The position numbers and the translations under genes were made by a program. The notes beneath the pieces are model-generated. The model was not told where the DNA came from, ran no database searches, and saw only the letters and a program-made list of their open reading frames with translations. Below, piece after piece: positions 1 to 64,000 of a stretch of DNA of 64,000 nucleotides. The stretch lies in assembly GCA_000004985.1 (NCBI GenBank), contig GG738861.1. One strand, given 5' to 3'. The DNA is from Naegleria gruberi (taxonomy: Eukaryota). How positions within the stretch are numbered: the stretch's first letter is position 1; every line of letters starts with the position of its first letter.

Positions 1-2703
1 TTCTGAGGTTGGTTCCAGTGCTTCATAAATGAATGAGAGGTAATCTCTCTCATCTTTGATTTGTTCTTTGATAATATCCTTCAGTAAAGAGTGATAAAGC
101 TCATGACAAATAATTTCAGATGCATAGCTTTCAGAAAAATATTGACTCTCGAGATTCAATTTTGGTGTTTGTCTCATAACTTTCATAATAGCAGTTGCCA
201 AACGTTCTTGTTCTTTTGGTTCATAACAATGTTCATAGGCTTCCATATAACAATCAATAACCTTTCTCTTTGAATCTTGATACCAAGTCTCGCTTTCTAA
301 TAAACTTTCAAGAACCATAAATCTGTCAACTTGCAGTTTGGGATGGGTAGCTTGGTTTCTTTCAATAAAGTAAGATCCAATCTTTAGTAACCGTTCCTCC
401 AGTTCTTCATAATCGCTTAAGGCACTATCATACATTACTTTGAGACCGTTCGCATCTCTAACTACCACATCCCTCTTTAAATGTAGAGAATACTTATCAT
501 CCCTATATGTTACATCCAATGGAAGAGAGTCTGATATTGTTGCTTTTTCCAGATCGTCGGCTGCAACAAAGAATTTTCTAATAAATGTAGAACTATTCCC
601 TCCTTGCTTAATAGAATACCCAGTAGAATCAAAGTATAATCTTTTTTCGACAGATCTAAAATAATTGAGCAAATCAAGAAGCTTTCTCTTGAATTCCCTT
701 ATTCTAATAAATCTCAATAAATACAAAGCTGAAATTTTGTTATATAAAGACTTGTTCTCATTGCTTGACTGTTCTTCCTCTCCACTTTCTGCAGTTTTTC
801 TTTCTGCTACATATCCTTCATTCAAATAATTTTGCACTTCATCTTCCACTCTTGCTCTCTTAAAATGAGTGTCTGATTGTTCCTTCAGCCTTTTACGAGC
901 ATATTGTAATTCTGTTGTATGTAAAAATCCACATTCAATTTGTAATTGAGGATCCACCCGAAGATCGTTTGTTAGTAAAATCCTTTGTTTTTGATCTAAA
1001 TAAGAGGATTCAGGGAAAAAGACTTGAGATGATTTAAACTCCTCATCTCTATTCCAGCTAGACTCCTTGAGATATGTGAAAGTGTCTGATGCCAATTCTG
1101 CTTTTTTCTCGTCTATATCCTTATAAGGATAAGGCAATACTTTCAGTTTCGCTGATTGGGCTTTGAAAATAGCATCAAACTTATTTCTTACCAAATATAA
1201 AAACTCTTGACCTGTTTCATCAGCAGGAAGCTTTTTCATTTCAACACATTCTTTCAGCATTTCCAACTGATCCTCAATTTCTGTTTTTACAACTGAAAGG
1301 GCTGGTGCTCTACAATCTGTCTGCATTCCAGGGAGGTCAAATGCTTTTTTAAATAAATTAAACCTTTCAGAATACGGTAACCAATTCATCTTTACGAGAA
1401 ATTGATCTACTTTTCGTCTTGATCTTATATCATACAATTGTTTTCTAATTATCGTCTGTAGGTCAGAAGGTTGAATGATGTTTTTAGAAAGTGATTTCCC
1501 AAGTTGTGCTTGGATGTCCTTTTCCCTTATGGAAGCTGTTTCAAATTCTCGTTGAATTCTTATTGTTCTTGCTTGATACATAGGTTGTGCTCTTTCAATA
1601 ATATCTGACCTATCTGCAAATTTTTGCCATCTTGTATTAACTTTGTAGTATTGTAATCTTAGTATTTCTCTCCAGTAGTTATAGAAATTACAAACAAATC
1701 CCTCCATATATGTTTTGGAATTCTTCTTCTCAATAGAAAAATCCAATTTTTTTTCCAATAACTTGTGTGTTGGTTCCTTGTACGAAATTGATGGCAGCGT
1801 CTGCATTTGTTCTAAAAGTTCATTCCTCTCCTTTCTATAATCCAAATAAGTTTTTCGTTGCTCACTGAAAGGCACTGAACTGAATTTAACTTTATCGGAA
1901 GCAGCTGTTGTCATTATCGACGATTTACCATCAACAATTTCATCCCTTTTCTTTTGTACTTTTTCCAACTCCAATTCCAATAATATTTCTGCTAGAGTAA
2001 CATTTCCCATCACGGTTCTCTCCACAACTGGTTCAGGAGCTTGTACCTTTGGTGTTTGTTTTTCTTCATCTGTTTCATCCTCTTCTTCCTCACCATCTTC
2101 CTGTGTTGTTTGGATTGGAAGTTGACTTGGCAAAGTTGGTTCCGAAATGTAGGAAAGAAAAAGGGGTTGATCCTTTAGCGAGTTAAAGAGAGGGTATTTT
2201 TTTTGCAGATCCTTTAGCACTACTAATTTCTTTTTTTCCAATTCATATTCTTCATCAATTAGTGTATCTGTATTATCATCAACAATTTCTCCTAGTTCTT
2301 GTACTACTTGTGATGCCAATTTGTTTCCATTAATTGCTTTCTCAACATTTGAGACTTTGATATCTAGAGAGGCATCATAGTAAGGGACTCTATCCTCTGG
2401 TGATATTTCTTCAATCTCGTGCTCCGTTGATGATGAAAAAGCTGAGGCTGTATCTACAAGTTCAACTGCACCATATGCTCTTGTTTGCCAATCATTATCG
2501 TTTGATGCAGTTAAATCGGATGGTGTTTCCTTAGCAGCAGCTTGTATGAGATTTTTTGCAGAGAGGCTGGCCTTAGTTTTTAATAATGGTTGTTGTTGTT
2601 GCTGTTGAGTTGTTGATGATACTTGTTGTTGATTACTAGAACTCCTAGATACAATGGGTTTCAATTTACGTTGTTGAGTTCCACCTCCAACAACTTGCTT
2701 CAT
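1..2703 (-). CDS. Large hypothetical protein, partial: ATG start at 2703..2701, runs off the window at position 1
   Basis: My reverse-complement translation from the ATG at 2703 gives an uninterrupted frame of about 900 codons (MKQVVGGGTQQRKLKPIVSRSSSNQQQVSSTTQQQQQQP...EDGEEEEDETDEEKQ...). The track lists no complete minus-strand ORF anywhere in 1-2700, which fits one open frame running past the window edge. An in-frame TAG lies upstream of the ATG. No domain recognised. Confidence 0.55.
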   Translation of the reverse strand, partial: MKQVVGGGTQQRKLKPIVSRSSSNQQQVSSTTQQQQQQPLLKTKASLSAKNLIQAAAKETPSDLTASNDNDWQTRAYGAVELVDTASAFSSSTEHEIEEISPEDRVPYYDASLDIKVSNVEKAINGNKLASQVVQELGEIVDDNTDTLIDEEYELEKKKLVVLKDLQKKYPLFNSLKDQPLFLSYISEPTLPSQLPIQTTQEDGEEEEDETDEEKQTPKVQAPEPVVERTVMGNVTLAEILLELELEKVQKKRDEIVDGKSSIMTTAASDKVKFSSVPFSEQRKTYLDYRKERNELLEQMQTLPSISYKEPTHKLLEKKLDFSIEKKNSKTYMEGFVCNFYNYWREILRLQYYKVNTRWQKFADRSDIIERAQPMYQARTIRIQREFETASIREKDIQAQLGKSLSKNIIQPSDLQTIIRKQLYDIRSRRKVDQFLVKMNWLPYSERFNLFKKAFDLPGMQTDCRAPALSVVKTEIEDQLEMLKECVEMKKLPADETGQEFLYLVRNKFDAIFKAQSAKLKVLPYPYKDIDEKKAELASDTFTYLKESSWNRDEEFKSSQVFFPESSYLDQKQRILLTNDLRVDPQLQIECGFLHTTELQYARKRLKEQSDTHFKRARVEDEVQNYLNEGYVAERKTAESGEEEQSSNENKSLYNKISALYLLRFIRIREFKRKLLDLLNYFRSVEKRLYFDSTGYSIKQGGNSSTFIRKFFVAADDLEKATISDSLPLDVTYRDDKYSLHLKRDVVVRDANGLKVMYDSALSDYEELEERLLKIGSYFIERNQATHPKLQVDRFMVLESLLESETWYQDSKRKVIDCYMEAYEHCYEPKEQERLATAIMKVMRQTPKLNLESQYFSESYASEIICHELYHSLLKDIIKEQIKDERDYLSFIYEALEPTSE

Positions 2704-2778
2704 TTTTTTGTATTGTCTTTGGCGGGAAAACTACAATTTCCAAATAAAAAGTTTGGTGGTATTTTTAAATGGATTTTA

Positions 2779-3708
2779 TTATCCCAACAACTTTGGCAAT
2801 TCTCTGTCAAGTTCACTATAAAGTAGAAAGTGATATCCTGTAATTTTATCCATCTCTTCAAAAGTTTGTTCAGGTAGGGCATTGTGAGCTTGGTCAAACC
2901 AATATTTCAGTGCATCATCCAAAGGTTCTTTTCCTAAAATTTCAAATTTACCTTGTTGTCTTGTGTGAATGAGGCCAATTTTATAAAAACACATGGCTTG
3001 CATTACTTTTAATTGCCATATTTCTTCTGGTGTGCTATAGAATTTTCCTTCCACTTCTCTCGATTCTTGAATACATCTCTGATAGGCTACAAGACATGAC
3101 TTGTACACTCCCTCTTGATATAATGTCTCACAATATCTGAAATAAAGATCAAATAAATTAATTCCCTTAAAATACGATGATAAGATTGTATCCTTGAATA
3201 ATGGGTCAATGCTCGATGAAAATTCCTTGTTTTTTTCCATAATTATTGAGATATCATCGGAATAATTTCCTAATAATTCAAATCTATAAAAAGTTTGATT
3301 TTGTAAAAACATGTTAATCATTTGATTTTGTAGTAATAATGCCTGATGAACTGGTATCGAAGCATTAAACTTTTTTCTAGCCTCCTTAGGTGGATTCATA
3401 CAAGAAAGTTTCATCAACTCTGTTGTGTACAATCCCAATTGATAACTAAATAAACTCATCCTATAAAAATTAATCTTCGGAAATAATTGGTCCTCCATTT
3501 TCACAGTTTGTTTTTGATGTTTAAATCGTTGATTATATTCCGCCAGTGTTGCATTAAATCTTTGCAATTCATTCAATAGCACAGGAACCTTATTATGTGG
3601 TCCATTAGTTTGTTCAATCAATTTCGACACGTTAAAATATGTTTGTCGGAAAGCCTCTTGTACATTGGAGGCAAAATGTGAAACCACTCCCTTCTTCATT
3701 TTTTTCAT
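2779..3708 (-). CDS. Hypothetical protein, 309 aa
   Basis: Complete ORF with a true ATG (rc of cat at 3706-3708): MKKMKKGVVSHFASNVQEAFRQ.... Composition is coding-like, and it sits in tandem behind the large upstream gene. No family recognised. Confidence 0.55.
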   Translation of the reverse strand: MKKMKKGVVSHFASNVQEAFRQTYFNVSKLIEQTNGPHNKVPVLLNELQRFNATLAEYNQRFKHQKQTVKMEDQLFPKINFYRMSLFSYQLGLYTTELMKLSCMNPPKEARKKFNASIPVHQALLLQNQMINMFLQNQTFYRFELLGNYSDDISIIMEKNKEFSSSIDPLFKDTILSSYFKGINLFDLYFRYCETLYQEGVYKSCLVAYQRCIQESREVEGKFYSTPEEIWQLKVMQAMCFYKIGLIHTRQQGKFEILGKEPLDDALKYWFDQAHNALPEQTFEEMDKITGYHFLLYSELDRELPKLLG

Positions 3709-3953
3709 CTTTGCATTAAATATTATAATAAATTTGAATTTATTGAATGTAAATAAATTATTGTTTCCTTTGTAAAAATTGTTAATATTTCAATCATAAC
3801 ACGTTTTTTCTCAAGAACTTTAAAATGTAATTTTTTGGAGGGAAATTTGAATTGTATTTGCGGAAATCAAAACAATTATCAAAAAATAGAACAAACTTGA
3901 AAAAGGAAGGGTTTTGTTTTTTCTCTCTCGGAATAAGAAGAATTGAATACAAT

Positions 3954-4955
3954 ATGATAGCAAGCCAGCCACCATCTGGAGAACATAAGAAAGAATGTGT
4001 TTGTGATACATGCAAGGAAATGGATGAAAAGGAAGGAGTTGTAGAGGAAGCCATTGTGGAAGAAAATAATGAAAATACAACAGCAAACACTACATCTTCC
4101 GATCCTTCTAAGGAATCAACCCTTACTGAGAAGGATATTAGCTTGGAAGAATTTGATCATTTACCTAAATCTCTTCAAAATAGACTGGGAGCTTTGAAAT
4201 TATTGAAAGAAAAGGGAAATGATTTGTATCGTCGTAATTTATTTGAGGAAGCAGTTGAGGAATATGCCAAAGTGGATCGTTTTATGGGTGTGCTCTTCAA
4301 AAAGACTGAAACTTCTCCTGAGGAGATGACCTATGTAATTCCTTTTCAAACAGCTTGTCAGCTCAACATTGCTCAATGTCTTATGAAAGTTGGAAAATAC
4401 TCAAAAGCATTAGATCACTTAGATACTGCAGAGGAATACAATAAGGAATACAAGGACAAGCCATCTGAAAAGAAAATACTTTTCAGACGTGCCAAATGTT
4501 ATCTGGACGGAATTGAAGTTGAAAAGGGCAAAGATTTAATGAAACAAGTGAAAGAAAAATATCCAGAAGATCCAGCTCTGATAAAACTTGTCGATGCTGA
4601 ATTGAAGAAGTATAAGGAGCAATTTAAGAGTGATCTTCAAAACTCTTCATTTAAGGGAATGTTCAATAAGAAGGAGCTGTATGATGATATGCCTGAACCC
4701 GTCATTAGTGTCACCCCAAGCCCAGAAACAAACTCTGAAACAATCAATGCAGAAAATGATCAAACAGACACAAACGAACCATTAACTGAACCAACTAACA
4801 ATAGACTCTCCACTAACGAAGTAAGCAATGAAACGTATGCTGCACTTGCTCAATTGATAGGAAATAATTCAACAAGTTATAATTTCCAACTCATTGTCAT
4901 ATTCCTTTTCTTGGCTATTGTTGTAGCAACAATACTCACTTATATACTTAATTAA
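3954..4955 (+). CDS. TPR-repeat protein with a C-terminal tail anchor
   Basis: The track ORF begins at a TTG (3852). The first ATG is at 3954 (MIASQPPSGEHKK...). TPR-like helices follow (LKLLKEKGNDLYRRNLFEEAVEEYAKV; AQCLMKVGKYSKALDHLDTAEEY; LFRRAKCYLDGIEVEKGKDLMKQV). A single C-terminal TM segment (LIVIFLFLAIVVATILTYILN) ends the protein. Confidence 0.6.
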   Translation: MIASQPPSGEHKKECVCDTCKEMDEKEGVVEEAIVEENNENTTANTTSSDPSKESTLTEKDISLEEFDHLPKSLQNRLGALKLLKEKGNDLYRRNLFEEAVEEYAKVDRFMGVLFKKTETSPEEMTYVIPFQTACQLNIAQCLMKVGKYSKALDHLDTAEEYNKEYKDKPSEKKILFRRAKCYLDGIEVEKGKDLMKQVKEKYPEDPALIKLVDAELKKYKEQFKSDLQNSSFKGMFNKKELYDDMPEPVISVTPSPETNSETINAENDQTDTNEPLTEPTNNRLSTNEVSNETYAALAQLIGNNSTSYNFQLIVIFLFLAIVVATILTYILN

Positions 4956-4999
4956 ACTATTCAGCTTTTATTTGTACTTATATTTGGTCAACCAACAAG

Positions 5000-5212
5000 C
5001 TATTTCTTTTCAGATACTTTCTTTTCATCTTCATTCAAATTTTCATCCTTTTCTCTGTTTTCTACATGAAACATGGAAAGGTTTTCCTTGATGAAAGTTG
5101 GACTATCAGAATAGTTAACATAAGCCAAAGATCTTGAAAGAGGGGATCTTGGTTCGTTTTGGAATGCTGTATCTTTTGATTGTTGCTTATTTTCCTGCTT
5201 ATTGTCTGACAT
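5000..5212 (-). CDS. Small hydrophilic protein, 70 aa (uncertain)
   Basis: True ATG in an aaaaATG context: MSDNKQENKQQSKDTAFQNEPRSPLSRSLAYVNYSDSPTF.... It sits alone between two convergent genes. No homology recognised. Confidence 0.3.
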   Translation of the reverse strand: MSDNKQENKQQSKDTAFQNEPRSPLSRSLAYVNYSDSPTFIKENLSMFHVENREKDENLNEDEKKVSEKK

Positions 5213-5318
5213 TTTTTAGTGTACTCAAATAACCTAACAGGTTCTCATTAAATAAATGAATTGAGAATATTTCCAAATTCAAATAAAATCCAAATTAGTT
5301 TAAATTTTAGTTTAAGAT

Positions 5319-7144
5319 TTATTCCATATCGACTGATGGATAACCCCAGTGTTTGAGTGGCATAAATGTTTCCTTAACAGCACGAACACTAGTCCATCTC
5401 AAAAGCATATACTCAGAACCAGCCTTATCATTTGTACCAGAAGTACGACTACCACCGAAAGGTTGTTGACCAACAATTGCACCTGTACTCTTATCGTTAA
5501 TATAAAAGTTACCAGCACTATGTCTTAATCTTTCAACACATTTGGAAATATCAGCACGATCACGAGCAAAGATGGCACCAGTCAAACCATAAGCTGAAGT
5601 TGAGTCAATTAACTTGAGAGTTTGATCGAGGTATGTTTGTTGAGAATCGTCATAAGCATAAATAGTTAAAACTGGACCAAAGACTTCTTGTTCCATAGTT
5701 TCAGAGTTAGGATCAGTTGTTTCAATAATTGTTGGTTCAACAAAGTAACCAACTTCCTTACTACAATTTCCTCCAGCAATAATCTTACATGATGGATTCT
5801 TTCTGGCTCTTTCGATAAATCCAGAAATTCTATCAAATGATCTTTCATCAATAACAGCACTAGTAAATGAGGTAGGATCATTTGGTTGACCAATCTTAAG
5901 CTTCTTAGTTTCTTCAACTAATCTATCTCTGATGGTAGCATATTTAGATTTTGGAATATAACATCTTGAGGTAGCACTACACTTTTGACCACTGTATTCA
6001 AAAGCACCACGAATAGTTTGATTAATAAAGTTATCGACATCACAGTTTGGATGCATCAAGTGGAAATTCTTACCACCAGTTTCACCAACAATTCTAGGAA
6101 TACTCTTATATTTTGGAAGATTAGTAGAAATTTCATTGTACAAGTATTGGAATGTCTTGGTACTTCCTGTAAAGTGAAGACCAGCAAAATTAGTATCATT
6201 CAAAACAACATCACCAAAATGAGATGGAACCTTGGTTGGAACAAATTGAATAACACCCTTTGGTAAACCAGCTTCTTCCAAAGCCAAATATAATAAATAA
6301 TTACTCAACAAGGCAGTTTCACTTGGTTTCCACAAAATAACATTACCCATTTGAGCAGGAGCACAAGCCAAATTACCACCAATAGCAGTAAAATTGAATG
6401 GTGAAACTGCAGCAACAAAACCTTCAAGTGCACGATATTCAACACGATTCCATGTTCCTGCACTGTGATGGTCAATTTGCTTTCCGAAAAGTTGTGATGC
6501 ATAATAAGCATTAAATCTCAAAAAATCTATCAACTCTGCACTGCTATCAATTTCAGATTGGTACATGGTTTTACCTTGACCCATCATGGTTGCAGCATTA
6601 ATCTTGTATCTATAAAAATCTGGGCTTGAAAGTAAATCGGCTGCCTTTAAGAAAATTGCACACTTGTATTCAAGAGGCATATCTTCCCATTCCTTTTTAG
6701 CAGAAAGAGAACCTTCAATAGCATGTTGGATAACTTGCTTATCAGCTCCGTGCATATGATAGAGGGTATGACTACGGAGGGAAGGCATTTCTCTGCTAAA
6801 TATTAAATCTTGATTAGATTGGTAAATACGTTCTCCATTAACAATGCAAGGAATTTCAAGTGGCTGACTCTTTAAAATCTTATCACATTCAGCCAATAAT
6901 CCAACTCTCTCGGATGATCCTTTAGCATAGGTTTTCTATTAAAATTGATCCCAAGTTTACAATAAGCACCAGATAACAATCCAAAAAAACATACCATTGG
7001 TTCATTAGTAATAGTTGGTAATTTAATTGTACCATGACTTGTTAATCTACTTGATGAAGTCATTGAAAAACCTCTCGTAGAACAAGTGGTCTTCATGCAT
7101 GTAGAGGAGACACTTCTAACTGTTGTTTGGACGGACTTATGCAT
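5319..7144 (-). CDS. Delta-1-pyrroline-5-carboxylate dehydrogenase (ALDH4-type), mitochondrial, two exons: join(7144..6995,6935..5319)
   Basis: Exon 2 is the 525-aa track ORF carrying the ALDH motifs (VSPFNFTAIGGNLACAPAQMGNVILWKPSETA; IVGETGGKNFHLMHPN; GQKCSATSRCYIP). Exon 1 encodes a 50-aa S/T/R-rich presequence (MHKSVQTTVRSVSSTCMKTTCSTRGFSMTSSSRLTSHGTIKLPTITNEPM). A 59-nt intron (gtatgttttt...ttaatag) joins them in phase 0, giving ...NEPM|KTYAKGSSERVGLLAECDKILK. Confidence 0.85.
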
Positions 7145-7356
7145 TTTTTTTGGCTTTAAATGCGTTCGTGTTTTGTTTTGGTGGTGTTTGCTGGCTCCGA
7201 AAACATGAACTTTTTTGCTTGCTAGTCCCAATTTGTTGCCCTTCTTTTTTTCACAAGGCCCACACAAACGAAAATCTATCTACAATTTTGCCATGCATTC
7301 TTGAAAAATTGATAATGTTGTGAATTATGAGAATTATCCTCTCTATTGTGACTATC

Positions 7357-9129
7357 TTATTCCTCATCAGATGGTTCTTCCGTGTCTTCAATGAATGAAT
7401 TATCTTCTTCTGTCAAGCTGTTACTACAACTATTTGAGCTAGGAAGGAAATGATAAAAGGATTTCCAATTAATTATATTTCTGCGATTTTCATTTCTCAG
7501 TGCTTCACATGGGATAATTCCTTCAAGGGTTCGGAGAAGTTTATAATAGACATCCTCTTGACCCTCCTCTTTGAGTTGTGGTAGATAATTAAGGAGATTC
7601 GAATCTCCTTTAAAAATATTTTGGTACAAATGGTTTTTGAGCATTAATTGTTGAACCTCAAATCTTTTGAGATAGATATTCTCTAGTTCTTTCTTATTTT
7701 TAAAGTTGAACAATCGACAGGGGAATCTAGCCCTTCTCTTGTCAAATTTCTTGGCAAGATCTCGATGAGGAACAATAGTTTGAGTTGTTTGCTTATTCAC
7801 TCTCTTTGGTAACCATCTACAAATGTAACTATTTGGAATGTCTGAATAAATAATACTAGTTGATGTGATTTCTGGTTTTCTCTTATCCTTAGTGTTGAGC
7901 AGTAATTCTTTCTCCAATTGTTTCATTTCTTCCTCATTAAAACAAAATCTATTTTTGAAATCCTCAATATCATTAAATGATTCCTTTGCTTTCGAGCATT
8001 TAGTAATAATGGAGTTGTATCTATTTTGCATAGATATTTTAGGAGGTTGAGTAGCAGCTGTTTTCTTAGAATGAATATGTTTTGGAGGAATGAGGTGCCA
8101 TCCACTCTTTTTTGATAATTTGGAAGATAATTCCTCAACTCTTTCATTCACATCGTTGAAAGATTGTAAAACAGAAACAAAGTGTTGGAACCTCTCATCA
8201 ATTGTTACAAAGCTTAGTTTAGGTTCTTCCTCAGATTGTTGAATAGAGTTTTGTGGCTCTTCCTCAGGTTCCGTTTCCTCATTCAAAATTTGTTTTTGTA
8301 CAGGTTCAATATTTACATATTTTTCCTCATTCTCAACTACAGTTCTAGTTGCTGGCTCCTCCTCTCTAGTTCTAATTTTTCTTGCCATTGCAAGAATATC
8401 CTCAAGCTTTTTCTTCTGATTGCTTACTGGTTTTGGTTTTTCTGGAATGTTTGACTCAACTGGAGGAGTTTTGTTTTTTTCATTTACAGTTTTCGAAACA
8501 GTTCCTTTCTTTGCAGGTGTTGAGTTCTGGGCAATGGTTGCCTTCTTTTGAGGAATTGATTTTCTATTTGGTTGAGGTGTTGGTTCTGGCAGAATTTCCA
8601 CTTGCTTAGGTTTTGGTGTTTCTATTTGAGGGGGTTCAAATTTTACAGAGTTTTGCTCTTGTTTAAGTGGAATTGAGTTTGGAACCTTCCTTCTCCTATT
8701 CTTCTTGTCAATCAGTAATTGAGCATTTCTTTCTTCCAACATCTTTTTAATTTGAGCCCTCTCAATCTGTTCCTTTTGTTTTAAAAACACAAATTCTTTC
8801 AATGCCTTTTTAGTGGAAGCATTCACAGATGAAAATACCAAATTAGCAATTTCCAAATCCTTCAATATTGGCTCCAATATTTTCCTATTCAATTTTAATA
8901 ATTTAACTCCCAATTCATTTGTAATCACCCCACTGCCATTTGTATTTCTCCTCTCCGAATTAAAACTATTTGAAACATTTTCATAAATATTTGGCGATGA
9001 TTCATCTCCAGTTGTTGGTGTTGTATTTTTGATTGGTGTCATTGCTTCAAAGTTGTTTGTTATTTCCGAAGTTCTTGCCTCTCTAGATTGTATGATGGTG
9101 TATTGAGGGAGCAAGGTATTTGGTAGCAT
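7357..9129 (-). CDS. Hypothetical low-complexity protein, 590 aa (probably nuclear)
   Basis: Complete ORF with a true ATG. It has P/K/E/T-rich disordered stretches (PEPTPQPNRKSIPQKKATIAQNSTPAKK), basic clusters and an acidic C-terminus (TEEDNSFIEDTEEPSDEE). No domain recognised. Confidence 0.5.
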   Translation of the reverse strand: MLPNTLLPQYTIIQSREARTSEITNNFEAMTPIKNTTPTTGDESSPNIYENVSNSFNSERRNTNGSGVITNELGVKLLKLNRKILEPILKDLEIANLVFSSVNASTKKALKEFVFLKQKEQIERAQIKKMLEERNAQLLIDKKNRRRKVPNSIPLKQEQNSVKFEPPQIETPKPKQVEILPEPTPQPNRKSIPQKKATIAQNSTPAKKGTVSKTVNEKNKTPPVESNIPEKPKPVSNQKKKLEDILAMARKIRTREEEPATRTVVENEEKYVNIEPVQKQILNEETEPEEEPQNSIQQSEEEPKLSFVTIDERFQHFVSVLQSFNDVNERVEELSSKLSKKSGWHLIPPKHIHSKKTAATQPPKISMQNRYNSIITKCSKAKESFNDIEDFKNRFCFNEEEMKQLEKELLLNTKDKRKPEITSTSIIYSDIPNSYICRWLPKRVNKQTTQTIVPHRDLAKKFDKRRARFPCRLFNFKNKKELENIYLKRFEVQQLMLKNHLYQNIFKGDSNLLNYLPQLKEEGQEDVYYKLLRTLEGIIPCEALRNENRRNIINWKSFYHFLPSSNSCSNSLTEEDNSFIEDTEEPSDEE

Positions 9130-9202
9130 TTTTTGTATGATTTTAGGAGATCAGCAGTTAATTCTGATAATTGAGATAATTTGTTGAGTATTAATAGATT
9201 TA

Positions 9203-11950
9203 TTAATCAACCATTCGCATATGTTCACTTTGAATATTTGTCCAAGCATTTTTGGCTACCTTTTCCACAAATTCCGATTTCTGGGTTGGCTTGATGAGAT
9301 TGAAGAAATTAGTGAAATTGTACATCTGCTTGTGGAAAGTTTGATTATGCTTGTCAGATAACTGTTTCAAGTGTTGCCATGTGTCACTTGAGAGAGATTG
9401 ACCGTAATTTGTTTGCATTATTTTCTTTAACAATCTTTGAGCACGAACACCATCTTCCATATTTCTCAAATAACTTTCACCACATTCACGAAGTAATTCA
9501 CACATGAATTCCAATTCAGTTCTGGCTGCTTTTGCTTCGAACTCTGGATCGTCTGAATAGCCGCTGAAATGATATTTAAATGGAGCGTCTGATGATTGTT
9601 TCAGATATCCTGTTATCGTTTCCTTCAATTTTGGACATTCTGCTGCTTTAGCACCGGTGAGCATTGCTGGGATACTTTGCTTTGAATCCATGTGGAAAAA
9701 GTCTGGATAAATTGTCACATGTTTTTCAAGTGGTTTGCCTTCACATACATTGATAGCAAATTTAGCCCAAAGTGCAGATGGATCCCAAATCTTCAAATAT
9801 TTCAAAACTGAAATGACATAATGTCCAGTATTGCTGTTCTTTTCATCATAGAATTGAGAACAGTTCCATGCACAGTTGAATTCAGCCAATCTATAAAGGA
9901 AGCTATCAATTTCTTCATTCTTTCTAACTTTGTAAATGTTACAATCATAGAAGGTTTGATAGAGGAAATTTTCTTTCTTTTCTTGATCTTCAATAACTAT
10001 CAAGTGAGTTTTGTCATCAAAAGAAATAACAAACTTGGCAAAGAAAAGAGCCACTTTCAATTTTGGAATATTGTTTTGTGCATCTTGGGAAGGAAGTGCA
10101 TTAGCATCGTATATAACAAATTTGAGATTGAGATATGGAACTTTGTCATTTCTGGCGTGACGTTTTCCTGGATTGTAATTAGCTTCTAAGTGTTTTGGAA
10201 CAACAGTGTTGATGACAATATACTCTTCAGCTTGTTTTGTATCAAGGTCACTGCTCTTTTTGTGTGCCAATGTTTGCACAGAGTTTTCAATCATCTTCTC
10301 ATCTTCTAAAGGAATTCTATTTTGAATAGATTTTACAATCATATCAGTTGCCTCTTCTGCGCCAAATACCTTTTCTTCTTTTCGGACCTCAGCTGGTTTA
10401 ATTGTTACTAATTGTTCACTGGAACTAGCAGGATAAATCACTTCTTCAAATGTGACACCTTCTACCTCAAATCCATTGGATTTGAGGAATCCAGCAAAGT
10501 TGTATCCAAATATGTCAATTATTTTACCGAATTGCATTTGGAAATTTTCAATGAAATGACCTAAATTCTCAAATTTATCCTTAGATTGTTGGTATTGTTG
10601 TTTTGCAAATTGTCCAATGTTCAATATGGTGACAACTGGGGAGTATTTACTAAGAACCGAGTTGTCCCACTGGTAACCAAAGCTTGAATAGTTTGAAGTT
10701 GTTTGGGTATTACCTCCTTGTTGGGTAGTGTACTGAACCCCTCTCATGCTTTGTCCATTATCTTCCGGATTGTAACTAGTTATTGGTTGAATATTATTTG
10801 ATTGAGCTGCCTTGGAAGTGTCAAAAAATGTATAGTCAACTAGTCCATCTATTATTTCATTATTAATTACCAAGAAAATACAAGTCTCTAAATCACTCTC
10901 AAAATGAGTAAGAACTGGCGAAGTAACAAAATGGAGGCCAGCATAATTTCCAATTTCACTGATATGAAGTAATTGTGGAAGAGCAACTTGTACTTCTGGG
11001 TGATCCTTTGGTACAAACCACATACTGATACTTTGCATTGAATGATTTTTTAGCATTTCATACAATCCAGTTCTTGAGCTTTCTTTGAATGATAAATAAA
11101 GAGTGTTTGGCTGTCCACCCATTTTAGGCCCATTTTCAAAATGGATTTTTGTGTATGTGACGGTATTGTAAAAATCAGTAAGTGGATTTGGATAATCAAT
11201 TTCATCATCATCTTTGTCAGATTGTTCAACAGCAATAATGTTAGGAGTAAGGCTGTCAAGAGAATCTGTTTTGCCTTCCATAAAATTTTCCAATATTTGT
11301 TGTACAATGACACTTCCAAAGTTTGCCTTCCTGTTTGGTGTTCTCCTCCTGTTGGTTGGACTTGAACAATTACTTAAAGAAGAGCCTAAAGAGTTAAACC
11401 TTAAAAAAGCCTGAATGAATTCATCCTCCTCATTTTGAACAGCATCTGAAATGAAACATGATTCTTTGGTTGTGCAACCTCTTTCTCCAACGCCACTTCC
11501 TCTTTGAGTTTTCATAGTGATGTAAGCCTGATAGTATTGGTTCTGATACTGGATCTCGAATACCAGGGCTACGAACTTGATTTGTGTTCTTCCTGGATTC
11601 TTTCCATAGTTTCCCACTTTAATAAAAAGTGATTTACCATCATCAGATTGTGTCACCTCTTTCGGTGTAATAGAAGTTTGAAATGTGACAATTCTTGTCA
11701 AGGGGTCAATGTGCATATCACTCAAATTTCCACTACCACCAAGACTGCTATTTCTCGTACTTATTACACTACTTGGTTCACACAAGCAAGCAGCCGAATA
11801 CAACAACCTAATGTTCCCATCTCCATAGGGATTATCAATAAAAACGTTGAATTTTCTGTTTTTCAAGTTATGGAAGGGACTCCACAACTTCAAGGAAAGA
11901 TACAACCCATCTCCAGCCAATAACTTCTTAGATAGAGTTTGCTCCGGCAT
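9203..11950 (-). CDS. Large hypothetical protein, about 915 aa
   Basis: The track start (11959) is a GTG. The first ATG is at 11950 (MPEQTLSKKLLAGDGLYLSLKLW...). The frame is continuous and coding-like. No family recognised. Confidence 0.55.
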   Translation of the reverse strand: MPEQTLSKKLLAGDGLYLSLKLWSPFHNLKNRKFNVFIDNPYGDGNIRLLYSAACLCEPSSVISTRNSSLGGSGNLSDMHIDPLTRIVTFQTSITPKEVTQSDDGKSLFIKVGNYGKNPGRTQIKFVALVFEIQYQNQYYQAYITMKTQRGSGVGERGCTTKESCFISDAVQNEEDEFIQAFLRFNSLGSSLSNCSSPTNRRRTPNRKANFGSVIVQQILENFMEGKTDSLDSLTPNIIAVEQSDKDDDEIDYPNPLTDFYNTVTYTKIHFENGPKMGGQPNTLYLSFKESSRTGLYEMLKNHSMQSISMWFVPKDHPEVQVALPQLLHISEIGNYAGLHFVTSPVLTHFESDLETCIFLVINNEIIDGLVDYTFFDTSKAAQSNNIQPITSYNPEDNGQSMRGVQYTTQQGGNTQTTSNYSSFGYQWDNSVLSKYSPVVTILNIGQFAKQQYQQSKDKFENLGHFIENFQMQFGKIIDIFGYNFAGFLKSNGFEVEGVTFEEVIYPASSSEQLVTIKPAEVRKEEKVFGAEEATDMIVKSIQNRIPLEDEKMIENSVQTLAHKKSSDLDTKQAEEYIVINTVVPKHLEANYNPGKRHARNDKVPYLNLKFVIYDANALPSQDAQNNIPKLKVALFFAKFVISFDDKTHLIVIEDQEKKENFLYQTFYDCNIYKVRKNEEIDSFLYRLAEFNCAWNCSQFYDEKNSNTGHYVISVLKYLKIWDPSALWAKFAINVCEGKPLEKHVTIYPDFFHMDSKQSIPAMLTGAKAAECPKLKETITGYLKQSSDAPFKYHFSGYSDDPEFEAKAARTELEFMCELLRECGESYLRNMEDGVRAQRLLKKIMQTNYGQSLSSDTWQHLKQLSDKHNQTFHKQMYNFTNFFNLIKPTQKSEFVEKVAKNAWTNIQSEHMRMVD

Positions 11951-12553
11951 CACATCCACTAAATTTTTCGTATTTTTTTTAAATTAATCTTTGCATCACG
12001 TTGGTGATGTTTTTTTTATAGTTGTTTTTGAAACGTGATCGTGCTTTCTTTACAACGTGATGGAAACGCATTTATTAAATAATGTAATTCCAAGTTGGAC
12101 ATTTAACTTGTTGCAAGTTAAAAAAAACAGCTAAAAAGAGTGGTGACTTTGCCGATTTAAATTGGCTCAAAGAAAGCACTTCCCTTCAGTCAACTGGCTC
12201 ATTTCCTACTCTAAATACATTAACTCTTTTAACCTTTCATTTTGTTCTTGTGGAATTGTATCTAGTTGGTTTTTAAAAACTATTGCGTTTGTTTTTTGAT
12301 AGTCCACACATGGAATTTCTTGCTCTAATCATATATTGATAGTGCTTGTGGGAACAACGTTATTATTTGATGAGTTGCGCTAATAGCCAATCATCGGCAG
12401 TTATTGTTGGACTCTTACTATCGATCACATGTTCAAGACGAAGGATGTTCTTTCATCTGCACATTTAGATTTTACAAACCTTCTCCAGTGTTTAACGTTC
12501 TTCATTTTTTTAATTTTTTTTAGAAATTTAATTTATTACAATTTACAGCACGT

Positions 12554-13306
12554 TTACTTCAAGTGCTCTTCAACAGCCGCTCTTGCAGTATTCATCAGCT
12601 TACGGAAATTGTTAATTGGATTACCAACATGGAAATCATCAGGTCCAGGAAACTTTTGCTCGGATTGGAGTTGTTTGACACGTTCTCTTTCGTTCCTTTC
12701 ATCTGCAATTTTCTTCTTTTTTGCCTCTCTTTCTTCTTGTTTGGCTTGTTTTTCTAATGCTTTCTTTTCTTGTTCAGCTTCTCTTGTTCTTTTCTTTTCT
12801 TCGCGTTTCTTTTCCTTCTCCAACTCCTCGGCTTGCTTTTCCTGTTTCTTCTTTTCCCTTTCTTGCTCCTTCTCTTCCTTTTTCTTCTTTTTTTGCCAAA
12901 AGGGACATTCTTCTCCTTCTGGGCAGTCGCCATCACCTGTGCAGCTCTTTTCTGTACAAGTCCCTCTTCTGTGACCACGACCATGACACTTACTACACAG
13001 TTGACTTGAGACTTTACAATGTTTGAAATAATAATAAAAAATTAAATATAATAATTATAACTTACCTTTAAAACTTGATGTTGCACTTGAGGCTACACTT
13101 GATGCTCTAGTGATACTGCTGATTGTGGACAGTTGGTCCTGTGCCAATTCTTGTGCATCATCTTTCCAAACAGGGAAGGTTGAATTCATCTGAGAATTGG
13201 AAAATGTATTTGTTGAAAAGGTATCTTGGGACCCACTTTGTACATTTTGAAAATCGAGTCCAACGAAAGGATTGAAAATTGGAGGAGATGTTTCAGATTT
13301 ATGCAT
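12554..13306 (-). CDS. CCHC zinc-knuckle plus K/E coiled-coil protein: join(13306..13066,13011..12554)
   Basis: Exon 1 (MHKSETSPPIFNPFVGLDFQN...SSATSSFK) ends at aaAG|GTAAGT. A 54-nt intron ends in aaag|. Exon 2 reads VSSQLCSKCHGRGHRRGTCTEKSCTGDGDCPEGEECPFWQ (a CX2CX4HX4C knuckle), then a long K/E-rich helix and FPGPDDFHVGNPINNFRKLMNTARAAVEEHLK*. A possible extra 5' exon (MESKIVWSIPNIK...NHPS, 13527..13377) with a 64-nt GTTTGT intron is weaker. Confidence 0.5.
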
Positions 13307-13615
13307 AGATGAGCTTCCAATATTAACATCAATACTTCAAATAATCATTATCTGAAATATAATAATAAAAAACAAACCTTGAGGGATGATTCATATAAGA
13401 ATGAATATTCCATTGTGGAATAGTGTTTGGTTGGTTATTTGGTAACCAATTCCATTGGTGTGGATGTAATTGTTTATTATTTGCATTCTTTATATTTGGA
13501 ATTGACCAAACAATTTTGCTTTCCATTGACCATCTAGGGAATTCAATAATAGAAAGAAAGTTCCCAATACACTTGGTCTTCTCGGCATGAATGAAATACA
13601 ACAATATAAAAAAAT

Positions 13616-14857
13616 ATGGAGACAAGAAGTAGGATATTCACAAGTTCTGGCAGCACCAGTAACTTGTCAAATGCAGAGGAAAATACATTACCTGCTAATA
13701 TCCACCATCATCAAGTGAATGTAGAGAAGGAAACAGATCCAATACCTAATTTTAAAAGAACAGTCGATTCGAATAAGAAGATTTCTAATATCTTTAGGCG
13801 AATTGTGAGAAGTTGTTGCAATAAGATTCCATTTTTTGGTAGTTTTACTTCATCAAATGATGAAAGTATTGTTGGAAGAAAAGTTGTGGAACAAACTTCC
13901 GAAACCAATTTTCCATATTGTAAAATATTAATGCTAGTAATACTTGGTTTTCTAATTGCCTCCTTTATATTGGGAGTTGTACTTTACATGATTGTTTCCC
14001 GATGGGTAAGAGATCAAGCAGGTGATTTTATTGTTCATGAAATTGTTCGTAAAGGAAATTTAAAACACATTTTACAACAAGTGGTTGATCGTGTTTATTT
14101 GTATGATGTTGAGGGAGATTTCAAAAATCCAAGATATCAACTTGCAGTGGATACTTCTCATGATGGTGAATTCTCGGTTCTCGTTCAACACATGTTAAAT
14201 AATCCAGAGTTTGAGAATTATGAAGAACAAATCCATAGAAATGAGAAGAGATATACCATTGTTGATATTGGAGCTCATGATTGTGTTAGTGGTTCAAATA
14301 GTTTCAATTTTATCAAGATGGGATTCGATGCAATTGTTGTTGAGCCATCTCCAGTTAATATGAAATTGTGTAAGAGTAATTTGGAGAGAGCTAGAAGAAC
14401 ATTTAAATTTGATCAACATCATCCTCGTCAACGTATTGAATTTGTGGAGGCTGCCATTACTGATGCTGATGGAACAGCAACTTTGGGCAATAGAGATGAG
14501 AAGGATAGTTGGGGAATGCAATTCTTTGTGGATAAGGAGAATCCAAATGCTGGAAATCTTGGTAATGCTCCAGTTGTTAAAACTCTCAAATTTGGAACAT
14601 TTGCTGCGGAAAGTGAGCTTCCAAAGAAGTTTTCAGTCTTGTCTATCGATGCTGAAGGTCAAGATGTTAAGATTTTATTGAACTTCTTGAGAGAGGGCTA
14701 TAAACCATTATATTTGATTTATGAAGGACTTCATGGCACTGGTTTAAAGGTAGAAGTGATGAGTACCTATGGTTATCAATTGATTGGTGAGAGAGGATGG
14801 AATCAAATCTATGTTTACAGAGTTGAAACTGATACTATTTTAAAGAAAAAGAAATAG
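13616..14857 (+). CDS. FkbM-family (Methyltransf_21) SAM methyltransferase with type II membrane topology
   Basis: The N-terminal tail is followed by one TM segment (ILMLVILGFLIASFILGVVLYMIV) and then a catalytic domain with an FkbM-like core (RYTIVDIGAHDCVSGSNSFNFIKMGFDAIVVEPSPVNMKLCKSNLERA ... IEFVEAAITDADGTATLG). Confidence 0.7.
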   Translation: METRSRIFTSSGSTSNLSNAEENTLPANIHHHQVNVEKETDPIPNFKRTVDSNKKISNIFRRIVRSCCNKIPFFGSFTSSNDESIVGRKVVEQTSETNFPYCKILMLVILGFLIASFILGVVLYMIVSRWVRDQAGDFIVHEIVRKGNLKHILQQVVDRVYLYDVEGDFKNPRYQLAVDTSHDGEFSVLVQHMLNNPEFENYEEQIHRNEKRYTIVDIGAHDCVSGSNSFNFIKMGFDAIVVEPSPVNMKLCKSNLERARRTFKFDQHHPRQRIEFVEAAITDADGTATLGNRDEKDSWGMQFFVDKENPNAGNLGNAPVVKTLKFGTFAAESELPKKFSVLSIDAEGQDVKILLNFLREGYKPLYLIYEGLHGTGLKVEVMSTYGYQLIGERGWNQIYVYRVETDTILKKKK

Positions 14858-14880
14858 ATGTATAATAAATAATATGTAAA

Positions 14881-16426
14881 TTATTTATTGCAACTATCTT
14901 TCATTTCAATATCGTCAGTTTCATTGGCCTTTTCTACAGCATCCTTATATTCCTCTTCAGAGAGGTATGGTCGAATGAGATCGAGTTTACCAATTCTTTG
15001 CAATCCTCTTCTCAATAATTTGGCCATACGAGGGCTTCTCTTAACAAGATCAGAATAAACCAAATGGACATTGGAGCTGTCACAAAAGTTTTGAGTGACT
15101 GCAAAGGTATCATCCAAATTCAAGACCATATGCCACCAAGTACTTGGTACAAAGATTAAATCACCAGGATATTGAACACATTCCCAAGGTCTTCTTCCTT
15201 GATTAAGGGCTTCATAATATTCATTGGTCAACCATTGAATTGGTTCAGAACAAGGTACATAGCTTGGAACTGGTTGAGCATTGTCCTTAATTTCAAATTC
15301 ATCTTCATAAATCTTGTTAATTTTACCTTCGTGTAATAATTTAGTCTTGATTTGCTTTTCGAATTGCAACTTTTCTTGAATCATTTCTTGTTCTGCACTC
15401 TTCATTTCTTCAATTGCTTCCTCCAAATCTTCACTCACATGACTCATTGGATAGAAGAGCCATCTCTTACGACCACTCAATAAGGCATTCCAAGCACTTG
15501 TCAAGTATGGATCCATGTGGAACTAATTACTCTGTTTAGTATAATTTAACACAAATAATACTTACTTGAGTACCACTTCTTGCAGGTCCAACAACCAGCC
15601 ATCTAAAGAGTGGTCTTTCATCAAGTGATAGACATTGCTCGAAAAAGTCTTCCTTGAATAATTGTGGAATTTCATATTCATCCAAAAGTCTTACATCTCT
15701 TTCTGCAAACTTTGAATCAAAAACATAGATTGGATTTTCATCTTGATTATGTTTCATATAATTGGCATAATTTTGAAACTTGATTTTGATATTGCCTTCC
15801 TTTCTGTGTTCATCGTATTTACTCAAATCCTTTCCTTCCTTTTTATCTTGAAGATATTCTCTGTACAATTCTGAATAATGAGGACCCAAGTGTGAAACTT
15901 GTTGATCTGTTTTAAATTCAACTTCACCATACTTTTCCAAGAATGAATCCAATTTCCAATTAGTCATGGCTTTCCAGCTTGAAAGAGCTCCTGTAATAAT
16001 TACAGGAATTTGAAACTTGTTATACTTTTCAGTAAATTGTTCATAAGTAATACTCTCGGCAGGTATTCTTTCAATGTGTGAAAATGGAATATCAAAAAGT
16101 GACATGTCAAATTGAGATCTACTCCATCTACTGTACAAGGTACCTGAAAATCCAGTAAATGGACATGGTTTCTCAATCTTTTTACTCAACCACCATGCAT
16201 GGATATAGGTATATTTCCATGATTTTTCATACCAAAAGTTTCCTTGAAATTCATTCAATGTAAATTGTCTCCACATACTATGATCTTCACTCAATACGAG
16301 TAGAGTTTTAGAAACCAATGAAAGATTACAAAGCTCACTCTTTGATAGGTATGGAATGATAATTTCAACAATACCATCATCAGGAATTTCCTGGAGTAAA
16401 CCCAATCCTTTTCTAATTATCATCAT
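14881..16426 (-). CDS. F-box / JmjC-domain protein (JMJD6-like 2OG-Fe(II) oxygenase): join(16426..15566,15522..14881)
   Basis: The N-terminal F-box-like region is LPDDGIVEIIIPYLSKSELCNLSLVSKTLLVLSEDHSMWRQF. A 43-nt phase-0 intron (GTAAGTATT...aTACTAAAcagagtaatTAG) joins ...WLVVGPARSGTQ|FHMDPYLTSAWNALLSGRKRWLFYP. That junction matches human JMJD6 [38 protein letters not shown]. Confidence 0.8.
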
Positions 16427-16929
16427 TTGTTAATATCATTGTCATCATCATGAGACAATTCAACCATCATCATTATCAATATGATCACTTGTTTAATTTA
16501 AAGAACAACTTACTCTCTAATAATTGGCTTGAAATTTTCTTGTGCTTGTGCTGGTTCCTTGTTGATCGGATCAACAACAGATACTCCTGGAGCAGTGATT
16601 GTTGTCATGTGTTAATGGTGTGGAGTATGCAATGAGGTTTACCGGTATTTTTTTCTTATGTTCTAAAAAGAACAATTTGGTGTATTGTTCGATTTTGGAT
16701 AATTGGATGGCAATTCGAAATAATGTACATGAGGATGAACATTTGGTTTTTGGGTGCTCTTAGTAGATGGGGTTACATCCATGATTGATTTGCATTACAA
16801 TCATGGATGGAGAAAAGATAAGGCATTAAGTTTAGAATAAATCATTCGAAAAAAAGATTAATTGGTAACAGTGAATTTATTTGATACAAACTATACATTA
16901 CATTTTCATCTGAGAGAGATGAAGAGAGT

Positions 16930-17832
16930 TTAATTGCCATCGAGCAATGGAACATTGTCCAAAATACCCTTTTCAGGAGCATATTTACCATAGTGCAATT
17001 CATTCATGTCAGTGCTGGAAATCTTTGTCCAACCATCAGAACGAATCAAATATACATTGATAATACCACCAGAGTAAGCATCACGGTGAGTAGCGTGATA
17101 AATAGCACGACGACCTAATTCACAAGCTTCTTCTTCTGTCAAATCAGCACGATAACCTTGATCCAAAACACCATAGGCATATAATGATCCTGAACCAACT
17201 GAGAATCTTGTTCCCTTCAAACGAGTACCATCGTTATCAACCATGAACAAGTTTGGACCTGTGTGATCCCAACCAGCAATCATAGTACCCATAGAGAGTC
17301 CATGATCCTTATATTGATATACAATATTGCTGAGCAACTTTGATGCAGCAGCAACAGAAATACGACGCTTATTTCTCAATTCATACAATCTACATTGCAT
17401 ACCCAAATAACGTTCCCAAAATTGACAATCAGCAGCACCACCAGCCATAGTTCCCAAAAGGTATGGATTGATTTCAATGACCTTCTTAACATTTTGTGAT
17501 GAAATGTAATTACCCATAGAAGCACGGGAATCGACTGCAATCACAATACCCTTATTAAATACAAAACCTAATGTTGTAGTACCCTTGGCATAAGTCTTTT
17601 CCAATTTTTCCTTTTGATGTATAAAACCAGAATTATTGAGTGATGGTGGAAGAGCAAATCCTTGTTGTCCATCCAATCCGTATGAAATATCTAAACAAGG
17701 ATCTTGAAGAATAACATTATCTTCATCTTGAGGTCCAATAGAAAGTGAAGTAAAATCACTCGATAATACACTCGACAAGTTTGCTCCTTGCTTGAATGAT
17801 TTTGTTGTCTTTGTTGATGGGAATGAGAGCAT
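16930..17832 (-). CDS. Proteasome subunit beta type-5 (PSMB5/Pre2-like)
   Basis: A propeptide is followed by the mature N-terminus [21 protein letters not shown] and by [26 protein letters not shown] and [21 protein letters not shown], all typical of beta-5. True ATG. Confidence 0.9.
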
Positions 17833-18197
17833 TTTTTTATATTAATAATTTTCAATAATGATCTAAAAATAAAATATTTTTTCCTCTTTCCCATCACTTA
17901 TTAAATTCCTTTCCTCTTGAAGACAATTTCAAGCTTGTTTTTCATCCAACAAAGTAATATCGACAGCAATGAAATCAATTGAGATCTATGATGGTCAAAG
18001 AGGACATGGTCAGCGGATTTGTTATTCAATAAGTTTGGCTTTGATCAATTAATGAAAAATTAATAATTTATTTTTAAAATTTAAAAAAAAATTGATCGGA
18101 TCACAGTTCATAATTTTAAAACGAATTTTTTTTCTAAAATCATCATTGGATCGTAATCTTTTAATCAAAATAGTCCTAGAATAATAATAATTTGAAA

Positions 18198-19784
18198 ATG
18201 GAATATCTTGTGGATGCATTAACGAGAGCACCAACACAAGTTTTGGTAAAAAGTGCTACTCAATTCGGTGAAGATGCTGCAAGAGTTTTGGGAGCAGCCA
18301 TTGAAGAATCACTTAAAAATTGTACAGAGGAAATTACAACTAGTATTAAAGAAAATTTGAGAGTATCCGGAAAGGGAATATCAAAAGAATTAGATAAATT
18401 TTCCCAGGTTTTTAAAGAGACTGCAGTTGAAGGATTTACAGAGTGGGGTATTGGTATTGAAAGAGCATTCTATCATTTAGGTCATAAATTGGAAAATGGT
18501 TTAAATAATACAGCTAATAGATTGGCTGTTCAATTGGATACAAGTATTGAAAATAATTTATCAAAAATTGATTTGACAGTTAGAGATAGTGTCGATGTTT
18601 TTTCGAAAGGTTTTTTAAAAGAACAAGTTCCACATTGGAGAAATAGTTTTATGAGAGAATTGAATATTGTGATGATATGTTTACTACTTGTTAGTATTGG
18701 AATATTTATTTTGTGTATGAGTTGGGCTCTTGGAGGATATCAAATCATTACCCACATTTTGACAAAAGAGTTCAGTACATTGTGCTTTTTAATTTTTGCT
18801 GTTATTAATGGAATCTCCCTGTATATATGGAGCAAGTCACTGAAAGAAGGTGAAAGCTCAAACGCTTCTGTACAACAGCAATCTGAAGAAGCTGCAACTC
18901 CAAACACCAAATGGGTTAGAAATATCATAACAGAACAACACTTTTATTACAAGAAGAATCCCCAATTAATGCTGATATTTGTGGGGTGTTTGAGTTTCTT
19001 AATGGGTCATTTGGGAAGAGATGTTTTTTCATTCTCCTCGTTTTTAACTCCTTCATCTGGAATTGTTTTTCAAGCACTAACTCACTTGACTTCATGGTTC
19101 CATATTTTGATAATTCTCATACTTATGATTGCCATCACTCTGATTATTAATAAGATACTCTTATTCCAAGTAACCTTAAAGGTTTACACTTTATGGAAAG
19201 ATTGGATGAAATTCAGAGAATTGATGAGAAATGATTCTCGTATTGTTACCTCTAGTCCTATTCAAGAAGACTCGGTAAAGCAAGAAGTAGTTATTGAAAG
19301 AGTTGAATCAGTCAAGTCTCATACTAATATTGGTGTTGGAGATGAAGTTCAACAACCAACACTTCCTCCTGTACGTACATCTTTGACTAACATTCCAAGA
19401 ATTTCTCCAAAGAGCTATTCATCTGGAAACATACCTGTCAGACAACAGAGTAGTGCAGAACCACTGTCAAAGAGAGCTCATAGTGGTGATCATTTAGAAT
19501 CTTTCAATGATGATTCCAGTAGTGACAGTAGTGAGGAATCAAGCAGTAGCGATAGCAGTACTGAAGAAGAGGAACCAAAAATCACTCGTGTTGGGGACAT
19601 CCCAATCTCTGGTGCACCTTTCCTCTTGTTCTGCAAACAGAATAGACCTAAGCTCACTCAACAAAATCCAAACGCATCCTTCTTTGAAGTAAGGAAAAAG
19701 CTAGATGAAATGTGGATGAACCTGAGTGAGGATGAGAAACATGTCTATGAAGAACAAGTGGAGAAGTTAAAGGAAGAGCTGTAA
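18198..19784 (+). CDS. Multi-pass membrane protein with a C-terminal HMG box
   Basis: The track start is a TTG and the first ATG is 18198. Several TM segments are present (MICLLLVSIGIFILCMSWALGG; FSTLCFLIFAVINGISLYIW; LMLIFVGCLSFLMGHL; WFHILIILILMIAITLIINKILLF). A serine/acidic linker is followed by PKITRVGDIPISGAPFLLFCKQNRPKLTQQNPNASFFEVRKKLDEMWMNLSEDEKHVYEEQVEKLKEEL, an HMG-box-like domain. Single exon. Confidence 0.65.
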   Translation: MEYLVDALTRAPTQVLVKSATQFGEDAARVLGAAIEESLKNCTEEITTSIKENLRVSGKGISKELDKFSQVFKETAVEGFTEWGIGIERAFYHLGHKLENGLNNTANRLAVQLDTSIENNLSKIDLTVRDSVDVFSKGFLKEQVPHWRNSFMRELNIVMICLLLVSIGIFILCMSWALGGYQIITHILTKEFSTLCFLIFAVINGISLYIWSKSLKEGESSNASVQQQSEEAATPNTKWVRNIITEQHFYYKKNPQLMLIFVGCLSFLMGHLGRDVFSFSSFLTPSSGIVFQALTHLTSWFHILIILILMIAITLIINKILLFQVTLKVYTLWKDWMKFRELMRNDSRIVTSSPIQEDSVKQEVVIERVESVKSHTNIGVGDEVQQPTLPPVRTSLTNIPRISPKSYSSGNIPVRQQSSAEPLSKRAHSGDHLESFNDDSSSDSSEESSSSDSSTEEEEPKITRVGDIPISGAPFLLFCKQNRPKLTQQNPNASFFEVRKKLDEMWMNLSEDEKHVYEEQVEKLKEEL

Positions 19785-19957
19785 ATAAAATTAGTTCACT
19801 AAAGATGTTCCTCTTGTTGTAAAATTCAAAGAGATCTTTAGAAATTATAAAAAAGATTAGGACATAAGTTTTTGCAAAGTAATAATTTATGTATGTTGGT
19901 TTTTAGTACAGTTTAGAAAAATATAAGGAGGTATAAGTGAGAAAATCATAAGTCAGA

Positions 19958-21321
19958 TTATTGGGATTTCAAAGTAGAAATTTCCTTTTCCAAAACTTCC
20001 ATTCTCTTCTTGAGTTGTTCCATTTCACGTTCTCTGGCAGCAATCTTGTCACCTTCCTTGAAACCACGTTGAATCATCCAGTCATCGTTCAAGAACTTTG
20101 ACAAATAGTTTCTAATAGAATCTGGCAACAAGACAACAATTCTCTTGTCAGCACTGAGATTGAGCTTCTTAGCAGCAGCAATAGCAGCATACATAGCAGT
20201 ACCAGAGGAACCACCACACAAAAGACCTTCTTCCTTAATCAATTCTCTAGCAATAGTGAATGATGGTTCATCTTCAGTCTTAATCCAAACATCAATCAAG
20301 CTTCTATCCAAAACATCAGGAACAAAGTCATAACCAATACCTTCAACTTGATAAGTTCCGACCTTATCATTTTCAGGATCAGCCAAAAGTGAACCAACTG
20401 GGTCAGCACCAACAACAATGATACCAGGAACCTTTTCCTTGAGCTTCTTTGCAATACCAGAAGCAGTACCACCAGTACCAACACCCATGACAATAACATC
20501 AATTTTACCACCAGTTTGCTTGAGAATTTCTTCAGCAGTACCTTCGTAGTGAGCCATTGGGTTGTCAATATTCTTGTATTGATCCAAAATGTGAGCAGTT
20601 TCACCAATTTCTTCCTTCATACGAGCAGCAACACCAATATGTGAATCAGGTGAGTTCCAGTCAGCTTCAGTTGGAGTTCTGATAATATCAGCACCCAAAC
20701 CCTTCAAGACAGAAACCTTTTCTTGAGACATCTTTTCTGGCAAGGTAATAATCATCTTGTATCCCTTAACAGCAGCAGTCAAAGCCAAACCAATACCAGT
20801 ATTACCAGAGGTTGGTTCAATGAGAGTGTCACCTGGTTTAATACGGCCACTCTTTTCAGCTTCCAAGAGCATACGTTTACCAATTCTATCCTTGACTGAA
20901 CCACCAGCGTTGAAATATTCACATTTAACCAAGACTTCACATTCAACTCCGTGCATCTTTGGAACACGATGCAAACGAACCATTGGGGTGTTACCAATAG
21001 CATCAAGTACGGTATCAAAAATTTGTCTACATTTACAACATCATGGGTTAGAATTTTGTGGGTAACATGCGAGATTGAATTTTGGTAGAATTTTAGTTGA
21101 ATGCATATAACAAAGCACATATATATTCATCAAAGTGGATTTTATGAATTGGATCAAAATTATTGAATTATTATTAATATAAATAATAATTGGATAATTC
21201 AATAACAAAAAACCAAAAGCAACAAACACCACACAAGATGGATTTTTAAAAATAAAAACAACATCGGTTGTTATTCTACGATAGTAATACAATACAATAC
21301 TTACTCTCTGTTGGCAGACAT
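19958..21321 (-). CDS. Cystathionine beta-synthase-like PLP enzyme with no Bateman/CBS-pair module: join(21321..21305,21026..19958)
   Basis: Exon 2 has a CBS-type catalytic core (IGNTPMVRL; [20 protein letters not shown]; [22 protein letters not shown]; [16 protein letters not shown]) and ends in a short coiled coil ([25 protein letters not shown]). No upstream ATG is in frame. A 17-nt exon 1 (ATGTCTGCCAACAGAGA|GTAAGTATT) joins through a 278-nt intron with a ttCTAACcc branch site about 20 nt before tgtAG. The result is [24 protein letters not shown], 361 aa. Confidence 0.8.
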
Positions 21322-22099
21322 ATTGTTTATGTAGTGTGCGTTGATTGCTTTCTAAAAGACTCTTTTAAGTGTGTGGGTAAAGAGAAAAAAAATGTATTTT
21401 TTTCTAAAGAATTTTAAATTGTCGCCGCGCAAGCATTAACCAAGTCCTAACTGGGTTCAACACAATATTGGAGGAGTTTTTGCAATGAACCACCAGCTAG
21501 GAGTTAAAAATCTCTATTGTAAACTTGGTTTCCAGCGTCGCTCCTTTTAAATAATCGTCGTTTTGTAAGATGTGGATTCTTTTTGGTGCATAATAAAATA
21601 ATATGGATATGAATTTACAGTTGTTTCAAATCAGATTATTTCATGTTGTTTTTCATTGTGGTTGTTGAAATTTGTGAACGTTCTGGATTTGGGTTGTTGT
21701 AAAGGATCAGCGGAGTTTATTATTTTCTCATGAATTAAAAATATCTAATATAGTTGCTTAAAATTGTGGTGTTTCAACTCTGATCTCATTCCCCTCAATA
21801 TCATTTCACATTTAATAAATATTAAAATTTAACATGACTTGAATTCATTGCTGCCAAAATTGAGCGTCCTGTTAATACTAAAAAATCACAATTTTTCAAT
21901 CCTTCATATTCCAATTTGCAGATTTTAATTTGCAGCTATTAAATTAATCTAATGCACATTGAATAATACTCTTAAAATACATCCAGGATAAAAAAGCTGA
22001 TCAATATGATGTAGATTTATGAATTTCCTCAATTCAAAATCATTATTATGGCTCCAAACCAAAAACATCATCAGCAAGTGGAAACAAACAAAATGAAAG

Positions 22100-22790
22100 T
22101 GTTGATGTGAAGAAGATTGAAAACTACTCTGAGTGGTACTCTACCAAGAGTGATTTCCTTGATTATTATGAAGTGGGGAAACCATTTGGAACAATTGCAC
22201 AAATGAACTTATGAAGAAATTCTTGCGGTTCCAGTTATTGAGGGTAGGAAGACTGAAACTGAAAAGTTTTCTGCCGCAGATTTCACAACAACCATTGAGG
22301 CTTTCATTCCAACAAACGGAAGAGCTGATCAAGCTGCCATAAGTTGGGTGTTATGATCATGGTGATGACAAGGATATGGTCTTGCCACCAAGTTGCCTTC
22401 ACTCTAGTTGTTCTTATTCCTTTTTCTGTAAGAATAAGGATAATAGTCAACGGAAATTTTCACTCTCCTAGACCAAAATGGGATTCGTATTAAGATTGAT
22501 TATCGTTTGGAAAAGACTCAAATTGGGAAATTCAAATATTGGGAACTTTATGGTATTCCATTGAGAATTGAAATTGGTCTAAAGGAAACTGGCCAAGCCA
22601 AGCTCTGTAGAAGAGACAATGGAGAAATGGACAGTCTCTCTTGATCAACCCACTGCTCAATATATCAATGGCACTTTGGATATGATTCACAATTCCATGT
22701 TGGAAAAAGCTTCACTGGGTGGTTGTAAAGTTTTCTGTACAGAATTGACTGACAGAAAACCAAACAAGAGGGCTATTTGGTAAATTGAAT
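22100..22790 (+). pseudogene. Decayed prolyl-tRNA synthetase (class II ProRS) pseudogene fragments
   Basis: Fragments in different + frames are broken by stops: IENYSEWYSTKSDFLDYYEVGKPFGTIAQ; [38 protein letters not shown] (compare eukaryotic Pro[28 protein letters not shown]); HGDDKDMVLPP (compare HGDNMGLVLPP); an anticodon-binding-like piece KFKYWELYGIPLRIEIGLKETGQAKLCRRDNGEMDS. The motif-2/3 catalytic core is missing. Confidence 0.55.
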
Positions 22791-23391
22791 AAACAAATTA
22801 GATTTAAAGTGTGTAAGTAAACAAGGGACAATTTTCTAATGCTCATAGTTTTTCATTAAGGGATTCAAGGAGATTAAGTTTCTCTAGGTTCTTCTGAATA
22901 TAAGTAGACCTTAAAAAATAGCTGAAAGCTCAACATTTTTTCTCATGAAGTCCCTTTCCTCAAATCCATTCACTATGTTGTTTAGTATTAGAGAAATTGA
23001 TAGGACTTCAATTTTAGCAATCATGCAAGCATATTGAACAAGAAAGAAGCAAGATAGTGGAGAAGAAAAACCAGGGGTAACATCATTTACTCAGGAATAA
23101 ACTTCTTCTTGATAAATTTTCATTAAGAGAGTAGAATCTATCACGATGTTGCAAAGACATAAAAGGATCGGAACCTAAGACAGTGTTTTGTAATTGCCAT
23201 TTTCTATACCAAATCAAATCTCTAAAATACTGTAACATTGGTTCTGTACAGGAAACGTCTGATGCTTTTATTGACCAAAAAAGTTCACTTTAATAATCAC
23301 AAACATCAACAACAAGATGTGTAACCAACCTAAAATAAATGAATCCAACTACCTAGCGCACAGACACTGGAAACTAAACGAAAAAAATTCA

Positions 23392-24597
23392 ATGAGAACA
23401 ATCCTTGTTTTATTGGCTTTGTGTGTTTTAGCACTCGCTGTGAATGGTGCTGACATTAGTTTTATCAGCTCATTTGATGATTATAAACTTTCTTGCAACT
23501 TAAAGACAAAGAATAATACAGTGAATCCAATCTCATCTGGTTATTTGGTTGGGTTATATGCTGAGGGTGGCTCTAGCTATCGTTTGGCCATGATTGACTT
23601 GGACAGTAATGCCATTACTTACATTGGTAATGATGTCTTTAATTCTTATTCATTGGGTGGTGTCGCCATCGACCCAATTAACCACAGATTATTCATCATG
23701 GTTGTTCCATCTCAAACTCCAACAATGAGAACATACAGTCTATTAACTGGTAAAATGTTGTATCAAGTGAATACTTCTGAAATTTCCAACTTGGTTTTTG
23801 AACCAGCATTGGGTAATCTCTATGGATTAGGTTACAATGATTCAATGGTCACAATTTTGGATATTGATTGGGAAACTGGTGAGGATACAATTGTTGCAAC
23901 TACTCCACTCAAAGGATCTACCAATATGATTCGTAATATTAATCCAGCAACATCTGTGATGTATATTTATGGATATGATAGTACCTATTTCAATACTATG
24001 ATTGCTGTCAATTTAACAAGTGGAAGTTGGAAATATTTCAATCCTCCTTCTATTACTTCCTATGTTGCTTTGTTTTCAAATGGTTATCAAGGTAAATCCA
24101 ATGTCCTTGCAATTGCTGAATACGAAGGAAAATATGCTCCTGTTTCCATTGATAGCAATACAAATGTCACTGTAATTGGTTCAACAAGGTTTAATTCATT
24201 GGTCCTGTCTGACAAGGCTTATGACGTTAAGGAAAATGTCATTATTGGAACATTGGAAGATACAAGCAAGATTGTAGTTCTTAATATGACTAGTGGATTG
24301 ATTGTAAAACAAATTCCATTGAATAGTGGTGCTTCTCTTGGACCTGTCTCATACCAACAAATTTGTGTCTGTTGTATTGCTTCTCAAAACACAAGAAGTA
24401 TCTATGGTGGTTCATTGGACAAGTCAATTGTTCTTCCATGTCAAACCAATACTGCATCATCCACCAAAGTAATTGGTACTACTAGTAGTAATGGTACTAT
24501 CAAACCATCTCAGAGCAGAGTTAGTTCTTCCAATTCAAATTTCAATATTTCACTTGTATTCATTGTGATTGTAGGATTTTTGATGGGTCTGTTCTAA
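23392..24597 (+). CDS. Secreted, probably GPI-anchored, N-glycosylated surface protein
   Basis: The cleavable signal peptide starts at the internal ATG 23392 (MRTILVLLALCVLALAVNG). There are many NxS/T sites, a C-terminal S/T-rich stalk and a hydrophobic tail (ISLVFIVIVGFLMGLF*). No family recognised. Confidence 0.55.
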   Translation: MRTILVLLALCVLALAVNGADISFISSFDDYKLSCNLKTKNNTVNPISSGYLVGLYAEGGSSYRLAMIDLDSNAITYIGNDVFNSYSLGGVAIDPINHRLFIMVVPSQTPTMRTYSLLTGKMLYQVNTSEISNLVFEPALGNLYGLGYNDSMVTILDIDWETGEDTIVATTPLKGSTNMIRNINPATSVMYIYGYDSTYFNTMIAVNLTSGSWKYFNPPSITSYVALFSNGYQGKSNVLAIAEYEGKYAPVSIDSNTNVTVIGSTRFNSLVLSDKAYDVKENVIIGTLEDTSKIVVLNMTSGLIVKQIPLNSGASLGPVSYQQICVCCIASQNTRSIYGGSLDKSIVLPCQTNTASSTKVIGTTSSNGTIKPSQSRVSSSNSNFNISLVFIVIVGFLMGLF

Positions 24598-24617
24598 ATA
24601 GATCATGTAGAATAAAA

Positions 24618-26072
24618 TTACTTTCCAAATATTTTTAATCTTTGAATTTCCAATTGTGATTGAATATGATTTAAATCAGTGTTTTGATCCAAAAGCACTT
24701 TGGTTTGAGTTGAATCATTCATTAGAGTGAAGTGCTCAAATAAAGGTTGTTTTAAAAGGATGGAATCATCCATCTCCGTGTTAAAGGTGTCTGAATTTTC
24801 TTGTGAAATTTTCATAGTATCTGAGAGCACCACAAAAGGAATATTGTAAAATCTGGAAATCGAATAGAGTACGCTTGTGCCAGTCTTGTTAGAAATTACA
24901 ATGTCTCCATGACTATAATGGATTGAATCTGATCCTACACACATAAGATCAACCTTTCCAGAACGTGAGAGTAAAGCAACTGCTGCTTCAGTGCAAACTT
25001 GAACTCTTAGATTTTTGATACCCTGATCTAAGGCAAAGTCCTTCAGAGATTTAGCTGTTTTGTACCCTTCCTTTTCTGGCTGAGACTCTGTACAATAGAT
25101 GGTTAAATCAATGGATGCATGTTTTGCATGTAAGTCTAACATTAAATCTTTCAATGATTTAATAACAACACTGCTCCAACTGTGGGTCAATATTGAGATT
25201 TTCTGGGTGTTATCTTTTAAAAATTCTGATTTCACATAATTTTGAAACTTATTTGATAGTAACTGAGTATTGTTTGATATCTTAATGCCAAATTTGTTCA
25301 ATCTGTCTTTCATTTTCTGTACCATATTTTCAAAAGTTTGTTCAGAAATTTGTTTGACAATACTATCCTGATCAAATTGTAATTCACCATTCATTATTTC
25401 TACAAGAGATTGAACAGCCACATTCCTAATCATTGGCATTTCAATTCTACATTGATCTAAAATCCAAACAATGTCTCTCAGTTTCGAAGTTAAAAAAACA
25501 GCTCTCATGCTATCCATATCTATTGAAGAATTCATCAATTTGAAATAATCTGGTATATCTTCAGATGAAAATAAGTTCAAGGCCTTTTTCATAATATCTA
25601 TCGTTTTCAAAGCAATGGTAGTTGCACCATCTGTAAAATTATTAACAATGGTATTGTCTATTTCTACCAATAATTCAGTCTCCAATCCATAGAAAAAGTA
25701 TAATCTGTGAAGAGTGTCTCTTAGATTGGGAACTGTTTCATGTAGGGTGGGAGTGGTGCTGTCATTCATACCCTTCCTCAGAAATTGCTCAGTATCAAAA
25801 ACATTGAATGAATCGTGTTCCCAATCAATCTTGAATCCTAAATTATCAAGTTGGCTAGGGATATCTTTTGAATTTTCTACTGACAATCTAAATAGAAAAG
25901 GATAAACAATAAATCCCTTTCCATTATTTAAAGGCAAATATTGTGGACGACCACTTCGGATGAAGTTCAAATGTTTTCCAACTTGTAATTGTGTTTCTTC
26001 TTGGATTTCTCTGAAGGCACTCCATCGGGCTTTCCACAAAATAATCACCAACCCTATAATCAAACCGATCAT
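24618..26072 (-). CDS. IF-2B family protein (eIF2B alpha/beta/delta or MtnA-like fold); N-terminus unresolved
   Basis: The core matches the IF-2B family (ILTHSWSSVVIKSLKDLM...IDLTIYCTESQPEKEGYKTAKSL...VQVCTEAAVALLSRSGKVDLMCVGSDSIHYSHGDIVISNKTGTSVLYSISRFYNIPFVVLSD). The track start 26111 is a TTG. The first ATG (26072) gives a hydrophobic N-terminus, MIGLIIGLVIILW. See the overlapping Nudix-like ORF. Confidence 0.6.
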   Translation of the reverse strand: MIGLIIGLVIILWKARWSAFREIQEETQLQVGKHLNFIRSGRPQYLPLNNGKGFIVYPFLFRLSVENSKDIPSQLDNLGFKIDWEHDSFNVFDTEQFLRKGMNDSTTPTLHETVPNLRDTLHRLYFFYGLETELLVEIDNTIVNNFTDGATTIALKTIDIMKKALNLFSSEDIPDYFKLMNSSIDMDSMRAVFLTSKLRDIVWILDQCRIEMPMIRNVAVQSLVEIMNGELQFDQDSIVKQISEQTFENMVQKMKDRLNKFGIKISNNTQLLSNKFQNYVKSEFLKDNTQKISILTHSWSSVVIKSLKDLMLDLHAKHASIDLTIYCTESQPEKEGYKTAKSLKDFALDQGIKNLRVQVCTEAAVALLSRSGKVDLMCVGSDSIHYSHGDIVISNKTGTSVLYSISRFYNIPFVVLSDTMKISQENSDTFNTEMDDSILLKQPLFEHFTLMNDSTQTKVLLDQNTDLNHIQSQLEIQRLKIFGK

Positions 26073-26241
26073 TTGAAGAATAATCCACAGGTGGATTGTT
26101 AACCAAGTCAATAGAACCAGAAATTGAAGCCCACATTTTCGGATAAGAATTAACCTTCTCCGATCTTTTAAATAGTAGAATATGTGATTTTTCTTCCTTT
26201 ATCACTTCAATAAAGCCAGTGGCTACTCTTCTCCATTTCAT
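25924..26241 (-). CDS. Nudix-like N-terminal ORF (105 aa) overlapping the IF-2B family gene in another frame
   Basis: MKWRRVATGFIEVIKEEKSHILLFKRSEKVNSYPKMWASISGSID resembles the start of a Nudix fold. The Nudix-box-like REIQEETQL lies in the downstream ORF's frame (+1). This may be the 5' part of a single gene joined by a frameshift or an unrecognised intron. It may also be spurious. Confidence 0.3.
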   Translation of the reverse strand: MKWRRVATGFIEVIKEEKSHILLFKRSEKVNSYPKMWASISGSIDLVNNPPVDYSSNDRFDYRVGDYFVESPMECLQRNPRRNTITSWKTFELHPKWSSTIFAFK

Positions 26242-26312
26242 TTTTTTAAGTTTTGATTTAACTTGAATCTACATATTAAATAAATTAATTTGAATATTTC
26301 CTGATTATAATA

Positions 26313-26540
26313 TTATTTAAATTTCATATTCAAAACAGCATTCATATTATCACTTTCCAATAATGAATCCAAATTAATCCACTTTTTTGAATCGGATTTA
26401 TTTTTCAATTTTGTTTTTTGTTTTTCAACAAGATTATACAATATTCTAGTTCTTTCCTGTTTTTCCAACTCATACTTGGCTTTAATTTGCATCAAGTGAT
26501 TGAAAAAAGCTTGAAGTAACACTTCCGAATCATTTCCCAT
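26313..26540 (-). CDS. Small coiled-coil protein, 75 aa (uncertain)
   Basis: True ATG: MGNDSEVLLQAFFNHLMQIKAKYELEKQERTRILYNLVEKQKTKLKNKSDSKKWINLDSLLESDNMNAVLNMKFK. Confidence 0.3.
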   Translation of the reverse strand: MGNDSEVLLQAFFNHLMQIKAKYELEKQERTRILYNLVEKQKTKLKNKSDSKKWINLDSLLESDNMNAVLNMKFK

Positions 26541-26810
26541 TTTTTTAAAGTTAAAAAAACAAAATTTTATGAAAACAATGAAAAAATTGAAATGACCCTT
26601 AGAAATAGAGGCTTATTGTCATGTTGTTAGAAGCTTTTAAGAATATCATGGAAACAATTTAATATCTACTATTTACTGTTATCATTGCTACTCCTTCGCT
26701 TCATTTTCATTTCTAATCTGGAGTTTATAAAACAGTACACCAGGCTCCGTTCTAATTCGCTCACAAAGAAAAAAAGCCTCAAAAGCCTCTTACTGTAAAC
26801 AACAAACAAA

Positions 26811-27293
26811 ATGGAATACCAACCTTTGAATCAACAAACCAAATACGATCCAAATCAAGTCTACCAACAACCACAACAAGTACCACCTCAAAATGTAGTC
26901 TACTCCCAGCAACCAATTTATACTCAAGAACAACAATATTATGCTTCAACACAACCTATTTATCAACAATCCCATGTTGTGACAACCACCACACAAGGAG
27001 ATGTTGATTATTTGGAAAAGCAAAAGCAAGATCAAACTTCCATGATGTTGTTTATTATTGGTTTCTTTGTTGGTATTGTGTGGATTGTTAACTTTATTCT
27101 CGTAAGTTATTATTATTTGCTTTTTAATTTAACATGTATTATTATTAAATAGCATCGTAATTCACCAAGTGAATCCGCAAGAAAGTTTGCCAAGGCTTCA
27201 ATTATTTGTTTTGCTTTGAGCTTTGTTTTTGCTGCTGTTGCTGTTGGTATTTATTTGATTGTCTTTTTCTCCATCTTCCAATCTGCTTATTAA
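26811..27293 (+). CDS. Small membrane protein with a Q/Y/P-rich N-terminus and 2 TM segments: join(26811..27101,27153..27293)
   Basis: Exon 1 is MEYQPLNQQTKYDPNQVYQQPQQVPPQNVVYSQQPIYTQEQQYY...FIIGFFVGIVWIVNFIL. A 51-nt intron (GTAAGTTATT...attaaaTAG) follows in phase 0. Exon 2 is HRNSPSESARKFAKASIICFALSFVFAAVAVGIYLIVFFSIFQSAY*. Confidence 0.65.
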
Positions 27294-27547
27294 TTATTGT
27301 TATTAATATTATTCCAACTCCATCCTTCTCTCACTCCCACTTTCTAACATTTTAAACCAATTCTCCCAATATATTTATTTTAATTATTCTGTTACATTAA
27401 TTTTCATTCTTATGTTCGTGCAAAGATGAACCTAGTTTCATTGAACCGGGGAAGTCAATTTTGAATTTGTTCAATTTCACACTTTACACTCAAAACGAAT
27501 GTTAAGACTTGTGAAGTCCATCAGTACTCTAATAACATTACAAAAAA

Positions 27548-29332
27548 ATGCCATCACAAGATAATACAGAACAAACAAGCTTTTCCTTCAGAGTGCGGGT
27601 TGCTGACAATGCCAAAGTTAAAGAAGAAAAGTTCATCGTGGTTGATTCTCAGAAATTACCAAAGAGCATTGATGAATTATTCAAATTGGGAAAAGCCAAA
27701 TTAAATTTAAAGAAGAAGGTGCTTGCACTTTATAATGGAAAATCAGGACAAGTCATTGAATCGGATAGTATTATTCAAAAGTTATTCAATGATTTTACAA
27801 CAGCTAAGAGAAAACAATTACAGGAAGAACAATTAATTGGATCAACAGGATTAGGATCAAAGCCTTCCGATGATTTATTCTTTGTTTTTTCGACCAATTT
27901 AAAACAAACTTTCCAAGGAAAGATTACGCAACCAGTTGAATCGAGTGACAATAATACAACAACATCTTCATCATCAGTTGAAAAGACACCAGAAGTAGTT
28001 GTCTTGATAAAGGACAGTTGGTTGGATGATGGAGCTATTAAACAATTGCAAGATACTGCTCGTACATTGAAATGTGTAAGAAGAGCCACTGGTCAACCTG
28101 ACCTTCATCCAGGTAAAACATTCCCAGTAGGAGCTGCCATTTCAACTGTAGATTACATCTACCCACCACTCGTTGGTAATGATATTGGGTGTGGTATGAG
28201 TTTGTATCAAACTAATTTAACATCAGATAGAGGATTGAAACAATTAGAAAAATGGGTGAAACAACTCAACGGATTAGAAAGAGGAGGAATTAGCGGCGAT
28301 GAAAGTAGACCTGTATTGGATGTTGAAAGAAAATTCTTTGGATTGGATTCTAGTGAGGATTTGCTTTCAGCCACATCTACTAACTCTGAAAATGTAGATT
28401 TTGAATTACATGAAGCCACAACTGAATTTATTGAAAAATATTTAACCTATTTTGATGTAGATTTGGGTCAACTCCAAGAAGTTACTCCAAATCTTGAATC
28501 GGAAGAGGGTGTTACCTCTCCGCCAAAGAGTGAAAATAAGGCCTTGGAATTTGCCATTCGTCAACTTGGTACTGTCGGAGGTGGAAATCACTTTGCAGAG
28601 CTTCAAATCGTCGAAAAGATTTGTAATGAAAAGATTTTTGAAGAAGAATTGAAACTTTCAAAGGATGCTTGCTTTTTGATGGTTCATAGTGGATCAAGAT
28701 CCCTTGGTGATCATATTCTTGGAGAACATGAGGATAAATTTGGAAATAGTGGCTTGCTTTTTGACTCGGATGATGCAAAGCACTATATGAAATGTCACGA
28801 CAATGCTTGTAGATGGGCAAAGGCCAACAGAGCTCTCATTGCCAGAAAGTTCCTTACTTGCATTAACGGAAATGGTAAAATGATTCTTGACATTTGCCAC
28901 AACAATGTTGTAGAAAAACAAGTTGAAAATGAAAGAGTTTTCATTCACAGAAAGGGTGCTGCACCAACAGATGCTGGTTACTTCTGCATTCCTGGTTCGA
29001 GAGGATCATTCTCCTATCTTGTTCGTGGACGTGAAGAAGATATTGAAAGCCAAATTCGTTGTAATTTTTCAGCTGCACACGGTGCTGGCAGAAAATGGAA
29101 GCGTTCCAAATCAGTTGGTATGGCCGCAAAGGAAAATGTTCAATCCTTCACAGTTACTGACCTCGGATCTCATGTCATTTGTGAAGATAAGAATTTACTT
29201 TTTGAAGAACAACCTGCTGCTTACAAGGATATCGATGCAGTCATTTCAGATTTAGTTCATTTTGGGGTTGTTGAAGTTGTTGCCATTATGAGACCACTCA
29301 TTACCTACAAGATGAGAAACTGTTGCCATTAA
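27548..29332 (+). CDS. RtcB-family RNA ligase of bacterial (E. coli RtcB) type, with a 170-aa N-terminal beta-grasp/CIDE-N-like extension
   Basis: All RtcB catalytic motifs are present (PDLHPGKTFPVGAAI; GNDIGCGMSLYQTNL; GGGNHFAELQ; VHSGSRSLGDHI; ICHNNVVE; HRKGAAPT; AAHGAGRKWKRS; AYKDIDAV). The best resemblance is to bacterial RtcB (VDIGCGMNALRTAL, GTGNHFIEIC, HSGSRGIGN, SHGAGRVMSRTKAKK, MAYKDIDAV). The eukaryotic HSPC117 type is not the closest match. The N-terminus FSFRVRVADNAKVKEEKFIVVDSQKLPKSIDELFKLGKAKLNLKKKVLALYNGKSGQVIESDSIIQKLF is CIDE-N/beta-grasp-like. Confidence 0.8.
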   Translation: MPSQDNTEQTSFSFRVRVADNAKVKEEKFIVVDSQKLPKSIDELFKLGKAKLNLKKKVLALYNGKSGQVIESDSIIQKLFNDFTTAKRKQLQEEQLIGSTGLGSKPSDDLFFVFSTNLKQTFQGKITQPVESSDNNTTTSSSSVEKTPEVVVLIKDSWLDDGAIKQLQDTARTLKCVRRATGQPDLHPGKTFPVGAAISTVDYIYPPLVGNDIGCGMSLYQTNLTSDRGLKQLEKWVKQLNGLERGGISGDESRPVLDVERKFFGLDSSEDLLSATSTNSENVDFELHEATTEFIEKYLTYFDVDLGQLQEVTPNLESEEGVTSPPKSENKALEFAIRQLGTVGGGNHFAELQIVEKICNEKIFEEELKLSKDACFLMVHSGSRSLGDHILGEHEDKFGNSGLLFDSDDAKHYMKCHDNACRWAKANRALIARKFLTCINGNGKMILDICHNNVVEKQVENERVFIHRKGAAPTDAGYFCIPGSRGSFSYLVRGREEDIESQIRCNFSAAHGAGRKWKRSKSVGMAAKENVQSFTVTDLGSHVICEDKNLLFEEQPAAYKDIDAVISDLVHFGVVEVVAIMRPLITYKMRNCCH

Positions 29333-29550
29333 TCCTAGTTAACAATGACTGGAAAACACATTGAAGCATCATTTAAGAGTAGACATTGCACTCTTTTATC
29401 CAATGATTCAAACCCTTCCTTCCAGCTTCGCCCAGGACTCAACTTTACAATGGAGGTGAATCTTCAACTCGAAATAATATCATTGCACACGCTGGGTTGA
29501 GTTTGGAAAATTTCAATTAAAATTAAAATTTTTTAAAAAAATATTTGAAA

Positions 29551-30891
29551 ATGCTCGCCTCCAAGATCGTCCAAAGAACAACCAGCAAGATTTCTTGTTC
29601 CGCAATCAAGAAGAATGACTCTGTTCGTTGTTTCTCATCATCATCTATCATGAATGCCGAAGCTAAAAAGACACTCTTGTATGATTTCCATGCTAAACAT
29701 GAGGCTACTTTTGTTGATTTTGCCGGATACAAGATGCCTGTGATGTATCAATTAAGTAAATTTAAAGATGCCTTGAAGAGAGAACATATGCAATGCAGAA
29801 ATTCTGCAGCTTTGTTTGATGTTTCTCACATGGGTCAAGTTAAAGTTTCTGGTGCTGATGCTCAAGAATTCCTTGAAAAGGTCACACCTGCAAATATTAT
29901 TCAATTGAAGATTAATCAAGCTCGTCTTACACAATTCACCAATGAAAATGGTGGTATTTTGGATGATTTGATGATCACAAAGAAATCCGAATCTAATGGA
30001 GTTTTTGATTTTTATGTTGTTATCAATGCTGCTTGTGTTGATAGTGACATGGCTCATTTGGCTACTCAAGTTTCCACTTTGAAGTGTGATAGAACTGGAA
30101 AGTCATTCAAGGAATCTGATTTAAAGATTGAAATGATTAATGGTAAGAGTTTAATTGCTCTCCAAGGTCCAAAGGCAGTTGAAGCCTTGTTGCCACTTTT
30201 GGAAAATGATACTGCCAGAGAAAGAGTTAAATCATTGAAATTCATGACTTGCTCTGATGAAGTTATTGTTTTACCAGGTGGTGAAAAGACCTCTGTTCAA
30301 GTTTCTAGATGTGGTTATACTGGTGAAGACGGTTTTGAAATTTCAGTTCCAGATCAATCAGTTGTTGCCATGTCAGGTGCCTTGTTGCAAGTTGGTGGTG
30401 CTGAACCATTGGTTGGTTTGGCTGGTTTGGGTTGCAGAGATACTTTGCGTCTTGAAGCTGGTTTGTGTTTGATGGGTCACGATATGACTCCAAAGATTAC
30501 ACCAATTGAAGCTGCTTTGAATTTCACAATTGCTAAGCGTCGTCGTGAAGAAGGTGGTTTCCCAGGTCATCATGTTGTCAAGAAGAATTTGGAAGAAGGT
30601 GTTCAACAATTGAGAGTTGGTTTCTCATATGGTCAAGAATTAGTTGGTTCTGGTAAGCCAGCTGTTATTGCTCGTGAAGGTTATAAATTCAAGGATTTGA
30701 AGACTGGTGAAGAAATTGGTTATGTGACCAGTGGTACTTTGTCACCATGTTTGGGTCATCCAATTGGTATGGGTTATATTAAGAGTGAATTTGCTAAGGA
30801 AGGTACTGAATTTGGTATTCAAATCAGAAACACTTTGCAAGTTGCCAAGATTACCAAGATGCCATTCGTTCCAACCAGATATGCTAAATAA
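29551..30891 (+). CDS. Aminomethyltransferase (glycine cleavage system T protein), mitochondrial
   Basis: The track start is a TTG and the ATG is at 29551 (MLASKIVQRTTSKISCSAIKKN, presequence-like). GCST motifs are present (ALFDVSHMGQVKVSGADAQEFLEKV; CGYTGEDGFEISV; GLGCRDTLRLEAGLCLMGHDM; PIGMGYI). Confidence 0.9.
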   Translation: MLASKIVQRTTSKISCSAIKKNDSVRCFSSSSIMNAEAKKTLLYDFHAKHEATFVDFAGYKMPVMYQLSKFKDALKREHMQCRNSAALFDVSHMGQVKVSGADAQEFLEKVTPANIIQLKINQARLTQFTNENGGILDDLMITKKSESNGVFDFYVVINAACVDSDMAHLATQVSTLKCDRTGKSFKESDLKIEMINGKSLIALQGPKAVEALLPLLENDTARERVKSLKFMTCSDEVIVLPGGEKTSVQVSRCGYTGEDGFEISVPDQSVVAMSGALLQVGGAEPLVGLAGLGCRDTLRLEAGLCLMGHDMTPKITPIEAALNFTIAKRRREEGGFPGHHVVKKNLEEGVQQLRVGFSYGQELVGSGKPAVIAREGYKFKDLKTGEEIGYVTSGTLSPCLGHPIGMGYIKSEFAKEGTEFGIQIRNTLQVAKITKMPFVPTRYAK

Positions 30892-30956
30892 ATTTACAAT
30901 CCAATTTTGAATCTTGTTCTAAAATTCAACACTTTCTAAAACTCATTACAAAAAAA

Positions 30957-31898
30957 ATGGAAACATTACAAGATGAGTGGATTATTATTTGTTCTTTTAT
31001 GAATGTTAGAAGTTTATTAAATTTTCAATTGGCATGCAGGGATTTCTATCGGATTGGATCTTGTGATATCATATGGAAGAGTATTTATCAATATTATTGG
31101 AAAAGTTGGTCATCAGATTTGCATCCGAATCAAAATATAAAGTTTGGATTGTGTGGTCATCTCTCCATCATTAACAAGGAAATGCCAACAGAAAATTACA
31201 AATATCATGTGATGGGAGTGTATGAATTGCAACATTTAAGAACGGATGGGAAGATTAAATTTCAAAAATATGAGTCAATACTGAAAAAACCACTTGATGA
31301 AATGCATTCGAAAGTGACTCACATGAAGATATCAATTTTAGGAGAAGGAAATGGAGTCACATCTCTGTTGATGAGATTGAAATTAGGAGCATTCCCACAA
31401 ACAGCATTAAATATTGGAAGTCTGCCGGCTATGGAAACCTTTAGGCATGAAACTGTAAAAGAAGGAAGAAAATTCTCAATTGATTTCATTGACCTTTCAG
31501 ATATTGGATATTCACGATTAATGCCATTGCTTTTGTATGGTTGTGATCTTTTCGTTCCAACATTTTCTCTCAATAATGCGCATTCTTCATTTGAAAGAGT
31601 TGAGATCAAGTGGATCCCAACAATTGAACATTACATGTGCAATGCACCAATTATAATATTGGGAACGAAACTAGATGAAAAAAGTAATACACACGTTATT
31701 ACAGAGAAGAAGTTATCACAACAGTCTAATTGTATCACTTATTATGAAATATCAGCACTCACAGCAGATGATGACCAAATGAATCAATTTGTTGAGCTAT
31801 GTGTCAAATCTGTTCTCATGACTCACAAACCAATAATAACAAGTGAGAACAGCTTTGCAACAACTTTTGGAAAACCAAAAAAATGTTTCCTTCAATAG
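30957..31898 (+). CDS. F-box plus Ras-superfamily-like pseudo-GTPase with a C-terminal CaaX box
   Basis: The N-terminus is F-box-like (DEWIIICSFMNVRSLLNFQLACRDFYRIGSCDIIWKSIY). The GTPase-like fold has a degenerate P-loop (KISILGEGNGVTSLL, no Lys) and no DxxGQ. NKxD is retained as ILGTKLD and SAK as EISAL. The protein ends ...KPKKCFLQ* (CaaX). Confidence 0.55.
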   Translation: METLQDEWIIICSFMNVRSLLNFQLACRDFYRIGSCDIIWKSIYQYYWKSWSSDLHPNQNIKFGLCGHLSIINKEMPTENYKYHVMGVYELQHLRTDGKIKFQKYESILKKPLDEMHSKVTHMKISILGEGNGVTSLLMRLKLGAFPQTALNIGSLPAMETFRHETVKEGRKFSIDFIDLSDIGYSRLMPLLLYGCDLFVPTFSLNNAHSSFERVEIKWIPTIEHYMCNAPIIILGTKLDEKSNTHVITEKKLSQQSNCITYYEISALTADDDQMNQFVELCVKSVLMTHKPIITSENSFATTFGKPKKCFLQ

Positions 31899-31912
31899 AA
31901 ACTCGGTAATGT

Positions 31913-33583
31913 TTATTTGACAAAGTATTTGCTGTAAAAGGATTTGAGTGGCTGTAGGGTCTCTTGACTTTCAGTCATGCTATTGGACTGTGAAACATGA
32001 TCTGGAGAATTATTAGAATACCGAGATGAAGTAGAGGAAGATGGATTAAATTGAGGAGGATTAGGAGAGCAGAATGACTCGATTATATTTGTCTCATTGA
32101 GAAGGGTATCACTAAGCAATGGGTTTTGAGTAGATGAATTTACAGAGAAGGATTGCCTTGTTGAGTTCTTTAGATATACTTCTACTTTTTCTATATTGTC
32201 TGTGGATCCAACAATTTTGAATGCAATTTCATTGGATGAGCTCGACAGACCAGGGGACATTGGAATGGAATTAATACTTGCCAGTGTTGTCATGTTTGGT
32301 GTTGTCTGAACGTCACGAAGCATGCTTGTTTGACACGATTTACAATCTCGCTTTTCTTCGTCGTCACTTGAAACAGAAGTATTGCATTCTCTCTTTGGTT
32401 GAGGTTTTTGGAAATGTTTGGCATATGTGGATTTTACAGGTTCTCGTGAGCTAATCTTTTTGGAAATATTTTCTACTGCTTGGTTTGCTCTGGATTTGGA
32501 GGTTGACGATGTCAAAGGTTTTTTCAACTCTGTCTTCTTTGAAGGCTCTGGTTTTGTATATTTGGAGGTTGGTGTTTTTGATCTTGTTGTTGCGACTTTA
32601 GATTTGATAGATGTCTCTTTCTTCTCTTCCTTCATCGAGCTTACCTTAACGGATTGCGGCCTCTTTGGAGTTGTACTTTTTCTTGATGGTTTAATCCTTC
32701 TTGGCTCATAATTTTCCTTGTCACTATCAACAGAGCTTATGGAAATATCAGCCTTCTTTTTCTTTGAGTTTTTAGCAGATTTTCCAGAGAAGATTTCATT
32801 TTCCATATATTTTTCTCCATAATTATCAAGTTTTGTAAATAATTCATCTGTGTTTGTCGACATATTTGAGGCAGTAGATATCATATCATCCACAGGTCCC
32901 ATTCTGTTTGATCTCAATGGAGTGACAGAAGAAAGAGATGTATCAATATCTCTTGGCTTGTATGTATTCGAGAATTCTGTCAACTTCCCATAAAGATCAC
33001 TCAAAGAATCATCCAAATTATGCTGAGTAGGTTTAGGTTTTGATTTTTCATTGTATTTTTCCAAATATCGTTTCAAAGCACTTGCTGTAGAGTCAATTGA
33101 ATCGTCCATACTGATGTTTTCTGAAATCTTTGAAGATAATTTCTTGTTGGAAGGATGAATAAGGCTGCTATCACTCAAGTCATCGTATGCAGCATAGGAA
33201 GATCGTTTTGAGGCACTTGAGGTTGTTTTTTTGACATTACTTTCAATCTCCTTTGCTAAATTATTCATCTCCTCCCACTTTGTTGATACCGATGAAGAGT
33301 TAGACATCATGGAAGAATTTAGACTTTTCATATTTCCAAGAGCAGCAGTACTTGTTGTGGTGACACTAATATTATGATGTTTTTGTACACTAGGTGGCGT
33401 AAGCCTTGACATTAAACTCGACAATAATTCTGATGAATCCTCATCCCCAGTTGTTGGACTCTTTCTTCTCGGGGTTGAATTTACTGATGATGGATAACTT
33501 CTCACAACATACGATGATGAACGGTCCGTATCCTCTCCAGCGTCAGAAACAGTTGACGACGACGAGGAAGAATATTTACTCAT
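31913..33583 (-). CDS. S/T/K-rich disordered protein, 556 aa
   Basis: True ATG. Low complexity runs throughout (MSKYSSSSSSTVSDAGEDTDRSS...). It is continuous and coding-like, with no domain. Confidence 0.5.
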   Translation of the reverse strand: MSKYSSSSSSTVSDAGEDTDRSSSYVVRSYPSSVNSTPRRKSPTTGDEDSSELLSSLMSRLTPPSVQKHHNISVTTTSTAALGNMKSLNSSMMSNSSSVSTKWEEMNNLAKEIESNVKKTTSSASKRSSYAAYDDLSDSSLIHPSNKKLSSKISENISMDDSIDSTASALKRYLEKYNEKSKPKPTQHNLDDSLSDLYGKLTEFSNTYKPRDIDTSLSSVTPLRSNRMGPVDDMISTASNMSTNTDELFTKLDNYGEKYMENEIFSGKSAKNSKKKKADISISSVDSDKENYEPRRIKPSRKSTTPKRPQSVKVSSMKEEKKETSIKSKVATTRSKTPTSKYTKPEPSKKTELKKPLTSSTSKSRANQAVENISKKISSREPVKSTYAKHFQKPQPKRECNTSVSSDDEEKRDCKSCQTSMLRDVQTTPNMTTLASINSIPMSPGLSSSSNEIAFKIVGSTDNIEKVEVYLKNSTRQSFSVNSSTQNPLLSDTLLNETNIIESFCSPNPPQFNPSSSTSSRYSNNSPDHVSQSNSMTESQETLQPLKSFYSKYFVK

Positions 33584-33727
33584 TTTTTTGTGTCTAATGA
33601 AGTTTTGCGCTTAATTTTTTAAGCAACCTCAAAAATGTAGAATTTTGGCGGGAAGAAAAAGGCGGTAACAGATAAACTTTAAATTAAAACCTTATTGAAA
33701 TAGATGAATAGAATGAAAACCTCATAT

Positions 33728-35048
33728 TTAATAATCCACTAATAAATCATGCAAGAATTGTTTACGAGCTTGATTCATAACTTTGGTCTTTTTGGTTGAG
33801 CTTTGAACACCACCTGCCTTCTTTCTCTTCTTCTTATTAGATTCTGCTTCTTCCAAAACAGTCTTGGCTTCAGGATTTAAAAGCTTTTCTTCAATTTTCT
33901 TTTCTTGTTTCTTTAATTTCTTGACATCTTTTTCCTTTTCCTTAACATCGACCACATCAACCAAATTCAAATCAAACAAACCAATGGCATTGTAAAATCT
34001 GATATTTTCCAAAGAGCAACTTGCTAAATATTTGGCATCTCTTGAAATACTCAAATCGAAAATTGGTTCATTAGTTTGATCTGTTAATCTATGTTGACGT
34101 TTAGTATTCTTAGTGTTAAGTCCAAATATGACACCATCATCTGATGCATAGGTCAAATAACCTTCCTTAACTAGTTTCATTACTGAAATATTACTGGTCA
34201 ATGTCGAAATACATCTATTTGGTTGATATAATTTGTGTGATTGGAATTCATAAATAGTTCCTGATGATCCAGCAGCATAAATAAAATCACCATTTGACAT
34301 GGTAGCAATTCCAACAAGGTCATCATTCACTCCTTCAGTCACACCAACACCAGTTGGCTTTGATTTTTTCATATCCACAACACTAATACATCCATCAGCT
34401 CCAGCAGAATATAACATTCCAGATTCTGGAGCAAAAGCAAAGCAACTAATATAATCTCCATGTTCCTTATATGATTGAATGGCTTTCTTTTGACGAACGT
34501 CCCAAATTCTAACAACTCCTTCATCATCTCCTGTTGCAACTCTATCATCATCAATAACGATGAGTGAATTAATTGGTGATTTGTGAGCATCCTTAATTGA
34601 AAATTTAACTGATGCCTTTTTAACATCCACAACATTGAAACGACGATCGGAACCACATGAAAGCATTGTTTTACCATCATCGGAGAAGAAGATTTTACGA
34701 CAAGCTTCATTGTGATGATTAAATGTGGCTACACAAGTATTTTCAATTTCAATAGAGTATTTATATCTTTTGATGATGAATTTAATTAATATTAATATTA
34801 AATAAATTATTTAATTAATAGTTTGCAACTATGTGGATTACTCACATTTTAGTTTCACCTGTCACTAAAGCAACAGCTAATAAATCCAATTTAGGATGAA
34901 AATCAATAGAAAAAACAGATTCCGATTCGATAATTGGCTTTGGGACGTAGATTTTTTGATTCTTTTCATCATTCTTCACAATGAAATGTTCATTCAAAGA
35001 ATAGTCAATCTCATCAACAGATTCACGCACGTCTTCTTCTTTGATCAT
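33728..35048 (-). CDS. WD40-repeat protein (WDR55-like) with a K-rich C-terminal tail: join(35048..34846,34766..33728)
   Basis: Exon 1 (MIKEEDVRESVDEIDYSLNEHFIVKNDEKNQKIYVPKPIIESESVFSIDFHPKLDLLAVALVTGETK; the track M at 35063 is a TTG) ends in phase 2 at a GTGAGT donor. A 79-nt intron follows (gtgagtaatcc...catcaaaag). Exon 2 is IYKYSIEIENTCVATFNHHNEACRKIFFSDDGKTMLSCGSDRRFNVVDV..., carrying the WD repeats. Confidence 0.7.
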
Positions 35049-35138
35049 TTTTTTCAAGTTCAAAAAATAACTTGATTTTAATTCATTTCAAGAAAACATG
35101 GTTGAATTATTGAATTGTTGAGTGAATGAAGAGGATGT

Positions 35139-38096
35139 TTATTTCTTTCTCTTCTTGGCTTGCTTATTCTTAATGGATCCAATTGCATTGAGAACTCTTT
35201 TACTCTCAATTTCAGCTGCCTTCTTCTTTTTCTTGTCTGCTTCGAATATGAATCGTTCGAGGGGAGTCATTTCTTCTACTTTTTTACTTCTGATGGCTTG
35301 CCTCTTCTTTCTCTCTGTTAGAATTGGTTGAATGTACGAATCAACTTCCTCCCTCGACATATTCATTCGTTCTAGACAGAAAGTGTAAAATCCTTGCCAA
35401 TTCAATTTTGGTGGGTCAGTAGAAGAAGAAGAAGCAGTAACTTGAGACGATGAGGATTGAGTTGATGGATCACTATCAATATCTGCCCAAACAAAATCTG
35501 AAAGAGAATCATCTACTTGTGGTTTCGTGTAGGCATCAATAATCTTACTATCTGGGAATCCTTCTGGGAAGATGAATTTCTTCTTGGAACCCTTGTAATT
35601 GAATTGGAAATCACCCTTTTTACCCCATGATTTTTGAGTTCGTCCCATATTGAAAGTGTCGTCCTCAACCCATAATTTGAAATCCTTCAATCCCTGGGTA
35701 ACTTCTTCTAAATTATCTTCATCGAGTTCTTTTTCTTCAGGGTTGAAGGCGTCCACAACTTGAGTTGCTGTCACAGGACCAACATTATGTACACCATCCG
35801 TATAGTCAGAGCCCAATAAAAGAGCTATCTGAATTAGATTAGTCCTTGTAAATCCCAAAACTTTGAAAATATTATCCATTCTATATTCTTCAATAATATT
35901 CTTGTCGATATGCCTTGTCGATCCAAATACATTTCTATATACACAATTTGCACCGAACAAAAACAAGTCAGAATCCTCAGTAATGACAGCATCCACTAAA
36001 TTATGTTTAGATAAAAATCCACATTGAGCATCGGCTTCGCTAGGTGAAACCAAGTAAGGAACACCAAGATAGGTCAATAAATCTTTGGCCAGGTCCACCA
36101 AGGCGAAGAAGAGATTTGTTGTTTTCGACTTGGAGTTAAAGAGATCGATCATTGGGTAATCAGAGTCGAACATGGCCTGCTCAAACCTAGCCGCATTCAT
36201 TTCTTGCATTCTTGCCTCTTCATCGCTAACCAGAGGAACCGAACTCATTTTCAATAATGCTTCCTGTTCATTTTCAAATGAATCATCCATAGAGTTCATG
36301 GATTCATTTGTAATTGATACACTTGATTGGGAGGGAGTGACTTCTTCCACTTCATCATCGCTGCTGTCGATTTGAACAGGTTCAAAATCATCTTCAATGA
36401 CTACTTGTTCATCAATATCTATTGGTATTGGTTCTTCTGGTTGAGCCTGCACTTCATCCCACTCATCTGTGTCACCTCCAGCCACAGCTGGTGGTGATTT
36501 ACCTTGAACCTCCTCAAATTCATCCTCCTCCACTAATTGAGCGGTTTCCCATTCTTCATTCATGTTTCGTCTAATAGAATCCCCACTTTCCACTATTGTT
36601 GAAAATATTGAATCTGGTAGCATATCACTATCAGAAATATTATCAAGATCATTATTTGAAAATGTTATTTGAATTTCATCGTCTTCATCATCAAATTCAT
36701 TTTCTACATTGATAGGAGCTTTACCTTTTGCAGCAGGTAGTATTTCCTCTTGCTCTACAACTTCCTTTCTTGAGAGAAAGTCGCTAAATCTTTGAATTGT
36801 TTCCTTACTTAACTCTGCCTTTTGAGTATTGATAGGAGTCTCTCTTTGTTCTTTTTCTTTTGGTGGAGTTTTCTCGAGGAGGACATATCCTTGATTTGGA
36901 TTTGATGCCAGTCTACCACCTGCTACAATTTGAAAGTTTCCAATGTCACCTTCCACAGAGGAAATCGATGAAGAGGCTCTATTCGACTTTGGAGTTGTTT
37001 GTGAAGCTGATTGGAAAATTGATGGCTCCTCATCCTCTTCAAAGAATCCCATACCCATTTCATCAGATTCTTGTTCCACTTCTACTTCCACTGGCTCCTC
37101 TTTAACCATTGTTATTTCATCATTGCTTTGTGAAGATCCAATATTCTGAGGTAGAGAATCCAATAAATGTTGTCTCTCTGAAACTTCCAATAATTTCTTC
37201 AATTGTAATGATGCTTGACTTCCCTTAATAAAAGAATCAAGTTGAGTAGTAGAGAATTTTTCAGGAGTCTTTTTCTTCAAATCTCTAATATGGGAATCGG
37301 GTTTGAATCTCTTAGATCTACGCAGTTGTTTGATAATATCCTGTTGAATTTCCTTTGGCAGTTGTGTAAAAACCTCTGGATCAACTCCAGATCCTAAATC
37401 CAAATTTGCATTCATATCCACTCTTTCAATAGCTTCAAATGAATCATTCATTGCTCCTTCATAATTTCTCTCATCACACAATATTGAAACTTCTTCATCC
37501 TTTACACTTGTTTGTTGATTGTTTGAACTATTTACACCACTCGAACTTGCAACACCACTACTTGATGCAACCGACGAAGAAGATGATGATGGCATTGCAA
37601 AATCAAAATCCTCCTCATATTTTGGTGACTCAGGTTCCTTAGCTTTTTTCATATTTATCAATTTTCTATCTATGGAAGAAACTCCCGAATGTTTCTCCAA
37701 CATTCTTCTATTCAATAACTTTTTCGCCACTTTTTTCAATCGAAAATTATGTTTGGTTGATCTCATTCTTCTCTTTTGAATTGTTTTCTGTTTTACAAGT
37801 GGAGTTGCACCATCAAATATAAAAATTGGTTTGATGTCATAATATAATAATTTACAAATTCTCTTAAATAAAGCCTTCAAATATCTAACTTGAGAAAACG
37901 ATGCTTGACCTGTTTGATTATTGGCTCCTCGACCAAAGAAGAATTCATCATCATGATCCTCTAATCCCATTCCGAGCATGAATTGATGAAGCCAAACACT
38001 AATATCCACAGCAACAGTCTTTCCCGAGAGTACATCAAGACTCTGCACTTGAAATGCCGCAGGACGCAACAAATCCCACAACCCTTTTACGCCCAT
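35139..38096 (-). CDS. XPG/Rad2/ERCC5-family DNA repair endonuclease
   Basis: The XPG-N domain is at the N-terminus (MGVKGLWDLLRPAAFQVQSLDVLSGKTVAVDISVWLHQF). A long acidic/serine spacer is followed by XPG-I (LLTYLGVPYLVSPSEADAQCGFLSKHNLVDAVITEDSDLFLFGANCVYRN) and a basic C-terminus. Single 985-aa ORF with a true ATG. Confidence 0.85.
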   Translation of the reverse strand: MGVKGLWDLLRPAAFQVQSLDVLSGKTVAVDISVWLHQFMLGMGLEDHDDEFFFGRGANNQTGQASFSQVRYLKALFKRICKLLYYDIKPIFIFDGATPLVKQKTIQKRRMRSTKHNFRLKKVAKKLLNRRMLEKHSGVSSIDRKLINMKKAKEPESPKYEEDFDFAMPSSSSSSVASSSGVASSSGVNSSNNQQTSVKDEEVSILCDERNYEGAMNDSFEAIERVDMNANLDLGSGVDPEVFTQLPKEIQQDIIKQLRRSKRFKPDSHIRDLKKKTPEKFSTTQLDSFIKGSQASLQLKKLLEVSERQHLLDSLPQNIGSSQSNDEITMVKEEPVEVEVEQESDEMGMGFFEEDEEPSIFQSASQTTPKSNRASSSISSVEGDIGNFQIVAGGRLASNPNQGYVLLEKTPPKEKEQRETPINTQKAELSKETIQRFSDFLSRKEVVEQEEILPAAKGKAPINVENEFDDEDDEIQITFSNNDLDNISDSDMLPDSIFSTIVESGDSIRRNMNEEWETAQLVEEDEFEEVQGKSPPAVAGGDTDEWDEVQAQPEEPIPIDIDEQVVIEDDFEPVQIDSSDDEVEEVTPSQSSVSITNESMNSMDDSFENEQEALLKMSSVPLVSDEEARMQEMNAARFEQAMFDSDYPMIDLFNSKSKTTNLFFALVDLAKDLLTYLGVPYLVSPSEADAQCGFLSKHNLVDAVITEDSDLFLFGANCVYRNVFGSTRHIDKNIIEEYRMDNIFKVLGFTRTNLIQIALLLGSDYTDGVHNVGPVTATQVVDAFNPEEKELDEDNLEEVTQGLKDFKLWVEDDTFNMGRTQKSWGKKGDFQFNYKGSKKKFIFPEGFPDSKIIDAYTKPQVDDSLSDFVWADIDSDPSTQSSSSQVTASSSSTDPPKLNWQGFYTFCLERMNMSREEVDSYIQPILTERKKRQAIRSKKVEEMTPLERFIFEADKKKKKAAEIESKRVLNAIGSIKNKQAKKRKK

Positions 38097-38226
38097 TTTT
38101 TTTATAAAATTGAAAAATTCTTGTAAACAATCGAACTCAACATTGAAAAAACTTCACTAATTTCATTTATCAATTATGGGGTTTCTTTTGGTTGTTAGTC
38201 TGATTCGGAAAGAATGAGAGCTTTAT

Positions 38227-39111
38227 TCATTCTACACCCTTTTTCCAAACAAAATTACTAAGGGCAGAAAGTGAAACATCATCACAAGTGACAATTGAAT
38301 TATTTACAATGGCAAATTTGACAATTAACCATGGGTTGTTTGGGTTGGAGTGGTCTGGATTGCAATCACCAATAAAAGCAACAATTTTATCCAAATGTTG
38401 AACGCTTTCATCAGCTTTGGTCAACTCTTTCAATTTTTCTGAATTATCAACTACTTTGAGCACCATTTGAGATTTTGTAATCAGCTTGCTTTCATTGAGA
38501 ATTGTAAAATTGAATTGAGGAAGTTTCTTTTCCAAGAATTGAGAATATTGTTCACACAATCCCTCCTTCTCAATCAAATCACAATTCAAATAGACATGAT
38601 TCTTCTCCTGTGAAATTCTATTCCAAAAATATGAATCCATTTCCAATAACCATTGTCTATGAAATTCCGAATCTTCACAGCCAGGTGGAAGAGCTCTCTG
38701 AACATATTCCCTCCAAAAGTCAATTTGTAAATACTCCTCCCCAACTTCTTGCTGAGTTTGTACATGTCTAGAAGATCTGACATTGACTTGTCCCTTTCTC
38801 TTACTCTCATAATCAACCCATTGTTTCCACAAATTGTGATGAAGTTGCACTTGTTTTTGTAAAAGATCAATCTCTCTCTTCTGTTGGACCATTACAATGT
38901 AAAAGAGATATGAGACGAGAGCTGTCAATACAACGAGCCACAATCCTTGAATTGCTGATAGTGAAGATGGGCTGGAGGAGGCCATCTGTGTAGCTGTTGG
39001 TATGTTTTTTTTAATTGTCTGATCAGATTGAATATCGGAAGAGGAAACACGTGTTTTTTCAGAATCAAATTTGGACACTTGACTTCCGATATCACATCTT
39101 AATACTTGCAT
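38227..39111 (-). CDS. Hypothetical type II membrane protein
   Basis: The track start is a TTG. The first ATG (39111) gives MQVLRC.... A signal-anchor follows (MASSSPSSLSAIQGLWLVVLTALVSYLFYIVMV) and then a luminal domain with conserved-looking Cys and Trp (PPGCEDSEFHRQWLLEMDSYFW). No family recognised. Confidence 0.5.
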   Translation of the reverse strand: MQVLRCDIGSQVSKFDSEKTRVSSSDIQSDQTIKKNIPTATQMASSSPSSLSAIQGLWLVVLTALVSYLFYIVMVQQKREIDLLQKQVQLHHNLWKQWVDYESKRKGQVNVRSSRHVQTQQEVGEEYLQIDFWREYVQRALPPGCEDSEFHRQWLLEMDSYFWNRISQEKNHVYLNCDLIEKEGLCEQYSQFLEKKLPQFNFTILNESKLITKSQMVLKVVDNSEKLKELTKADESVQHLDKIVAFIGDCNPDHSNPNNPWLIVKFAIVNNSIVTCDDVSLSALSNFVWKKGVE

Positions 39112-39476
39112 AGAGGATGAGAAACTTGAGGAATTTTGATACTTAATTTTGTCTATTTTACAATTTCTGTAAATATTTGTAGTAACCTTAAACGTCAAAG
39201 TTTGTGAATCTGACTAACTTAATCAAGCTAAACAAACCCAGTACTACTAATTTAACATTTTACTTGACGATATTGCTCTTCCTTGTATCCATTCACAAAG
39301 AACTTTTCAGACAACTAATACAACCAATAAACTGGAAAATTCGTTCATTTCAATTTCTTTTACAAATTCAAACAGTGATGGTATTAATATTGTCATCATC
39401 TTTGTCATTGTGTAATTGTTTTAAATAGCAAGTGTTATATAATAAATTTAGGAGTATACATTTATTTACAGAATAA

Positions 39477-40031
39477 TTATTGTCTTGGAGCACCTCTTCC
39501 TCGTCCTCCAGAGATACTAGATGACATTCCTCGTCCTGCACCAAGTGGTTGCATTCCTTGTTGTGTTGATACAGCTCCTAGAGATGTTGGTCCTGACATT
39601 AATCCAACAGGAACCATTCCGATCATTGTTTGTGGAACAACTTGTCCTCTTAGTGGCATTCCTCTAGCAGCAGACATAGCTACACCTGAAGTTGCACCAG
39701 CAACTCCCTTTGGAATGGATGATGTATTGGTGGTAGCTTGTTTTGCAAGTATTGATTTAACTCGAGAGTCTTCTGCTGGTGGCGGTCCTTCAACAACAAT
39801 TGAAATTATATTTTCTCCACGAATAAGTAAAAATCCAAGGCTTCTCTTTTGTTCAACTTCTTCTCCTTTACTTCCTTTTGGTATAATCTTTCTAAATTCC
39901 TCACAATCAGCAACAACTAGATTCATAAATTTATCAAAAGCCATAAATTTTCCTACTATTTGTCTACCATCTTGAAGAGTTATTCTCATACGATAGTTGA
40001 GAAATTGGTAGAGTTTAGAGTTTTTTGGCAT
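39477..40031 (-). CDS. Small nuclear ribonucleoprotein-associated protein B (SmB/B')
   Basis: The Sm fold is present ([49 protein letters not shown]...[21 protein letters not shown]) and a G/R/P/M-rich tail ends in GRGRGAPRQ. Confidence 0.85.
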
Positions 40032-40354
40032 TGACTATGATCCGATTAATCCACACACAATTTCATTAGTTCATACAATCATCATTATCCACAAATTATT
40101 GTCATTAATTTAATATAATATATTGAATGTTATATTAGAATAATAAACACAATAAATAATATCATCAAATTGTCATTATGATCAGCTTTAAAATAAAACA
40201 AAAAAATCACCTACCATTTTTTCGTATTTTTTTATAAATAATAATTAAAATTCTAATTGAAGATGAAGTAATAGCGTCAACAGAAAGTTGACCTTTGCAA
40301 ATAATTTTACTAGTAATGAACTGCAGTTGCAATAATTAAATTGAACTATACAGA

Positions 40355-41404
40355 TTATATTTCAACACTTTCTGGAATGTCAGTATTTGGTGCAAGCTCA
40401 AGAGATGGTTCGTATGGTGTAGATTCTTCTTCGGCTTCACCACCAACATTTTCTTCTTCAGCACCACCTTGACTTGATCTCTTTTTCTTCTTTGGGGATG
40501 GCTCTACTGTATTGTCATCTTCAAATTGGAATTCCTCTTCTCCATCTTCTTGAGAGTATGGCTTAGGTCTGTATGGAGATGTGGAGAATGAATCGTCCTT
40601 ATTTACATTATCTTCATCGTTGTTTTGTTCGTTTTGTTCATTATTTTCATCTTGTTCCTCTTCTCGGTTATCATCTTGATTTTCCTCTTCATCACCCTCG
40701 TGATAAGATGGAAGAACACTCTTAGATTGACCTTTCTTTCTCTTTCTTTTACGTTGTTCCTTATTATGTACAGCTTTTTGATAACGAGAACTAAATGTTG
40801 ATCGTCCCCATTCCATAGCTTTATGAACTCGATTACTAAAAGATTGAGATTCCATAAAGGAGAGAGCTTCATCCATTTGTAAATCTGGAAAAACAGTCCT
40901 GCACCAATCGTGAAGTGTATCAAGATAGATATTGAGTCTCTTTGTCAGTACTTGTTTTTCATTACCACTATCCAATGGTACATTTGCTAATTGTTTAAAT
41001 TCCTTATTCTCACTCAAAGCTTGATGTAACACATGGAAACCCATCTGTTTATCTGTATACTTTTCAATTCTTCTATACTTGAGTGGAAGTTTTGGACCTT
41101 CATCTTGTTGAGTAGCACCACTTGCATCACCATCAGCAGTTGTAACACCAGCAGCCTTTTTACGTGTAATCTTCTTTACAGCACTTGCTTTGGCAGCTGA
41201 TGTTTTTGCTGCGGAAGAATTGGTGACTGATTTTCTTGATGCTTTTGAAGGTGGTCTTCTACTCTCCTCCTCATCATATGATTCCAAAAGCGCTCTTTCT
41301 TCTCTCAAAAGTTCATATTTTTGGTCATCATTTTCAAATTCAATAAAACCATCAAATTCGTCCTCGTATAATTCCTCCAAATCACGACGATTACGTGAAG
41401 ACAT
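40355..41404 (-). CDS. Acidic nuclear protein, possibly Tipin/Csm3/Swi3 family (replication fork protection)
   Basis: The N-terminus is acidic (MSSRNRRDLEELYEDEFDGFIEFENDD). The central block RLNIYLDTLHDWCRTVFPDLQMDEALSFMESQSFSNRVHKAMEW resembles the Tipin core (RLMGFYQLWLDDLFPKAKFGDCLAMIEKLGHSKRMKVTRMEW). The C-terminus is basic/acidic. Family assignment is tentative. Confidence 0.5.
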   Translation of the reverse strand: MSSRNRRDLEELYEDEFDGFIEFENDDQKYELLREERALLESYDEEESRRPPSKASRKSVTNSSAAKTSAAKASAVKKITRKKAAGVTTADGDASGATQQDEGPKLPLKYRRIEKYTDKQMGFHVLHQALSENKEFKQLANVPLDSGNEKQVLTKRLNIYLDTLHDWCRTVFPDLQMDEALSFMESQSFSNRVHKAMEWGRSTFSSRYQKAVHNKEQRKRKRKKGQSKSVLPSYHEGDEEENQDDNREEEQDENNEQNEQNNDEDNVNKDDSFSTSPYRPKPYSQEDGEEEFQFEDDNTVEPSPKKKKRSSQGGAEEENVGGEAEEESTPYEPSLELAPNTDIPESVEI

Positions 41405-41718
41405 TTTTTTTACTTGTTTTTAATAATTATTTGAATGGCGTAACGATTGAAAAGTGGCGCCAAAATTTTATCCTGAGTGATTACTTTTCACATTTATTAT
41501 TTATTGCTCAACTCGTAAGCAAGGTAATCTTTCATATCCAATATGATTTTCTTATTTCTAACAAATCTTCTGCATTATTAAAGATAGCTAAGCACTTTAA
41601 AATTCATTGACCAGATGTAAATATAAAAAGAATGTTCAACAATATTCAACTACAGCCAACGGAATTTTATTTCAAGCTTTATTTGTCTCTCAAAATTCTA
41701 CAAAGAATTCTCAAAAAA

Positions 41719-42675
41719 ATGCGTCAATTACTTCTCTTCTTCATTGTTCTTCTTGCCTTAATGAGTGTTTGTTGTGGCTTCGATGTTAAGGTCGCATTGC
41801 CTGCTTCAACAACCACCTCACATCAAACCCCTGAGAAAAAACTGGTCAAATCATCAGCAACCTGCCACTTTGGAGAAAGAACAGGTTTACCACCAATTAT
41901 ATGCAGTGATTGCAAGTATTGCAATAAAGCTCCAACATGCACAAATTTCAATGGAGAGAAGAGCATATTTAACTCTCTACAATTCGAAAACAAAAACCTT
42001 GCTTGTAAATTGGCAATGATGAGAGAGCACTGTGCCAGTTCTGATCCAACAAATGATAATTTGTGGACGGTAGTTTCACCCAGTTATTATCCTTATTATA
42101 ATCCAACTTACAGATTCAAACTTTGTAAACGTTGGACTAACAAAATGTCTTCTATTTGTTACTCTAGCTATGATGTTGAATATGATAGTGATTGTTGGGA
42201 TGATCCAACATTCAGTTTTTCAGAGGCAATGGCAAGTGATGGACTTTGTAAGTTTGGTGAGCTCGTAGGAAAAGCTCCTCAACCGTGTCCGAATTGCACA
42301 GCATGTGGAAATGGAAATTATCCAACATGCTTCACATATAATTCTCAATTACAAATGAAAAAGCTCATTAATAATTATGGTGGCCTTGTAAATGAAGACT
42401 GTTTCGTTGATGTAAAACAATTGGTATGTGCTCAATATCATCCAAAGAATCAGGGATACCATTATAAGATATGGTCACCTTTTCAGGCTTGTAGATCTGT
42501 CTGTGAAAAGAAAAGGAATATGTTGTGTTATCCAGAATGGTATAATTGCAACGATTTTCCAACAGCTGATTGTTGGGATGGATCTATTACTGTGTCAGGA
42601 AGTTATGGATTCTTCCAAATTGTTCCGTTCAAGATAATTTTTGGATTGTTTGTTCTTATTTTAAGTCTCTTCTAA
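41719..42675 (+). CDS. Cysteine-rich secreted / GPI-anchored protein
   Basis: The signal peptide begins at the internal ATG 41719 (MRQLLLFFIVLLALMSVCCG). The track start 41632 adds 29 non-signal residues. A Cys-rich unit is duplicated (CHFGERTGLPPIICSDCKYCNKAPTCTNFN / CKFGELVGKAPQPCPNCTACGNGNYPTCFTYN). The C-terminus is hydrophobic (IIFGLFVLILSLF*). Confidence 0.55.
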   Translation: MRQLLLFFIVLLALMSVCCGFDVKVALPASTTTSHQTPEKKLVKSSATCHFGERTGLPPIICSDCKYCNKAPTCTNFNGEKSIFNSLQFENKNLACKLAMMREHCASSDPTNDNLWTVVSPSYYPYYNPTYRFKLCKRWTNKMSSICYSSYDVEYDSDCWDDPTFSFSEAMASDGLCKFGELVGKAPQPCPNCTACGNGNYPTCFTYNSQLQMKKLINNYGGLVNEDCFVDVKQLVCAQYHPKNQGYHYKIWSPFQACRSVCEKKRNMLCYPEWYNCNDFPTADCWDGSITVSGSYGFFQIVPFKIIFGLFVLILSLF

Positions 42676-42860
42676 ACTATTATAATTAAACTAATCAATG
42701 AATTCATTATTTACTTCTATTGCTCATAAAAAAGTGACTTTTTACCTTTGGATAGAGACTTATATTCAACATTGTGGATGGAGAAAAGAATGATTATCAA
42801 GGTATTGTCTAATGCTGTATATGAAAACAAATATATGAATAATAATTCATAATTATGTAT

Positions 42861-42932
42861 TCCCGTGTAGTCCAATGGCTAGGATACCTGGCTTTCACCC
42901 AGGAGGTCCGGGTTCAATTCCCGGCATGGGAG
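42861..42932 (+). tRNA. tRNA-Glu (anticodon UUC)
   Basis: TCCCGTGTAGTCCAATGGCTAGGATACCTGGCTTTCACCCAGGAGGTCCGGGTTCAATTCCCGGCATGGGAG folds as a cloverleaf. The acceptor stem is TCCCGTG/CATGGGA with one G-T pair. The anticodon stem is CCTGG/CCAGG around the loop cTTTCAc. The T-arm is GGTTCAATTCC. There is no intron. Confidence 0.9.
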
Positions 42933-42937
42933 AATAC

Positions 42938-42941
42938 TTTT
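42938..42941 (+). terminator. Pol III T-run, 6 nt downstream of the tRNA 3' end
   Basis: TTTT sits immediately after tRNA-Glu (ggcatgggag aatacTTTTg). Confidence 0.45.
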
Positions 42942-43396
42942 GAATAGGTATATCTTTCAATCTTTATTGTCCTCAATATTTTTTGCGCTAGTCTTTTTAC
43001 GGGCGTATCAATTCTCTCAACAAACTCCGAATAACAATATTGTGCTCACCTTGCTTCTCAACTACCTACCAAAATCTACCTCACTATCAAATTTGCTTAG
43101 ATTTTAAATCTTTGAGTAATACAGAGGATAATCCCACAGGGGTAATGGAGCAAATAACCCCGATAACACCAATAAACAATAAAATTCAAATTTTGCGCTT
43201 CAAAAAAATATTTCAACAACGTTGAAGGCTTTGAATAGGTGAATCACACAAAAACTCGCTCTCAAGTCTTCCTTCCCATCTTCATCAATTATTTTTGTTG
43301 TTTTGTTGTGGTTTTTTTTATTGATTAACACTACCAGTCGTCATCATTACCCGATCCAATTTTAACCTTCTCTTATACATCACCAATTTTGCCAAA

Positions 43397-45241
43397 ATGT
43401 TGAGGACATTATTTGCTTGCACAGTTTTGATTATGTGCTCGCTGATTTCAGTGACCCTTGCCCAAGAACACTATTGTTCATCTTCTAATGTGACATTGCT
43501 TCATTGGAATGTTACCGATCCAAGTTTCCCTAATTCTCCATATCCACTTTATTTCCCACAACTTCCTGACCTCCAATTTATGGTTGACATTGATGGAGCT
43601 CCACAACCAATGAAAACTAATGATAATATTTATGATGCTTTGAAGGGAACAACATTCTCAATGATGTTCCACGTTGTTAAAAACAAGGAAGATAAGGCCT
43701 TCTACAAGACTGTTTACGTCATGAACTCCAAGCATCAAGGAGGTAGTGTCCAAAAATTGATGGATTGCAACATTAGAGTTGCTCAAAATGAAATGGCCTA
43801 CTGTGATGGTTTGACAATGCTTCCAAATACTGTTACAACTGAAGGAAAGAATCAATACTCTTTATGGAATATTATTTCTGGAAGACAATTCGGAAGTGGT
43901 GATTTGAGTTCATCTATTATCCCATATTTATATACATCCGATATTACTTCATATGGTGTTAATGCTTCAATTACTGATGCTATTGCTATATTCCCAATTA
44001 TTCTTACAAATGTTGACAAGGATCCAATTTATGCTAAAGATGGTTCCATTTCAGGATATGAAACTTTGACTTCTGCCAACAATGTCACTTCCAACATTTT
44101 TGTTAAACCAATTTTACTTTTGGATGTTATTAATAATCAAACCAATCAAAACGAAATTTTGGCTTTGCACAAGTCAGATGCTAATGCTATCCGTATTATT
44201 AGAATCACTCCTTTCCATGAATCATTTGGAATTACTTCTCAATACCTTCTCGTTCCTTCAATCCAAAGTGAAACTTTAAAGCCAACTATGGTCCAAAACA
44301 ATGCTAGAATTGTCTACAGCTCAAAGAGAGGATTGTTGCATGCTGTTGTCACCCTCTACAAGGATCAACAAGTTGCTTTCGAAAACTACCACAGACTTGA
44401 ACATGACAAGTTTATCAAATTCTCCTCAAATGCTCAATTTGTCAATGTTCTCATTACTCTTGATGCTTCAGATCTCAGCAATTTGAAGGTTGTCAAGGTT
44501 TCTCAAATCCTCACTGCTAACAATGTTAAATCAACTGCCGAACTTCTTGCTAGTGGAAATGTCAAGACATGGAAGCTCAATGATATTACTTTATCTGGTG
44601 ATTCTGAACAATATGTTGTAGTTGTTGGTACTATGATCTATACTGCCGAAGGTGAAACTGATAAGAATGGTTTTATTTATACTGTCAATATTGATGACTA
44701 TACTCCATTCCAATCTACTCCAGTTGCTGAAAGATTCTCTCTCATCACTGATGATGAAGCTCAAATTAGTAATTCAGATGCTCTCACTGTTACTGCTAAT
44801 TTCTATGGACTCAATGATACTATTGCTGTTGGTTCAGTCATTCGTACCAAGCTTAAGGATGATCCATTCTATGTTGAACCAAAGTTGGTGGGTTATGTTC
44901 ACTTATACAGTGCCTCAAATCTTGATGAACCTCTTGGATCAAAGATCATGAGAGAAAACCAAGGTATTAATCGTTTGTTCAAGGTTGAATACTTCCCAGG
45001 TCAATCCAAAGACTCCCATGCCCACATCTTCCTTGGATGGAATATCAATGATAATGGTGCTGTTGTCTCTACTCTTTCATTCTCTTGTATTCCAAAGGTT
45101 ATTAGAGATGGATGGCAATACATGTTGATTGGAGTTTTTGGTGGTGAATTCCTTATTTGCGTCTTGATTGGTGTTATTTACTTTGTTGTAAAGAAGGTTA
45201 GAGCCAAGTTTACTGCCAACAAGGAATACGAACAAGTTTAA
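43397..45241 (+). CDS. Type I membrane glycoprotein with a YxxPhi cytoplasmic tail
   Basis: A signal peptide (MLRTLFACTVLIMCSLISVTLA) precedes a large N-glycosylated ectodomain. One TM segment (MLIGVFGGEFLICVLIGVIYFVV) is followed by a short tail KKVRAKFTANKEYEQV* (YEQV matches an endo-lysosomal sorting motif). Confidence 0.6.
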   Translation: MLRTLFACTVLIMCSLISVTLAQEHYCSSSNVTLLHWNVTDPSFPNSPYPLYFPQLPDLQFMVDIDGAPQPMKTNDNIYDALKGTTFSMMFHVVKNKEDKAFYKTVYVMNSKHQGGSVQKLMDCNIRVAQNEMAYCDGLTMLPNTVTTEGKNQYSLWNIISGRQFGSGDLSSSIIPYLYTSDITSYGVNASITDAIAIFPIILTNVDKDPIYAKDGSISGYETLTSANNVTSNIFVKPILLLDVINNQTNQNEILALHKSDANAIRIIRITPFHESFGITSQYLLVPSIQSETLKPTMVQNNARIVYSSKRGLLHAVVTLYKDQQVAFENYHRLEHDKFIKFSSNAQFVNVLITLDASDLSNLKVVKVSQILTANNVKSTAELLASGNVKTWKLNDITLSGDSEQYVVVVGTMIYTAEGETDKNGFIYTVNIDDYTPFQSTPVAERFSLITDDEAQISNSDALTVTANFYGLNDTIAVGSVIRTKLKDDPFYVEPKLVGYVHLYSASNLDEPLGSKIMRENQGINRLFKVEYFPGQSKDSHAHIFLGWNINDNGAVVSTLSFSCIPKVIRDGWQYMLIGVFGGEFLICVLIGVIYFVVKKVRAKFTANKEYEQV

Positions 45242-45334
45242 TTTATTAATTCATTAAAAAACACTCTGTGTATTCAGAGAATAAAATCTTAAATTATTCA
45301 ATGTATGCTCAAGTAAGGTTGTCCACAGAAAAAA

Positions 45335-46267
45335 ATGACAGATAGTAGTGATAGCAAAAGTCTTGTTACCTTTCTCTTGATTGATTTTCATCGTGATGAT
45401 GAGAAGAATAATTATATATTTTCCAAATTGAAGGAAACAATGCAGAGAAAACTGCCATTCGAGAAATGGCTCCACTCTGTTGTAATTGACATTAATGGAA
45501 ATTTTGATCGTTTCATTACTGATATTTATCACCAGAATCATTCCTTGTTGTGTTCCAGTCCAAAAGCTCTCAAATTTCACACTGAAAACAAAGAAACTCA
45601 AAGATATCATCACAAGATAGGAGATCAATGGATTCATCCACAGCATGGTGTAATATTCGAAGGCATGTATTCTAGAAATTCTTCAGTTCTGTATCCTCCA
45701 GTTGAGTTATTTAATCCAACTGGATTTACTTTATTATTGAGGGTATTTATTCAGTCAAATGAGAGAGGAGTAATAATCATGTTTGGAGGAGGACACAGTT
45801 GGTTTGGTATTAATCCTTTTGGAATTAGTTTGAATAATGGTGATAAATGTTACGAGTTCACAAGTCAATTGGAATTATGTCAGTGGAATGATGTGTGGGT
45901 TTCGTATAATAATGCACAATATCCTGGCACATTTAATGAATCATGTCGTGTCTTTACTCACAAGAATTCTAATACAAAGAAAGAAATATTTTGCATTGTG
46001 AATGAAAATGAATACCACTTTGAAATTCCAATCGATAATGATGTTCTTTCTCTATCAGATGATGATTACATAGAAAGTGAAATGGGAATGGAATTTATTG
46101 ATCATTACTGTATGGATCGCCTCAAGGGTTTTTTCTCCAGTTTAGTTTTATTCAATCAAAGTTGTAATAGTTTTGATGAATTGAAATTGGTTGCCTCAAA
46201 CTTTTTGGAAAATCATTTTAAACCAACCGAAACCTATCAAGAAGTATTAAAAGATAAATTCAAATAA
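45335..46267 (+). CDS. Hypothetical protein, 310 aa
   Basis: Complete ORF with a true ATG: MTDSSDSKSLVTFLLIDFHRDDEK...GFTLLLRVFIQSNERGVIIMFGGGHSWFGINPFG.... Possibly a beta-sandwich domain. No family recognised. Confidence 0.5.
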   Translation: MTDSSDSKSLVTFLLIDFHRDDEKNNYIFSKLKETMQRKLPFEKWLHSVVIDINGNFDRFITDIYHQNHSLLCSSPKALKFHTENKETQRYHHKIGDQWIHPQHGVIFEGMYSRNSSVLYPPVELFNPTGFTLLLRVFIQSNERGVIIMFGGGHSWFGINPFGISLNNGDKCYEFTSQLELCQWNDVWVSYNNAQYPGTFNESCRVFTHKNSNTKKEIFCIVNENEYHFEIPIDNDVLSLSDDDYIESEMGMEFIDHYCMDRLKGFFSSLVLFNQSCNSFDELKLVASNFLENHFKPTETYQEVLKDKFK

Positions 46268-46310
46268 TCTTAAATTCTTTAAGGAAGTAATAAATTTTAA
46301 TGTACAAGTA

Positions 46311-47552
46311 TTAATAATTAACTTTTGGTTGAATGAATGTTGAAGTTCGTTTCATTCTCCTCAGAGATGACTGTTCCTGAGCTGGTTCTTCCTCACGTAC
46401 AATTTGAATTCCACTTGTTGTCAATAATCCACCACCACTCTCTTCATCTTTTGAATTCTTTTGAGAAGGGGATGAGTACATGGATTTTAGTTTTACAAGT
46501 GTTGAACCTACTCTCTTTCTATTATTCGAATCATCGTTCTCTGTTGCATTTTGATGATCAGAGGTATCCGAGTTTGCATGTTGATGCTTGTTTTGGTTCT
46601 TTGAGGCCATATTTCTCATCACCTCAATGGATTTGATAAATTCGGCAACTTCTTTAGGTTGCTGAATAGATTTTTCAATTGCATTTAAAGTTTCGTACAA
46701 ATCTGAAATGCTAATTAAACGATCTGACTTCATGTAACACATCCATTTGAGTGTAAATTTGATAATTTCTTTCATATTGAGAGGTGTGTTAATAATTGAA
46801 ACATCTACTAGGTATTTCTGTACAGCTTTGATCAAATCCAAATGTTCAGCAATCAACAGTAAAAGTTCATTCATAGAGTTGACTGAAAATTTTAACATTT
46901 TCTCAATAGTGGTATTACTACTAAACAGTAATGAAAAGCAAACACTCTTCAGAATGACCCTCTTTGCCAATGTAATTTCAGTTTTAAAAACTGTTGTTTC
47001 TAACACTGAATTTCCACAAACTTCTCCAAATAGAGAAAGAGCATTTTCCATTGTCATTTTGGTATTTTCTGGAAGATTGAGAATTTCAGTCTTTTCAAAT
47101 TTAGTTTTGGCAATGATTTGTGTAGCAGCTTCTCCCATCAATATCTTTTTCAATACTGTTATCAAATTGATAATCTTGAAACGATAGGCCATCATTATAA
47201 ATTCACTCAAATCATTCACTTGACAATTGACAACTCCAGAGTAAAAGTATTCAATGAGACTTTTGAATATTTTGAGAGGTTCTTGAATGGGAATTGTAAG
47301 AATTGATGAATTGGATACTGTTCCTGATGAAGATCCTCTCGGAGTAAGAACCTTCTCATGAACATCAAATAAATTCTTAAAATATCGATTTTGATAGAGC
47401 ATGAATTTGTGTGCATAGATTTTACCTTCCAATGTTTCAAAGATAACGTCTGGGAATGATTCTGCATTGTTAAAACATTCGGAAAAAGTGCAATCAAAGC
47501 AGGGGACAGATATCAGATTGTTTGACATTTTTTTTTTAACGTATGATGGCAT
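46311..47552 (-). CDS. BTB/POZ-domain protein
   Basis: The N-terminal BTB fold is FPDVIFETLEGKIYAHKFMLYQNRYFKNLFDVHEK...IPIQEPLKIFKSLIEYFYSGVVNCQVNDLSEFIMMAYRFKI. A helical region and an S/Q-rich C-terminus follow. True ATG at 47552. Confidence 0.65.
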   Translation of the reverse strand: MPSYVKKKMSNNLISVPCFDCTFSECFNNAESFPDVIFETLEGKIYAHKFMLYQNRYFKNLFDVHEKVLTPRGSSSGTVSNSSILTIPIQEPLKIFKSLIEYFYSGVVNCQVNDLSEFIMMAYRFKIINLITVLKKILMGEAATQIIAKTKFEKTEILNLPENTKMTMENALSLFGEVCGNSVLETTVFKTEITLAKRVILKSVCFSLLFSSNTTIEKMLKFSVNSMNELLLLIAEHLDLIKAVQKYLVDVSIINTPLNMKEIIKFTLKWMCYMKSDRLISISDLYETLNAIEKSIQQPKEVAEFIKSIEVMRNMASKNQNKHQHANSDTSDHQNATENDDSNNRKRVGSTLVKLKSMYSSPSQKNSKDEESGGGLLTTSGIQIVREEEPAQEQSSLRRMKRTSTFIQPKVNY

Positions 47553-48426
47553 TTGTCATGCTATTCTTGATTTGGAATGTATTCGTCATCGATAGTGGTT
47601 GAATTGGTGTTTGGGAAATGATCAGGGCAATACACTGCATGATGAGCTGAGCATTTAAAATAATGACTCCCTGATGAGATTAAGGATCTATCTTGGTTCC
47701 TCTTAAAATAGAGATATCAAAGTGTTTAAAATTACCTCTTTCGTTTTCAAGAATATTTAAATATTCCCATGGGCTTTAAAATGCAAGGAATTTATTTTTG
47801 ATTGGAAAATTGGTCATCATTTAAGGCCAATGAATGAACTGAGGATAAATTTCATGTGGAGAAATTCCCCAACTTGTTGGTGTTAGTGAGCTCCATAAAT
47901 CTAATTCCAATCTTTTTTAATGTTGATCCAATTCTTCTTCGATGTGCTTTCATCTAGAAAGATAAGTGTCTTGAAAAAGAGCGATATTTCTTTGTTAATT
48001 CTGTTGTCTTCTTCTCGAAATTCTCATCACACGAAGTTGAGAAACCTAGAGACTGTTTCATTTCATTCAATTCATCATCTCTAGATCTGTCAAGGATTGA
48101 GTCGAATCTCAAATCAAGAAAGATATCAAATGTCTAAAAAAGAAAGAAGATCAATCTTATTCTTCTATGTCTTCTCTGTAAATCTTGAAAATCTTTATCA
48201 TTATCATCTGTTTTATTCAATAATCTATAAGAGAATCTCTCTGGAGTTCTATTATTATTTCACAATATCTAAGGAGTACAATCTAGTAGTGACGTGGGCT
48301 GTAACCTATAGTTCCGTAATATATGACCAATCAAAACATTGCAAAACATTATCATTTGAGACCCACAATGCAATTAAAATATTAAAAAAAAGAGAATGAG
48401 AAATATTGAATATTAAGGAATTAATT

Positions 48427-49318
48427 CTACTTACGGTCACCGCCTCTTCTTCTAGAATCATAAGGAGGGGATCTTCTTGGAGAGTAACCACCTCTTGGAC
48501 CACTTGGTGATCTATCACCTCTGTCTCCTCTATCACTTCTATCACCTCTGTCACTTCTGTCACCTCTATCTCCTCTGAATGGTGGTGATCTTCTGGAATA
48601 TGGGTGATATCTTTGGTCTCTTCTACTATAACGATCATCGTCATATCTACGAGAACCACCTCCTCTACCTCCACCAAATCTACCTCCTCTACTTCCACGA
48701 GTAGATGGAGCAATACCTAATTGACTCTTCTTGTCTCTACCGACATCATAGTCAACATCCCATTTGTTTTGACCAGAAATTTCACCAGACTTGACAGCAT
48801 TGAAGGCCTTTTCGGTGTCTTCTCTGTTGGCAAATGAAATGAAGGCATATCTCAAAAAGTGACCTTGTTTAGTGAAACCAAGCTTAACACTAGCAATTTC
48901 ACCACACTTAGAGAAAGCATCACGCAAATCATTTTCAGTTGTGTTACTATCCAAGCTACCAAGGAAAATTGAAGTGGCCTTTGACTTTTCTTCTTGGAGA
49001 CTAAACTATGTGTTAAAAATCAATAAAATACTACAATAATACATACGCAACATTGTTTTCACTACTACTAGGTCTTCTATCGTATCTTCTTTCATCGTAA
49101 GATCTTCTATCATCACGACGGTCATCATATCTTCTTTCATTGTATCTTCTATCGTCATTGTATCTTCTGTCATCACGACGGTCATCATTGTATCTTCTAT
49201 CGTCATGTCTATCATCATTATATCTTCTATCATCGTTGTATCTCTTTGGAGAAGAACGAGGAGAGTGATTATTATTATTATTATGAGGTTCATCACGTTG
49301 AGGGGAATTATTTCCCAT
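48427..49318 (-). CDS. RRM RNA-binding protein with RY/RD-repeat N-terminus and RGG/RD-repeat C-terminus: join(49318..49043,49005..48427)
   Basis: Exon 1 is MGNNSPQRDEPHNNNNNHSPRSSPKRYNDDRRYNDDRHDDRRYNDDRRDD...SSENNVAY. Exon 2's track M (48954) is a TTG, and RNP2 (IFLGSL) lies upstream of it with a stop just beyond. That forces splicing through a 37-nt intron (gtattattgtag...cacatag, phase 0; weak GTATTA donor). Exon 2 is FSLQEEKSKATSIFLGSLDSNTTENDLRDAFSKCGEIASVKLGF...RYAFISFANRE (RNP1)...GRFGGGRGGGSRRYDD...GDRGDRSDRGDRSDRGDRGDR. Confidence 0.7.
48530..49262 (-). repeat. Imperfect in-frame tandem repeats within the RRM gene (9-nt GDRSDR units near 48530-48600; 24-nt RRYNDDRx units near 49085-49262)
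   Basis: ctctatcacttctatcacctctgtcacttctgtcacctctatctcctct and repeated cgtcat(t)gtatcttctatc units are visible directly. They encode RD/RY dipeptide-rich low complexity and are not CRISPR-like (no unique spacers, and they are coding). Confidence 0.6.
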
Positions 49319-50593
49319 TGGACTTCTTGGTGGACTACCAGACTAGATAATTTCCAAGAAGAAGAATGTGTAAATGTAAAACAATAATAATTGTCGTCAT
49401 CATTGTAGCATACAAAGAGGCGGTTTTTGATCAGCGAAAAAAAGAGCGGTGCTGATAACGTACCATTTTGAATATTTTTTTTGAAGTTGAAGCGTTGCAT
49501 TTTGGTTGGCAAAGCTGAGAGAAGCGGTTTTTAATAATTTGCCTTCAAAACTTTGGGATAATTGAGTGGAAAGTGAAAGACCATTGAGTGGCAGATTTGA
49601 ATTGTTGGGATTGTGTTGGAGGTGTAGATTAAGTTGTTGAGAAAAATTGTTTGCATGGCGAAGTAATTGTGTCGAAAGAAATAATGTCAGTTTGAAGTGG
49701 AATTGTAAACTGGCCAACACAATTTACTAAGAATATGGCAAATTTGAGGGATAATTTTGAGGGATGGTTTTCCTGTTTGGCTTTTTAAAGAATTCCTTCC
49801 CAATTTGCAAAGAGCAATTTCATGTTCAGTAAATAATTGGCAAGATTAATATGATGTGTTTACAATACAAAAAGATGGATCCAAATTCATTAATGAAAAT
49901 GATTAGCTTGCTTGTTGTTGTATGGACATTGGTAGTTCAAATATGTTATTCTATATTTAGAGAACAATAAACTGTATTAATATTTCTTTATTCTGTGGTT
50001 GAAATAATTTTTAGTATTAATTTCAAATATTGAAAACAGTCTTTGCTCAATAAATGTTCTCTTCACAGTCAAATAATTTTGTTATCAAGGATTGCCTATT
50101 TTCATAGTTTGAGCCAAAAATAACTTTTCTTAACCCAATGCTGAGAGTTAGATTGAACAATATCCTTATTCCTTGTCTCTATATAAATTATCGCTTATTA
50201 TCAAAACATGTTAAATATTTGCAAATAAACGAAAATAATTTGTCAAGCCGATAATAATAATATTTACTCAGCACACACTTGGTGTCAACATAAACAAGAA
50301 AAAAATTTCGCACCACCTTGAAATTCATTGCTTGTGCTCTGAGAGTAAACATATCGACAAAACAATACCGTAACGACTGGAATATTTTTGCGCCAAATAC
50401 ATTCACGTGCTATTCAAGTCCAACTTCGCCGCCAAAACAGCGTTACATTAGGCAACCTATCTTCAACGTATCATCTCTTTGCACCAACAACAAAATTCTC
50501 TCTGGCTAGCTGGTCATCCGCACCAACAACAATAACATCATCATCAACAATTATTATAATAATAATATTGAGAGCATAATACAAAGCATAGTG

Positions 50594-52542
50594 ATGAGTG
50601 CTAAAGCTTCTCCTCTTACTACAAACACCAAACGAAAGTTTGACGAGCTTTATTATGATGATCACAAAAATACAGCCAACGGAGGTACACCTAAAAAGAC
50701 ATCATCAAAAGCCAAGAACAATAATAATAACAACAATATAGAAAGAACTTCTCCTCCAGATAAGAGAGTAAAGAAGTTTACTTCATCAGCCTCTCCTAAA
50801 GTTGTAGGTAAGTAATACAAACCAACCGACGTTTCCAAATATGTATAATTGGCCAACATTTTACAACGCCTTTCATTTTGCCATCAGTATTATCATCTGA
50901 TTCCTCTTCCTCCAACACATTGCCACTTTCTAAGAAAGTAAATAGACGACAATCCACTGCAGTTGATAATGAAAATAGCTACTCTCCATCAGGTTCTTCA
51001 TCCTCTTCAAGTTCAAGGGAGAATAGTTGCGATACTAAGGAAACAATAATATTTATCAAGAAGGATCTGCATTCAAAAGGAAATGAATTGAGTGATTCCA
51101 TTGATAGTGATGAAATGCCATGTATTTCACATAAAACAGTCTCCCTCAAACGACCACTATCACAACAACAAGGATTTGCAACTCCAAACAAGATCAGTAG
51201 TAATCCTCAACCACACATAAGCACAACCTCCACTCAATCCCATTCGACCTCCACTCCTCCAATTCCTTCTAGTTCACAAACCCATAGTAATAATAGTAAT
51301 GGTAATACCACTCCAAAGACTCCAAAAACTTCATTTGCAACACCTTCCAGCCAATCCTCTAATGTATCTCAAAAAAAGATTTCACCTTCTCCATTTTCTC
51401 AACATTTCCCTAATTTAACAAGACCTTATTTATCATCACCTCGTGATACCAAATCTCCATTATCCACTCCAATTAAAACATCCAGCCAAGTTTCAATGGT
51501 GTCTGATAATGCACCTTCTCCTACCTCTGTAAAAACTGGTCCAAACCATCAAGCAACCCTTCCAATCCTCTCCCAAAAACCTAAGAAATTTCCAGTATCC
51601 TACTCTCAAAAGATTGGACAATGCATATGGACTCCTCTTGAATCCAATTCAGAAAATGAAGGAATGCTCGAAGAGTTTGAGTTATTCTGCATTAAAACCA
51701 TCAGAGATCAAGACAGTTTTATACCAGATAAGGCCCTTGAAATTCTACATACCTTCGACAATGACATCAAACAAGCTAAATTATATGTGAAGGAACATCC
51801 AAAACAAATCACAAGAAGGAGGATTTTAACTGACGAACAAGAAGCAAAACTCTACAAGGCCTTCAATGAATTCCATCTCTACAAGGGTTCTCTTAGGAAT
51901 TTATACAAGGCAGTTTTGCCAGAGGTACCTTATTTTGATTTGGTTAATTATTTTTTCATTTACAAAAAGGAAGAATCTAAGGTTCCACCAAAACTCAGCA
52001 AAATTGTTCGTAATGGTCTTTTAAGAGCTGCTCAAATGCGCAATATCATTTCAAATCAAGCATCATCCTATCAAAACAATGACTCTGATAGTAGTGGTGA
52101 CAGTAGTTCTGATGATGAGAATTGTTCTGATAGTGCAACAGAGGGAACTCCATCAAGACAAGGTAATAATAATATAAAGAAGGAATCTAATCAAAATGAA
52201 GAAGATGATTCTGGTGATGAATCCTCTGATTCAGAGGAGGAAGAAGAAAAACTCAAGTCTACCCCAATCAAATCACACTCAAATAGTAATCATATCAAAT
52301 CTCAAACACCTCATTCGACCTTTTGTTTGAGTGATAGTGAGGAAGATGTTAGTTTCAAAGATCATGAGTTTGTCAATGATCTTGCACAATACAGCAATCA
52401 TGATGCTTCTTCTCAGGAGGACAGAGCTTACATACCTATTGAGAATGAAGACTCAACCTCAACAACAGAAGTGTTCAATTTTGAAAACAACGAAATGTAT
52501 GAGTTACATCCTCCAACTCAACTCTTCTTTGATCTAAATTAA
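50594..52542 (+). CDS. S/T/P-rich nuclear protein with a C-terminal SANT/ELM2-like region: join(50594..50807,50888..52542)
   Basis: The track start 50591 is a GTG and the ATG is at 50594 (MSAKASPLTTNTKRKFDELYYDD...KAKNNNNNNNIERTSPPDKRVKKFTSSASPKVV). A perfect AG|GTAAGT donor and an 80-nt intron ending ccatcAG join it in phase 1 to the 554-aa downstream ORF, whose own M is a TTG. SANT-like residues are ILTDEQEAKLYKAFNEFHLYKGSLRNLYKAVLPEV. Confidence 0.65.
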
Positions 52543-52615
52543 TATCACGTGGAATTGTAATAAAGTACTTATGTATTTCAATTCTCAATTTGAGATTCTT
52601 TATTAATAGTAAAAA

Positions 52616-54663
52616 ATGTCTCAAAGCAACTGCAGTGATGATACCAACAAGAAGAAATCTGCTGCTGCCAATAAGAATGAAGCAGAGGACAGTCAATCCC
52701 GAAGCCAAAATACAACACCAACAAAAGGAAAATCAAATCTTCAAATACATATTGAAGATCATCATGATGAAGAATTGGATTGTTCTTCACCAAAACCATC
52801 ATTTGGTGCTTCATCATCAACTTGTTTGGCAACTCCTTTGAGAAGTAATATACAACAACAACAGCAACAACAACCCGTGATGACAAAGTTTGTTCTCGAT
52901 GATGAAACTGGAAAATTGGTACAAGCTGCTTTTGATGAGGATGAAATTCAAGATTATTTGGATGCTGAGGATTCAGATTATGATGAGGATGATTCCGAAG
53001 ATTATGACGATGAATACGATTTAGGAGATCAATTGGAAAAGGAATTTATGGATCAAGTTCTTGAGGAGTCAATGAAAACCCTAGATATACTATCACCAGT
53101 TAAACCACCTGCTGGTTCCGAACATGTGTTTGATTTTGTGACAGGTGGTGCTCAGGATATTCTCGAAAAGCAACTTCAATTTGAAGATGAGGAGGAAGAA
53201 GAAATACTCATGACTGATTTTGCTGAAGGAATTGTCAAATGTATTCCATTGAAAGAATACGAAGCTGCCATTGAGGAATCTTCATCATCAATATTGATGG
53301 AAGCTTGTATGGCTGAAAATTCATATTATTATAATGTATTTCAAAGTGCTATGAAGAGATTTTATTTGGATGTGAAAAGATTTTTAATAACTCAGTCATA
53401 CAGAAAGAAACAAAACGATCCATCTCTTCAGGTATCTTCTGATGAGGAGGAAATTAAGAAAAAGTGCTATGAAGGTTTGTTTCAACAAAGTTTGAATCAT
53501 TCTAAATATTTTAACTAGTTCAACCAACATTGTCCTATTTGGAAAATGAAATTTATGACAATTTTGTACCAAAAAGCTCTCAAAGGGATGATATTCTTTC
53601 AGATAGTGAAATGATTCGTATTGCTCAACAAATTATCAAATCAAAAGAGGAGAGAAGAAAATTATTTTATGAATGGACTGAAGAATGTGATAGAAATGCC
53701 ATAGCACCTGATACTAAGGATGAAATGGAACATTTTGATGACGATCCAAATGATCCAGAATATGAAGATGCAGCCAATAAGGATGAGTTGGACAAGCTGA
53801 AAAGATTCAAAACTAATGGAGCTCACATTAGAAGAATTAAAATTGGACAATGGTCACCAACACTCAATTATGATGGGCAATTCCTGCTAAAGGCATCTCC
53901 ACTATTGAAAAAGATTTACTACAAACTGTTCACATATTCTCCAAAGTATCACATACGACCAGAGAGTTTAGACGAAAAGGAAGTGTTGGAATCTTATATT
54001 GTCGAGTCATCAGCATCAAAGGAATCATTTAATGATCAAGTATCAAGAGAATTTGATAGATTTAAGGTTAGTCACGCACTTTGGATGGAAATTGACTATG
54101 GAGATATCATTGGTATTCATTTACAAAAGACATCCACGCCTAAATCCATTCAAGATCATCCTCTCGGTTTGCTTGTGCTCCTTTTATCAAAGAAACCAAA
54201 ATTCCTTACCAGAAGAATTGCTTGTACAGATCAACAACTTAATACCCTCAGAGAACGTGCAGATTTTACCAACGATAAGCAGGCCTCATTGTACAATAGA
54301 CATTACATTATTGGAGATTATAGAGAATTGAAACGAGTTCTTTCAGTAATTTTACAAAGTGATGATAGTGGCAGATTATCGAGAATTTATCAAGATGGCA
54401 TGGAAAACATTTTCGAAACAGAGCCAATTTGGAGCTATGATCCCTCAGAGGATGATAAATTTATCGATCCATCCAAGGACACAATAGATGAGGAAAACTT
54501 AGTAAGAGCCCTCCCTGATGAAGAGGGTTTCTTTGAGGCAGAAGACGAAGAAGAGGAAGCTCTCTACGAGCTCGAATACGACTCTGATATTGGAGAGTTT
54601 GATTTTAAAAATCTTGGTACCACTTATCAATTGAGCAACGACACTACAGAATTGGACAATTAA
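52616..54663 (+). CDS. Acidic protein of about 667 aa: join(52616..53474,53519..54663)
   Basis: A 44-nt intron (GTTTGTTTCAAC...ttaacTAG, phase 1) fuses the 300-aa and 377-aa track ORFs to give ...KKKCYEG|VQPTLSYLENEIYDNFVPK.... The second ORF's M is a TTG, and its first ATG is about 30 codons in. There are D/E-rich runs and a Q7 tract. No family recognised. Confidence 0.6.
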
Positions 54664-54959
54664 CCCTTTGAATTTCCAAATCTGTAGTCATTAATACTAC
54701 ACCATCATTTTGTAAATATGATTCGCTCACAATATTGATAAGGTTGGAACTAGGAAATGTTACAACAAAAAACTATTCGATATCCATTCTAATTTCATTT
54801 TTAGCAATCAACAGTTCACCTTTCATTACAATAATCGGTATTGAAGAGATTTTCATTCCACAACCAATAAAGCAACAAGTGTCTCTTGGATTTTTCACAC
54901 GAAAAAAAAGCGTCCCTGACATTTGCCATTCAACAACAAATTGATTGACCAAAATCAAG

Positions 54960-55946
54960 ATGATTAACCCATCTGTTTCCACTGTGCAAACTTTGCACTC
55001 ACCTGATGTGCGCCAAATGATTCCCATCACTTTCGGCTACACTTCAACCTACGCCCACACTATCCTAAACTTTAACGGAACCTCTCTGTTGCCACAACAA
55101 TTCAACGATTTTCACCAACTTTCCCAAGCAGACTATACCAAAACCTGTCAAGAATTAGACACTCTCATTCTCAAGAATTATGCCTACGAGGAGAGAAAAG
55201 AGTTATTCATGAGAATTGCTGCCATTGTTTCATTAATTCTCTTGCTGCCAATTATTGGATTTTTCATTTATTATGCAATCGATGAGTTGTTTTTAAAGAA
55301 GAAGAGAGATGCTGAATTGAGAGAGAATATGCAAAGGATTTTGGATGATCACAATGCTAGATTGTATAATCCTAAGGGAGTTTCATTGGTTTTGGATGTT
55401 GGATTGACATTGAATAGTTTTTCTGTTCCGATTGAAGCTTGGGAAATTAAGGTTGTTTCACATAGAGTTCAATTGCCACCTGCTAATCAACCATTGGCTT
55501 CCCCAGTCAAATTATACGAAACTAGATGTTCCTATAATAGAGAATGTCGTTTATTTAATCAAACTATTCCAGCCTCAATCAAGGATCAATATCAATTAGG
55601 AGATGAATGGGAGAAACTTGTTAAGGAAATGAATGCAATTTCCCTTAATAATTTACAAGTTTTCTTTCAATTTGTAACTGCCCCATTATACTGGTCTGTT
55701 TTGGTTTCGTCCATTACTCTATTTCTTGCTCTATTTTTATTTTTGCCATTCTTCTTGATCTATGTTGCCATCATTTACTTTGTAAAACTCAAACCAGAAG
55801 AAGATAATATGAGAAATGTGAAACTTCCACAACTTGTGAAGGAATATAATGAGAAATATTTCCTTCCAAAGGGTTTGAGAATTGCTCTCGATCAAAATAA
55901 GGTAAGAACTGCACATATTGATACTCTTTATTTGGCAAAACAATAA
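54960..55946 (+). CDS. Hypothetical membrane protein (2 predicted TM segments)
   Basis: The track start is a TTG and the ATG is at 54960 (MINPSVSTVQ...). TM1 is IAAIVSLILLLPIIGFFIYYAI. TM2 is LYWSVLVSSITLFLALFLFLPFFLIYVAIIYFV. No family recognised. Confidence 0.5.
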   Translation: MINPSVSTVQTLHSPDVRQMIPITFGYTSTYAHTILNFNGTSLLPQQFNDFHQLSQADYTKTCQELDTLILKNYAYEERKELFMRIAAIVSLILLLPIIGFFIYYAIDELFLKKKRDAELRENMQRILDDHNARLYNPKGVSLVLDVGLTLNSFSVPIEAWEIKVVSHRVQLPPANQPLASPVKLYETRCSYNRECRLFNQTIPASIKDQYQLGDEWEKLVKEMNAISLNNLQVFFQFVTAPLYWSVLVSSITLFLALFLFLPFFLIYVAIIYFVKLKPEEDNMRNVKLPQLVKEYNEKYFLPKGLRIALDQNKVRTAHIDTLYLAKQ

Positions 55947-56004
55947 AAATATTCGAAATGAGTAAATCATGAGAAATATTTCCTAAATTTAATGATTTTT
56001 CAAA

Positions 56005-57171
56005 TTAATGTTCACTAGCGGCAGAAAACAATGCAGCAACTGGTGTCGAAACTAATGATTCAGTTTTTGTTGTTGTTGAGCTTTTCACAATTTCATTTCT
56101 CTTTTCAATTTCATTGAGCGCCTTTTCAGAGTCCAAGAATAATGGATAGAAAAGAAATAAAACCAAAACTGAATAGATTAAAACACCTAGACAATTGAAG
56201 AAATGCCAAACTGCTTTGATTTCTTCAAAAGCTGTGACTCCTGCAGCTAAACTAACGGAAATTATTTCTAATAAAATACACAAAACTAAACCTATCATTA
56301 ATCCAATGGTAATTTTGAATGGTGATTGAACTCTCTTTTCAAATGTTTGAGTTTCTAATGAAATCCTTACAGAGCTATTACTGTGATTATTTTTCTGAAT
56401 GGATTGAGTAACATTTTGAGTTGTTTTCCTAATGTTTCGAATAACCAAAACTCCAGAGCTGATAACCATTGAAATAACAAAAGCAAACATGAAGAAAACA
56501 ATCACAGCAAAGACAGGAAAAATATATGTCATTGTACTTGTTGGCACAATTTCGAAATTCTTAATTCCATATAAAATAGAAGCTGCCAAAATTAATAAGG
56601 AAGAAACGAAAATGAATACCACATTAATGGAAATCATTAGCATTTCAATAACTTTGTGAGTTTTCTTTGAAACTGCTCGCATTAGTTGTGCTGTTTTCCA
56701 ACTTGAATTCGAAAGTTCAGTAAACTGAAAATTAAACTAAACTTACAACATACTCTGAATGAAAAATATAATTTCAAACAGCGAAATAAAGTTAATATAC
56801 ATAAAGAATGTTGAAACGCCACCCATCACTTGAATTGCAACGAAAAAATTCCATTCTACTAATTGACCACTTTCGGATAATATCCTGCCATGCATTTGCA
56901 TGGAATCAAGGACTAATCTGCACATCAGATTCAAACATTGTATCAGAACAAACAAAATTGTGAGTCCGAATAGTATTTTGTGGTTTCGAACAAGTTTAAT
57001 TTTCGTGCTTATTCGAAACAAGAATAAACCTAGACCTATTAAATAAACTAGAAATACAATGAGAAAGAATAAACAATTAGCAAGAGATATTGCATTCGAC
57101 CAAACTGGAAGAAATGCACCTGTAGTAACGTTAGCATATTCATTAATTTCAATTGGTTTCGAATAGAACAT
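56005..57171 (-). CDS. Seven-TM membrane protein, tandem paralogue A: join(57171..56747,56701..56005)
   Basis: Exon 1 (MFYSKPIEINEYANVTTGAFLPVWSNAISLANCLFFLIVFLVYLIGLGLFLF...IIFFIQSM) ends in phase 2 at a GTAAGT donor. A 45-nt intron ends in caAG. Exon 2 is FWKTAQLMRAVSKKTHKVIEMLMISINVVFIFV... with 4 more TM segments. Total 373 aa and about 7 TM. See paralogue B. Confidence 0.7.
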
Positions 57172-57536
57172 TTGGATTTGTTTTTTTTAATGTTGAAAAG
57201 TTTGTTGCATTTTATTGCTTGATTCGCAAATATCGCAACTAGTGGGGATACTGGAATCATTACTCATCTCTTGTCGAGGAATCCATTGTTGAAAATGTAT
57301 ATCTACACCTTTCGAATAATCGTAATGCACTTTCGGTTGATGAGAGCAGCTATGAAAATACTTTTATGAGGAGAGATGCATTTCGAAGATACCAACATGG
57401 AAGCATTGCATGTTACTTTCAAATCCCAAAATGTCGTTGCATTCGTCTTGTTTCTAATATTTTTTACCATGTTACAATATTATTAGAAACATTACCATTT
57501 TAAAATTAAATAATGTTTGTCTATCAATTGAGTGGT

Positions 57537-58637
57537 TTAGTTTTGTAATAATTCAACAATTGCATCAGCCAAGTCGTTATAGTTTCGTTTAAATCTGAAA
57601 CCATGAGTTCCACATTTCCATTCCTTAATTTTCAACTTTCCATTCGAAACCTTGTTAATTAAAGTAGCAAATAATTCGCCTTCATCTCTTACTACATCAT
57701 ACTCGGCAAGCCAGACGAAACCTTTTGGAAATTTGGAATAGAATAAATTATCTGAAAGGTCAATAGCACTAAGTGGTGATAAAAATCTATTCGATTTCAC
57801 TTCTTCTTCCCTCAATTCACCAATTAACAAACTCCAAAACATGTCCATTATCATTCCATCAAGTAAAAGTCCACAATCTCTAAATTTCTTATACGAATCA
57901 TACTTTTCATTTCCATATTTGTAATATTCCAAAACTGGATATAGTAAACCTTGCTGAGTTATCTGTGGCACATTTTCTCTTTCCAATATTTCTTTATCAA
58001 CTGAAAATATTCTAATTTGAGTTGTAATTGCTAAATGAGCTCCTGAAGATTCTCCTGTTATGGTCAATTGTGAAATATTTCCATTATATTTCTGATAATT
58101 CTTTCCAATCCAAGAAAGTGCATTCAAATTATCATTTAAACATGATGGGAAAACGTGTTCTGGAGTTTTTCTGTAATTTACACTCACGACTAGGAATCCT
58201 TTTTTGGATAAAGTCAGGCAGAGTTGATTGGAAGAGTCAATTGAGCCAAGCATCCAACCACCTCCATGAATATACATCACAATGGGATAGCCATCATTTT
58301 TGAAAGGTTTAGGTTGGTAAATTCGAAGTGAATAGTGTGAAATTGGTTGACCATTTTCTTTCAAATATAGTTCAGAACTTGAAGTGTCAAATGTAATTGG
58401 AATTGTCTCAATTTTCAACGATTCCGTTTCTAGAGAAGGTGGCAATGGTTTGGAAAGAACCTTTTCTATTATTTTCATTCTAGGTCCAAGAATTTTTATC
58501 ATTGACTTGATTAGGAAACTTCCAACAATTATTGAAATTTTCACACCAGGAAATTTCACACTTTGCAAATAGATATGACCAATAAAGAATGCTACTATTA
58601 ACACGGCTACAATAAACAGTACGAGTAGTAATGCCAT
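57537..58637 (-). CDS. Alpha/beta-hydrolase fold-3 lipase/esterase (arylacetamide deacetylase / hormone-sensitive lipase-like), membrane-anchored
   Basis: An N-terminal TM anchor (MALLLVLFIVAVLIVAFFIGHIYL) is followed by the HGGG oxyanion motif (YIHGGGWMLGS), a GXSXG nucleophile elbow (ITGESSGAHLAI), and a C-terminal candidate catalytic His (WKCGTHGF). Confidence 0.8.
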   Translation of the reverse strand: MALLLVLFIVAVLIVAFFIGHIYLQSVKFPGVKISIIVGSFLIKSMIKILGPRMKIIEKVLSKPLPPSLETESLKIETIPITFDTSSSELYLKENGQPISHYSLRIYQPKPFKNDGYPIVMYIHGGGWMLGSIDSSNQLCLTLSKKGFLVVSVNYRKTPEHVFPSCLNDNLNALSWIGKNYQKYNGNISQLTITGESSGAHLAITTQIRIFSVDKEILERENVPQITQQGLLYPVLEYYKYGNEKYDSYKKFRDCGLLLDGMIMDMFWSLLIGELREEEVKSNRFLSPLSAIDLSDNLFYSKFPKGFVWLAEYDVVRDEGELFATLINKVSNGKLKIKEWKCGTHGFRFKRNYNDLADAIVELLQN

Positions 58638-58836
58638 TTTTTTTAAATATTTCCAAATAGCTTCAACGTTTACTGCGACAATTTACGATTATTCGTTGAG
58701 ATTCTAGTTGACCGTTGTAATCTTGCAATTATTATCCCTATTGCAGAGTTATTCTCATTAGTTCCAGATCCAAGCAAGCTTCAATTTCTTCCACAAATTA
58801 TAATTTCAATCCATTAAGACACAACTCAATAGTCAA

Positions 58837-60012
58837 TCACACATCTTCCTTACTCAATGAAATCTGTGAAGAATTTGCAGAATTTTCAATTTTCACAACA
58901 ATGCTCGAATTCATCAACTCATTTCTCTTCTCAATTTCCTTCAATGCATTTTCCGAATCCAAAAACATTGGATAGAAAAGCAACATTAACAGCACTGCAT
59001 AAATCAAAACTCCCAAACAATTGAAAAAGTGCCAAATTGCCTTGAAATCTTCGGATGAAGTTACGGTGGAGGCGAGAGCCAAAGAAATTATTTCCAATAG
59101 AATGCACAATAATAATCCTAAAAGTAAGCCGAAAGTTATTTTGAAGGGAGATTGGACTCGTTTTTCAAATGATTTGATTTCAAAGGAAGCTCTGTTGGTG
59201 GGAGCAGAGTTTTGAGTATCGGAAAGTGAAGTGTTTCGAATAGATTGAGTGACGTTTCGTGTTGTTTGTTTGATGGTTCGCATGACGAGAATTCCTGAAG
59301 TGATAATTAATGAACTGAGGAAGATTAGAATAATGAAAATTGCAATAAATGATGCAACGAAGGCATAGGTCAAGTAGTTATTCGAAATGATTTCGAATTT
59401 CTTAATTGCATACAATGCAGAAACTGCAACCACAACCAAAACTCCAATAATTACAACCACAACATTTGCTATTAGAATGATAATTTCAATAATTCTATGT
59501 GTCTTGTTTGAAATGGCTCTTAAAAGTCTTGCAGTTTTCCAACTAGACAAATTATTCGAAAGTGTTCAAAACTAAACTTACAATAATCTCTGAACAAAGA
59601 AAATAATTTCGAATAGTGAAATGAAATTAATATACATGGCAAATGTTGTAATACCTGCTGTCACTTGAATAGCAAGAAATAAACTCCATTCCACCAATTG
59701 ACCACTTTCGGATAATAATCTTGCATGTATTTGCAACGAATCATGAACTAATCTACAAATTAAATTCAATATCTGAATAATAACAAAGATTATTGTCAAC
59801 ACAAATAAAACCTTGTGATTTCTCACTAGTTTCACCTTTCTACTTATTCGAAACAAGAATATTCCAAGTGCAATCAAGTAGACAATGAAAATTATTAGAA
59901 AGAAAATACAATTCGAAAGTGAGAGAGCACAGGACCATACTGGAAGAAAGACAGATGTTGTTACGTTGGCGAAACCTCCACTTTCAATAACTTCTAAAGG
60001 TACAATTGACAT
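58837..60012 (-). CDS. Seven-TM membrane protein, tandem paralogue B: join(60012..59582,59542..58837)
   Basis: Exon 1 is MSIVPLEVIESGGFANVTTSVFLPVWSCALSLSNCIFFLIIFIVYLIALGIFLF...IIFFVQRL. It has the same phase-2 GTAAGT donor at the homologous position. A 39-nt intron ends in ctAG. Exon 2 is FWKTARLLRAISNKTHRIIEIIILIANVVVVII.... Total 378 aa, about 55-60% identical to paralogue A. Confidence 0.7.
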
Positions 60013-60322
60013 GTTTTTTTGTGTGAATTAATTATGTTTCGTCCGGTTTCTTTTGGTGATCTAATCCTGTTTGGGAACATGTAAATGATGCAGTTAACAA
60101 TATTAATTGTCAATTTGACTTTCTATATTTGAAATAGAATCGGTCAAAAATGCTCAAACATTTCTAATAGTTTTATTCGAAAGATCTACTATGTCAATAA
60201 GGAAATGGATGAACATCATGTAAACGAACTCTTGAAAAGAACAACAATCAGTTGAAAAATTACTTGCATTCTATTGACAAAGTTTTTTACAAATCTAATG
60301 GAATTTTAAGATATCTAAGAGA

Positions 60323-60560
60323 GATTATTATTGGAATAAAAAGGAATTCACACTAGCTCAGAAAATGCTGTTGAACCACTTTACAGAAATAATCCCACTA
60401 ACATTGTGATTAACACACAACTACTTGTTAATTATAGATGCCTCTGTTTATTAAATGGAAATGCCAATGATTTTCTGTCAAATGTAGAGTTTTATTACTG
60501 TATGATTTCACATACTTTTCACAGGTGAAAACTCAGAACTATTCGGACATAACATTACCA
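60323..60560 (+). pseudogene. Degenerate duplicated fragment of the downstream TPR gene (copy of its 61681..61938 coding segment)
   Basis: gattattattggaataaaaaggaattcacactagctcag...gatgcctctgtttattaaatggaaat...ctcagaactattcgga matches gattattattggaatagaaaggaattcacactagctcag...gatgcttatgtttattgaatggaaat...tcagaactattcgga inside the CDS at roughly 65-70% identity. The upstream copy contains stop codons. Confidence 0.6.
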
Positions 60561-60726
60561 TGATGTAAATTACAATATCCTTCTAGTATATGATAGAGAG
60601 TTTCCAATTTTTCTTTTGGATCACCAATTTTGTGCCATATAGAAAACCCAATGTATTTATGTAGCTAGGAAGATATTTGGAACTCTAAATTGATTGAGTT
60701 TTTTGGATAAAGTGATCACAAAAAAA

Positions 60727-62595
60727 ATGTCCATAAGAGCAGCAAGATTATCATGGTCAACTGTTGTTAGGGTTGGAAAATTGGCACTTTTCTCTAATAA
60801 CACCAACAAGAAAATATTTTCGCACCATCAATTCACAAAATTAAATACTTTTAATACCTTTACAAATATTAATATTAATAATACTAATAATGCTATTAGA
60901 CAATATCACAGCAAGAGTACACTCCATAACAATACTGCTATTGAAAATGTTACTTTGGAAGATTCAATAGAATCCAGTAAAAAAGATAGAATTCAACATT
61001 TGACAGATGTTCTTGATTTGAATCCAAATTTTGCTCCTGCTCTGTTAGAGAGAGGTTTATTATATCAAGAATTGCATGATTTTACAAATTCTTGTATTGA
61101 TTTGGAAAAAGCAATTGAGATTGATCCAAATATAGAAGGATTAGTAAATCTGCATACTCAACTAGGCTATATGTATTCGAAAGTTGAAAAATGCCATGAA
61201 AAGGCGATTTTACATTTAGAAAAAGCATTGGATTTATGTTTTGAAGCTAATATAATTCCTTCAAATATAATTTTCATGTTAACATATACACTCTATGACA
61301 ATAATGGTCACCACGAAAAATCAATTAAACTTTTAACGAGGGGAATTAAATTTCTATCAAGTTTGGAAGCAACTGAAGAATTATCAGAATTATATGTACT
61401 GAGAGGAAATACTCTAATTTCTGAATATAAAATGTTTGAACGTGGAAATCAAGATTATGAAACATCACTTCAATTAGGAGTCAAAACCAAATTGTATTGT
61501 TTAAGAATAATTTTGAATTCTTATGTAAATTTACAGTTATTTGATGATAAGATATTAATGTATTACAATATGGCAAGTGACATTATTAAACAATTTGAAG
61601 CTGAAAATGTGAAACAACTAGATTATCATGTTGCAGAAATGTATTACACTGAATATTCTAAAATTAATACTATAATGAGAGATTATTATTGGAATAGAAA
61701 GGAATTCACACTAGCTCAGCAATATGCTGGTGAGGCAATTTATAAAAATAATCCTGAAAATATTAGAATTGATCCAATGCAACATAATGATTATAGATGC
61801 TTATGTTTATTGAATGGAAATTTCAGAGATGTTCTAGAAAATGTAGAATATATTTATGGGAAGATTGCAAGTAACATTACAGTTGATTTAAGTTTCAAAG
61901 GTGAATATTCAGAACTATTCGGAAACAAAACAGAAACCTTAATTTCACAACGTATTTTCTTGGGTTTATTATATGAAGCTGATAGGCAAATCGACAACTC
62001 GATCTTATTTTGTGGACCAATCAAAGAATTGTTGAAAGATTACAAAATTGATGAAAATTTCACATGTATTCCAAAAGAAAAATTGGAAACTCTCTATCAT
62101 GTGCTTGAAGGATATTGTAATTTACATCAGGGCGATCATTCTCTTTTGAATGAAAACATTTCTCTTGTTGTAAAATATTTTCCATTTTATTTATTTACAA
62201 TTGGTACAAGATACAAAATTAGAAATGAAATGGATAGGTCAAGAGAGTATTATTTACAATATTTCGATAAAAGTGGAGATTTGGAAGGATTATCTGAAGC
62301 AACTGACTGTCTAATTTCACTAAATAGATATGAGGAGGCAGTGGAAGAATCTGATAAATTATTAGAAAGAGATCCATTATACATTCATGCTCTGTACAAC
62401 AAGGGTGAATCATTATTTCACTTGGGGAAATTAGAAAGTGCCAGAAAGTGTTTTGATTTGGCAATTACTGAAGCTGAGAAACAGAACCACAAACATCTTG
62501 AATTGATGGTTCATTCATTGAAGCAAATGTGGCCTCAATATTTAATATTGTCAATTCCTATTACTTTGAAAAAAACCAATAAAAAATTAATTTAA
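60727..62595 (+). CDS. TPR-repeat protein with a presequence-like N-terminus
   Basis: The track start is a TTG and the ATG is at 60727 (MSIRAARLSWSTVVRVGKLALF, resembling a mitochondrial targeting peptide). There are N-terminal TPRs (NFAPALLERGLLYQELHDFTNSCIDLEKAIEIDPN) and C-terminal TPRs (NRYEEAVEESDKLLERDPLYIHALYNKGESLFHLGKLESARKCFDLAI). Confidence 0.7.
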   Translation: MSIRAARLSWSTVVRVGKLALFSNNTNKKIFSHHQFTKLNTFNTFTNININNTNNAIRQYHSKSTLHNNTAIENVTLEDSIESSKKDRIQHLTDVLDLNPNFAPALLERGLLYQELHDFTNSCIDLEKAIEIDPNIEGLVNLHTQLGYMYSKVEKCHEKAILHLEKALDLCFEANIIPSNIIFMLTYTLYDNNGHHEKSIKLLTRGIKFLSSLEATEELSELYVLRGNTLISEYKMFERGNQDYETSLQLGVKTKLYCLRIILNSYVNLQLFDDKILMYYNMASDIIKQFEAENVKQLDYHVAEMYYTEYSKINTIMRDYYWNRKEFTLAQQYAGEAIYKNNPENIRIDPMQHNDYRCLCLLNGNFRDVLENVEYIYGKIASNITVDLSFKGEYSELFGNKTETLISQRIFLGLLYEADRQIDNSILFCGPIKELLKDYKIDENFTCIPKEKLETLYHVLEGYCNLHQGDHSLLNENISLVVKYFPFYLFTIGTRYKIRNEMDRSREYYLQYFDKSGDLEGLSEATDCLISLNRYEEAVEESDKLLERDPLYIHALYNKGESLFHLGKLESARKCFDLAITEAEKQNHKHLELMVHSLKQMWPQYLILSIPITLKKTNKKLI

Positions 62596-62937
62596 CAGTA
62601 TTTGAAATAGTTTTTTATGTAAATGTAATGGAATTTCAGCAATTCAATTTTACAAGTGTTTATGATAATCAATTATTCAACAGATTTGACAATAAACTGA
62701 TTTCTCTCCTTTTCAAGTTATCACGTCCTGTAAATATTCAAAATTCATTGTAAACTAGCCTATTTCCTAAAAAGTAAGATATCAATCATTTCTAAATTGT
62801 TCACTGATCGTCATCCAAACGTTTTTTCATAATCTCAAAAGGTTTCTCAAGTAACGAAGAGTTTTCAAAAATAAAAAAAAACCAACATCCAACCTCACGT
62901 CAACAACTGCCAACTAATTGTACAGACCTAGATCAAT

Positions 62938-63459
62938 ATGGGAATCACACAAAACAAACTGTTAACCGTTGTAAAATCCATCTCTCTAGAACATTTAGAA
63001 TCTGGACTAAATGCTGAAGAAGCAGAATCACTTTGGAAGGAAGCAGATCTCAACCATGATGGAATTTTATCCGAAAGTGAAGCAAAATCACTTTTAAAAA
63101 ACCTAAACCTCACAATTATGGAAAGATTAAGAAAGGCAATGTCTGATCTCGATCAATATCTTCAATCTGATGAATTATTAAAAGAATGGATGAAAGAATG
63201 TGATGAAAATCAAGACGGAAAAATTACAAAAGATGAATTTCTTAAAATGGTAATGAGTGGACATGCAGTTGATACAATTCCAAAGATTTTACTTGATTCA
63301 ATTCATGGCATTGAGGAACAATCAGAAAAGAAGAGAAAGAGACAAGTTGAAGATCAAGCTAAGGAAGATTCGGATAAAGAGGAAGAAGAGGAAGAAAAGG
63401 AAGAAGAAGAAACTTTTGAATCTGAACTGAAAAAGGTTAAATTCACAACACTTGTTTAA
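62938..63459 (+). CDS. EF-hand calcium-binding protein, possibly N-myristoylated
   Basis: The N-terminus is MGITQN (Gly2). Two canonical EF loops are present (DLNHDGILSESE; DENQDGKITKDEF). The C-terminal tail is acidic and K/E-rich. Confidence 0.75.
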   Translation: MGITQNKLLTVVKSISLEHLESGLNAEEAESLWKEADLNHDGILSESEAKSLLKNLNLTIMERLRKAMSDLDQYLQSDELLKEWMKECDENQDGKITKDEFLKMVMSGHAVDTIPKILLDSIHGIEEQSEKKRKRQVEDQAKEDSDKEEEEEEKEEEETFESELKKVKFTTLV

Positions 63460-63649
63460 TCATGATGCATTGCATCGATAATAAAATGTAATATAAAATG
63501 TAATAAGGTTGTTCCCATATTCACCTGAAACTTTCGAAATAAGTTTAAATAACTTAAACTAAACCTTCCTTTTTAGTAACAAAATTCAAACAACCCTGCA
63601 TTGTTCTTTTTTCCATTTTTCCAAAAAAATTGTCTTGACATGTGTAAAC

Positions 63650-64000
63650 ATGCAATTCCTGCCCAATACAATTACCCCAGGTTTTCACATCTCCATCCGA
63701 GTCATCAACCAACCACCACCTTCTACTAGAAATTATCTTGAAACCATCAATAGTAATGGCACTTTAAATTTTGCCTATGGGTCGATCATAACTCCACCAC
63801 AAAACTATGTTCATGGAATGATCGATGAAAATGTCATGACGGATATTCTATCTCATTTCTCTTTACATTCTATGGCTCCTCTTGAATATCACATTGTTCA
63901 GAGAATACTTGTTGGTCAACCGGTGTTTATTAAAATTCCAAACTCTACGGAATATGGTGGATTATTCGCAAACAAGTTGATTGGATTGGTGTTTCAAGTG
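63650..64000 (+). CDS. Hypothetical protein, 5' partial (runs off the window)
   Basis: The ATG at 63650 opens an uninterrupted frame of 117 codons to the window end (MQFLPNTITPGFHISIRVINQPPP...APLEYHIVQRILVGQPVFIKIPNSTEYGGLFANKLIGLVFQV). It is absent from the track only because no stop lies in the window. Confidence 0.4.
   Translation, partial: MQFLPNTITPGFHISIRVINQPPPSTRNYLETINSNGTLNFAYGSIITPPQNYVHGMIDENVMTDILSHFSLHSMAPLEYHIVQRILVGQPVFIKIPNSTEYGGLFANKLIGLVFQV

What the first reader, a model, noticed from the sequence alone, without database searches (positions are those of the whole stretch)
13616..14857. Golgi-type (type II membrane) FkbM-family methyltransferase
FkbM (Methyltransf_21) domains are mostly bacterial. 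Here one sits behind a cytosolic tail and a single signal-anchor. That topology is used by Golgi glycan-modifying enzymes and recalls nematode FkbM-like glycan O-methyltransferases. Its start codon is only about 10 nt from an apparent minus-strand ORF (13625), so the two genes must share a very compact divergent promoter, or that minus ORF start is false.
Basis: partly seen in the sequence, partly recalled or inferred. Interest (0 to 1): 0.5.

Follow-up and report, generated by a model that had tools for sequence, protein, structure and literature searches.

The report
Membrane-anchored FkbM-type methyltransferase of Naegleria
This Naegleria gruberi gene encodes a single-pass membrane protein with an FkbM-type methyltransferase domain, and it belongs to an uncharacterised family, also found in molluscs, worms, green algae and other protists, that is a reasonable but untested candidate for the enzymes that add methyl groups to sugars in the secretory pathway.

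Summary
Window 13616..14857 (+) is one intact 413-aa ORF, identical to an NCBI "predicted protein" of Naegleria gruberi. It has one hydrophobic segment (aa 104-127). It passes the Pfam gathering score for Methyltransf_21/FkbM (28.6 vs 22.7 bits).

An AlphaFold model built on 26 homologues (catalytic domain mostly pLDDT >90) has a class I SAM-methyltransferase fold. It resembles viral FkbM models far better than any solved structure.

A search of 1.84 billion proteins shows it belongs to a eukaryotic clade with the same layout: N-terminal anchor, stem, pre-domain, FkbM core. Members come from Willaertia, a malawimonad, Arcella, prasinophyte algae, molluscs, an annelid and a nemertean. Prokaryotic and viral relatives match only from residue 179 or later, and those examined lack the anchor.

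Lumenal (type II) orientation is supported across the family (charge bias in 32 of 42 members; a co-occurring Cys pair). It is not supported by the Naegleria protein's own flanks, which are neutral. Golgi location and a glycan substrate are inferred, not shown.

The minus-strand ORF at 13625 is a mechanical TTG-start artefact. The annotated neighbour starts at 13306, leaving a 309-bp divergent spacer.

The parts
13616..14857 (+). Complete single-exon CDS (413 aa plus TAG stop) of the membrane-anchored FkbM-type methyltransferase
   Evidence: ORF list. 100% identity and coverage to the NCBI N. gruberi predicted protein. Orthologues at 59% and 56% identity in N. fowleri and N. lovaniensis. The N. 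fowleri orthologue is also single-exon.
13616..13924 (+). N-terminal tail, aa 1-103, predicted mostly disordered and inferred cytosolic. It contains a basic helix (aa 53-69) with Cys67-Cys68, and a juxtamembrane Cys102.
   Evidence: pLDDT <50 for aa 1-52 and 69-98. Only 13-19% identical to the orthologues, against 70% for the core. It is the longest tail in the family, whose median is 19 aa.
13925..13996 (+). Single transmembrane signal-anchor, aa 104-127 (ILMLVILGFLIASFILGVVLYMIV)
   Evidence: It is the only window with Kyte-Doolittle >1.6 in the protein, maximum 3.02. Conserved in three Naegleria species. Helix with pLDDT ~90.
13997..14254 (+). Helical stem (aa 128-147) and pre-domain (aa 148-213) carrying the residues R159, D179, S181 and E185 (D-x-S-x-x-G-E motif)
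   Evidence: R159 and D179 are invariant and S181 and E185 nearly invariant in alignment A2. The region lies outside the Pfam match, which starts at aa 217. The D-x-S-x-x-G-E motif is also present in one bacterial relative (L007) and one viral relative (L013), both without an anchor.
14255..14821 (+). FkbM-type class I SAM-methyltransferase core, aa 214-402
14264..14284 (+). SAM-binding motif I variant D217-I-G-A-H-D-C223
   Evidence: D217, G219 and A220 are invariant and D222 nearly invariant across 26 family members. C223 is always accompanied by C252.
14342..14347 (+). E243-P244 at the end of strand beta-2, the position of the acidic residue that binds the SAM ribose in class I methyltransferases (role inferred)
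   Evidence: E243 is nearly invariant and P244 invariant. Strand at aa 238-242 in the model.
14642..14659 (+). S-I-D-A-E-G motif (aa 343-348) at the end of strand beta-4, an FkbM hallmark and the probable active site
   Evidence: D345 and E347 are invariant. The motif is conserved in bacterial and viral relatives. It served as the search pattern that recovered relatives.
13307..13615 (.). 309-bp divergent intergenic spacer between the two annotated start codons (13306 minus, 13616 plus)
   Evidence: My 232-aa gene model starting at ATG 13306 matches XP_002678666.1 / NAEGRDRAFT_66245 exactly.
13329..13625 (-). Mechanical 98-aa ORF with a TTG start that overlaps the methyltransferase ATG. It is not part of the annotated neighbour.
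   Evidence: ORF list. The annotated neighbour starts at 13306. A 291-aa model that adds an exon from this ORF is absent from the protein collection.
12554..13306 (-). Upstream divergent neighbour NAEGRDRAFT_66245 (232 aa, Lys/Glu-rich, no Pfam family). Exon 1 is 13306..13066, the 54-nt intron 13065..13012, and exon 2 13011..12554.
   Evidence: Model built. Exact sequence found in NCBI/UniProt. No Pfam hit.

Best explanation
The gene encodes a single-pass membrane protein. It has an N-terminal tail of ~103 aa that is poorly conserved and largely disordered, one signal-anchor helix (aa 104-127), a helical stem, a ~65-aa pre-domain, and a class I SAM-dependent methyltransferase core of the FkbM (Methyltransf_21) type.

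The most likely arrangement is type II: tail in the cytosol, catalytic domain in the lumen of the secretory pathway (in Naegleria, its unstacked Golgi or the ER). There the enzyme would take SAM imported by a transporter and transfer the methyl group to a hydroxyl of a sugar on a glycoprotein, glycolipid or polysaccharide. The motif I loop (D217-x-G-A-x-D) and E243 would hold SAM. D345/E347 of the S-I-D-A-E-G motif at the end of strand beta-4 would form the catalytic site.

Shown: the ORF, the domain, the fold, the single membrane segment, vertical inheritance within Heterolobosea, and membership of a eukaryote-wide clade of anchored proteins.

Inferred: the orientation, the compartment, the residue roles and the glycan substrate.
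For: Domain and fold:
- PF05050 is above its gathering score, and 24 of 26 family members hit PF05050, best E 1.5e-14.
- AlphaFold model: mean pLDDT 77, core mostly >90.

Eukaryotic anchored clade:
- The profile search of 1.84e9 proteins gave 535 hits. The top non-Naegleria hits are 300-380-aa proteins with an N-terminal hydrophobic segment.
- They come from Willaertia, Gefionella, Arcella, Pycnococcus/Pseudoscourfieldia, Lineus, Owenia and many molluscs.
- In a neighbour-joining tree the anchored sequences group together, apart from the soluble ones.

Orientation:
- 32 of 42 anchored members have more positive charge on the N-side, 5 are neutral and 5 reversed (sign test p = 7e-6, sequences not independent). 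The median tail is 19 aa.
- Cys223 occurs in 9 sequences, all anchored, and always together with Cys252, which suggests a disulfide.

Not a recent transfer:
- Orthologues in three Naegleria species and in Willaertia, local GC content equal to its surroundings, and the JmjC neighbour shared with N. fowleri.

Glycan link (indirect):
- Molluscs are noted for O-methylated glycans, and methylated glycans are also reported from green microalgae. No methyltransferase had been identified for microalgal or C. elegans glycans in the papers read (PMC6272458; PMC6935376; PMC7773692; PMC7614267).
- A viral relative lies inside a GDP-mannose dehydratase / epimerase / UDP-glucose dehydrogenase cluster.
- A Catovirus protein annotated as a glycosyltransferase (502 aa) matches the fold.
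- One family member weakly hits the V. cholerae RfbT family.
Against: - The Naegleria protein's own 10-30-aa flanks carry no N-side positive bias: net 0 vs 0 or -1 at 10-15 aa, and slightly C-side positive at 30 aa. No dedicated topology predictor was available.
- The 103-aa tail is atypically long for a Golgi type II enzyme.
- The putative lumenal domain has no N-X-S/T sequon.
- There is no glycosyltransferase, sugar-nucleotide gene or SAM transporter in the 64-kb window, nor next to the picoalgal homologue or the bacterial relatives examined.
- I found no report of methylated glycans in Naegleria.
- TIGR01444 is below its cutoff.
- Substrate specificity within the FkbM family is broad. The founding member methylates a macrolide (PMC12085832).
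Confidence: 0.55

Rival explanations
1. Same architecture and lumenal orientation, but the substrate is not a glycan. The enzyme would methylate a lipid, a small secreted metabolite or a lumenal protein.
For: FkbM-family substrates are diverse, and the founding enzyme methylates the FK506/FK520 macrolide (PMC12085832). No glycosylation genes lie near the gene in Naegleria, in the picoalgal homologue or in the bacterial relatives. I found no evidence of methylated glycans in Naegleria.
Against: Family members occur in taxa noted for O-methylated glycans, namely molluscs and green algae. There is a sugar-nucleotide context in a viral relative and a fold match to a Catovirus protein annotated as a glycosyltransferase. 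The type II layout is the standard one for Golgi glycan-modifying enzymes (general knowledge).
Confidence: 0.2
2. Reverse orientation (N-terminus out, catalytic domain in the cytosol). The protein would be a membrane-tethered cytosolic methyltransferase acting at an organelle surface.
For: The Naegleria flanks are charge-neutral or slightly C-side positive at 20-30 aa. The anchor is long and very hydrophobic, which can favour N-terminal translocation (general knowledge). There are no N-glycosylation sequons in the C-terminal domain. SAM is made in the cytosol.
Against: A ~100-aa N-terminal segment without a signal peptide is rarely translocated (general knowledge). At 60 aa the N-side is +6 against -2. 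Relatives have short, basic N-termini or signal-peptide-like starts, 32 of 42 with the N-in bias. The Cys223/Cys252 co-occurrence suggests a disulfide.
Confidence: 0.15
3. The gene is a recent bacterial or viral acquisition, a contaminant, or an inactive relic.
For: The FkbM superfamily is dominated by prokaryotic and viral members. The Pfam score of the single sequence is modest.
Against: Orthologues exist in three Naegleria species and in Willaertia, and the JmjC neighbour is shared with N. fowleri. GC content is 0.34, like the rest of the window. The closest relatives are eukaryotic, while prokaryotic and viral matches are only 19-30% identical and begin at query residue 179 or later. All motif residues are intact, and the core is 70% identical between species against 13-19% for the tail, which indicates purifying selection on the domain.
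Confidence: 0.03

Closest known systems
Bacterial FkbM family (Pfam PF05050 / TIGR01444): FkbM 31-O-methyltransferase of FK506/FK520 biosynthesis, and FkbM-type genes in O-antigen clusters
   Same: Same domain family by HMM. Same class I SAM-methyltransferase fold. Motif I (D-x-G-A) and the S-I-D-x-E-G motif are conserved, and some bacterial relatives also carry the D-x-S-x-x-G-E pre-domain motif. The O-methylating chemistry is described in PMC12085832. FkbM genes occur in O-polysaccharide clusters (PMC10888714).
   Different: The bacterial relatives examined are soluble, ~200-290 aa, without a signal-anchor. They are 19-27% identical, matching from query residue 179 or later. The Naegleria protein adds a 103-aa tail, a membrane helix and a stem. 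It falls below the TIGR01444 cutoff.
Viral FkbM-family methyltransferases (giant viruses, chloroviruses, prasinoviruses, jumbo phages)
   Same: These are the best structural matches found: Foldseek E 3.5e-11 to 1e-8. One relative sits in a sugar-nucleotide biosynthesis cluster. One match is a 502-aa Catovirus protein annotated as a glycosyltransferase.
   Different: They match only from query residue 179 or later, at 23-30% identity. The two viral proteins aligned here (L013, L014) have no membrane anchor. Their function is also undefined (PMC12085832).
Plant Golgi type II polysaccharide methyltransferases (pectin QUA2-type and glucuronoxylan GXMT-type) fed by Golgi SAM transporters (GoSAMT / C. 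elegans SAMT-1, MFS_5)
   Same: The proposed working principle is the same: a signal-anchored SAM-dependent methyltransferase with a lumenal catalytic domain that depends on SAM import into the Golgi (bioRxiv 10.1101/2021.07.06.451061; the enzyme families are from general knowledge).
   Different: These are different protein families. FkbM was the only Pfam family hit at E <= 1. Their substrates are plant cell-wall polymers. No SAM transporter could be looked for in Naegleria with the tools available.
The unidentified glycan O-methyltransferases of nematodes, molluscs, planarians and green algae
   Same: The activity is expected to be lumenal and SAM-dependent. Mollusc and prasinophyte members of this protein family exist.
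   Different: No enzyme has been identified, so there is nothing to compare with (PMC7614267; PMC6422873; PMC7773692). No nematode or planarian member was seen among the relatives I could label.

Membership tests
FkbM family, Pfam PF05050 Methyltransf_21 | Score at or above the Pfam gathering threshold | tested here: met
   28.6 bits against 22.7, E 1.8e-6, aa 217-355 matching profile positions 1-132 of 173. 24 of 26 aligned relatives also hit, best E 1.5e-14.
FkbM family, NCBIfam TIGR01444 fkbM_fam | Score at or above the curated cutoff | tested here: not met
   32.4 bits against a cutoff of 37.7, E 1.1e-7. It is a divergent member by this stricter model.
FkbM family / class I SAM-dependent methyltransferases | Rossmann-like class I methyltransferase fold | tested here: met
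FkbM family / class I SAM-dependent methyltransferases | SAM-binding motif I (acidic-x-G-x-G-like loop after beta-1), an acidic residue at the end of beta-2, and the D-x-E-G motif after beta-4 | tested here: met
   D217, G219, A220, P244, D345 and E347 are invariant and D222 and E243 nearly invariant in A2. The motifs are shared with bacterial and viral relatives. The residue roles are inferred from position only.
FkbM family / class I SAM-dependent methyltransferases | SAM binding and methyl-transfer activity | not testable with these tools
   This needs recombinant protein. No solved structure is related by sequence.
Type II (signal-anchor) Golgi glycan-modifying enzymes (an architectural class) | One N-proximal transmembrane signal-anchor and no other membrane segment | tested here: met
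   Only one hydrophobic segment, aa 104-127. The same feature is present in most full-length top hits.
Type II (signal-anchor) Golgi glycan-modifying enzymes (an architectural class) | N-in / C-out orientation (positive-inside charge bias) | tested here: inconclusive
   For the Naegleria protein the charge difference is 0 at 15 aa, slightly C-positive at 30 aa, and N-positive (+6 vs -2) at 60 aa. Across the family, 32 members are N-in, 5 neutral and 5 reversed. No dedicated predictor was available.
Type II (signal-anchor) Golgi glycan-modifying enzymes (an architectural class) | Short cytosolic tail (typically a few to a few tens of residues) | tested here: not met
   The tail is 103 aa, the longest in the family (median 19 aa). 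A short tail is typical rather than strictly defining.
Type II (signal-anchor) Golgi glycan-modifying enzymes (an architectural class) | Signs of a lumenal catalytic domain (N-glycosylation, disulfides) | tested here: inconclusive
   There is no N-X-S/T sequon after the anchor.
Type II (signal-anchor) Golgi glycan-modifying enzymes (an architectural class) | Golgi localisation and a glycan acceptor | not testable with these tools
   This needs microscopy or fractionation and enzymology.
   PMC6422873 (2019) and PMC7614267 (2023) state that the C. elegans glycan methyltransferases are unknown or remain to be identified. The phrase 'glycan methyltransferase' returns no paper in the held library.
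Plant Golgi polysaccharide methyltransferases (QUA2-type, GXMT/DUF579-type) | Match to their Pfam families | tested here: not met
   PF05050 was the only Pfam family reported at E <= 1.

The most novel reading that the evidence does not exclude
This anchored FkbM clade is the long-sought family of eukaryotic glycan O-methyltransferases. It would be responsible for the methylated mannose, galactose and fucose of mollusc and green-algal glycans. Its presence in Heterolobosea would mean that Naegleria makes O-methylated glycans in its unstacked Golgi, using a SAMT-1/GoSAMT-like SAM importer. The protein would also be a new lumenal marker for that cryptic organelle.
Probability: 0.3. Interest if true: 0.75.

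Novelty: new variant of a known kind. Interest (0 to 1): 0.45.

Why it matters
O-methylated sugars occur on glycans of molluscs, nematodes, planarians and green algae (PMC6935376, PMC7773692). One paper notes they are conserved targets of innate immune defence (PMC6272458). The papers I could read say that the methyltransferases for C. elegans and microalgal glycans are not identified (PMC7614267, PMC6422873, PMC7773692).

A conserved eukaryotic family that combines a signal-anchor with an FkbM-type SAM-methyltransferase domain, and that is present in molluscs and prasinophyte algae, is a concrete and cheaply testable candidate for that missing activity.

For Naegleria specifically, it predicts an unreported glycan modification. 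It also offers a possible lumenal marker for its unstacked Golgi.

If the glycan hypothesis fails, the gene is simply an uncharacterised membrane-bound methyltransferase that automated annotation has already flagged with the FkbM domain.

Tried and rejected
- AlphaFold on the three Naegleria sequences alone failed (mean pLDDT 38). Only the 26-sequence alignment gave a usable model.
- The AFDB libraries were unavailable, so no annotated eukaryotic structural neighbours could be listed.
- Two word-indexed protein searches with alignments were swamped by one abundant marine picoalgal group. They added few labelled taxa.
- Guilt by association was negative or uninformative. No glycosylation or SAM-transport gene lies in the window, next to the picoalgal homologue, or next to three bacterial relatives. 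Only one viral contig showed a sugar-nucleotide context.
- Literature searches for methylated glycans in Naegleria, and for any identified eukaryotic glycan methyltransferase, found nothing. The Staudacher 2012 and Wohlschlager 2014 papers are not held.
- I first thought the pre-domain was specific to eukaryotes. That was rejected: its D-x-S-x-x-G-E motif is present in a Roseomonas MAG protein and a high-GC viral contig protein, both without an anchor.
- I tested whether the minus ORF 13329..13625 is a 5' exon of the neighbour. An in-frame join through a 43-nt GT..AG intron is possible, but the 291-aa product is not in the collection, whereas the 232-aa model starting at 13306 is.
- The N. gruberi protein itself could not be found by the contig look-up.
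Full report
**1. What is at the coordinates**

The window is Naegleria gruberi nuclear DNA, about 34% GC throughout. The ORF list gives a single ATG-initiated ORF of 413 aa at 13616..14857 on the plus strand. Its product is 100% identical over its full length to an NCBI "predicted protein [Naegleria gruberi]". It has orthologues in N. fowleri (59% identity) and N. lovaniensis (56%), which UniProt already labels "Methyltransferase FkbM domain-containing protein".

M1 is the only methionine before the hydrophobic segment, so no alternative downstream start would remove the tail. The N. fowleri orthologue is also single-exon. It keeps the F-box/JmjC gene downstream on the opposite strand, as in the window, with two extra genes in between. 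The gene is therefore real, intact and vertically inherited within the genus.

**2. Domain, fold and motifs**

- Pfam Methyltransf_21 (PF05050) matches aa 217-355 at 28.6 bits, above the 22.7 cutoff.
- The stricter NCBIfam model TIGR01444 scores 32.4 bits, below its 37.7 cutoff. This is a divergent member of the family.
- No PDB chain is detectably related by sequence, with the single protein or with a family profile.
- AlphaFold with only three Naegleria sequences failed (pLDDT 38). With a 26-sequence family alignment it gave mean pLDDT 77, with the catalytic domain mostly above 90.
- In that model aa 1-52 and 69-98 are disordered. A long helix covers aa 100-145 (membrane segment plus stem). 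A hairpin-plus-helices pre-domain covers aa 148-208. An alternating strand/helix core follows.
- Foldseek against the PDB gives only weak generic hits, E about 5e-4. Predicted structures of viral FkbM-family methyltransferases match far better, E 3.5e-11 to 1e-8.
- Across 26 family members the invariant positions include D217, G219 and A220 (motif I loop), S227-N228-S229, P244, D345 and E347 (the S-I-D-A-E-G motif after strand beta-4), P364 and E370. E243, at the end of strand beta-2, is nearly invariant.
- These motifs are shared with bacterial and viral FkbM relatives. I assign roles to them (SAM binding, catalysis) only from their positions in the fold.

**3. The membrane segment and its orientation**

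The protein has exactly one strongly hydrophobic stretch, aa 104-127. It is conserved in all three Naegleria species together with a juxtamembrane Cys.

The protein's own flanking charges do not settle the orientation. The charge difference is 0 at 10-15 residues, slightly C-side positive at 30, and N-side positive (+6 against -2) only at 60 residues. No dedicated topology predictor was available to me.

The case for a lumenal catalytic domain is therefore indirect.

- A ~100-aa N-terminal segment without a signal peptide is rarely translocated (general knowledge).
- Of 42 full-length relatives with an N-terminal hydrophobic segment, 32 have the N-in charge bias, 5 are neutral and 5 reversed. 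The sign test gives p = 7e-6, though the sequences are not independent. Their median tail is 19 aa, the classical type II or signal-peptide look. The closest non-Naegleria relative, from Willaertia, has a strongly basic N-side.
- Cys223, inside the motif I loop, occurs in nine sequences, all anchored. It is always accompanied by Cys252. Most others have Gly at 223 with Leu or Ala at 252. This pattern suggests the two positions touch and form a disulfide in this subgroup, which would require an oxidising compartment.

Against this, the C-terminal domain has no N-glycosylation sequon. I put the lumenal orientation at roughly 75%.

**4. The family**

A profile search of 1.84 billion representative proteins found 535 hits at E <= 1e-3 and 59 at E <= 1e-10.

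The best hits outside Naegleria are 300-380-aa proteins with the same layout: a short tail, a hydrophobic segment, a stem, a pre-domain and an FkbM core. Those that could be labelled come from:

- Willaertia magna (Heterolobosea), Gefionella okellyi (a malawimonad) and Arcella intermedia (Amoebozoa);
- the prasinophyte algae Pycnococcus and Pseudoscourfieldia, plus an abundant marine picoeukaryote group;
- a nemertean (Lineus) and an annelid (Owenia);
- many molluscs: Pinctada, Dreissena, Potamilus, Mactra, Mya, Mytilus, Nucella, Aplysia and Patella, often with several paralogues or isoforms on chromosome-scale scaffolds.

Hits without an anchor are mostly ~200-250 aa and appear at weaker E-values. 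In a rough neighbour-joining tree of 127 hits, without support values, the anchored sequences occupy one half and the soluble ones the other. Naegleria and Willaertia sit next to other anchored, unlabelled sequences.

Scans of one genome per prokaryotic species and of IMG/VR found relatives of only 19-30% identity. Their matches begin at query residue 179 or later. Two of them, a Roseomonas MAG protein and a high-GC viral contig protein, also carry the D-x-S-x-x-G-E motif of the pre-domain but have no anchor. So the pre-domain is not a eukaryotic invention. The signal-anchor is what sets the eukaryotic clade apart.

The Naegleria tail of 103-107 aa is the longest in the family and evolves fast: 13-19% identity against 70% for the core.

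**5. What it most likely does**

The best-supported reading is a type II-anchored, lumenal, SAM-dependent O-methyltransferase of the secretory pathway. A sugar hydroxyl on a glycoconjugate is the most probable acceptor.

The glycan part is an inference from four indirect lines.

- The layout is that of Golgi glycan-modifying enzymes (general knowledge).
- The family is present in taxa noted for O-methylated glycans. Snails carry 3-O-methyl-mannose and 3- and 4-O-methyl-galactose (PMC6272458). Methylated N-glycans occur in molluscs, including oysters (PMC6935376). Green microalgae also have methylated glycans (PMC7773692). The papers read state that the enzymes for microalgal and C. elegans glycans are unidentified.
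- FkbM-type genes are linked to sugars elsewhere. One viral relative lies between a UDP-glucose/GDP-mannose dehydrogenase, an epimerase and a GDP-mannose 4,6-dehydratase. A Catovirus protein annotated as a glycosyltransferase matches the fold. FkbM genes occur in O-antigen clusters (PMC10888714). An Ostreococcus FkbM gene has been proposed to methylate glycans (PMC5082852).
- One family member weakly hits the V. cholerae RfbT family.

Against it:

- There is no glycosylation or SAM-transport gene in the window or next to the picoalgal and bacterial relatives.
- I found no report of methylated glycans in Naegleria.
- The founding FkbM enzyme methylates a macrolide.

A lumenal methyltransferase also needs SAM import. 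Golgi SAM transporters of the MFS_5 type are known from C. elegans and plants. I could not search the Naegleria genome for one.

**6. The neighbouring minus-strand ORF**

It overlaps the methyltransferase ATG by 10 nt.

I built gene models for the neighbour and looked them up by exact sequence. The 232-aa model matches XP_002678666.1 / NAEGRDRAFT_66245 exactly. It has its ATG at 13306, a 54-nt intron at 13065..13012 and its stop at 12554.

The two annotated start codons are therefore 309 bp apart (13307..13615). This is a compact but unremarkable divergent spacer.

An in-frame join from an ATG at 13526 through a 43-nt GT..AG intron is possible on paper, but its 291-aa product is in no database. 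I leave that open.

**7. Comparison with what is known, and verdict**

By domain the protein is a divergent member of the FkbM family. By architecture it belongs to an uncharacterised eukaryotic clade that has added a signal-anchor to that domain.

It would work like the plant Golgi polysaccharide methyltransferases, which are also signal-anchored, lumenal and SAM-dependent, but it is not related to them. FkbM was the only Pfam family hit.

The C. elegans enzymes are explicitly described as unknown. No nematode protein was among the relatives I could label.

The domain call is already made by automated annotation, so that part is not new. What is new is the recognition of a conserved anchored clade whose distribution makes it a testable candidate for the missing eukaryotic glycan O-methyltransferases.

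I rate it as a new variant of a known kind, of moderate interest. The ORF, domain, fold and anchor are firm. The orientation is probable. The compartment and substrate are hypotheses.

Noticed in passing
window 13329..13625 (-), with 13526 and 13377..13335: The spurious TTG-start ORF contains an ATG at 13526. That ATG can be joined in frame to the annotated neighbour (start 13306) by a 43-nt GT..AG intron. The resulting 291-aa protein is in no database, so an unannotated 5' exon is neither shown nor excluded.
   Followed up: partly
window 14855..14883: The stop codons of the methyltransferase gene (14855-14857) and of the convergent F-box/JmjC gene (14881-14883) are only 23 nt apart. Their 3' UTRs must be minimal or must overlap.
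   Followed up: no
window 14881..16426 (-): Two adjacent ORFs (14881..15516 and 15536..16426) are exons of one gene encoding F-box-like plus Cupin_8/JmjC domains. A JmjC/Cupin_8 gene lies in the same relative position in N. fowleri (L001), with two genes inserted between it and the methyltransferase.
   Followed up: partly
window 13766..13822 and 13919..13921 (aa 51-69 and Cys102): The otherwise fast-evolving Naegleria tail keeps a basic helix (aa 53-69, with Cys67-Cys68 in N. gruberi) and a juxtamembrane Cys102 conserved in all three species. These could be sorting or palmitoylation signals. The tail is about five times longer than the family median.
   Followed up: no
window 7357..11959 (-), 40355..46267, 50878..55946 (+): There are several runs of large ORFs (up to 918 aa) with no Pfam family at E <= 1e-4. 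They include four consecutive plus-strand ORFs at 50878..55946 and four ORFs at 40355..46267.
   Followed up: no
L014:789-9832 (IMG/VR contig IMGVR_UViG_3300035227_000232, 89 kb): This viral contig carries an FkbM methyltransferase inside a co-oriented block. The block contains an aminotransferase, a UDP-glucose/GDP-mannose dehydrogenase, an epimerase/reductase and a GDP-mannose 4,6-dehydratase, followed by a tubulin/FtsZ-like gene. It looks like a virus-encoded pathway for a methylated deoxy-sugar.
   Followed up: partly
L007:2764-3612 and L013:4755-5618: A Roseomonas MAG protein and a high-GC viral contig protein share the D-x-S-x-x-G-E pre-domain motif of the eukaryotic clade but lack any membrane anchor. 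They may represent the prokaryotic subfamily from which the eukaryotic clade arose.
   Followed up: partly

Follow-up and report, generated by a model that had tools for sequence, protein, structure and literature searches.

The 64,000-nt stretch of Naegleria gruberi DNA analyzed here (the window) contains a minus-strand gene for an enzyme resembling cystathionine beta-synthase (CBS) that appears to start in an exon of only 17 nt and to stop soon after its catalytic core. Such a gene raises the question of whether so small a first exon is real, whether the product is a CBS or a cysteine synthase, and whether the regulatory parts of other CBS enzymes are truly missing from it. Our reading, which we hold with a probability of about 85%, is that the locus is the single-intron CBS gene of N. 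gruberi: its 17-nt first exon is genuine, and it encodes a complete CBS core, a linker, and a four-heptad helix, with no haem extension, CXXC motif, or Bateman module.

Gene model

The spliced coding sequence, two exons separated by one intron on the minus strand, is 1086 nt long and encodes 361 amino acids (Table 1). Every one of its 361 residues, the five from the micro-exon among them, is identical to XP_002678669.1 (EFC45925.1; UniProt D2VBK6), which is annotated as the cystathionine beta synthase of N. gruberi NEG-M. Because the match to the RefSeq protein is 100% and full length, the gene model is already public: the gene and its exact structure have been annotated since the N. gruberi genome release, and we report no new discovery. 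The D2VBK6/XP_002678669.1 entry is an automatic annotation, and our literature search found no paper describing this protein.

The earlier note on this DNA had placed the start codon 295 nt upstream of exon 2, within a 17-nt first exon, and had singled out a CTAAC and a TGTAG 3′ end as landmarks of the intron between them. The coordinates bear out the position of the ATG, residue-for-residue agreement with the RefSeq model supports the exon, and both landmarks are seen in the sequence: the intron begins with GTAAGT, ends in TGTAG, and has a branch-like TTCTAAC at 21053-21047, the CTAAC of which starts 25 nt before the 3′ end.

Table 1. Features of the N. gruberi CBS locus, with positions in the window
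Feature	Position	Strand	Description
Palindrome	21383..21405	(-)	AGAAAAAAA-(4-7 nt)-TTTTTTTCT; 60-85 nt upstream of ATG
Exon 1 (micro-exon, 17 nt)	21305..21321	(-)	ATGTCTGCCAACAGAGA; encodes M-S-A-N-R and first two bases of codon 6
Start ATG	21321-21319	(-)	
Intron	21027..21304	(-)	Phase-2 spliceosomal, 278 nt, GC 25.5%
83-aa ORF in intron	21041..21292	(-)	TTG start
Exon 2	19958..21026	(-)	From third base of codon 6 to Q361, then stop
Fold-type II PLP catalytic domain	20120..21007	(-)	PF00291, residues 13-308; Pfam E 9e-70
PLP lysine K51	20893-20891	(-)	Schiff-base lysine, in SVKDR
CBS-type post-core linker	20048..20119	(-)	About residues 309-332; homologous to human CBS about 375-400
C-terminal amphipathic helix, four heptads	19964..20047	(-)	Residues 333-360; predicted coiled coil
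Stop TAA	19960-19958	(-)	Ends exon 2

The micro-exon and its intron

Comparative evidence supports the proposed junction of exon 1 (21305) with exon 2 (21026). N. lovaniensis (L001, 6001-6017) and N. fowleri (L002, 3001-3017) have the same 17-nt exon, followed by GTA(A/T)GT, and the position and phase of the intron are kept in both species, where it is 325 and 413 nt long, respectively. None of the three lengths (278, 325, and 413 nt) is a multiple of 3. We found no conservation of sequence among the three Naegleria introns; those of N. lovaniensis and N. fowleri do not align. Exon 1 is joined directly to exon 2 in two intron-less contigs from another Naegleria (L006 and L007; protein 90% identical; sequencing runs ERR2815185 and ERR2815209), which both stop 10 nt past the stop codon and give the junction indirect support at the RNA level. 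The intron has the properties of a U2-type intron, namely, GT...AG ends, a YTRAY-like branch site, a length indivisible by 3, in-frame stops, and a conserved position.

If the micro-exon were wrong, the transcript would begin within the "intron" and M21 (ATG 20983) would be the initiator, yielding an ORF of 341 amino acids. A naive or prokaryote-style gene call gives just this ORF, as it does for a protein from a metagenome contig (P0001), and in N. fowleri and N. lovaniensis the acceptor is preceded by an in-frame ATG 11 nt away (the first residues of P0123 are MFNSQIFD), so that an unspliced start is conceivable in those two species. However, codons 7 to 20, which precede M21, the first in-frame ATG, align with the conserved start of every CBS and differ between N. 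gruberi and N. lovaniensis by 10 synonymous and 0 non-synonymous changes. Moreover, the N. gruberi frame is closed by an in-frame TGA 5 codons before exon 2 begins, and no ATG follows it within the intron; an unspliced message therefore cannot encode the conserved N terminus in this species. Since exon 1, its donor (GTAAGT in N. gruberi), and the intron phase are also kept in three species, and joined exons are present in L006 and L007, we consider initiation at M21 very improbable.

We rejected the idea that the long intron hides a further element. The 278-nt intron has no Rfam match and, as described above, shows no conservation. The 83-aa ORF that the earlier note had reported inside it does exist, but it is a frame artefact: it is the exon 2 frame extended back into AT-rich intron sequence, closed by the TGA five codons before the acceptor, and has no counterpart in the introns of N. 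lovaniensis and N. fowleri. We regard this ORF as spurious. The earlier note had called the 278-nt intron the only long one in the window, which may hold. A refined heuristic scan of the whole window for introns, blind to micro-exons and to non-consensus splice sites, returned two convincing ones, of 43 and 46 nt, and no further long intron that was credible. Its long candidates measured 551 nt and 1106 nt (50808-51913), the former being a false join of a small PQ-rich ORF to an RtcB gene.

Assignment to the CBS family

Judged by its sequence, the protein is an enzyme of the CBS lineage. The core contains the Asn loop TSGNT (residues 78 to 82), Q155/Y156, the phosphate loop GTGGT (189 to 193), GIGYDF (235 to 240), and S269, the serine in contact with PLP N1; K51, T78-T82, G189-T193, and S269 align with human K119, T146-T150, G256-T260, and S349, and the core motif positions are invariant across 46 homologues. 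In a residue-level alignment, 195 of 326 residues (59.8%) are identical to the human CBS catalytic core, in keeping with the original estimate of about 60% identity to the metazoan PLP domain. With the NCBIfam CBS equivalog TIGR01137 the protein reaches 532.6 bits (cut-off, 510.25), with a match spanning profile positions 2 to 351 of 457; the last ~100 positions, which correspond to the Bateman module, are unmatched. The top PDB matches are human, Toxoplasma, honeybee, fly, and yeast CBS (E values of 1e-132 to 1e-113). Superposition of an AlphaFold2 model (pLDDT 90.3) gave an rmsd of 1.6 Å with human CBS and of 1.4 Å with Legionella pneumophila CBS, and Foldseek gave TM scores of 0.86 to 0.88 to CBS structures.

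The chief rival reading is that the enzyme only resembles a CBS and that its role in the cell is to make cysteine de novo, as a cysteine synthase (O-acetylserine sulfhydrylase) or a serine sulfhydrase. It is the size of an OAS-TL and has no regulatory module, as this reading would have it. OAS-TL enzymes (CysK/CysM) have the same fold-II PLP domain with TSGNT and GTGGT loops. T. cruzi CBS reportedly acts in vitro as both a cysteine synthase and a serine sulfhydrase. CBS from Toxoplasma gondii accepts O-acetylserine (PMC7474069). Because of such in vitro activities and substrate use in the T. cruzi and T. gondii enzymes, homology does not fix the physiological substrate.

Several lines of evidence nevertheless point away from a cysteine synthase. 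The four cysteine-synthase models all fall below their cut-offs (TIGR01136 [cysKM], 315.8 versus 344.15; TIGR01139 [cysK], 312.4 versus 350.95; TIGR01138 [cysM], 242.8 versus 394.2; NF007989, 320.1 versus 387), whereas the CBS equivalog is passed, and PDB cysteine synthases match at 1e-68 or more weakly, ~210 bits under CBS. OAS-TL enzymes lack the CBS linker, and their substrate loop reads GIGAGF, not GIGYDF. In the Naegleria protein, the second-substrate loop, whose role is discussed in PMC7474069, is of the CBS type (EGIGYDF, residues 234 to 240, as in human CBS), and the linker motif PDSxRNYxxKFLxDxWM (residues 307 to 323), found in all CBS homologues, matches that of human CBS. Finally, the cysteine-synthase activity of Caenorhabditis elegans CBS-1 is about 300-fold lower than its CBS activity (PMC3316156). 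We therefore consider a cysteine synthase unlikely and retain the reading as a CBS; the earlier note had allowed for a cysteine synthase, a CBS, or both, a choice that sequence by itself does not decide, although the features are those of a CBS and predict formation of cystathionine from serine and homocysteine.

We also considered and rejected horizontal transfer from bacteria. Myxococcota CBS proteins are 62 to 66% identical to the Naegleria enzyme but carry Bateman modules, and short bacterial forms lack the coil described below; nothing points to a bacterial origin of the Naegleria gene. These short forms consist of the core only; they include CBS from L. pneumophila (6vju, 317 to 324 aa; 61% identical, rmsd 1.4 Å) and Coxiella burnetii (4ofx) and from Neomarinimicrobiota metagenome-assembled genomes (317 aa). 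The bacterial proteins of L045, L054, L056, and L084 end shortly past the linker, and, unlike the Naegleria gene, the genes for short bacterial CBS have no intron.

Absence of the haem and Bateman domains

Both regulatory parts said to be lacking from this protein are indeed absent. PF00291 is the only Pfam domain found in it, with no PF00571, the CBS-pair domain, and we found no Bateman-module coding sequence anywhere in the 64-kb window (best tblastn E value, 0.03; best HMM E value, 0.4). At the other end, the position aligned with human residue 73 comes after only 4 residues, so the haem ligands Cys52 and His65 have no counterpart; residues 1 to 24 contain no Cys and no His. The CXXC motif is absent as well, with VPGI where human CBS has CPGC. 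The protein thus has neither the Bateman module of canonical eukaryotic CBS nor the haem domain and CXXC of metazoan haem-CBS. Its architecture is the minimal one of the trypanosomatid type, defined as a eukaryotic core with no haem domain and no Bateman module (PMC3316156, PMC7474069). The same core-plus-coil layout occurs in N. lovaniensis, N. fowleri, Willaertia magna (after correction of the gene model), and Acrasis kona.

Could the lack of a Bateman module be an artefact, either because a downstream exon was overlooked, because the sequence was misassembled, or because the gene is a pseudogene in decay? In our searches, PF00571 is present in most eukaryotic and myxobacterial CBS proteins, and gene-model errors are known in this group, the Willaertia model being one example. 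Several findings oppose this explanation: besides the lack of Bateman-like coding sequence in the window, a convergent HMG-box gene ends only 173 nt downstream of the CBS stop, and five heterolobosean genomes, together with about 20 environmental sequences, have a stop codon after the conserved coil. The gene is also under strong purifying selection (109 synonymous versus 34 non-synonymous codon differences), and, of 30 long ORFs in the window, exon 2 is the one with the smallest effective number of codons (30.6); this strong codon bias suggests that the CBS gene is probably highly expressed. An artefact is thus barely credible, and we take the absence of the module as genuine.

Published work agrees with the parallel to trypanosomatid CBS that had been drawn for this gene. 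The enzymes of T. cruzi, L. major, and T. rangeli (about 360 to 385 aa) also lack the haem domain and the Bateman module (PMC3316156, PMC7474069, PMC4005819); T. cruzi CBS, which has neither, is not activated by AdoMet, yet is tetrameric (PMC3316156). Trypanosomatids and Naegleria both belong to Discoba, and the shortened trypanosomatid C terminus is compatible with tetramers; the likeness is one of domain architecture taken from these papers. T. cruzi CBS genes are said to be intron-less and arranged in tandem in multiple copies; the Naegleria gene differs in having a conserved 5′ intron. Trypanosomatid CBS is insensitive to AdoMet because it has no Bateman module and, by analogy, the N. gruberi enzyme is most likely constitutive and AdoMet insensitive.

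Two further comparisons place the Naegleria protein among CBS enzymes. The truncated 45-kDa core of human CBS (residues 1 to 413; PDB 1jbq, 1m54, and 5mms), a constitutively active dimer (PMC3316156), shares with it all PLP and substrate motifs as well as the linker (59.8% identity over 326 residues; rmsd, 1.6 to 1.9 Å), but only the Naegleria protein adds a coiled-coil tail. Yeast and T. gondii CBS (PDB 6c2h and 6xwl), the top Foldseek matches, are haem-free like the Naegleria enzyme and 56 to 58% identical to it; however, they keep the Bateman module, in place of which Naegleria has about 30 residues of helix.

The predicted C-terminal coiled coil

The protein ends 31 residues past the linker, and its tail occupies the place of the Bateman module in other CBS proteins. 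AlphaFold2 predicts this tail as a single helix over protein residues 333 to 360 (model residues 327 to 354; pLDDT, 88 to 94), and the heptad a and d positions (I/M/M/I and R/L/L/L) fit a coiled coil; model and heptad register thus agree with the short terminal coiled coil originally proposed. Similar tails are present in 22 to 23 of 29 Bateman-less relatives, including those of Willaertia and Acrasis. In a neighbor-joining tree, all 29 of these relatives grouped together, with bootstrap support of 14/50, so we do not claim a monophyletic Bateman-less clan. Neither an identifiable kinetoplastid sequence nor a representative with the coil came out of an exhaustive search of representative sequences.

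The coiled-coil tail is the sole mildly new element of the locus. We make a tentative proposal, one that we would put at somewhat less than even odds: the four-heptad helix may be a dedicated oligomerization zipper rather than a leftover, having taken the place of the Bateman module a single time, in an ancestor that Heterolobosea share with a broader range of unnamed environmental eukaryotes. Possibly this zipper is common to kinetoplastids as well, which would explain the T. cruzi CBS tetramer.

Upstream palindrome and neighborhood

Across four Naegleria taxa, a single non-coding block is conserved, a palindrome upstream of the ATG (Table 1). It occurs 1 time in the 64-kb window, against 0.01 expected; of 87 loci, only L001, L002, L006, and L007 contain it, each with one copy. 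A hairpin is predicted for it in all three sequences folded. We consider it a candidate gene-specific cis element or 5′-UTR hairpin. Comparison of the 6-kb flanks of the N. lovaniensis gene with the 64-kb window gave zero matches, and the neighborhood therefore offers no hint of function.

Proposed function and significance

From what is known of the family, the enzyme would condense serine (perhaps O-acetylserine or cysteine) with homocysteine to form cystathionine, via a PLP-aminoacrylate on K51. The cystathionine would feed reverse transsulfuration to cysteine, with H2S-forming side reactions; in Willaertia, the cystathionine gamma-lyase protein has been observed (PMC7696429). In canonical CBS, AdoMet exerts its effect by way of the Bateman module, whose absence would leave the Naegleria enzyme constitutive and AdoMet insensitive, as are T. 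cruzi CBS and the 45-kDa human form. With less confidence, given a model of the monomer, we suggest that the C-terminal helix may mediate oligomerization in place of the Bateman module, for example by pairing catalytic dimers into tetramers, and the long 5′-proximal intron and upstream palindrome might contribute to control of CBS expression. Our literature search found no enzymatic, expression, or oligomerization data for any heterolobosean CBS.

The locus is real but ordinary, and its importance is slight beyond bookkeeping: a gene model with a 17-nt first exon proves correct despite its odd look. A CBS with neither haem nor Bateman module is the rule across Heterolobosea and so extends beyond trypanosomatids. 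N. fowleri, a lethal pathogen, has a near-identical enzyme (P0122), and the absence of the human regulatory domains from both Naegleria proteins may interest work on sulfur amino acid metabolism as a drug target. The conserved coil offers a simple idea for how a minimal CBS could form tetramers. The classifications in the literature that we consulted comprise haem plus core plus Bateman, core plus Bateman, core only, and tandem cores, with no core plus coil; if the tail is indeed a zipper, core plus coiled coil would constitute a distinct architectural class of CBS.

Gene structure and the splice junction

Splicing of a 17-nt first exon to exon 2 yields a CBS (cystathionine beta-synthase) coding sequence of 1086 nt. 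Its product of 361 residues is identical at 361 of 361 positions to XP_002678669.1 (EFC45925.1; UniProt D2VBK6), which marks the window as DNA of N. gruberi; the micro-exon gene model is the one that RefSeq already holds, and both protein and model are public. GTAAGT opens the intron and TGTAG closes it, with TTCTAAC at 21053-21047; coordinates and motifs in the earlier note were all correct, including the 295 nt between the ATG and exon 2. The 83-aa ORF that it placed within the intron appears in the ORF listing; we rejected it as a gene, as it is the exon-2 frame extended backwards into AT-rich intron, shut by a TGA five codons ahead of the acceptor site.

Features of the CBS locus, its neighbourhood, and related loci
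Feature	Position	Strand	Description
Exon 1	21321-21305	-	17 nt, ATGTCTGCCAACAGAGA, opened by ATG at 21321
Intron	21304-21027	-	278 nt, GC 25.5%
ORF within intron	21041-21292	-	83 aa
Exon 2	21026 to TAA at 19960-19958	-	GC 40%
Palindrome	21383-21405	-	AGAAAAAAA-(4-7 nt loop)-TTTTTTTCT, 60-85 nt upstream of CBS ATG
Palindrome, N. lovaniensis locus (L001)	5915-5936
Palindrome, N. fowleri locus (L002)	2928-2949
Palindrome, contig of another Naegleria (L006)	78-98
Palindrome, contig of another Naegleria (L007)	58-78
HMG-box gene	18192-19784	+	530-aa ORF, C-terminal PF00505, E 9e-14; convergent to CBS
Small ORF	26811-27152	+	Pro/Gln-rich N-terminus, one hydrophobic segment, GTAAGT donor at 27102
RtcB tRNA-splicing ligase gene	27548-29332	+	PF01139, E 4.5e-78; adjoins small ORF
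tRNA-Glu (anticodon TTC)	42860-42933	+	Sole RNA gene of the window at Rfam gathering score
Short introns	15523-15565, 49001-49046	-	43 and 46 nt, GTAAGT/GTATGT...TAG, convincing, linking long coding-like ORFs (heuristic scan)

Four independent lines of evidence, from related species, intron sequences and lengths, the start of exon 2, and intron-less contigs, bear out the proposed exon 1-exon 2 junction, which we regard as real. Exon 1 is the same 17 nt, ATGTCCGCTTC[T/A]AAAGA, in N. lovaniensis and N. fowleri, where it is followed by a GTATGT or GTAAGT donor and a phase-2 intron at the same position (325 nt in N. lovaniensis and 413 nt in N. fowleri); no two of the three Naegleria introns align, and none of their lengths is divisible by 3. 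Ahead of M21, the first in-frame ATG, exon 2 has 14 codons that encode the start conserved in every CBS, and these show 10 synonymous and no nonsynonymous differences between N. gruberi and N. lovaniensis. Because the N. gruberi frame is shut by TGA with no later ATG, a start codon can come from splicing alone. Two contigs from another Naegleria with a 90% identical protein (L006 and L007, assemblies of runs ERR2815185 and ERR2815209) read ATGTCTGCCAACAAAGA joined directly to TCAAATTTTCGAT, with the intron absent, and both end 10 nt past the stop codon. Since all genomic Naegleria-type contigs seen (L001, L002, the fetched locus L005, and the contigs of proteins P0123-P0126) contain the intron or read through its 3' end, L006 and L007 are most simply explained as assembled transcripts, which they probably are.

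In Willaertia and Acrasis, the CBS gene is uninterrupted at this position; the intron is therefore Naegleria-specific, and was either gained in Naegleria or lost by Willaertia and Acrasis. In N. lovaniensis (L001 6330-6345) and N. fowleri (L002 3417-3433), an in-frame ATG lies 11 nt ahead of the acceptor (ATGAACAATAG and ATGTTCAATAG, respectively, each followed across the junction by TCAA), so that translation of an unspliced message could yield an almost complete enzyme (M-N/F-N-S-QIFD...); in N. gruberi, TGA stands in its place. This ATG may be a coincidence or a fallback start under intron retention.

The CBS intron, by the earlier note the only long one in the window, is ∼6 times longer than the two short introns. 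A 551-nt candidate from the heuristic scan was rejected as a false join into the RtcB gene; the scan also listed a 1106-nt candidate (50808-51913).

Family assignment and catalytic core

The enzyme is of the CBS type, as proposed. Its only Pfam domain is PF00291 (PLP-dependent; residues 13-308, E 9e-70), and it scores 532.6 bits with the NCBIfam CBS equivalog TIGR01137, above the cut-off of 510.25 even though the C-terminal part of that model is without a match. Scores for the cysKM (315.8 bits; cut-off 344.15), cysK (312.4; 350.95), cysM (242.8; 394.2), and PRK10717 (320.1; 387) models fall below their cut-offs. The top matches among solved structures are human, Toxoplasma, honeybee, Legionella, Coxiella, fly, and yeast CBS (E 1e-132 to 1e-113); solved cysteine synthases match from E 1e-68 on. 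Identity to the human CBS core is 59.8% (195 of 326 residues), in agreement with an initial estimate of about 60%.

The catalytic residues are complete by comparison with human CBS and invariant in 46 aligned homologues: the PLP lysine K51 in SVKDR (human K119), TSGNT (residues 78-82), Q155/Y156, GTGGT (189-193), the EGIGYDF loop (234-240), which is the proposed holder of the second substrate (PMC7474069), and S269 (human S349). A CBS-specific linker of 17 residues is retained. The AlphaFold2 model (mean pLDDT 90.3, pTM 0.87) superposes on Legionella pneumophila CBS with an rmsd of 1.4 Å (61% identity) and on human CBS with 1.6 Å.

Absent regulatory parts and the C-terminal tail

Both regulatory parts that the earlier note reported missing are absent. 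The position equivalent to human residue 73 has just four residues ahead of it, which leaves no counterpart for Cys52 and His65, the haem ligands of an N-terminal extension; human CPGC (the CXXC motif) aligns to VPGI. As for the Bateman module (the CBS-pair regulatory domain), the protein has no PF00571 match, and searches of the 64-kb window by tblastn and by HMM, both based on the Bateman modules of 80-odd homologues, gave no Bateman-like match (best E 0.03 and 0.4, respectively). Nor is there room 3' of the gene, as 173 nt separate the stop from the end of the convergent HMG-box gene. We rejected the possibility that the missing module is an artefact, since the proteins of N. lovaniensis, N. 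fowleri, Acrasis kona, and, once corrected, Willaertia magna end alike. The W. magna model (ABK040_001068, P0005, 337 aa; JBEGDK010000136.1, locus L003 about 3880-3980) removes a spurious 82-nt "intron" where the DNA encodes a conserved 30-residue segment in a different frame, which suggests that annotation bridged a one-base indel or an assembly error; the actual protein is ∼363 aa with a coiled-coil tail as in Naegleria.

That tail, a predicted short C-terminal coiled coil as in the earlier note, comprises ∼30 residues after the linker, modelled by AlphaFold2 as one helix (pLDDT 88-94) in heptad register, the a positions being I/M/M/I and the d positions R/L/L/L. The best 120 matches include 29 relatives that genuinely have no Bateman module, of which 22-23 have comparable tails, different in sequence and alike in character; the other six end ...WDNASL or ...DAPSDEQQQ. 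From the model, we infer that the tail might give oligomerisation. It is a small new observation, because the published architecture schemes that we found list no core-plus-coiled-coil form.

Relatives

After the RefSeq entry itself, the closest proteins come exclusively from Heterolobosea: N. lovaniensis and N. fowleri (90% identity), W. magna (72%), and A. kona (68%). A neighbour-joining tree places all of these 29 Bateman-less proteins on one side and the 82 Bateman-bearing proteins on the other, with bootstrap support of 14/50 for the exact split and 50/50 for Naegleria plus Willaertia; the only taxon-named members of the Bateman-less group are heterolobosean. The proposed parallel with trypanosomatid CBS holds, in that CBS without haem and Bateman domains is known from trypanosomatids, some bacteria, and, in tandem form, nematodes (PMC3316156, PMC7474069). 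Our literature search found no paper on a heterolobosean CBS; the Naegleria gene is an ordinary one, already annotated.

Among the fetched bacterial loci (L008-L087), those of many Myxococcota MAGs (Kofleriaceae, Polyangiales, Haliangiales) have CBS genes whose products share 62-66% identity with the Naegleria enzyme, as near to it as most eukaryotic CBS, and include full Bateman modules (∼460 aa). Four others (two "Candidatus Neomarinimicrobiota," two uncultured bacterium) encode a core-only CBS of 317-318 aa.

Expression, upstream palindrome, and neighbourhood

Of the 30 long ORFs in the window, exon 2 is the most strongly codon-biased (effective codon number, 30.6), which suggests that the gene is highly expressed. 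The upstream palindrome is the only non-coding block conserved around the gene, being shared by four Naegleria taxa. The 64-kb window has a single copy, versus 0.01 expected by chance, and the 87 fetched loci have none beyond those in L001, L002, L006, and L007; the Willaertia and Acrasis CBS genes have no copy upstream. If it is transcribed, folding predictions give a hairpin. Because the stem is invariant, DNA-level and RNA-level roles fit alike; since L006 and L007, both probably transcripts, include the palindrome, it may be a hairpin of the 5' UTR and not a promoter site.

The 1.9 kb upstream of CBS (21450-23316) contains no ORF of at least 64 aa, although the window is otherwise gene-dense. 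GC reaches 0.37-0.42 within 22100-22800, which is coding-like, and the only RNA-family match in the region is a weak one to snoZ185 (22049-22138; 20 bits, E 0.56); the region could hold a multi-intron gene, a pseudogene, or a non-coding RNA. The HMG-box ORF has hydrophobic segments and an acidic Ser/Glu-rich stretch, and the small ORF ahead of RtcB probably runs on into an undetected small exon. No gene in the 6 kb on either side of the N. lovaniensis CBS gene has a match in the N. gruberi window, so the genus does not share a conserved gene order around CBS. A RecQ-type helicase gene lies downstream of CBS in N. lovaniensis and N. fowleri.

Proposed mechanism and regulation

Judging by what is known of the family, the enzyme would catalyze a PLP-dependent beta-replacement: serine would be converted to aminoacrylate on the cofactor, and attack by homocysteine would give cystathionine, from which cystathionine gamma-lyase, a protein detected in Willaertia proteomics (PMC7696429), would release cysteine. 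Control of mammalian CBS by AdoMet acts via the Bateman module, and Trypanosoma cruzi CBS, without haem and Bateman domains, shows no AdoMet activation and forms tetramers nonetheless (PMC3316156, citing Nozaki 2001). By analogy, the Naegleria enzyme, having no Bateman module, should not be regulated by AdoMet, and could possibly use O-acetylserine or sulfide as a substrate, as seen in the Toxoplasma gondii and T. cruzi enzymes.

What the first reader, a model, noticed from the sequence alone, without database searches (positions are those of the whole stretch)
22100..22790. Prolyl-tRNA synthetase pseudogene in an otherwise ORF-free 2-kb interval
The only ORF-poor stretch of the window (about 21330-23310) carries ProRS-like peptides in three + frames, broken by stops and with the catalytic core missing. 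Examples are ...[13 protein letters not shown]..., HGDDKDMVLPP and ...YWELYGIPLRIEIG.... This looks like a decaying duplicate of an essential aminoacyl-tRNA synthetase.
Basis: seen in the sequence. Interest (0 to 1): 0.5.

Follow-up and report, generated by a model that had tools for sequence, protein, structure and literature searches.

The report
Dead prolyl-tRNA synthetase copy in Naegleria
The stretch is an unannotated, badly decayed extra copy of the amoeba Naegleria gruberi's own prolyl-tRNA synthetase gene, an ordinary pseudogene that shows clearly how this compact genome loses dead DNA through deletions.

Summary

**Source.** The window is Naegleria gruberi NEG-M: several window ORFs match its RefSeq proteins exactly.

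**What is there.** Window 22050-22784 (+) carries collinear ProRS-like segments in all three + frames.
- A frameshift-aware alignment recovers 236 of 575 codons.
- These are 74.6% identical to N. gruberi's own ProRS (P0020), which lies on a different scaffold. Identity to other heterolobosean ProRS is only 54-62%.

**Lesions.**
- One in-frame TGA and about eight frameshifts.
- Deletions of parent residues 82-222 (motifs 1 and 2), 276-~312 (first half of motif 3) and 446-548 (C-terminal domain).

**Independent check.** A metagenome contig from a sister strain (L001, 96% identical) shares all of these lesions, so they are not assembly errors.
- Each strain also has private disabling changes. The window lost 10 nt and 30 nt, the latter including GRSY-stop. 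L001 lost 13 nt and has a new TAG.

**Constraint.** Outgroup-polarised amino-acid changes are 26 on the copy versus 3 on the parent (p = 1.5e-5). No spliced model can rescue the frame.

**Open point.** Whether the copy arose by retroposition or DNA duplication is unresolved, because ProRS is intronless in relatives.

It is an ordinary pseudogene of low interest.

The parts
22050..22067 (+). Degenerate remnant of the Lys/Gln-rich N-terminal extension (parent about residues 30-38). The window lacks 10 nt (AACAACAAGG) after 22066 that the sister strain keeps.
   Evidence: L001 reads MAPNQKQQQGSSASGNKQ in one frame; in the window this stretch is frameshifted.
22068..22175 (+). Block A: parent residues 39-77 (N-terminal part before the catalytic core), with a shared 9-nt in-frame deletion (QVI) after 22142.
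   Evidence: 79% identity, E = 1.2e-15
22176..22185 (+). Junction of deletion 1. Parent residues 82-222 (141 aa: class II motif 1, the TSETIMYP loop and motif 2) are missing and the frame changes.
22186..22344 (+). Block B: parent residues 223-275, the only surviving piece of the catalytic core. It contains an in-frame TGA at 22204-22206 (Arg229 to stop).
   Evidence: 80% identity, E = 7.7e-22
22345..22455 (+). Junction of deletion 2 (parent residues 276-~312, including the first half of motif 3). It is followed by short blocks LGVM / HGDDKDMVLPP / VAFTLVVLIP / FCKNKDNSQ in alternating frames, separated by deletions of 7, 2, 1 and 16 nt.
22456..22623 (+). Block D: anticodon-binding domain, parent residues 358-415, with a 6-nt deletion after 22584. 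The invariant PGW is changed to QIG.
   Evidence: Pfam HGTP_anticodon 36 bits; E = 1.6e-20
22624..22711 (+). A 2-nt deletion (frameshift), then block E: parent residues 417-445.
22712..22784 (+). Block F/G. After an in-frame deletion of parent residues 446-548 (103 aa of the C-terminal domain), parent residues 549-573 follow with one further frameshift at 22769. The window has lost 30 nt after 22779, covering the codons for RSY, the stop codon and the start of the 3' flank. The sister strain keeps these, and the deletion lies between near-identical CTATTT(G/T)GTA repeats.
21365..22049 (.). AT-rich (29.6% GC) upstream part of the ORF-free interval. It contains no recognisable gene, domain, RNA family or repeat.
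22785..23274 (.). Downstream part of the ORF-free interval, up to the start region of NAEGRDRAFT_48227. It contains no recognisable feature and differs from the sister strain by many substitutions and indels.

Best explanation
Window 22050-22784 (+) is a non-functional, unannotated pseudogene. It is a dispersed extra copy of Naegleria gruberi's own cytosolic, eukaryote/archaeal-type class II prolyl-tRNA synthetase gene.

**Timing (inferred).** The copy arose inside the N. gruberi lineage, after it split from N. fowleri, another Naegleria species and Willaertia. It arose before NEG-M and a roughly 1%-divergent sister strain separated.

**Decay (shown).** The copy landed between the cystathionine-beta-synthase-like gene and NAEGRDRAFT_48227 and has evolved without coding constraint since. 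It lost 59% of its codons through deletions, gained a nonsense codon and about eight frameshifts, and is still losing DNA independently in each strain.

**Function (inferred).** It does nothing as a synthetase. The essential function is carried by the intact 575-aa gene on another scaffold.

Homology, lesions, relaxed constraint and the non-syntenic position are shown. Absence of any RNA-level role and the copying mechanism (retroposition or DNA duplication) are inferred or unresolved.
For: **Species.** Four window ORFs are exact matches to N. gruberi NEG-M RefSeq proteins.

**Homology.**
- PDB best hit is N. fowleri ProRS 6nab, E = 1.6e-55.
- A frameshift-aware protein-to-DNA alignment to N. 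gruberi ProRS P0020 matches 236 codons at 74.6% identity.
- Over the same columns, identity is 76% to P0020 against 62%, 60%, 54% and 43% to other heterolobosean ProRS.

**Lesions.** One in-frame TGA, about 8 frameshifts, and deletions of residues 82-222, 276-~312 and 446-548 that remove motifs 1, 2 and part of 3 and most of ProRS-C_1.

**Not an artefact.** The independent contig L001 (ENA ERZ929261) aligns collinearly at 95.9% and shares every one of these lesions.

**No constraint.**
- Private changes are a 10-nt and a 30-nt deletion in the window, and a 13-nt deletion plus AAG>TAG in L001. The adjacent 1281-nt gene has no indels.
- Outgroup-polarised replacements are 26 on the copy against 3 on the parent, binomial p = 1.5e-5.
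- 17 of 91 residues that are invariant in five intact ProRS are changed.

**Dispersed copy.**
- The parent is on a different scaffold.
- The neighbours conserved around functional ProRS in two Naegleria species are a Surp/PRP21 gene and a peptidase M8 gene; a serpin also lies downstream in N. fowleri. None of these is anywhere in the 64-kb window.
Against: - The parent gene's DNA could not be obtained. Nucleotide divergence, the extent of homology into the UTRs and flanks, and the exact deletion junctions are therefore not measured.
- No expression data are available, so residual transcription or an RNA-level role is not excluded.
- Between the two strains, substitution density in the pseudogene (9.4 per kb) is not higher than in the neighbouring gene (7.0 per kb). 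With only 7 and 9 substitutions this comparison has no power.
Confidence: 0.93

Rival explanations
1. Origin variant A. The copy is a processed retrocopy: a reverse-transcribed ProRS mRNA inserted at a new locus, 5'-truncated and later eroded.
For: - Recognisable homology is confined to the coding region, starts around codon 30-34 and ends just after the stop codon.
- The locus shares no neighbours with the functional ProRS loci of relatives.
- The parent is on a different scaffold.
Against: - There is no poly(A) tract after the stop codon in either strain.
- No flanking direct repeats or target-site duplications stand out.
- ProRS is intronless in N. fowleri (1608 nt for 535 aa) and in another Naegleria species (1635 nt for 544 aa), so the classic intron-loss test is uninformative.
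Confidence: 0.35
2. Origin variant B. The copy is a DNA-level (segmental or ectopic) duplicate whose flanks have since decayed or been deleted.
For: - Decay here is strongly deletion-biased: every indel that could be polarised is a deletion. This could have erased co-duplicated flanks.
- The 1.2 kb of featureless AT-rich DNA around the relic could be such remains.
Against: - No similarity to the neighbours of functional ProRS loci was found in the interval or the window. Those loci are from other species, so the test is weak.
Confidence: 0.55
3. It is a live gene. A spliced or recoded transcript across the interval encodes a truncated ProRS-like protein, for example a free-standing anticodon-binding paralogue.
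For: The anticodon-binding domain is the best-preserved part, and the stitched translation passes the Pfam HGTP_anticodon threshold.
Against: - Homologous blocks in different frames abut within 0-2 nt, so there is no room for introns. The anticodon-domain region alone contains four frame changes.
- Invariant residues such as PGW are replaced.
- The two strains differ by frame-breaking indels of 10 and 13 nt, by a 30-nt deletion that removes the stop codon, and by a new stop codon.
- The consecutive UniProt accessions of the neighbouring genes leave no slot for a gene model here, which is an inference.
Confidence: 0.02
4. The frameshifts and deletions are sequencing or assembly errors in the reference, and the locus is really an intact second ProRS gene.
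For: A 2-nt difference at 26017 splits a neighbouring gene in the window but not in L001, so single errors or very recent lesions do occur nearby.
Against: An independently assembled metagenome contig (L001) shares the TGA, all the frameshifts and all three large deletions.
Confidence: 0.01
5. It is not host-derived. It is the remnant of an aminoacyl-tRNA synthetase gene brought in by an integrated giant virus; Naegleriavirus encodes a ProRS.
For: Giant viruses that infect Naegleria carry a prolyl-tRNA synthetase (PMC11043551).
Against: - The relic is closest to N. gruberi's own ProRS and shares 16 residues derived on the N. gruberi branch.
- The same paper states that endogenised viral genomes have not been observed in Naegleria.
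- No other viral-type genes lie in the interval.
Confidence: 0.01

Closest known systems
Naegleria gruberi prolyl-tRNA synthetase (P0020, NCBI 'prolyl-tRNA synthetase [Naegleria gruberi]', 575 aa), the functional parent
   Same: Collinear homology over 236 codons at 74.6-76% amino-acid identity. It shares N. gruberi-specific residues such as [31 protein letters not shown] and ELSDRKPNK.
   Different: The relic lacks 59% of the codons, including class II motifs 1, 2 and part of 3 and most of the C-terminal domain. It has a nonsense codon and about 8 frameshifts, and it lies on a different scaffold.
Naegleria fowleri ProRS (PDB 6NAB/6UYH; P0017)
   Same: Best solved-structure match, E = 1.6e-55, with the same three-domain order of catalytic, anticodon-binding and C-terminal domains.
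   Different: Only 60% identical over the retained columns. It is an orthologue of the parent, not the source of the copy.
Classical eukaryotic pseudogenes, duplicated or processed, such as the alpha-tubulin pseudogene reported for N. gruberi (PMC2115128, listed but not read)
   Same: A disabled copy of an expressed gene that evolves without coding constraint and accumulates frameshifts, stops and deletions.
   Different: Decay here is unusually advanced and almost purely deletional: at least 14 deletions and no insertions in about 740 nt. The processed-versus-duplicated class could not be assigned.

Membership tests
Functional class II prolyl-tRNA synthetase (eukaryote/archaeal type) | A continuous open reading frame of about 500-575 codons | tested here: not met
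   The longest + strand ORF in the region is 54 aa. There is one in-frame TGA and about 8 frame changes, and only 236 of 575 codons are present.
Functional class II prolyl-tRNA synthetase (eukaryote/archaeal type) | Class II catalytic core with motifs 1, 2 and 3 (Pfam tRNA-synt_2b) | tested here: not met
   Parent residues 82-222 (motif 1 at 106-116, motif 2 at 184-207) and 276-~312 (first half of motif 3 at 304-322) are deleted. There is no Pfam tRNA-synt_2b hit.
Functional class II prolyl-tRNA synthetase (eukaryote/archaeal type) | HGTP anticodon-binding domain | tested here: inconclusive
   It is recognisable as a remnant (PF03129, 36 bits on the stitched translation and 31 bits in a single frame). 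However, it is interrupted by frameshifts and the invariant PGW is replaced.
Functional class II prolyl-tRNA synthetase (eukaryote/archaeal type) | C-terminal ProRS-C_1 domain ending in ...FGRSY | tested here: not met
   103 residues (446-548) are deleted and there is no PF09180 hit. The window has also lost the RSY and stop codons that L001 retains.
Pseudogene (disabled copy of a functional gene) | An intact, closely related parent gene exists in the same genome | tested here: met
   P0020 from N. gruberi lies on a 695,587-bp scaffold while the window's genes are on a 507,294-bp scaffold. The relic is closest to P0020.
Pseudogene (disabled copy of a functional gene) | Disabling lesions that are real and not assembly errors | tested here: met
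   All shared lesions are reproduced in the independent contig L001.
Pseudogene (disabled copy of a functional gene) | Evolution without coding constraint | tested here: met
   Replacements are 26 copy-specific against 3 parent-specific (p = 1.5e-5). 17 of 91 invariant residues are changed. Strain-private 10-, 13- and 30-nt deletions and a new TAG are present.
Pseudogene (disabled copy of a functional gene) | No functional transcript or protein | not testable with these tools
   No expression data are available.
Processed (retrotransposed) pseudogene | Introns of the parent are absent | tested here: inconclusive
   ProRS is intronless in N. fowleri and another Naegleria species, so the test carries no information. 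The N. gruberi parent's DNA was not obtainable.
Processed (retrotransposed) pseudogene | 3' poly(A) tract and flanking target-site duplications | tested here: not met
   There is no A-run after the stop codon in the window or L001. No convincing flanking direct repeats were found. Both could have decayed.
Giant-virus-derived insertion | Closest relatives are viral and other viral genes lie nearby | tested here: not met
   The closest relative is the host's own ProRS, with shared derived residues. No other domain hits occur in the interval.

The most novel reading that the evidence does not exclude
The relic might not be inert. It could be transcribed from the bidirectional region it shares with the cystathionine-beta-synthase-like gene and act at the RNA level on the parent ProRS mRNA, for example as an antisense or decoy transcript. 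Alternatively it could yield a short N-terminal ProRS-derived peptide: the open frame is 58 aa in the sister strain and 35 aa in NEG-M. Nothing here tests expression. The strain-specific deletions argue against any sequence-dependent role.
Probability: 0.03. Interest if true: 0.4.

Novelty: new member of a known kind. Interest (0 to 1): 0.12.

Why it matters
- **Annotation.** The 2-kb 'empty' interval on this N. gruberi scaffold is explained by a ProRS pseudogene, which should be flagged as such. A gene caller already produced a spurious 58-aa ORF from it in the sister-strain contig (L001:649-825).
- **Genome decay.** Two strains and intact outgroup genes allow the indels to be polarised. All of them are deletions, ranging from 1 to 423 nt. 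This gives a small, clean data point on deletion-biased loss of dead DNA in a compact protist genome.
- **Drug-target work.** Naegleria ProRS is a halofuginone target (PMC7990177). The relic is not a second functional ProRS copy that could complicate target validation.

Tried and rejected
1. **Parent-gene DNA.** The look-up of encoding contigs failed for P0020 and for window ORFs, because N. gruberi is not in that index. A metagenome scan with P0020 gave nothing closer than 61% identity. No nucleotide-level divergence, dN/dS or junction microhomology against the true parent could be computed.
2. **First protein search.** Searching with the stitched pseudo-peptide missed the Naegleria proteins, with best identity 40%. 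I rebuilt the 6nab sequence from PDB alignments and searched again.
3. **Empty-site or synteny test.** I fetched the N. lovaniensis locus of the neighbouring CBS-like gene. Only that gene is shared, so the loci are not syntenic and give no information.
4. **Other content in the interval.** A six-frame Pfam scan, a permissive Rfam scan, a tRNA scan, repeat, inverted-repeat and tandem-repeat searches, and a self-BLAST against the window all found nothing. The only hits were chance-level: a snoZ185 match at 20 bits against a gathering score of 50 (E = 0.4), and short two-copy repeats.
5. **Transposon capture.** Rejected, because there are no terminal repeats and no other copies.
6. **Relic at the ancestral locus** (the functional gene having moved away). 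Rejected, because none of the neighbours seen next to functional ProRS in the two Naegleria loci fetched is in the window.
7. **Strain substitution densities as a constraint test.** Too few differences to be informative, and those in the flanks are clustered.

Full report
**1. What the window is**

The window is AT-rich (about 34% GC) and densely packed with long ORFs. Exact-sequence look-ups identify four window ORFs as RefSeq proteins of Naegleria gruberi strain NEG-M, all on one 507,294-bp scaffold:
- XP_002678555 at 13616-14857
- XP_002678668 at 16930-17832
- XP_002678557 / NAEGRDRAFT_48227 at 23317-24597
- XP_002678670 at 31913-33583

The interval in question lies between two genes. On one side is a PLP-dependent cystathionine-beta-synthase-like gene on the minus strand, with its ORF at 19958-20983 and homology continuing to about 21029. 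On the other side is NAEGRDRAFT_48227 on the plus strand.

**2. Check of the observation**

The stitched peptide gives the following matches:
- N. fowleri ProRS structure 6nab at E = 1.6e-55, followed by the ProRS of Toxoplasma, Plasmodium, human and others. PMC7990177 confirms 6NAB/6UYH as N. fowleri ProRS.
- Pfam anticodon-binding domain PF03129 at 36 bits, against a cutoff of 21.

No other part of the 64-kb window has ProRS similarity, so the intact gene is not in the window.

Window 21365-23274 (1910 nt) is the longest stretch without any stop-free frame of at least 100 codons. The runner-up is 786 nt.

**3. The parent**

I rebuilt the 6nab sequence from a PDB alignment and searched the protein collection with it. 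This returned four intact heterolobosean ProRS:
- N. fowleri (P0017)
- an environmental Naegleria species (P0018)
- Willaertia magna (P0019)
- N. gruberi (P0020, 575 aa, on a 695,587-bp scaffold, which is a different scaffold from the window's)

Over the 229 reliably aligned retained positions, the relic's identity to each intact ProRS, including Acrasis kona (P0049), is:

| ProRS | Identity |
|---|---|
| N. gruberi | 76.4% |
| Naegleria sp. | 61.6% |
| N. fowleri | 59.8% |
| Willaertia | 54.1% |
| Acrasis | 42.8% |

The three closest outgroups were used to polarise changes. This gives 16 positions where the relic and N. gruberi ProRS share a derived residue, 26 changes private to the relic and 3 private to the parent. 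The copy was therefore made within the N. gruberi lineage, late on that branch. The 26:3 asymmetry (binomial p = 1.5e-5) shows that the copy, and not the parent, lost constraint. 17 of 91 residues that are invariant in all five intact enzymes are replaced, including the PGW of the anticodon-binding domain.

**4. Anatomy of the relic**

A frameshift-aware protein-to-DNA alignment, cross-checked by a DNA alignment to the two available intact Naegleria coding sequences, gives the following order:

| Window coordinates | Content |
|---|---|
| 22068-22175 | Parent residues 39-77, with a 9-nt in-frame loss |
| junction at 22176-22185 | Deletion of residues 82-222 (141 aa) |
| 22186-22344 | Residues 223-275, with Arg229 changed to TGA at 22204-22206 |
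| after 22344 | Deletion of residues 276-~312 |
| 22345-22455 | Four short blocks in alternating frames, separated by losses of 7, 2, 1 and 16 nt |
| 22456-22623 | Residues 358-415, with a 6-nt loss |
| 22624 | A 2-nt loss |
| 22625-22711 | Residues 417-445 |
| after 22711 | In-frame deletion of residues 446-548 (103 aa) |
| 22712-22784 | Residues 549-573, with one more frameshift |

In total 236 of 575 codons remain, at 74.6% identity.

Mapping Pfam domains and motif strings on P0020 shows what has been lost:
- Motif 1 (106-116), the TSETIMYP loop (155-162), motif 2 (184-207) and the first half of motif 3 (304-322) are gone.
- Only 53 of about 173 core-domain residues survive.
- The anticodon-binding domain (335-426) is mostly present but has four frame changes.
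- The C-terminal domain (459-575) is reduced to its last 25 residues or so.

Blocks in different frames abut within 0-2 nt, so no intron model can restore a reading frame.

**5. Independent confirmation and ongoing decay**

A 90%-identity cluster mate of NAEGRDRAFT_48227 led to a 4870-nt ENA metagenome contig (L001, sample ERZ929261). L001 aligns end to end with window 21461-26276 at 95.9% identity; about 1% of aligned positions are substitutions and the rest of the difference is gaps.

L001 carries the same TGA, the same frameshifts and the same three large deletions, which excludes assembly error.

The two strains also differ inside the relic by private lesions. These can be polarised using the intact genes:
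- The window lost AACAACAAGG after 22066.
- The window lost 30 nt after 22779, between near-identical CTATTT(G/T)GTA repeats. This removed the RSY codons, the stop codon and the start of the 3' flank.
- L001 lost 13 nt (window 22282-22294).
- L001 changed AAG to TAG at 22264.

The adjacent 1281-nt gene has nine substitutions and no indels. Every indel that can be polarised, shared or private, is a deletion. There are at least 14 of them, from 1 nt to about 423 nt, and no insertions.

**6. Origin**

ProRS is intronless in two relatives:
- N. fowleri: 1608 nt for 535 aa plus the stop codon.
- The other Naegleria species: 1635 nt for 544 aa.

Absence of introns therefore says nothing here.

In both of those species ProRS has a Surp/PRP21 gene upstream and a peptidase M8 gene downstream. 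A serpin also lies downstream in N. fowleri, and copine and SecE genes lie further along in the other species. None of these has a counterpart anywhere in the window. The relic therefore sits at a derived, non-syntenic site and does not mark the ancestral locus.

Recognisable homology is limited to the coding region, from about codon 30-34 to just past the stop codon. This fits a 5'-truncated retrocopy. However, there is no poly(A) remnant, no target-site duplication and no transposon signature. I could not obtain the N. gruberi parent's DNA, so retroposition versus DNA duplication stays open.

A giant-virus origin is excluded by the host-specific shared derived residues.

**7. The rest of the interval**

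Window 21365-22049 (29.6% GC) and 22785-23274 (31.8% GC) were scanned for Pfam domains in six frames, Rfam families at a permissive threshold, tRNAs, significant repeats and copies elsewhere in the window. The only hits were a sub-threshold snoZ185 match (20 bits against a gathering score of 50, E = 0.4) and short two-copy repeats of the kind expected by chance. These stretches differ from the sister strain by many indels, including 45-nt and 28-nt ones. They are best read as unconstrained intergenic DNA.

**8. Verdict**

This is a real, previously unannotated, heavily eroded pseudogene of the organism's own ProRS. The statement that it is unannotated is an inference: the consecutive UniProt accessions D2VBK4 to D2VBK7 leave slots only for the two known intervening genes.

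The mechanism is ordinary. A redundant copy of an essential gene lost constraint and is being removed by deletion-biased decay. It is a new member of a well-known kind and of low general interest. Its use is mainly for annotation and as a small, well-polarised example of deletional decay in Naegleria.

Noticed in passing
window 26010-26025 (minus-strand gene 24618-26241): The NUDIX + IF-2B-family gene is split in the window into two overlapping ORFs, 25924-26241 and 24618-26111. The cause is a 2-nt (CA) loss in GGCACACTCC, just before the NUDIX-box codons REIQEE. In the sister-strain contig L001 the gene is one continuous 541-aa ORF. This is either a very recent disabling mutation in NEG-M or a reference-assembly error.
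   Followed up: partly
L001:649-825: The public gene call of 58 aa on the metagenome contig is simply the N-terminal ProRS remnant (MAPNQKQQQGSSASGNKQNESVDVKKIENYSEWY...) running into a stop. It is a spurious ORF call on the pseudogene.
   Followed up: yes
P0020 residues about 479-506 (parent protein, not in the window): N. gruberi ProRS carries an insertion of about 28 aa (THKDDVVLEDLSEEERKEYDAKIEEEKK) that is absent from the N. fowleri, Naegleria sp. and Willaertia ProRS. It could be a genuine lineage-specific insert or an unspliced intron in the gene model. The pseudogene cannot decide, because this region falls inside its 103-aa deletion.
   Followed up: no
window 20984-21130 (minus strand): Similarity of the cystathionine-beta-synthase-like gene to its N. 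lovaniensis orthologue continues to about 21029, beyond the ORF's first ATG at 20983. The real gene therefore probably has a 5' exon and intron. Gene order around this gene is not conserved between N. gruberi and N. lovaniensis (L006).
   Followed up: partly
window 23133-23198 and 21489-21498: Dense clusters of differences from the sister strain: 12 substitutions within 66 nt, and 4 substitutions next to a 2-nt indel. They suggest complex multi-nucleotide events or local misalignment in unconstrained intergenic DNA just upstream of NAEGRDRAFT_48227.
   Followed up: no
window 42860-42933 (+): The only tRNA gene in the window is tRNA-Glu(TTC).
   Followed up: no

What the first reader, a model, noticed from the sequence alone, without database searches (positions are those of the whole stretch)
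24618..26241. Nudix-like ORF and IF-2B-family ORF overlap by 190 nt in +1 register: a frameshifted fusion, a hidden intron, or chance overlap
ORF A (26241..25924) begins like a Nudix hydrolase (hilLFKRSEKVNSYPKMWASISGSID resembles LLvqR...g.W.lPGGxvE). A Nudix-box-like REIQEETQL lies immediately downstream but in the frame of ORF B, which continues into a clear IF-2B/MtnA/ribose-1,5-bisphosphate-isomerase-type core. No GT...AG interval of suitable length converts frame A to frame B in the overlap. Three readings remain: a genuine Nudix to sugar-phosphate-isomerase fusion interrupted by a 1-nt indel (assembly error, recent pseudogenisation or programmed frameshift); two overlapping genes; or ORF B starting at ATG 26072 with a hydrophobic N-terminus and ORF A spurious. 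A Nudix-IF-2B fusion would point to a nucleotide or ADP-ribose salvage module, not translation initiation.
Basis: partly seen in the sequence, partly recalled or inferred. Interest (0 to 1): 0.6.

Follow-up and report, generated by a model that had tools for sequence, protein, structure and literature searches.

The report
Frameshifted Nudix–IF-2B gene in Naegleria
The two overlapping reading frames are one Naegleria gruberi gene for a Nudix hydrolase fused to an IF-2B-like sugar-phosphate-binding domain, broken in this assembly by a missing TG; this is an ordinary lesion in a widespread but functionally untested protein family.

Summary
ORF A (26241..25924) and ORF B (26111..24618) lie on the minus strand, overlap by 188 nt and are offset by +1. 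The window is Naegleria gruberi NEG-M. A 99.5%-identical environmental contig carries one uninterrupted 541-aa ORF here. The only length difference is GAGTGTGCC (contig) versus GAGTGCC (window): one TG is lost between 26018 and 26017, inside the Nudix catalytic helix. The N. fowleri, N. lovaniensis and Willaertia orthologues are single proteins, and the N. fowleri gene is intronless. So this is a frameshifted fusion gene with a 2-nt lesion, not 1 nt. It is not an intron, a programmed frameshift or two genes. I could not decide whether the deletion is a real null allele or a sequence error.

The Nudix plus IF-2B architecture is already recorded (fungal NUDIX "subfamily B") but has not been studied experimentally. 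I found it fused or as adjacent genes in archaea and bacteria. The IF-2B domain is closest to ribose-1,5-bisphosphate isomerase, but its catalytic Cys is always Ser and two 1-phosphate ligands are lost. Bacterial neighbours are PncC/CinA in 15 loci and an ADP-ribosylglycohydrolase in one. These favour a role in NAD/ADP-ribose recycling over translation initiation. Interest is low to moderate.

The parts
26019..26241 (-). 5' part of the gene in frame A: codons 1-74 and the first base of codon 75 (M1..E74, T of C75). It encodes the N-terminal beta strands of the Nudix domain and a Naegleria-specific loop.
   Evidence: Identical to L001 36-258. Aligns with orthologue N-termini (RSEKV..W..SGSI).
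26017..26020 (-). Lesion: one TG (or GT) unit missing. The intact allele reads GAG TGT GCC TTC (E C A F); the window reads GAG TGC CTT C. The gap is placed between 26018 and 26017, but its position within GTG is ambiguous.
   Evidence: It is the only indel inside a coding region in the 4.9-kb alignment with L001, and it is also present against L002.
25986..26034 (-). Nudix box E70-x7-R78-E79-I80-x-E82-E83-x-Q85-L86, split across the two frames by the lesion.
   Evidence: E79, E82 and E83 are near-invariant in the family. Predicted helix 72-84.
25770..26232 (-). Nudix domain (aa 4-158 of the repaired protein), including the conserved D-W-E-H motif at aa 140-143.
   Evidence: PF00293 scores 30.4 bits over 4-158 in the repaired N-terminus. 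W141, E142 and H143 are conserved.
24768..25628 (-). IF-2B-like domain (aa 206-492 of the repaired protein). S355 (25181..25179) sits at the position of the R15P-isomerase catalytic Cys. D439 (24929..24927) sits at the catalytic Asp.
   Evidence: PF01008 scores 64.9-65.9 bits. Profile alignment to PH0208/TK0185. Residue counts. Fold match to eIF2B alpha/beta, PH0440 and R15Pi.
24618..26018 (-). 3' part of the gene in frame B: codons 76-541 plus the stop codon at 24620..24618.
   Evidence: Translation equals P0001 76-541 except A421S, A423G and Y443S.
25924..26016 (-). Out-of-frame tail of ORF A (30 codons, LQRNPRRN...AFK, then the stop codon). It is not conserved coding sequence.
   Evidence: It has no counterpart in P0001-P0003.

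Best explanation
This is one intronless N. gruberi gene (26241..24618, minus strand). In its intact form it encodes a 541-aa protein with an N-terminal Nudix pyrophosphohydrolase domain and a C-terminal IF-2B-like domain. In this assembly one TG of a GTGTG run is missing at 26018|26017, within codons 75/76, at the start of the Nudix catalytic helix. Translation from ATG 26241 therefore runs out of frame and stops at 25924, giving ORF A: 75 native residues plus a 30-residue junk tail, without the REIQEE helix. The rest of the gene appears as ORF B. As written, the allele cannot make the full protein. All of this is shown directly by the sequence comparison.

Whether the deletion is a true mutation (a null allele, one haplotype, or a lab-strain pseudogene) or a draft-assembly error is not resolved. 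I put it at roughly even odds.

The function of the intact protein is inferred, not shown. The Nudix domain would hydrolyse a nucleoside-diphosphate-X compound, with ADP-ribose or NAD-type substrates the best guess. The IF-2B-like domain keeps the pentose and 5-phosphate ligands of ribose-1,5-bisphosphate isomerase. It has Ser in place of the catalytic Cys and lacks two 1-phosphate ligands. It would therefore bind, and perhaps process by different chemistry, a pentose-5-phosphate product or effector. The module probably belongs to pyridine-nucleotide/ADP-ribose recycling, not to translation initiation.
For: Organism: 7 of 10 window ORFs are exact N. gruberi NEG-M proteins.

Intact allele: P0001 is 541 aa, carries PF00293 plus PF01008, and is 99% identical. 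Its contigs L001/L002 align to 26276..24354 at 99.5% with a single 2-nt gap, GAGTGTGCC versus GAGTG--CC. Inserting TG gives a 541-aa ORF that differs from P0001 at 3 residues.

Orthologues: N. lovaniensis and N. fowleri align over 100% of the length and read ...FECAIRELEEETQL across the lesion. The N. fowleri gene is one uninterrupted 1932-nt ORF, seen in two independent assemblies.

Pfam NUDIX scores: 30.4 bits for the repaired protein; 21.0-24.3 for the four GT..AG readings scored and for a +1 frameshift at the lesion; 14.6 for ORF B from its ATG; no hit for ORF A.

Family: 670 representatives at E<=1e-30. Named members come from Willaertia, Glomeromycota, Neolecta, Helarchaeota, Nitrososphaerales and Euryarchaeota. 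In GTDB genomes the two domains are fused, encoded by adjacent overlapping same-strand genes, or encoded by convergent neighbours.

Active site: in the profile alignment to PH0208, Cys135 is Ser in 183/185 sequences. Asp204, Ser137, Asn214, Lys215, Lys240 and Arg65 are conserved. Arg22 is mostly Ser and Gln166 is Glu in 181/184. The prokaryotic partner proteins have Ser in 33/33. The PH0208 C135S mutant is catalytically inactive but still binds R15P and RuBP (PMC5789824).

Context: CinA/PncC (PF02464; TIGR00199 145 bits against a cut-off of 68.9) lies next to the Nudix gene in most of 15 of 77 loci, spread over Dehalococcoidia, Clostridia and Aerophobetes. One operon reads cinA, Nudix, ADP-ribosylglycohydrolase, IF-2B-like.
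Against: No independent NEG-M reads or transcripts were available, so real mutation and assembly error cannot be separated.

The three amino-acid differences from P0001 are all non-synonymous. The neighbouring intact gene shows 6 non-synonymous to 3 synonymous differences, so this does not indicate decay. The window's residues at 421 and 423 also occur in other family members.

The functional inference rests on gene neighbourhoods in bacteria, dominated by one class (Dehalococcoidia), and on one ARH-containing locus. No substrate has been tested for any member. The weak Nudix similarities point in several directions: Ap4A hydrolase, CoA pyrophosphatase, NudB, NudI. An invariant Ser/Asp/Glu pocket could still be catalytic.
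Confidence: 0.9

Rival explanations
1. A hidden spliceosomal intron in the overlap joins frame A to frame B, for example 26065..26011 (55 nt) or 26117..26054 (64 nt).
For: 23 GT/GC..AG intervals of length 1 mod 3 convert frame A to frame B without a stop. Fungal homologues lack the Naegleria loop, so a shorter product is not absurd.
Against: The near-identical allele is continuous coding sequence through the whole interval and differs only by the TG. Every candidate removes E70 and/or the start of the catalytic helix, and those scored reach 21.0-24.3 bits against 30.4 for the TG repair. The N. fowleri orthologue is intronless. The candidate donor sites (GTTTGA, GTTCTA) do not look like a standard GTAAGT-type donor; this last point rests on general knowledge, not on a test here.
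Confidence: 0.02
2. Programmed +1 ribosomal frameshifting in the overlap yields the fusion protein from the sequence as written.
For: The frames are in +1 register and both stay open across a 188-nt overlap, or about 275 nt counting the stop-free stretch of frame B upstream of its first start codon.
Against: All orthologues and the sister allele are single-frame. A shift at the lesion gives ECFRE, which is one residue short and changes E-x7-RE to E-x6-RE, and it drops NUDIX to 21.0 bits. No recognisable shift-prone site was seen; I did not test this formally.
Confidence: 0.02
3. These are two separately functional genes, or ORF B alone from ATG 26072 with ORF A spurious, as in bacteria where the Nudix and IF-2B-like proteins are separate.
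For: In several bacteria the two proteins really are encoded by adjacent genes that overlap by 10-20 nt (L023, L036, L053, L054, L070).
Against: In those bacteria the break falls at the domain boundary (profile positions about 155/165). Here it cuts the Nudix domain at profile position about 75. ORF A lacks the catalytic helix, and ORF B would start with an out-of-frame hydrophobic peptide and lack the N-terminal sheet (NUDIX 14.6 bits, below the cut-off). ORF A's first 75 residues are conserved with orthologues, so it is not spurious.
Confidence: 0.03
4. The IF-2B-like domain is a working ribose-1,5-bisphosphate or methylthioribose-1-phosphate isomerase fed by Nudix-generated R15P from PRPP.
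For: The family profile's best PDB matches are R15P isomerases (E 5e-28). Some Nudix enzymes convert PRPP to R15P (Fisher et al. 2002 J Biol Chem 277:47313; I saw only the title, in the reference list of PMC4856261).
Against: The catalytic Cys is Ser in 183/185 family members, and the best-scoring PDB entries are the C-to-S mutants. C135S is inactive (PMC5789824). The 1-phosphate ligands Arg22 and Gln166 are replaced, the latter by Glu. TIGR00511 scores 33.5 against a cut-off of 314.1, and TIGR00512 scores 35.6 against 279.
Confidence: 0.08

Closest known systems
Nudix-IF-2B fusion proteins: fungal NUDIX 'subfamily B' (PMC12210691); N. fowleri FDP41_003385, N. lovaniensis C9374_002592, Willaertia magna ABK040_005467
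   Same: Same two-domain order. They align along the full length. They share the invariant residues RSEKV, SGSI, RE.xEE, DWEH, T.S.SS, ESRP..EG, G.D and NK.G.
   Different: The window copy is frameshifted, and no N. gruberi protein appeared among the database hits. Naegleria species carry an extra loop of 22-60 aa inside the Nudix box. No member of the family has been characterised experimentally.
Ribose-1,5-bisphosphate isomerase (P. horikoshii PH0208, 5YFJ; T. kodakarensis TK0185, 3A11)
   Same: Best sequence-profile match in the PDB, and the same fold. The catalytic Asp, the 5-phosphate ligands (Ser137, Lys240), the sugar ligands (Asn214, Lys215) and Arg65 are conserved.
   Different: The catalytic Cys is an invariant Ser. 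Arg22 is mostly Ser and Gln166 is Glu. The score is far below the TIGR00511 cut-off. The domain is fused to, or paired with, a Nudix domain.
P. horikoshii PH0440 'aIF-2B' (1VB5)
   Same: High score over the C-terminal domain alone (90.7 bits over 185 profile positions). It also has THSFSS and ..YEG, that is, Ser at the Cys position and Glu at the Gln166 position.
   Different: It is a stand-alone protein of 276 aa with no Nudix partner in the chain. The family scores below the NF006210 cut-off. I did not look up its function.
eIF2B alpha (human, 3ECS/7KMF)
   Same: Top Foldseek matches. Like eIF2B alpha, the family keeps the 5-phosphate and sugar ligands but lacks the catalytic Cys and the 1-phosphate ligands (PMC5789824). 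7KMF is titled 'Sugar phosphate activation of the stress sensor eIF2B'.
   Different: There is no evidence of association with eIF2 or eIF2B. The family has Asp, not Glu, in the G-x-D motif. It is fused to a hydrolase, and it occurs in bacteria, which lack eIF2B.
Bacterial cinA(pncC)-nudix-IF-2B-like gene clusters (e.g. L053, L054, L070, L043)
   Same: The same Nudix subtype (E79/E82/E83, W-E-H) and the same Ser-type IF-2B-like protein.
   Different: The domains are encoded by separate genes, some overlapping. A PncC and, in one locus, an ADP-ribosylglycohydrolase are present. I did not look for these partners near the Naegleria gene.

Membership tests
Pfam NUDIX (PF00293) | HMM score at or above the gathering cut-off (21.1 bits) | tested here: met
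   The repaired N-terminus scores 30.4 bits. My first hand-made join scored 26.8. ORF A alone has no hit, and ORF B from its ATG scores 14.6, so the window as written does not meet the cut-off in either single frame.
Pfam NUDIX (PF00293) | Nudix box GX5EX7REUXEEXGU with the catalytic REUxEE glutamates | tested here: met
   E70-x7-R78-E79-I80-Q-E82-E83-T-Q85-L86 in the repaired protein. E79, E82 and E83 are conserved in 128-131 of about 135 family sequences. There are two deviations: Gln/Thr at the penultimate Gly, and the N-terminal G-x5 spacing is interrupted by a 22-aa loop.
Pfam IF-2B (PF01008) | HMM score at or above the gathering cut-off (22.4 bits) | tested here: met
   65.9 bits, E 4.6e-18, for ORF B. 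The predicted fold matches eIF2B alpha/beta, PH0440 and R15Pi.
Ribose-1,5-bisphosphate isomerase (TIGR00511 ribulose_e2b2) | Curated equivalog cut-off (314.1 bits) | tested here: not met
   33.5 bits for P0001 and 179.5 for archaeal P0160.
Ribose-1,5-bisphosphate isomerase (TIGR00511 ribulose_e2b2) | Catalytic Cys (Cys135 in PH0208, Cys133 in TK0185) | tested here: not met
   Ser355 in the gene. Ser in 183/185 family representatives and 33/33 prokaryotic partners. The C135S mutant is inactive (PMC5789824).
Ribose-1,5-bisphosphate isomerase (TIGR00511 ribulose_e2b2) | Catalytic Asp (Asp204) and the 5-phosphate/sugar ligands Ser137, Asn214, Lys215, Lys240 | tested here: met
   D439, S357, N452, K453 and K478 are invariant or nearly so. 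In many split bacterial partners Lys215 is Gly.
Ribose-1,5-bisphosphate isomerase (TIGR00511 ribulose_e2b2) | 1-phosphate ligands Arg22, Arg65 and Gln166 | tested here: not met
   Arg65 is kept (R266). Arg22 is Asp in N. gruberi and Ser in most members. Gln166 is Glu in 181/184.
Methylthioribose-1-phosphate isomerase MtnA (TIGR00512) | Curated equivalog cut-off (279 bits) | tested here: not met
   35.6 bits. PDB MtnA entries rank below R15Pi and eIF2B alpha.
eIF2B / aIF-2B regulatory subunits | Curated models NF006210 (alpha, cut-off 339) and NF004994 (delta, cut-off 249); assembly with eIF2B and binding of eIF2 alpha | tested here: not met
   41.9 and 37.2 bits. Complex formation is not testable with these tools.
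Nudix-IF-2B fusion family (fungal NUDIX subfamily B and relatives) | PF00293 followed by PF01008 in one polypeptide, alignable end to end with other members | tested here: met
   Met by the intact allele P0001 and by the TG-repaired window sequence. The window sequence as written encodes it only in two frames.

The most novel reading that the evidence does not exclude
The Nudix plus 'Ser-type' IF-2B-like pair is a conserved, uncharacterised module found in Asgard and other archaea, in Chloroflexota, Clostridia and Aerophobetes, and patchily in eukaryotes (Heterolobosea, fungi). It would carry out or regulate an unrecognised step of NAD/ADP-ribose recycling alongside PncC. Its IF-2B-like domain would act as a Cys-independent pentose-phosphate isomerase or as a sugar-phosphate sensor. 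That would make it a living example of the transition between archaeal sugar-phosphate isomerases and the ligand-sensing regulatory subunits of eIF2B.
Probability: 0.3. Interest if true: 0.6.

Novelty: new member of a known kind. Interest (0 to 1): 0.3.

Why it matters
For N. gruberi, the gene does not appear in the reference protein set because of a 2-nt lesion: no N. gruberi hit turned up. Comparative studies that work from protein sets could therefore score it as absent. PMC9928731 reports 599 genes 'absent in N. gruberi' but present in N. fowleri and N. lovaniensis. I did not check whether this gene is among them.

It also matters whether NEG-M, the standard laboratory strain, is a natural knock-out of this gene. 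If it is, the strain would be a ready-made control for functional work.

For the family, the fusion, the split operons and the PncC/ARH neighbours together give a concrete, testable hypothesis for a protein that is often auto-named 'translation initiation factor eIF-2B subunit' or 'methylthioribose-1-phosphate isomerase'. Both names fail the tests made here.

Tried and rejected
- **Exact-pattern scan.** I scanned JGI metagenome contigs across the lesion, allowing 0-2 extra bases. It found nothing.
- **Gene calls around the locus.** A look-up of contigs encoding the neighbouring 426-aa protein found nothing on record. The absence of a gene model therefore rests only.
- **Second word-indexed protein search.** Run with the family profile, it returned essentially the same 43 proteins. 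The exhaustive representative search was needed instead.
- **Test for relaxed constraint.** The gene shows 3 non-synonymous and 0 synonymous differences from the intact allele. The intact neighbouring gene shows 6 to 3, so the test does not discriminate.
- **Literature search for PRJEB11402.** No papers, so the origin of the intact allele is unknown. It could be another strain or the other haplotype.
- **First locus search.** The 14-sequence archaeal alignment A2 was too diverse for the locus search. The 5-sequence alignment A3 worked.
- **Other neighbour families.** Lactamase_B, radical SAM and DUF362 recur only within closely related genomes and were not taken as functional links. The aIF2 alpha neighbour occurs in one Nitrososphaerales lineage only.
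- **Not pursued.** I did not look up the exact ORF A and ORF B proteins, because would already have shown them as near-identical hits.
Full report
**Observation.** On the minus strand, ORF A runs 26241..25924 (105 aa, ATG start). ORF B runs 26111..24618 (497 aa from a TTG; its first ATG is at 26072). They overlap by 188 nt, and frame B is displaced by +1 nt from frame A. ORF A alone hits no Pfam family. ORF B hits IF-2B (PF01008, 65.9 bits against a cut-off of 22.4). A hand-made join of A to B recovered a NUDIX hit above the cut-off. So the description is accurate and is clearly more than chance.

**Source.** Seven of ten long window ORFs are exact matches to NCBI proteins of Naegleria gruberi NEG-M. 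For example, 23317-24597 is EFC45813 and 27548-29332 is EFC45815. The window is gene-dense and about 34% G+C, and it carries one tRNA-Glu.

**What broke the frame.** A search with the joined protein returned P0001. P0001 is 541 aa, 99% identical, covers 100% of the query and carries PF00293 plus PF01008. It comes from an ENA/Logan assembly of run ERR1078381.
- Its contigs L001 and L002 align to window 26276..24354 at 99.5% identity.
- The alignment has a single 2-nt gap: GGAGTGTGCCTTC in the contig against GGAGTG--CCTTC in the window.
- One TG of a GTGTG run is therefore missing between 26018 and 26017, within codons 75/76.
- Re-inserting TG gives a 541-aa ORF that differs from P0001 only at A421S, A423G and Y443S.
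- It is the only indel in coding sequence across the 4.9-kb comparison. The other 18 indels are intergenic.
- The lesion sits inside the Nudix box (E70-SPMEC|AF-R78-E79-I-Q-E82-E83-T-Q-L86), at the start of the predicted catalytic helix, residues 72-84.

**Orthologues.** N. lovaniensis (626 aa) and N. fowleri (643 aa) align over the whole length at 38% identity. They read ...NAFECAIRELEEETQL in one frame across the lesion. The N. fowleri gene is a single uninterrupted 1932-nt ORF found in two independent assemblies. Willaertia magna also has an orthologue. No N. gruberi protein appeared among the hits, so the gene seems to be missing from the reference protein set.

**Rival readings.**
Those scored reach 21.0-24.3 bits on Pfam NUDIX, against 30.4 for the TG repair.
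- *+1 ribosomal frameshift.* A shift at the lesion gives ECFRE, one residue short, and scores 21.0 bits.
- *ORF B alone.* From its ATG it scores 14.6 bits, below the cut-off.
- *Two genes.* Bacteria do have separate, slightly overlapping Nudix and IF-2B-like genes, but there the break is at the domain boundary. Here it cuts the Nudix domain in two.

The intron, programmed-frameshift and two-gene readings are therefore rejected.

**Real mutation or error?** I could not decide this. The three substitutions relative to P0001 are all non-synonymous. The intact neighbouring gene shows 6 non-synonymous to 3 synonymous differences. The window's residues at 421 and 423 also occur in other family members. 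So there is no sign of decay beyond the frameshift. A pattern scan of JGI metagenomes found nothing, and the origin of ERR1078381 is undocumented in the paper library. N. gruberi is reported to be heterozygous (PMC9928731, citing Fritz-Laylin 2010), so a heterozygous null allele is possible.

**The family.** The Nudix plus IF-2B architecture is recorded in fungi as NUDIX 'subfamily B', without experimental work (PMC12210691).
- An exhaustive profile search found 670 representatives at E<=1e-30.
- Named members include Ambispora, Neolecta, Helarchaeota, Nitrososphaerales and a euryarchaeal MAG.
- In GTDB genomes the two domains occur in four arrangements:
  - fused (Nitrososphaeria, Bathyarchaeota, Haloferax, some Dehalococcoidia);
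  - adjacent overlapping same-strand genes (Ktedonobacterales, Chloroflexota, Clostridia, Aerophobetes);
  - convergent neighbours (Dehalococcoidales);
  - a stand-alone Nudix of about 135 aa.

This recurrent fusion and adjacency argues for a functional link between the two parts.

**The IF-2B-like domain.** The family profile matches R15P isomerases best in the PDB (E 5e-28), followed by PH0440 and eIF2B alpha. The top entries are the C135S and C133S mutants, because the family has Ser at the catalytic Cys position. I counted the residue at each PH0208 active-site position across 189 sequences.

| PH0208 residue | Role | State in the family |
|---|---|---|
| Cys135 | catalytic | Ser in 183/185 |
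| Asp204 | catalytic | Asp in 183/183 |
| Ser137, Lys240 | 5-phosphate ligands | conserved |
| Asn214, Lys215 | sugar ligands | conserved |
| Arg65 | 1-phosphate ligand | conserved |
| Arg22 | 1-phosphate ligand | mostly Ser |
| Gln166 | 1-phosphate ligand | Glu in 181/184 |

All 33 prokaryotic partner proteins also have Ser at the Cys position. PH0208 C135S is inactive yet still binds R15P and RuBP. The same paper notes that eIF2B alpha keeps the 5-phosphate and sugar ligands but lacks the Cys and the 1-phosphate ligands (PMC5789824). No NCBIfam equivalog cut-off (R15Pi, MtnA, aIF-2B alpha or delta) is approached. The domain is thus a distinct 'Ser-type' IF-2B clade. It most likely binds a pentose-5-phosphate, and it is not a member of the R15Pi or MtnA families.

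**Context clues.** The only neighbour that recurs across phyla is CinA/PncC, the NMN deamidase domain. It appears in 15 of 77 loci, in most of them next to the Nudix gene, and it scores above the TIGR00199 cut-off. One bacterial operon reads cinA, Nudix, ADP-ribosylglycohydrolase, IF-2B-like. It remains an inference, drawn mostly from Chloroflexota.

**Verdict.** This is an ordinary 2-nt frameshift, or possibly a sequence error, in the N. gruberi copy of a known but uncharacterised fusion family. The locus itself is of low interest. The family deserves biochemical attention.

Noticed in passing
window 24597-24618: The 426-aa plus-strand gene (EFC45813) and the Nudix-IF-2B gene are convergent, with only 20 nt between their stop codons, so their 3' UTRs must overlap or be extremely short. 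The upstream minus-strand ORF ends at 26313, 71 nt before the ATG at 26241.
   Followed up: no
window 42860-42933 (+): tRNA-Glu (anticodon TTC). It is the only Rfam or ARAGORN hit in the window.
   Followed up: no
L043 14-2709 (MAG bacterium JBHIEA010000096.1): Apparent operon on one strand: cinA/pncC, Nudix, ADP-ribosylglycohydrolase (PF03747), IF-2B-like. It links the module to ADP-ribose metabolism, but it was seen in one locus only.
   Followed up: partly
L003 10096-10875; L005 10078-10860 (Nitrososphaeria): In L003 an aIF2 alpha gene (S1 + EIF_2_alpha) lies about 0.8 kb downstream of the fused Nudix-IF-2B gene. Three neighbour ORFs in the batch scan carry these domains; I assume the other two are the syntenic ORFs of L005 and L004. 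This is suggestive, because eIF2B regulatory subunits bind eIF2 alpha, but it is confined to one lineage.
   Followed up: partly
window 26109-26035 (aa 45-69 of the repaired protein); P0002/P0003: Naegleria species carry an insertion inside the Nudix box loop: about 22 aa in N. gruberi and 50-60 aa in N. fowleri and N. lovaniensis. It has low model confidence (pLDDT below 50 at residues 50-65). It probably explains why the precomputed Pfam annotation of P0002 and P0003 lists only IF-2B.
   Followed up: partly
window 26358-26513 (-) vs L083 2646-2915: The small ORF just upstream of the gene is weakly similar (tblastn E 0.11) to the 89-aa gene at the same relative position in N. fowleri. This may be conserved micro-synteny. 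The larger N. fowleri neighbours (RCC1-like, Sel1) have no match in the window.
   Followed up: partly
window 7357-9129, 35139-38096, 46311-47552 (all -): These three long ATG-started ORFs are not exact matches to any protein in the collection, unlike seven others. The reference gene models there may differ in start codon or introns, or may carry other lesions.
   Followed up: no
L024-L032, L035, L037-L039 and others: Many archaea (Bathyarchaeia, Nitrososphaeraceae, Thermoplasmata, Aenigmatarchaeota) encode a stand-alone Nudix of about 135 aa of the same subtype (W-E-H motif), with no IF-2B-like gene detected in the locus fetched (up to 8 kb on each side).
   Followed up: no
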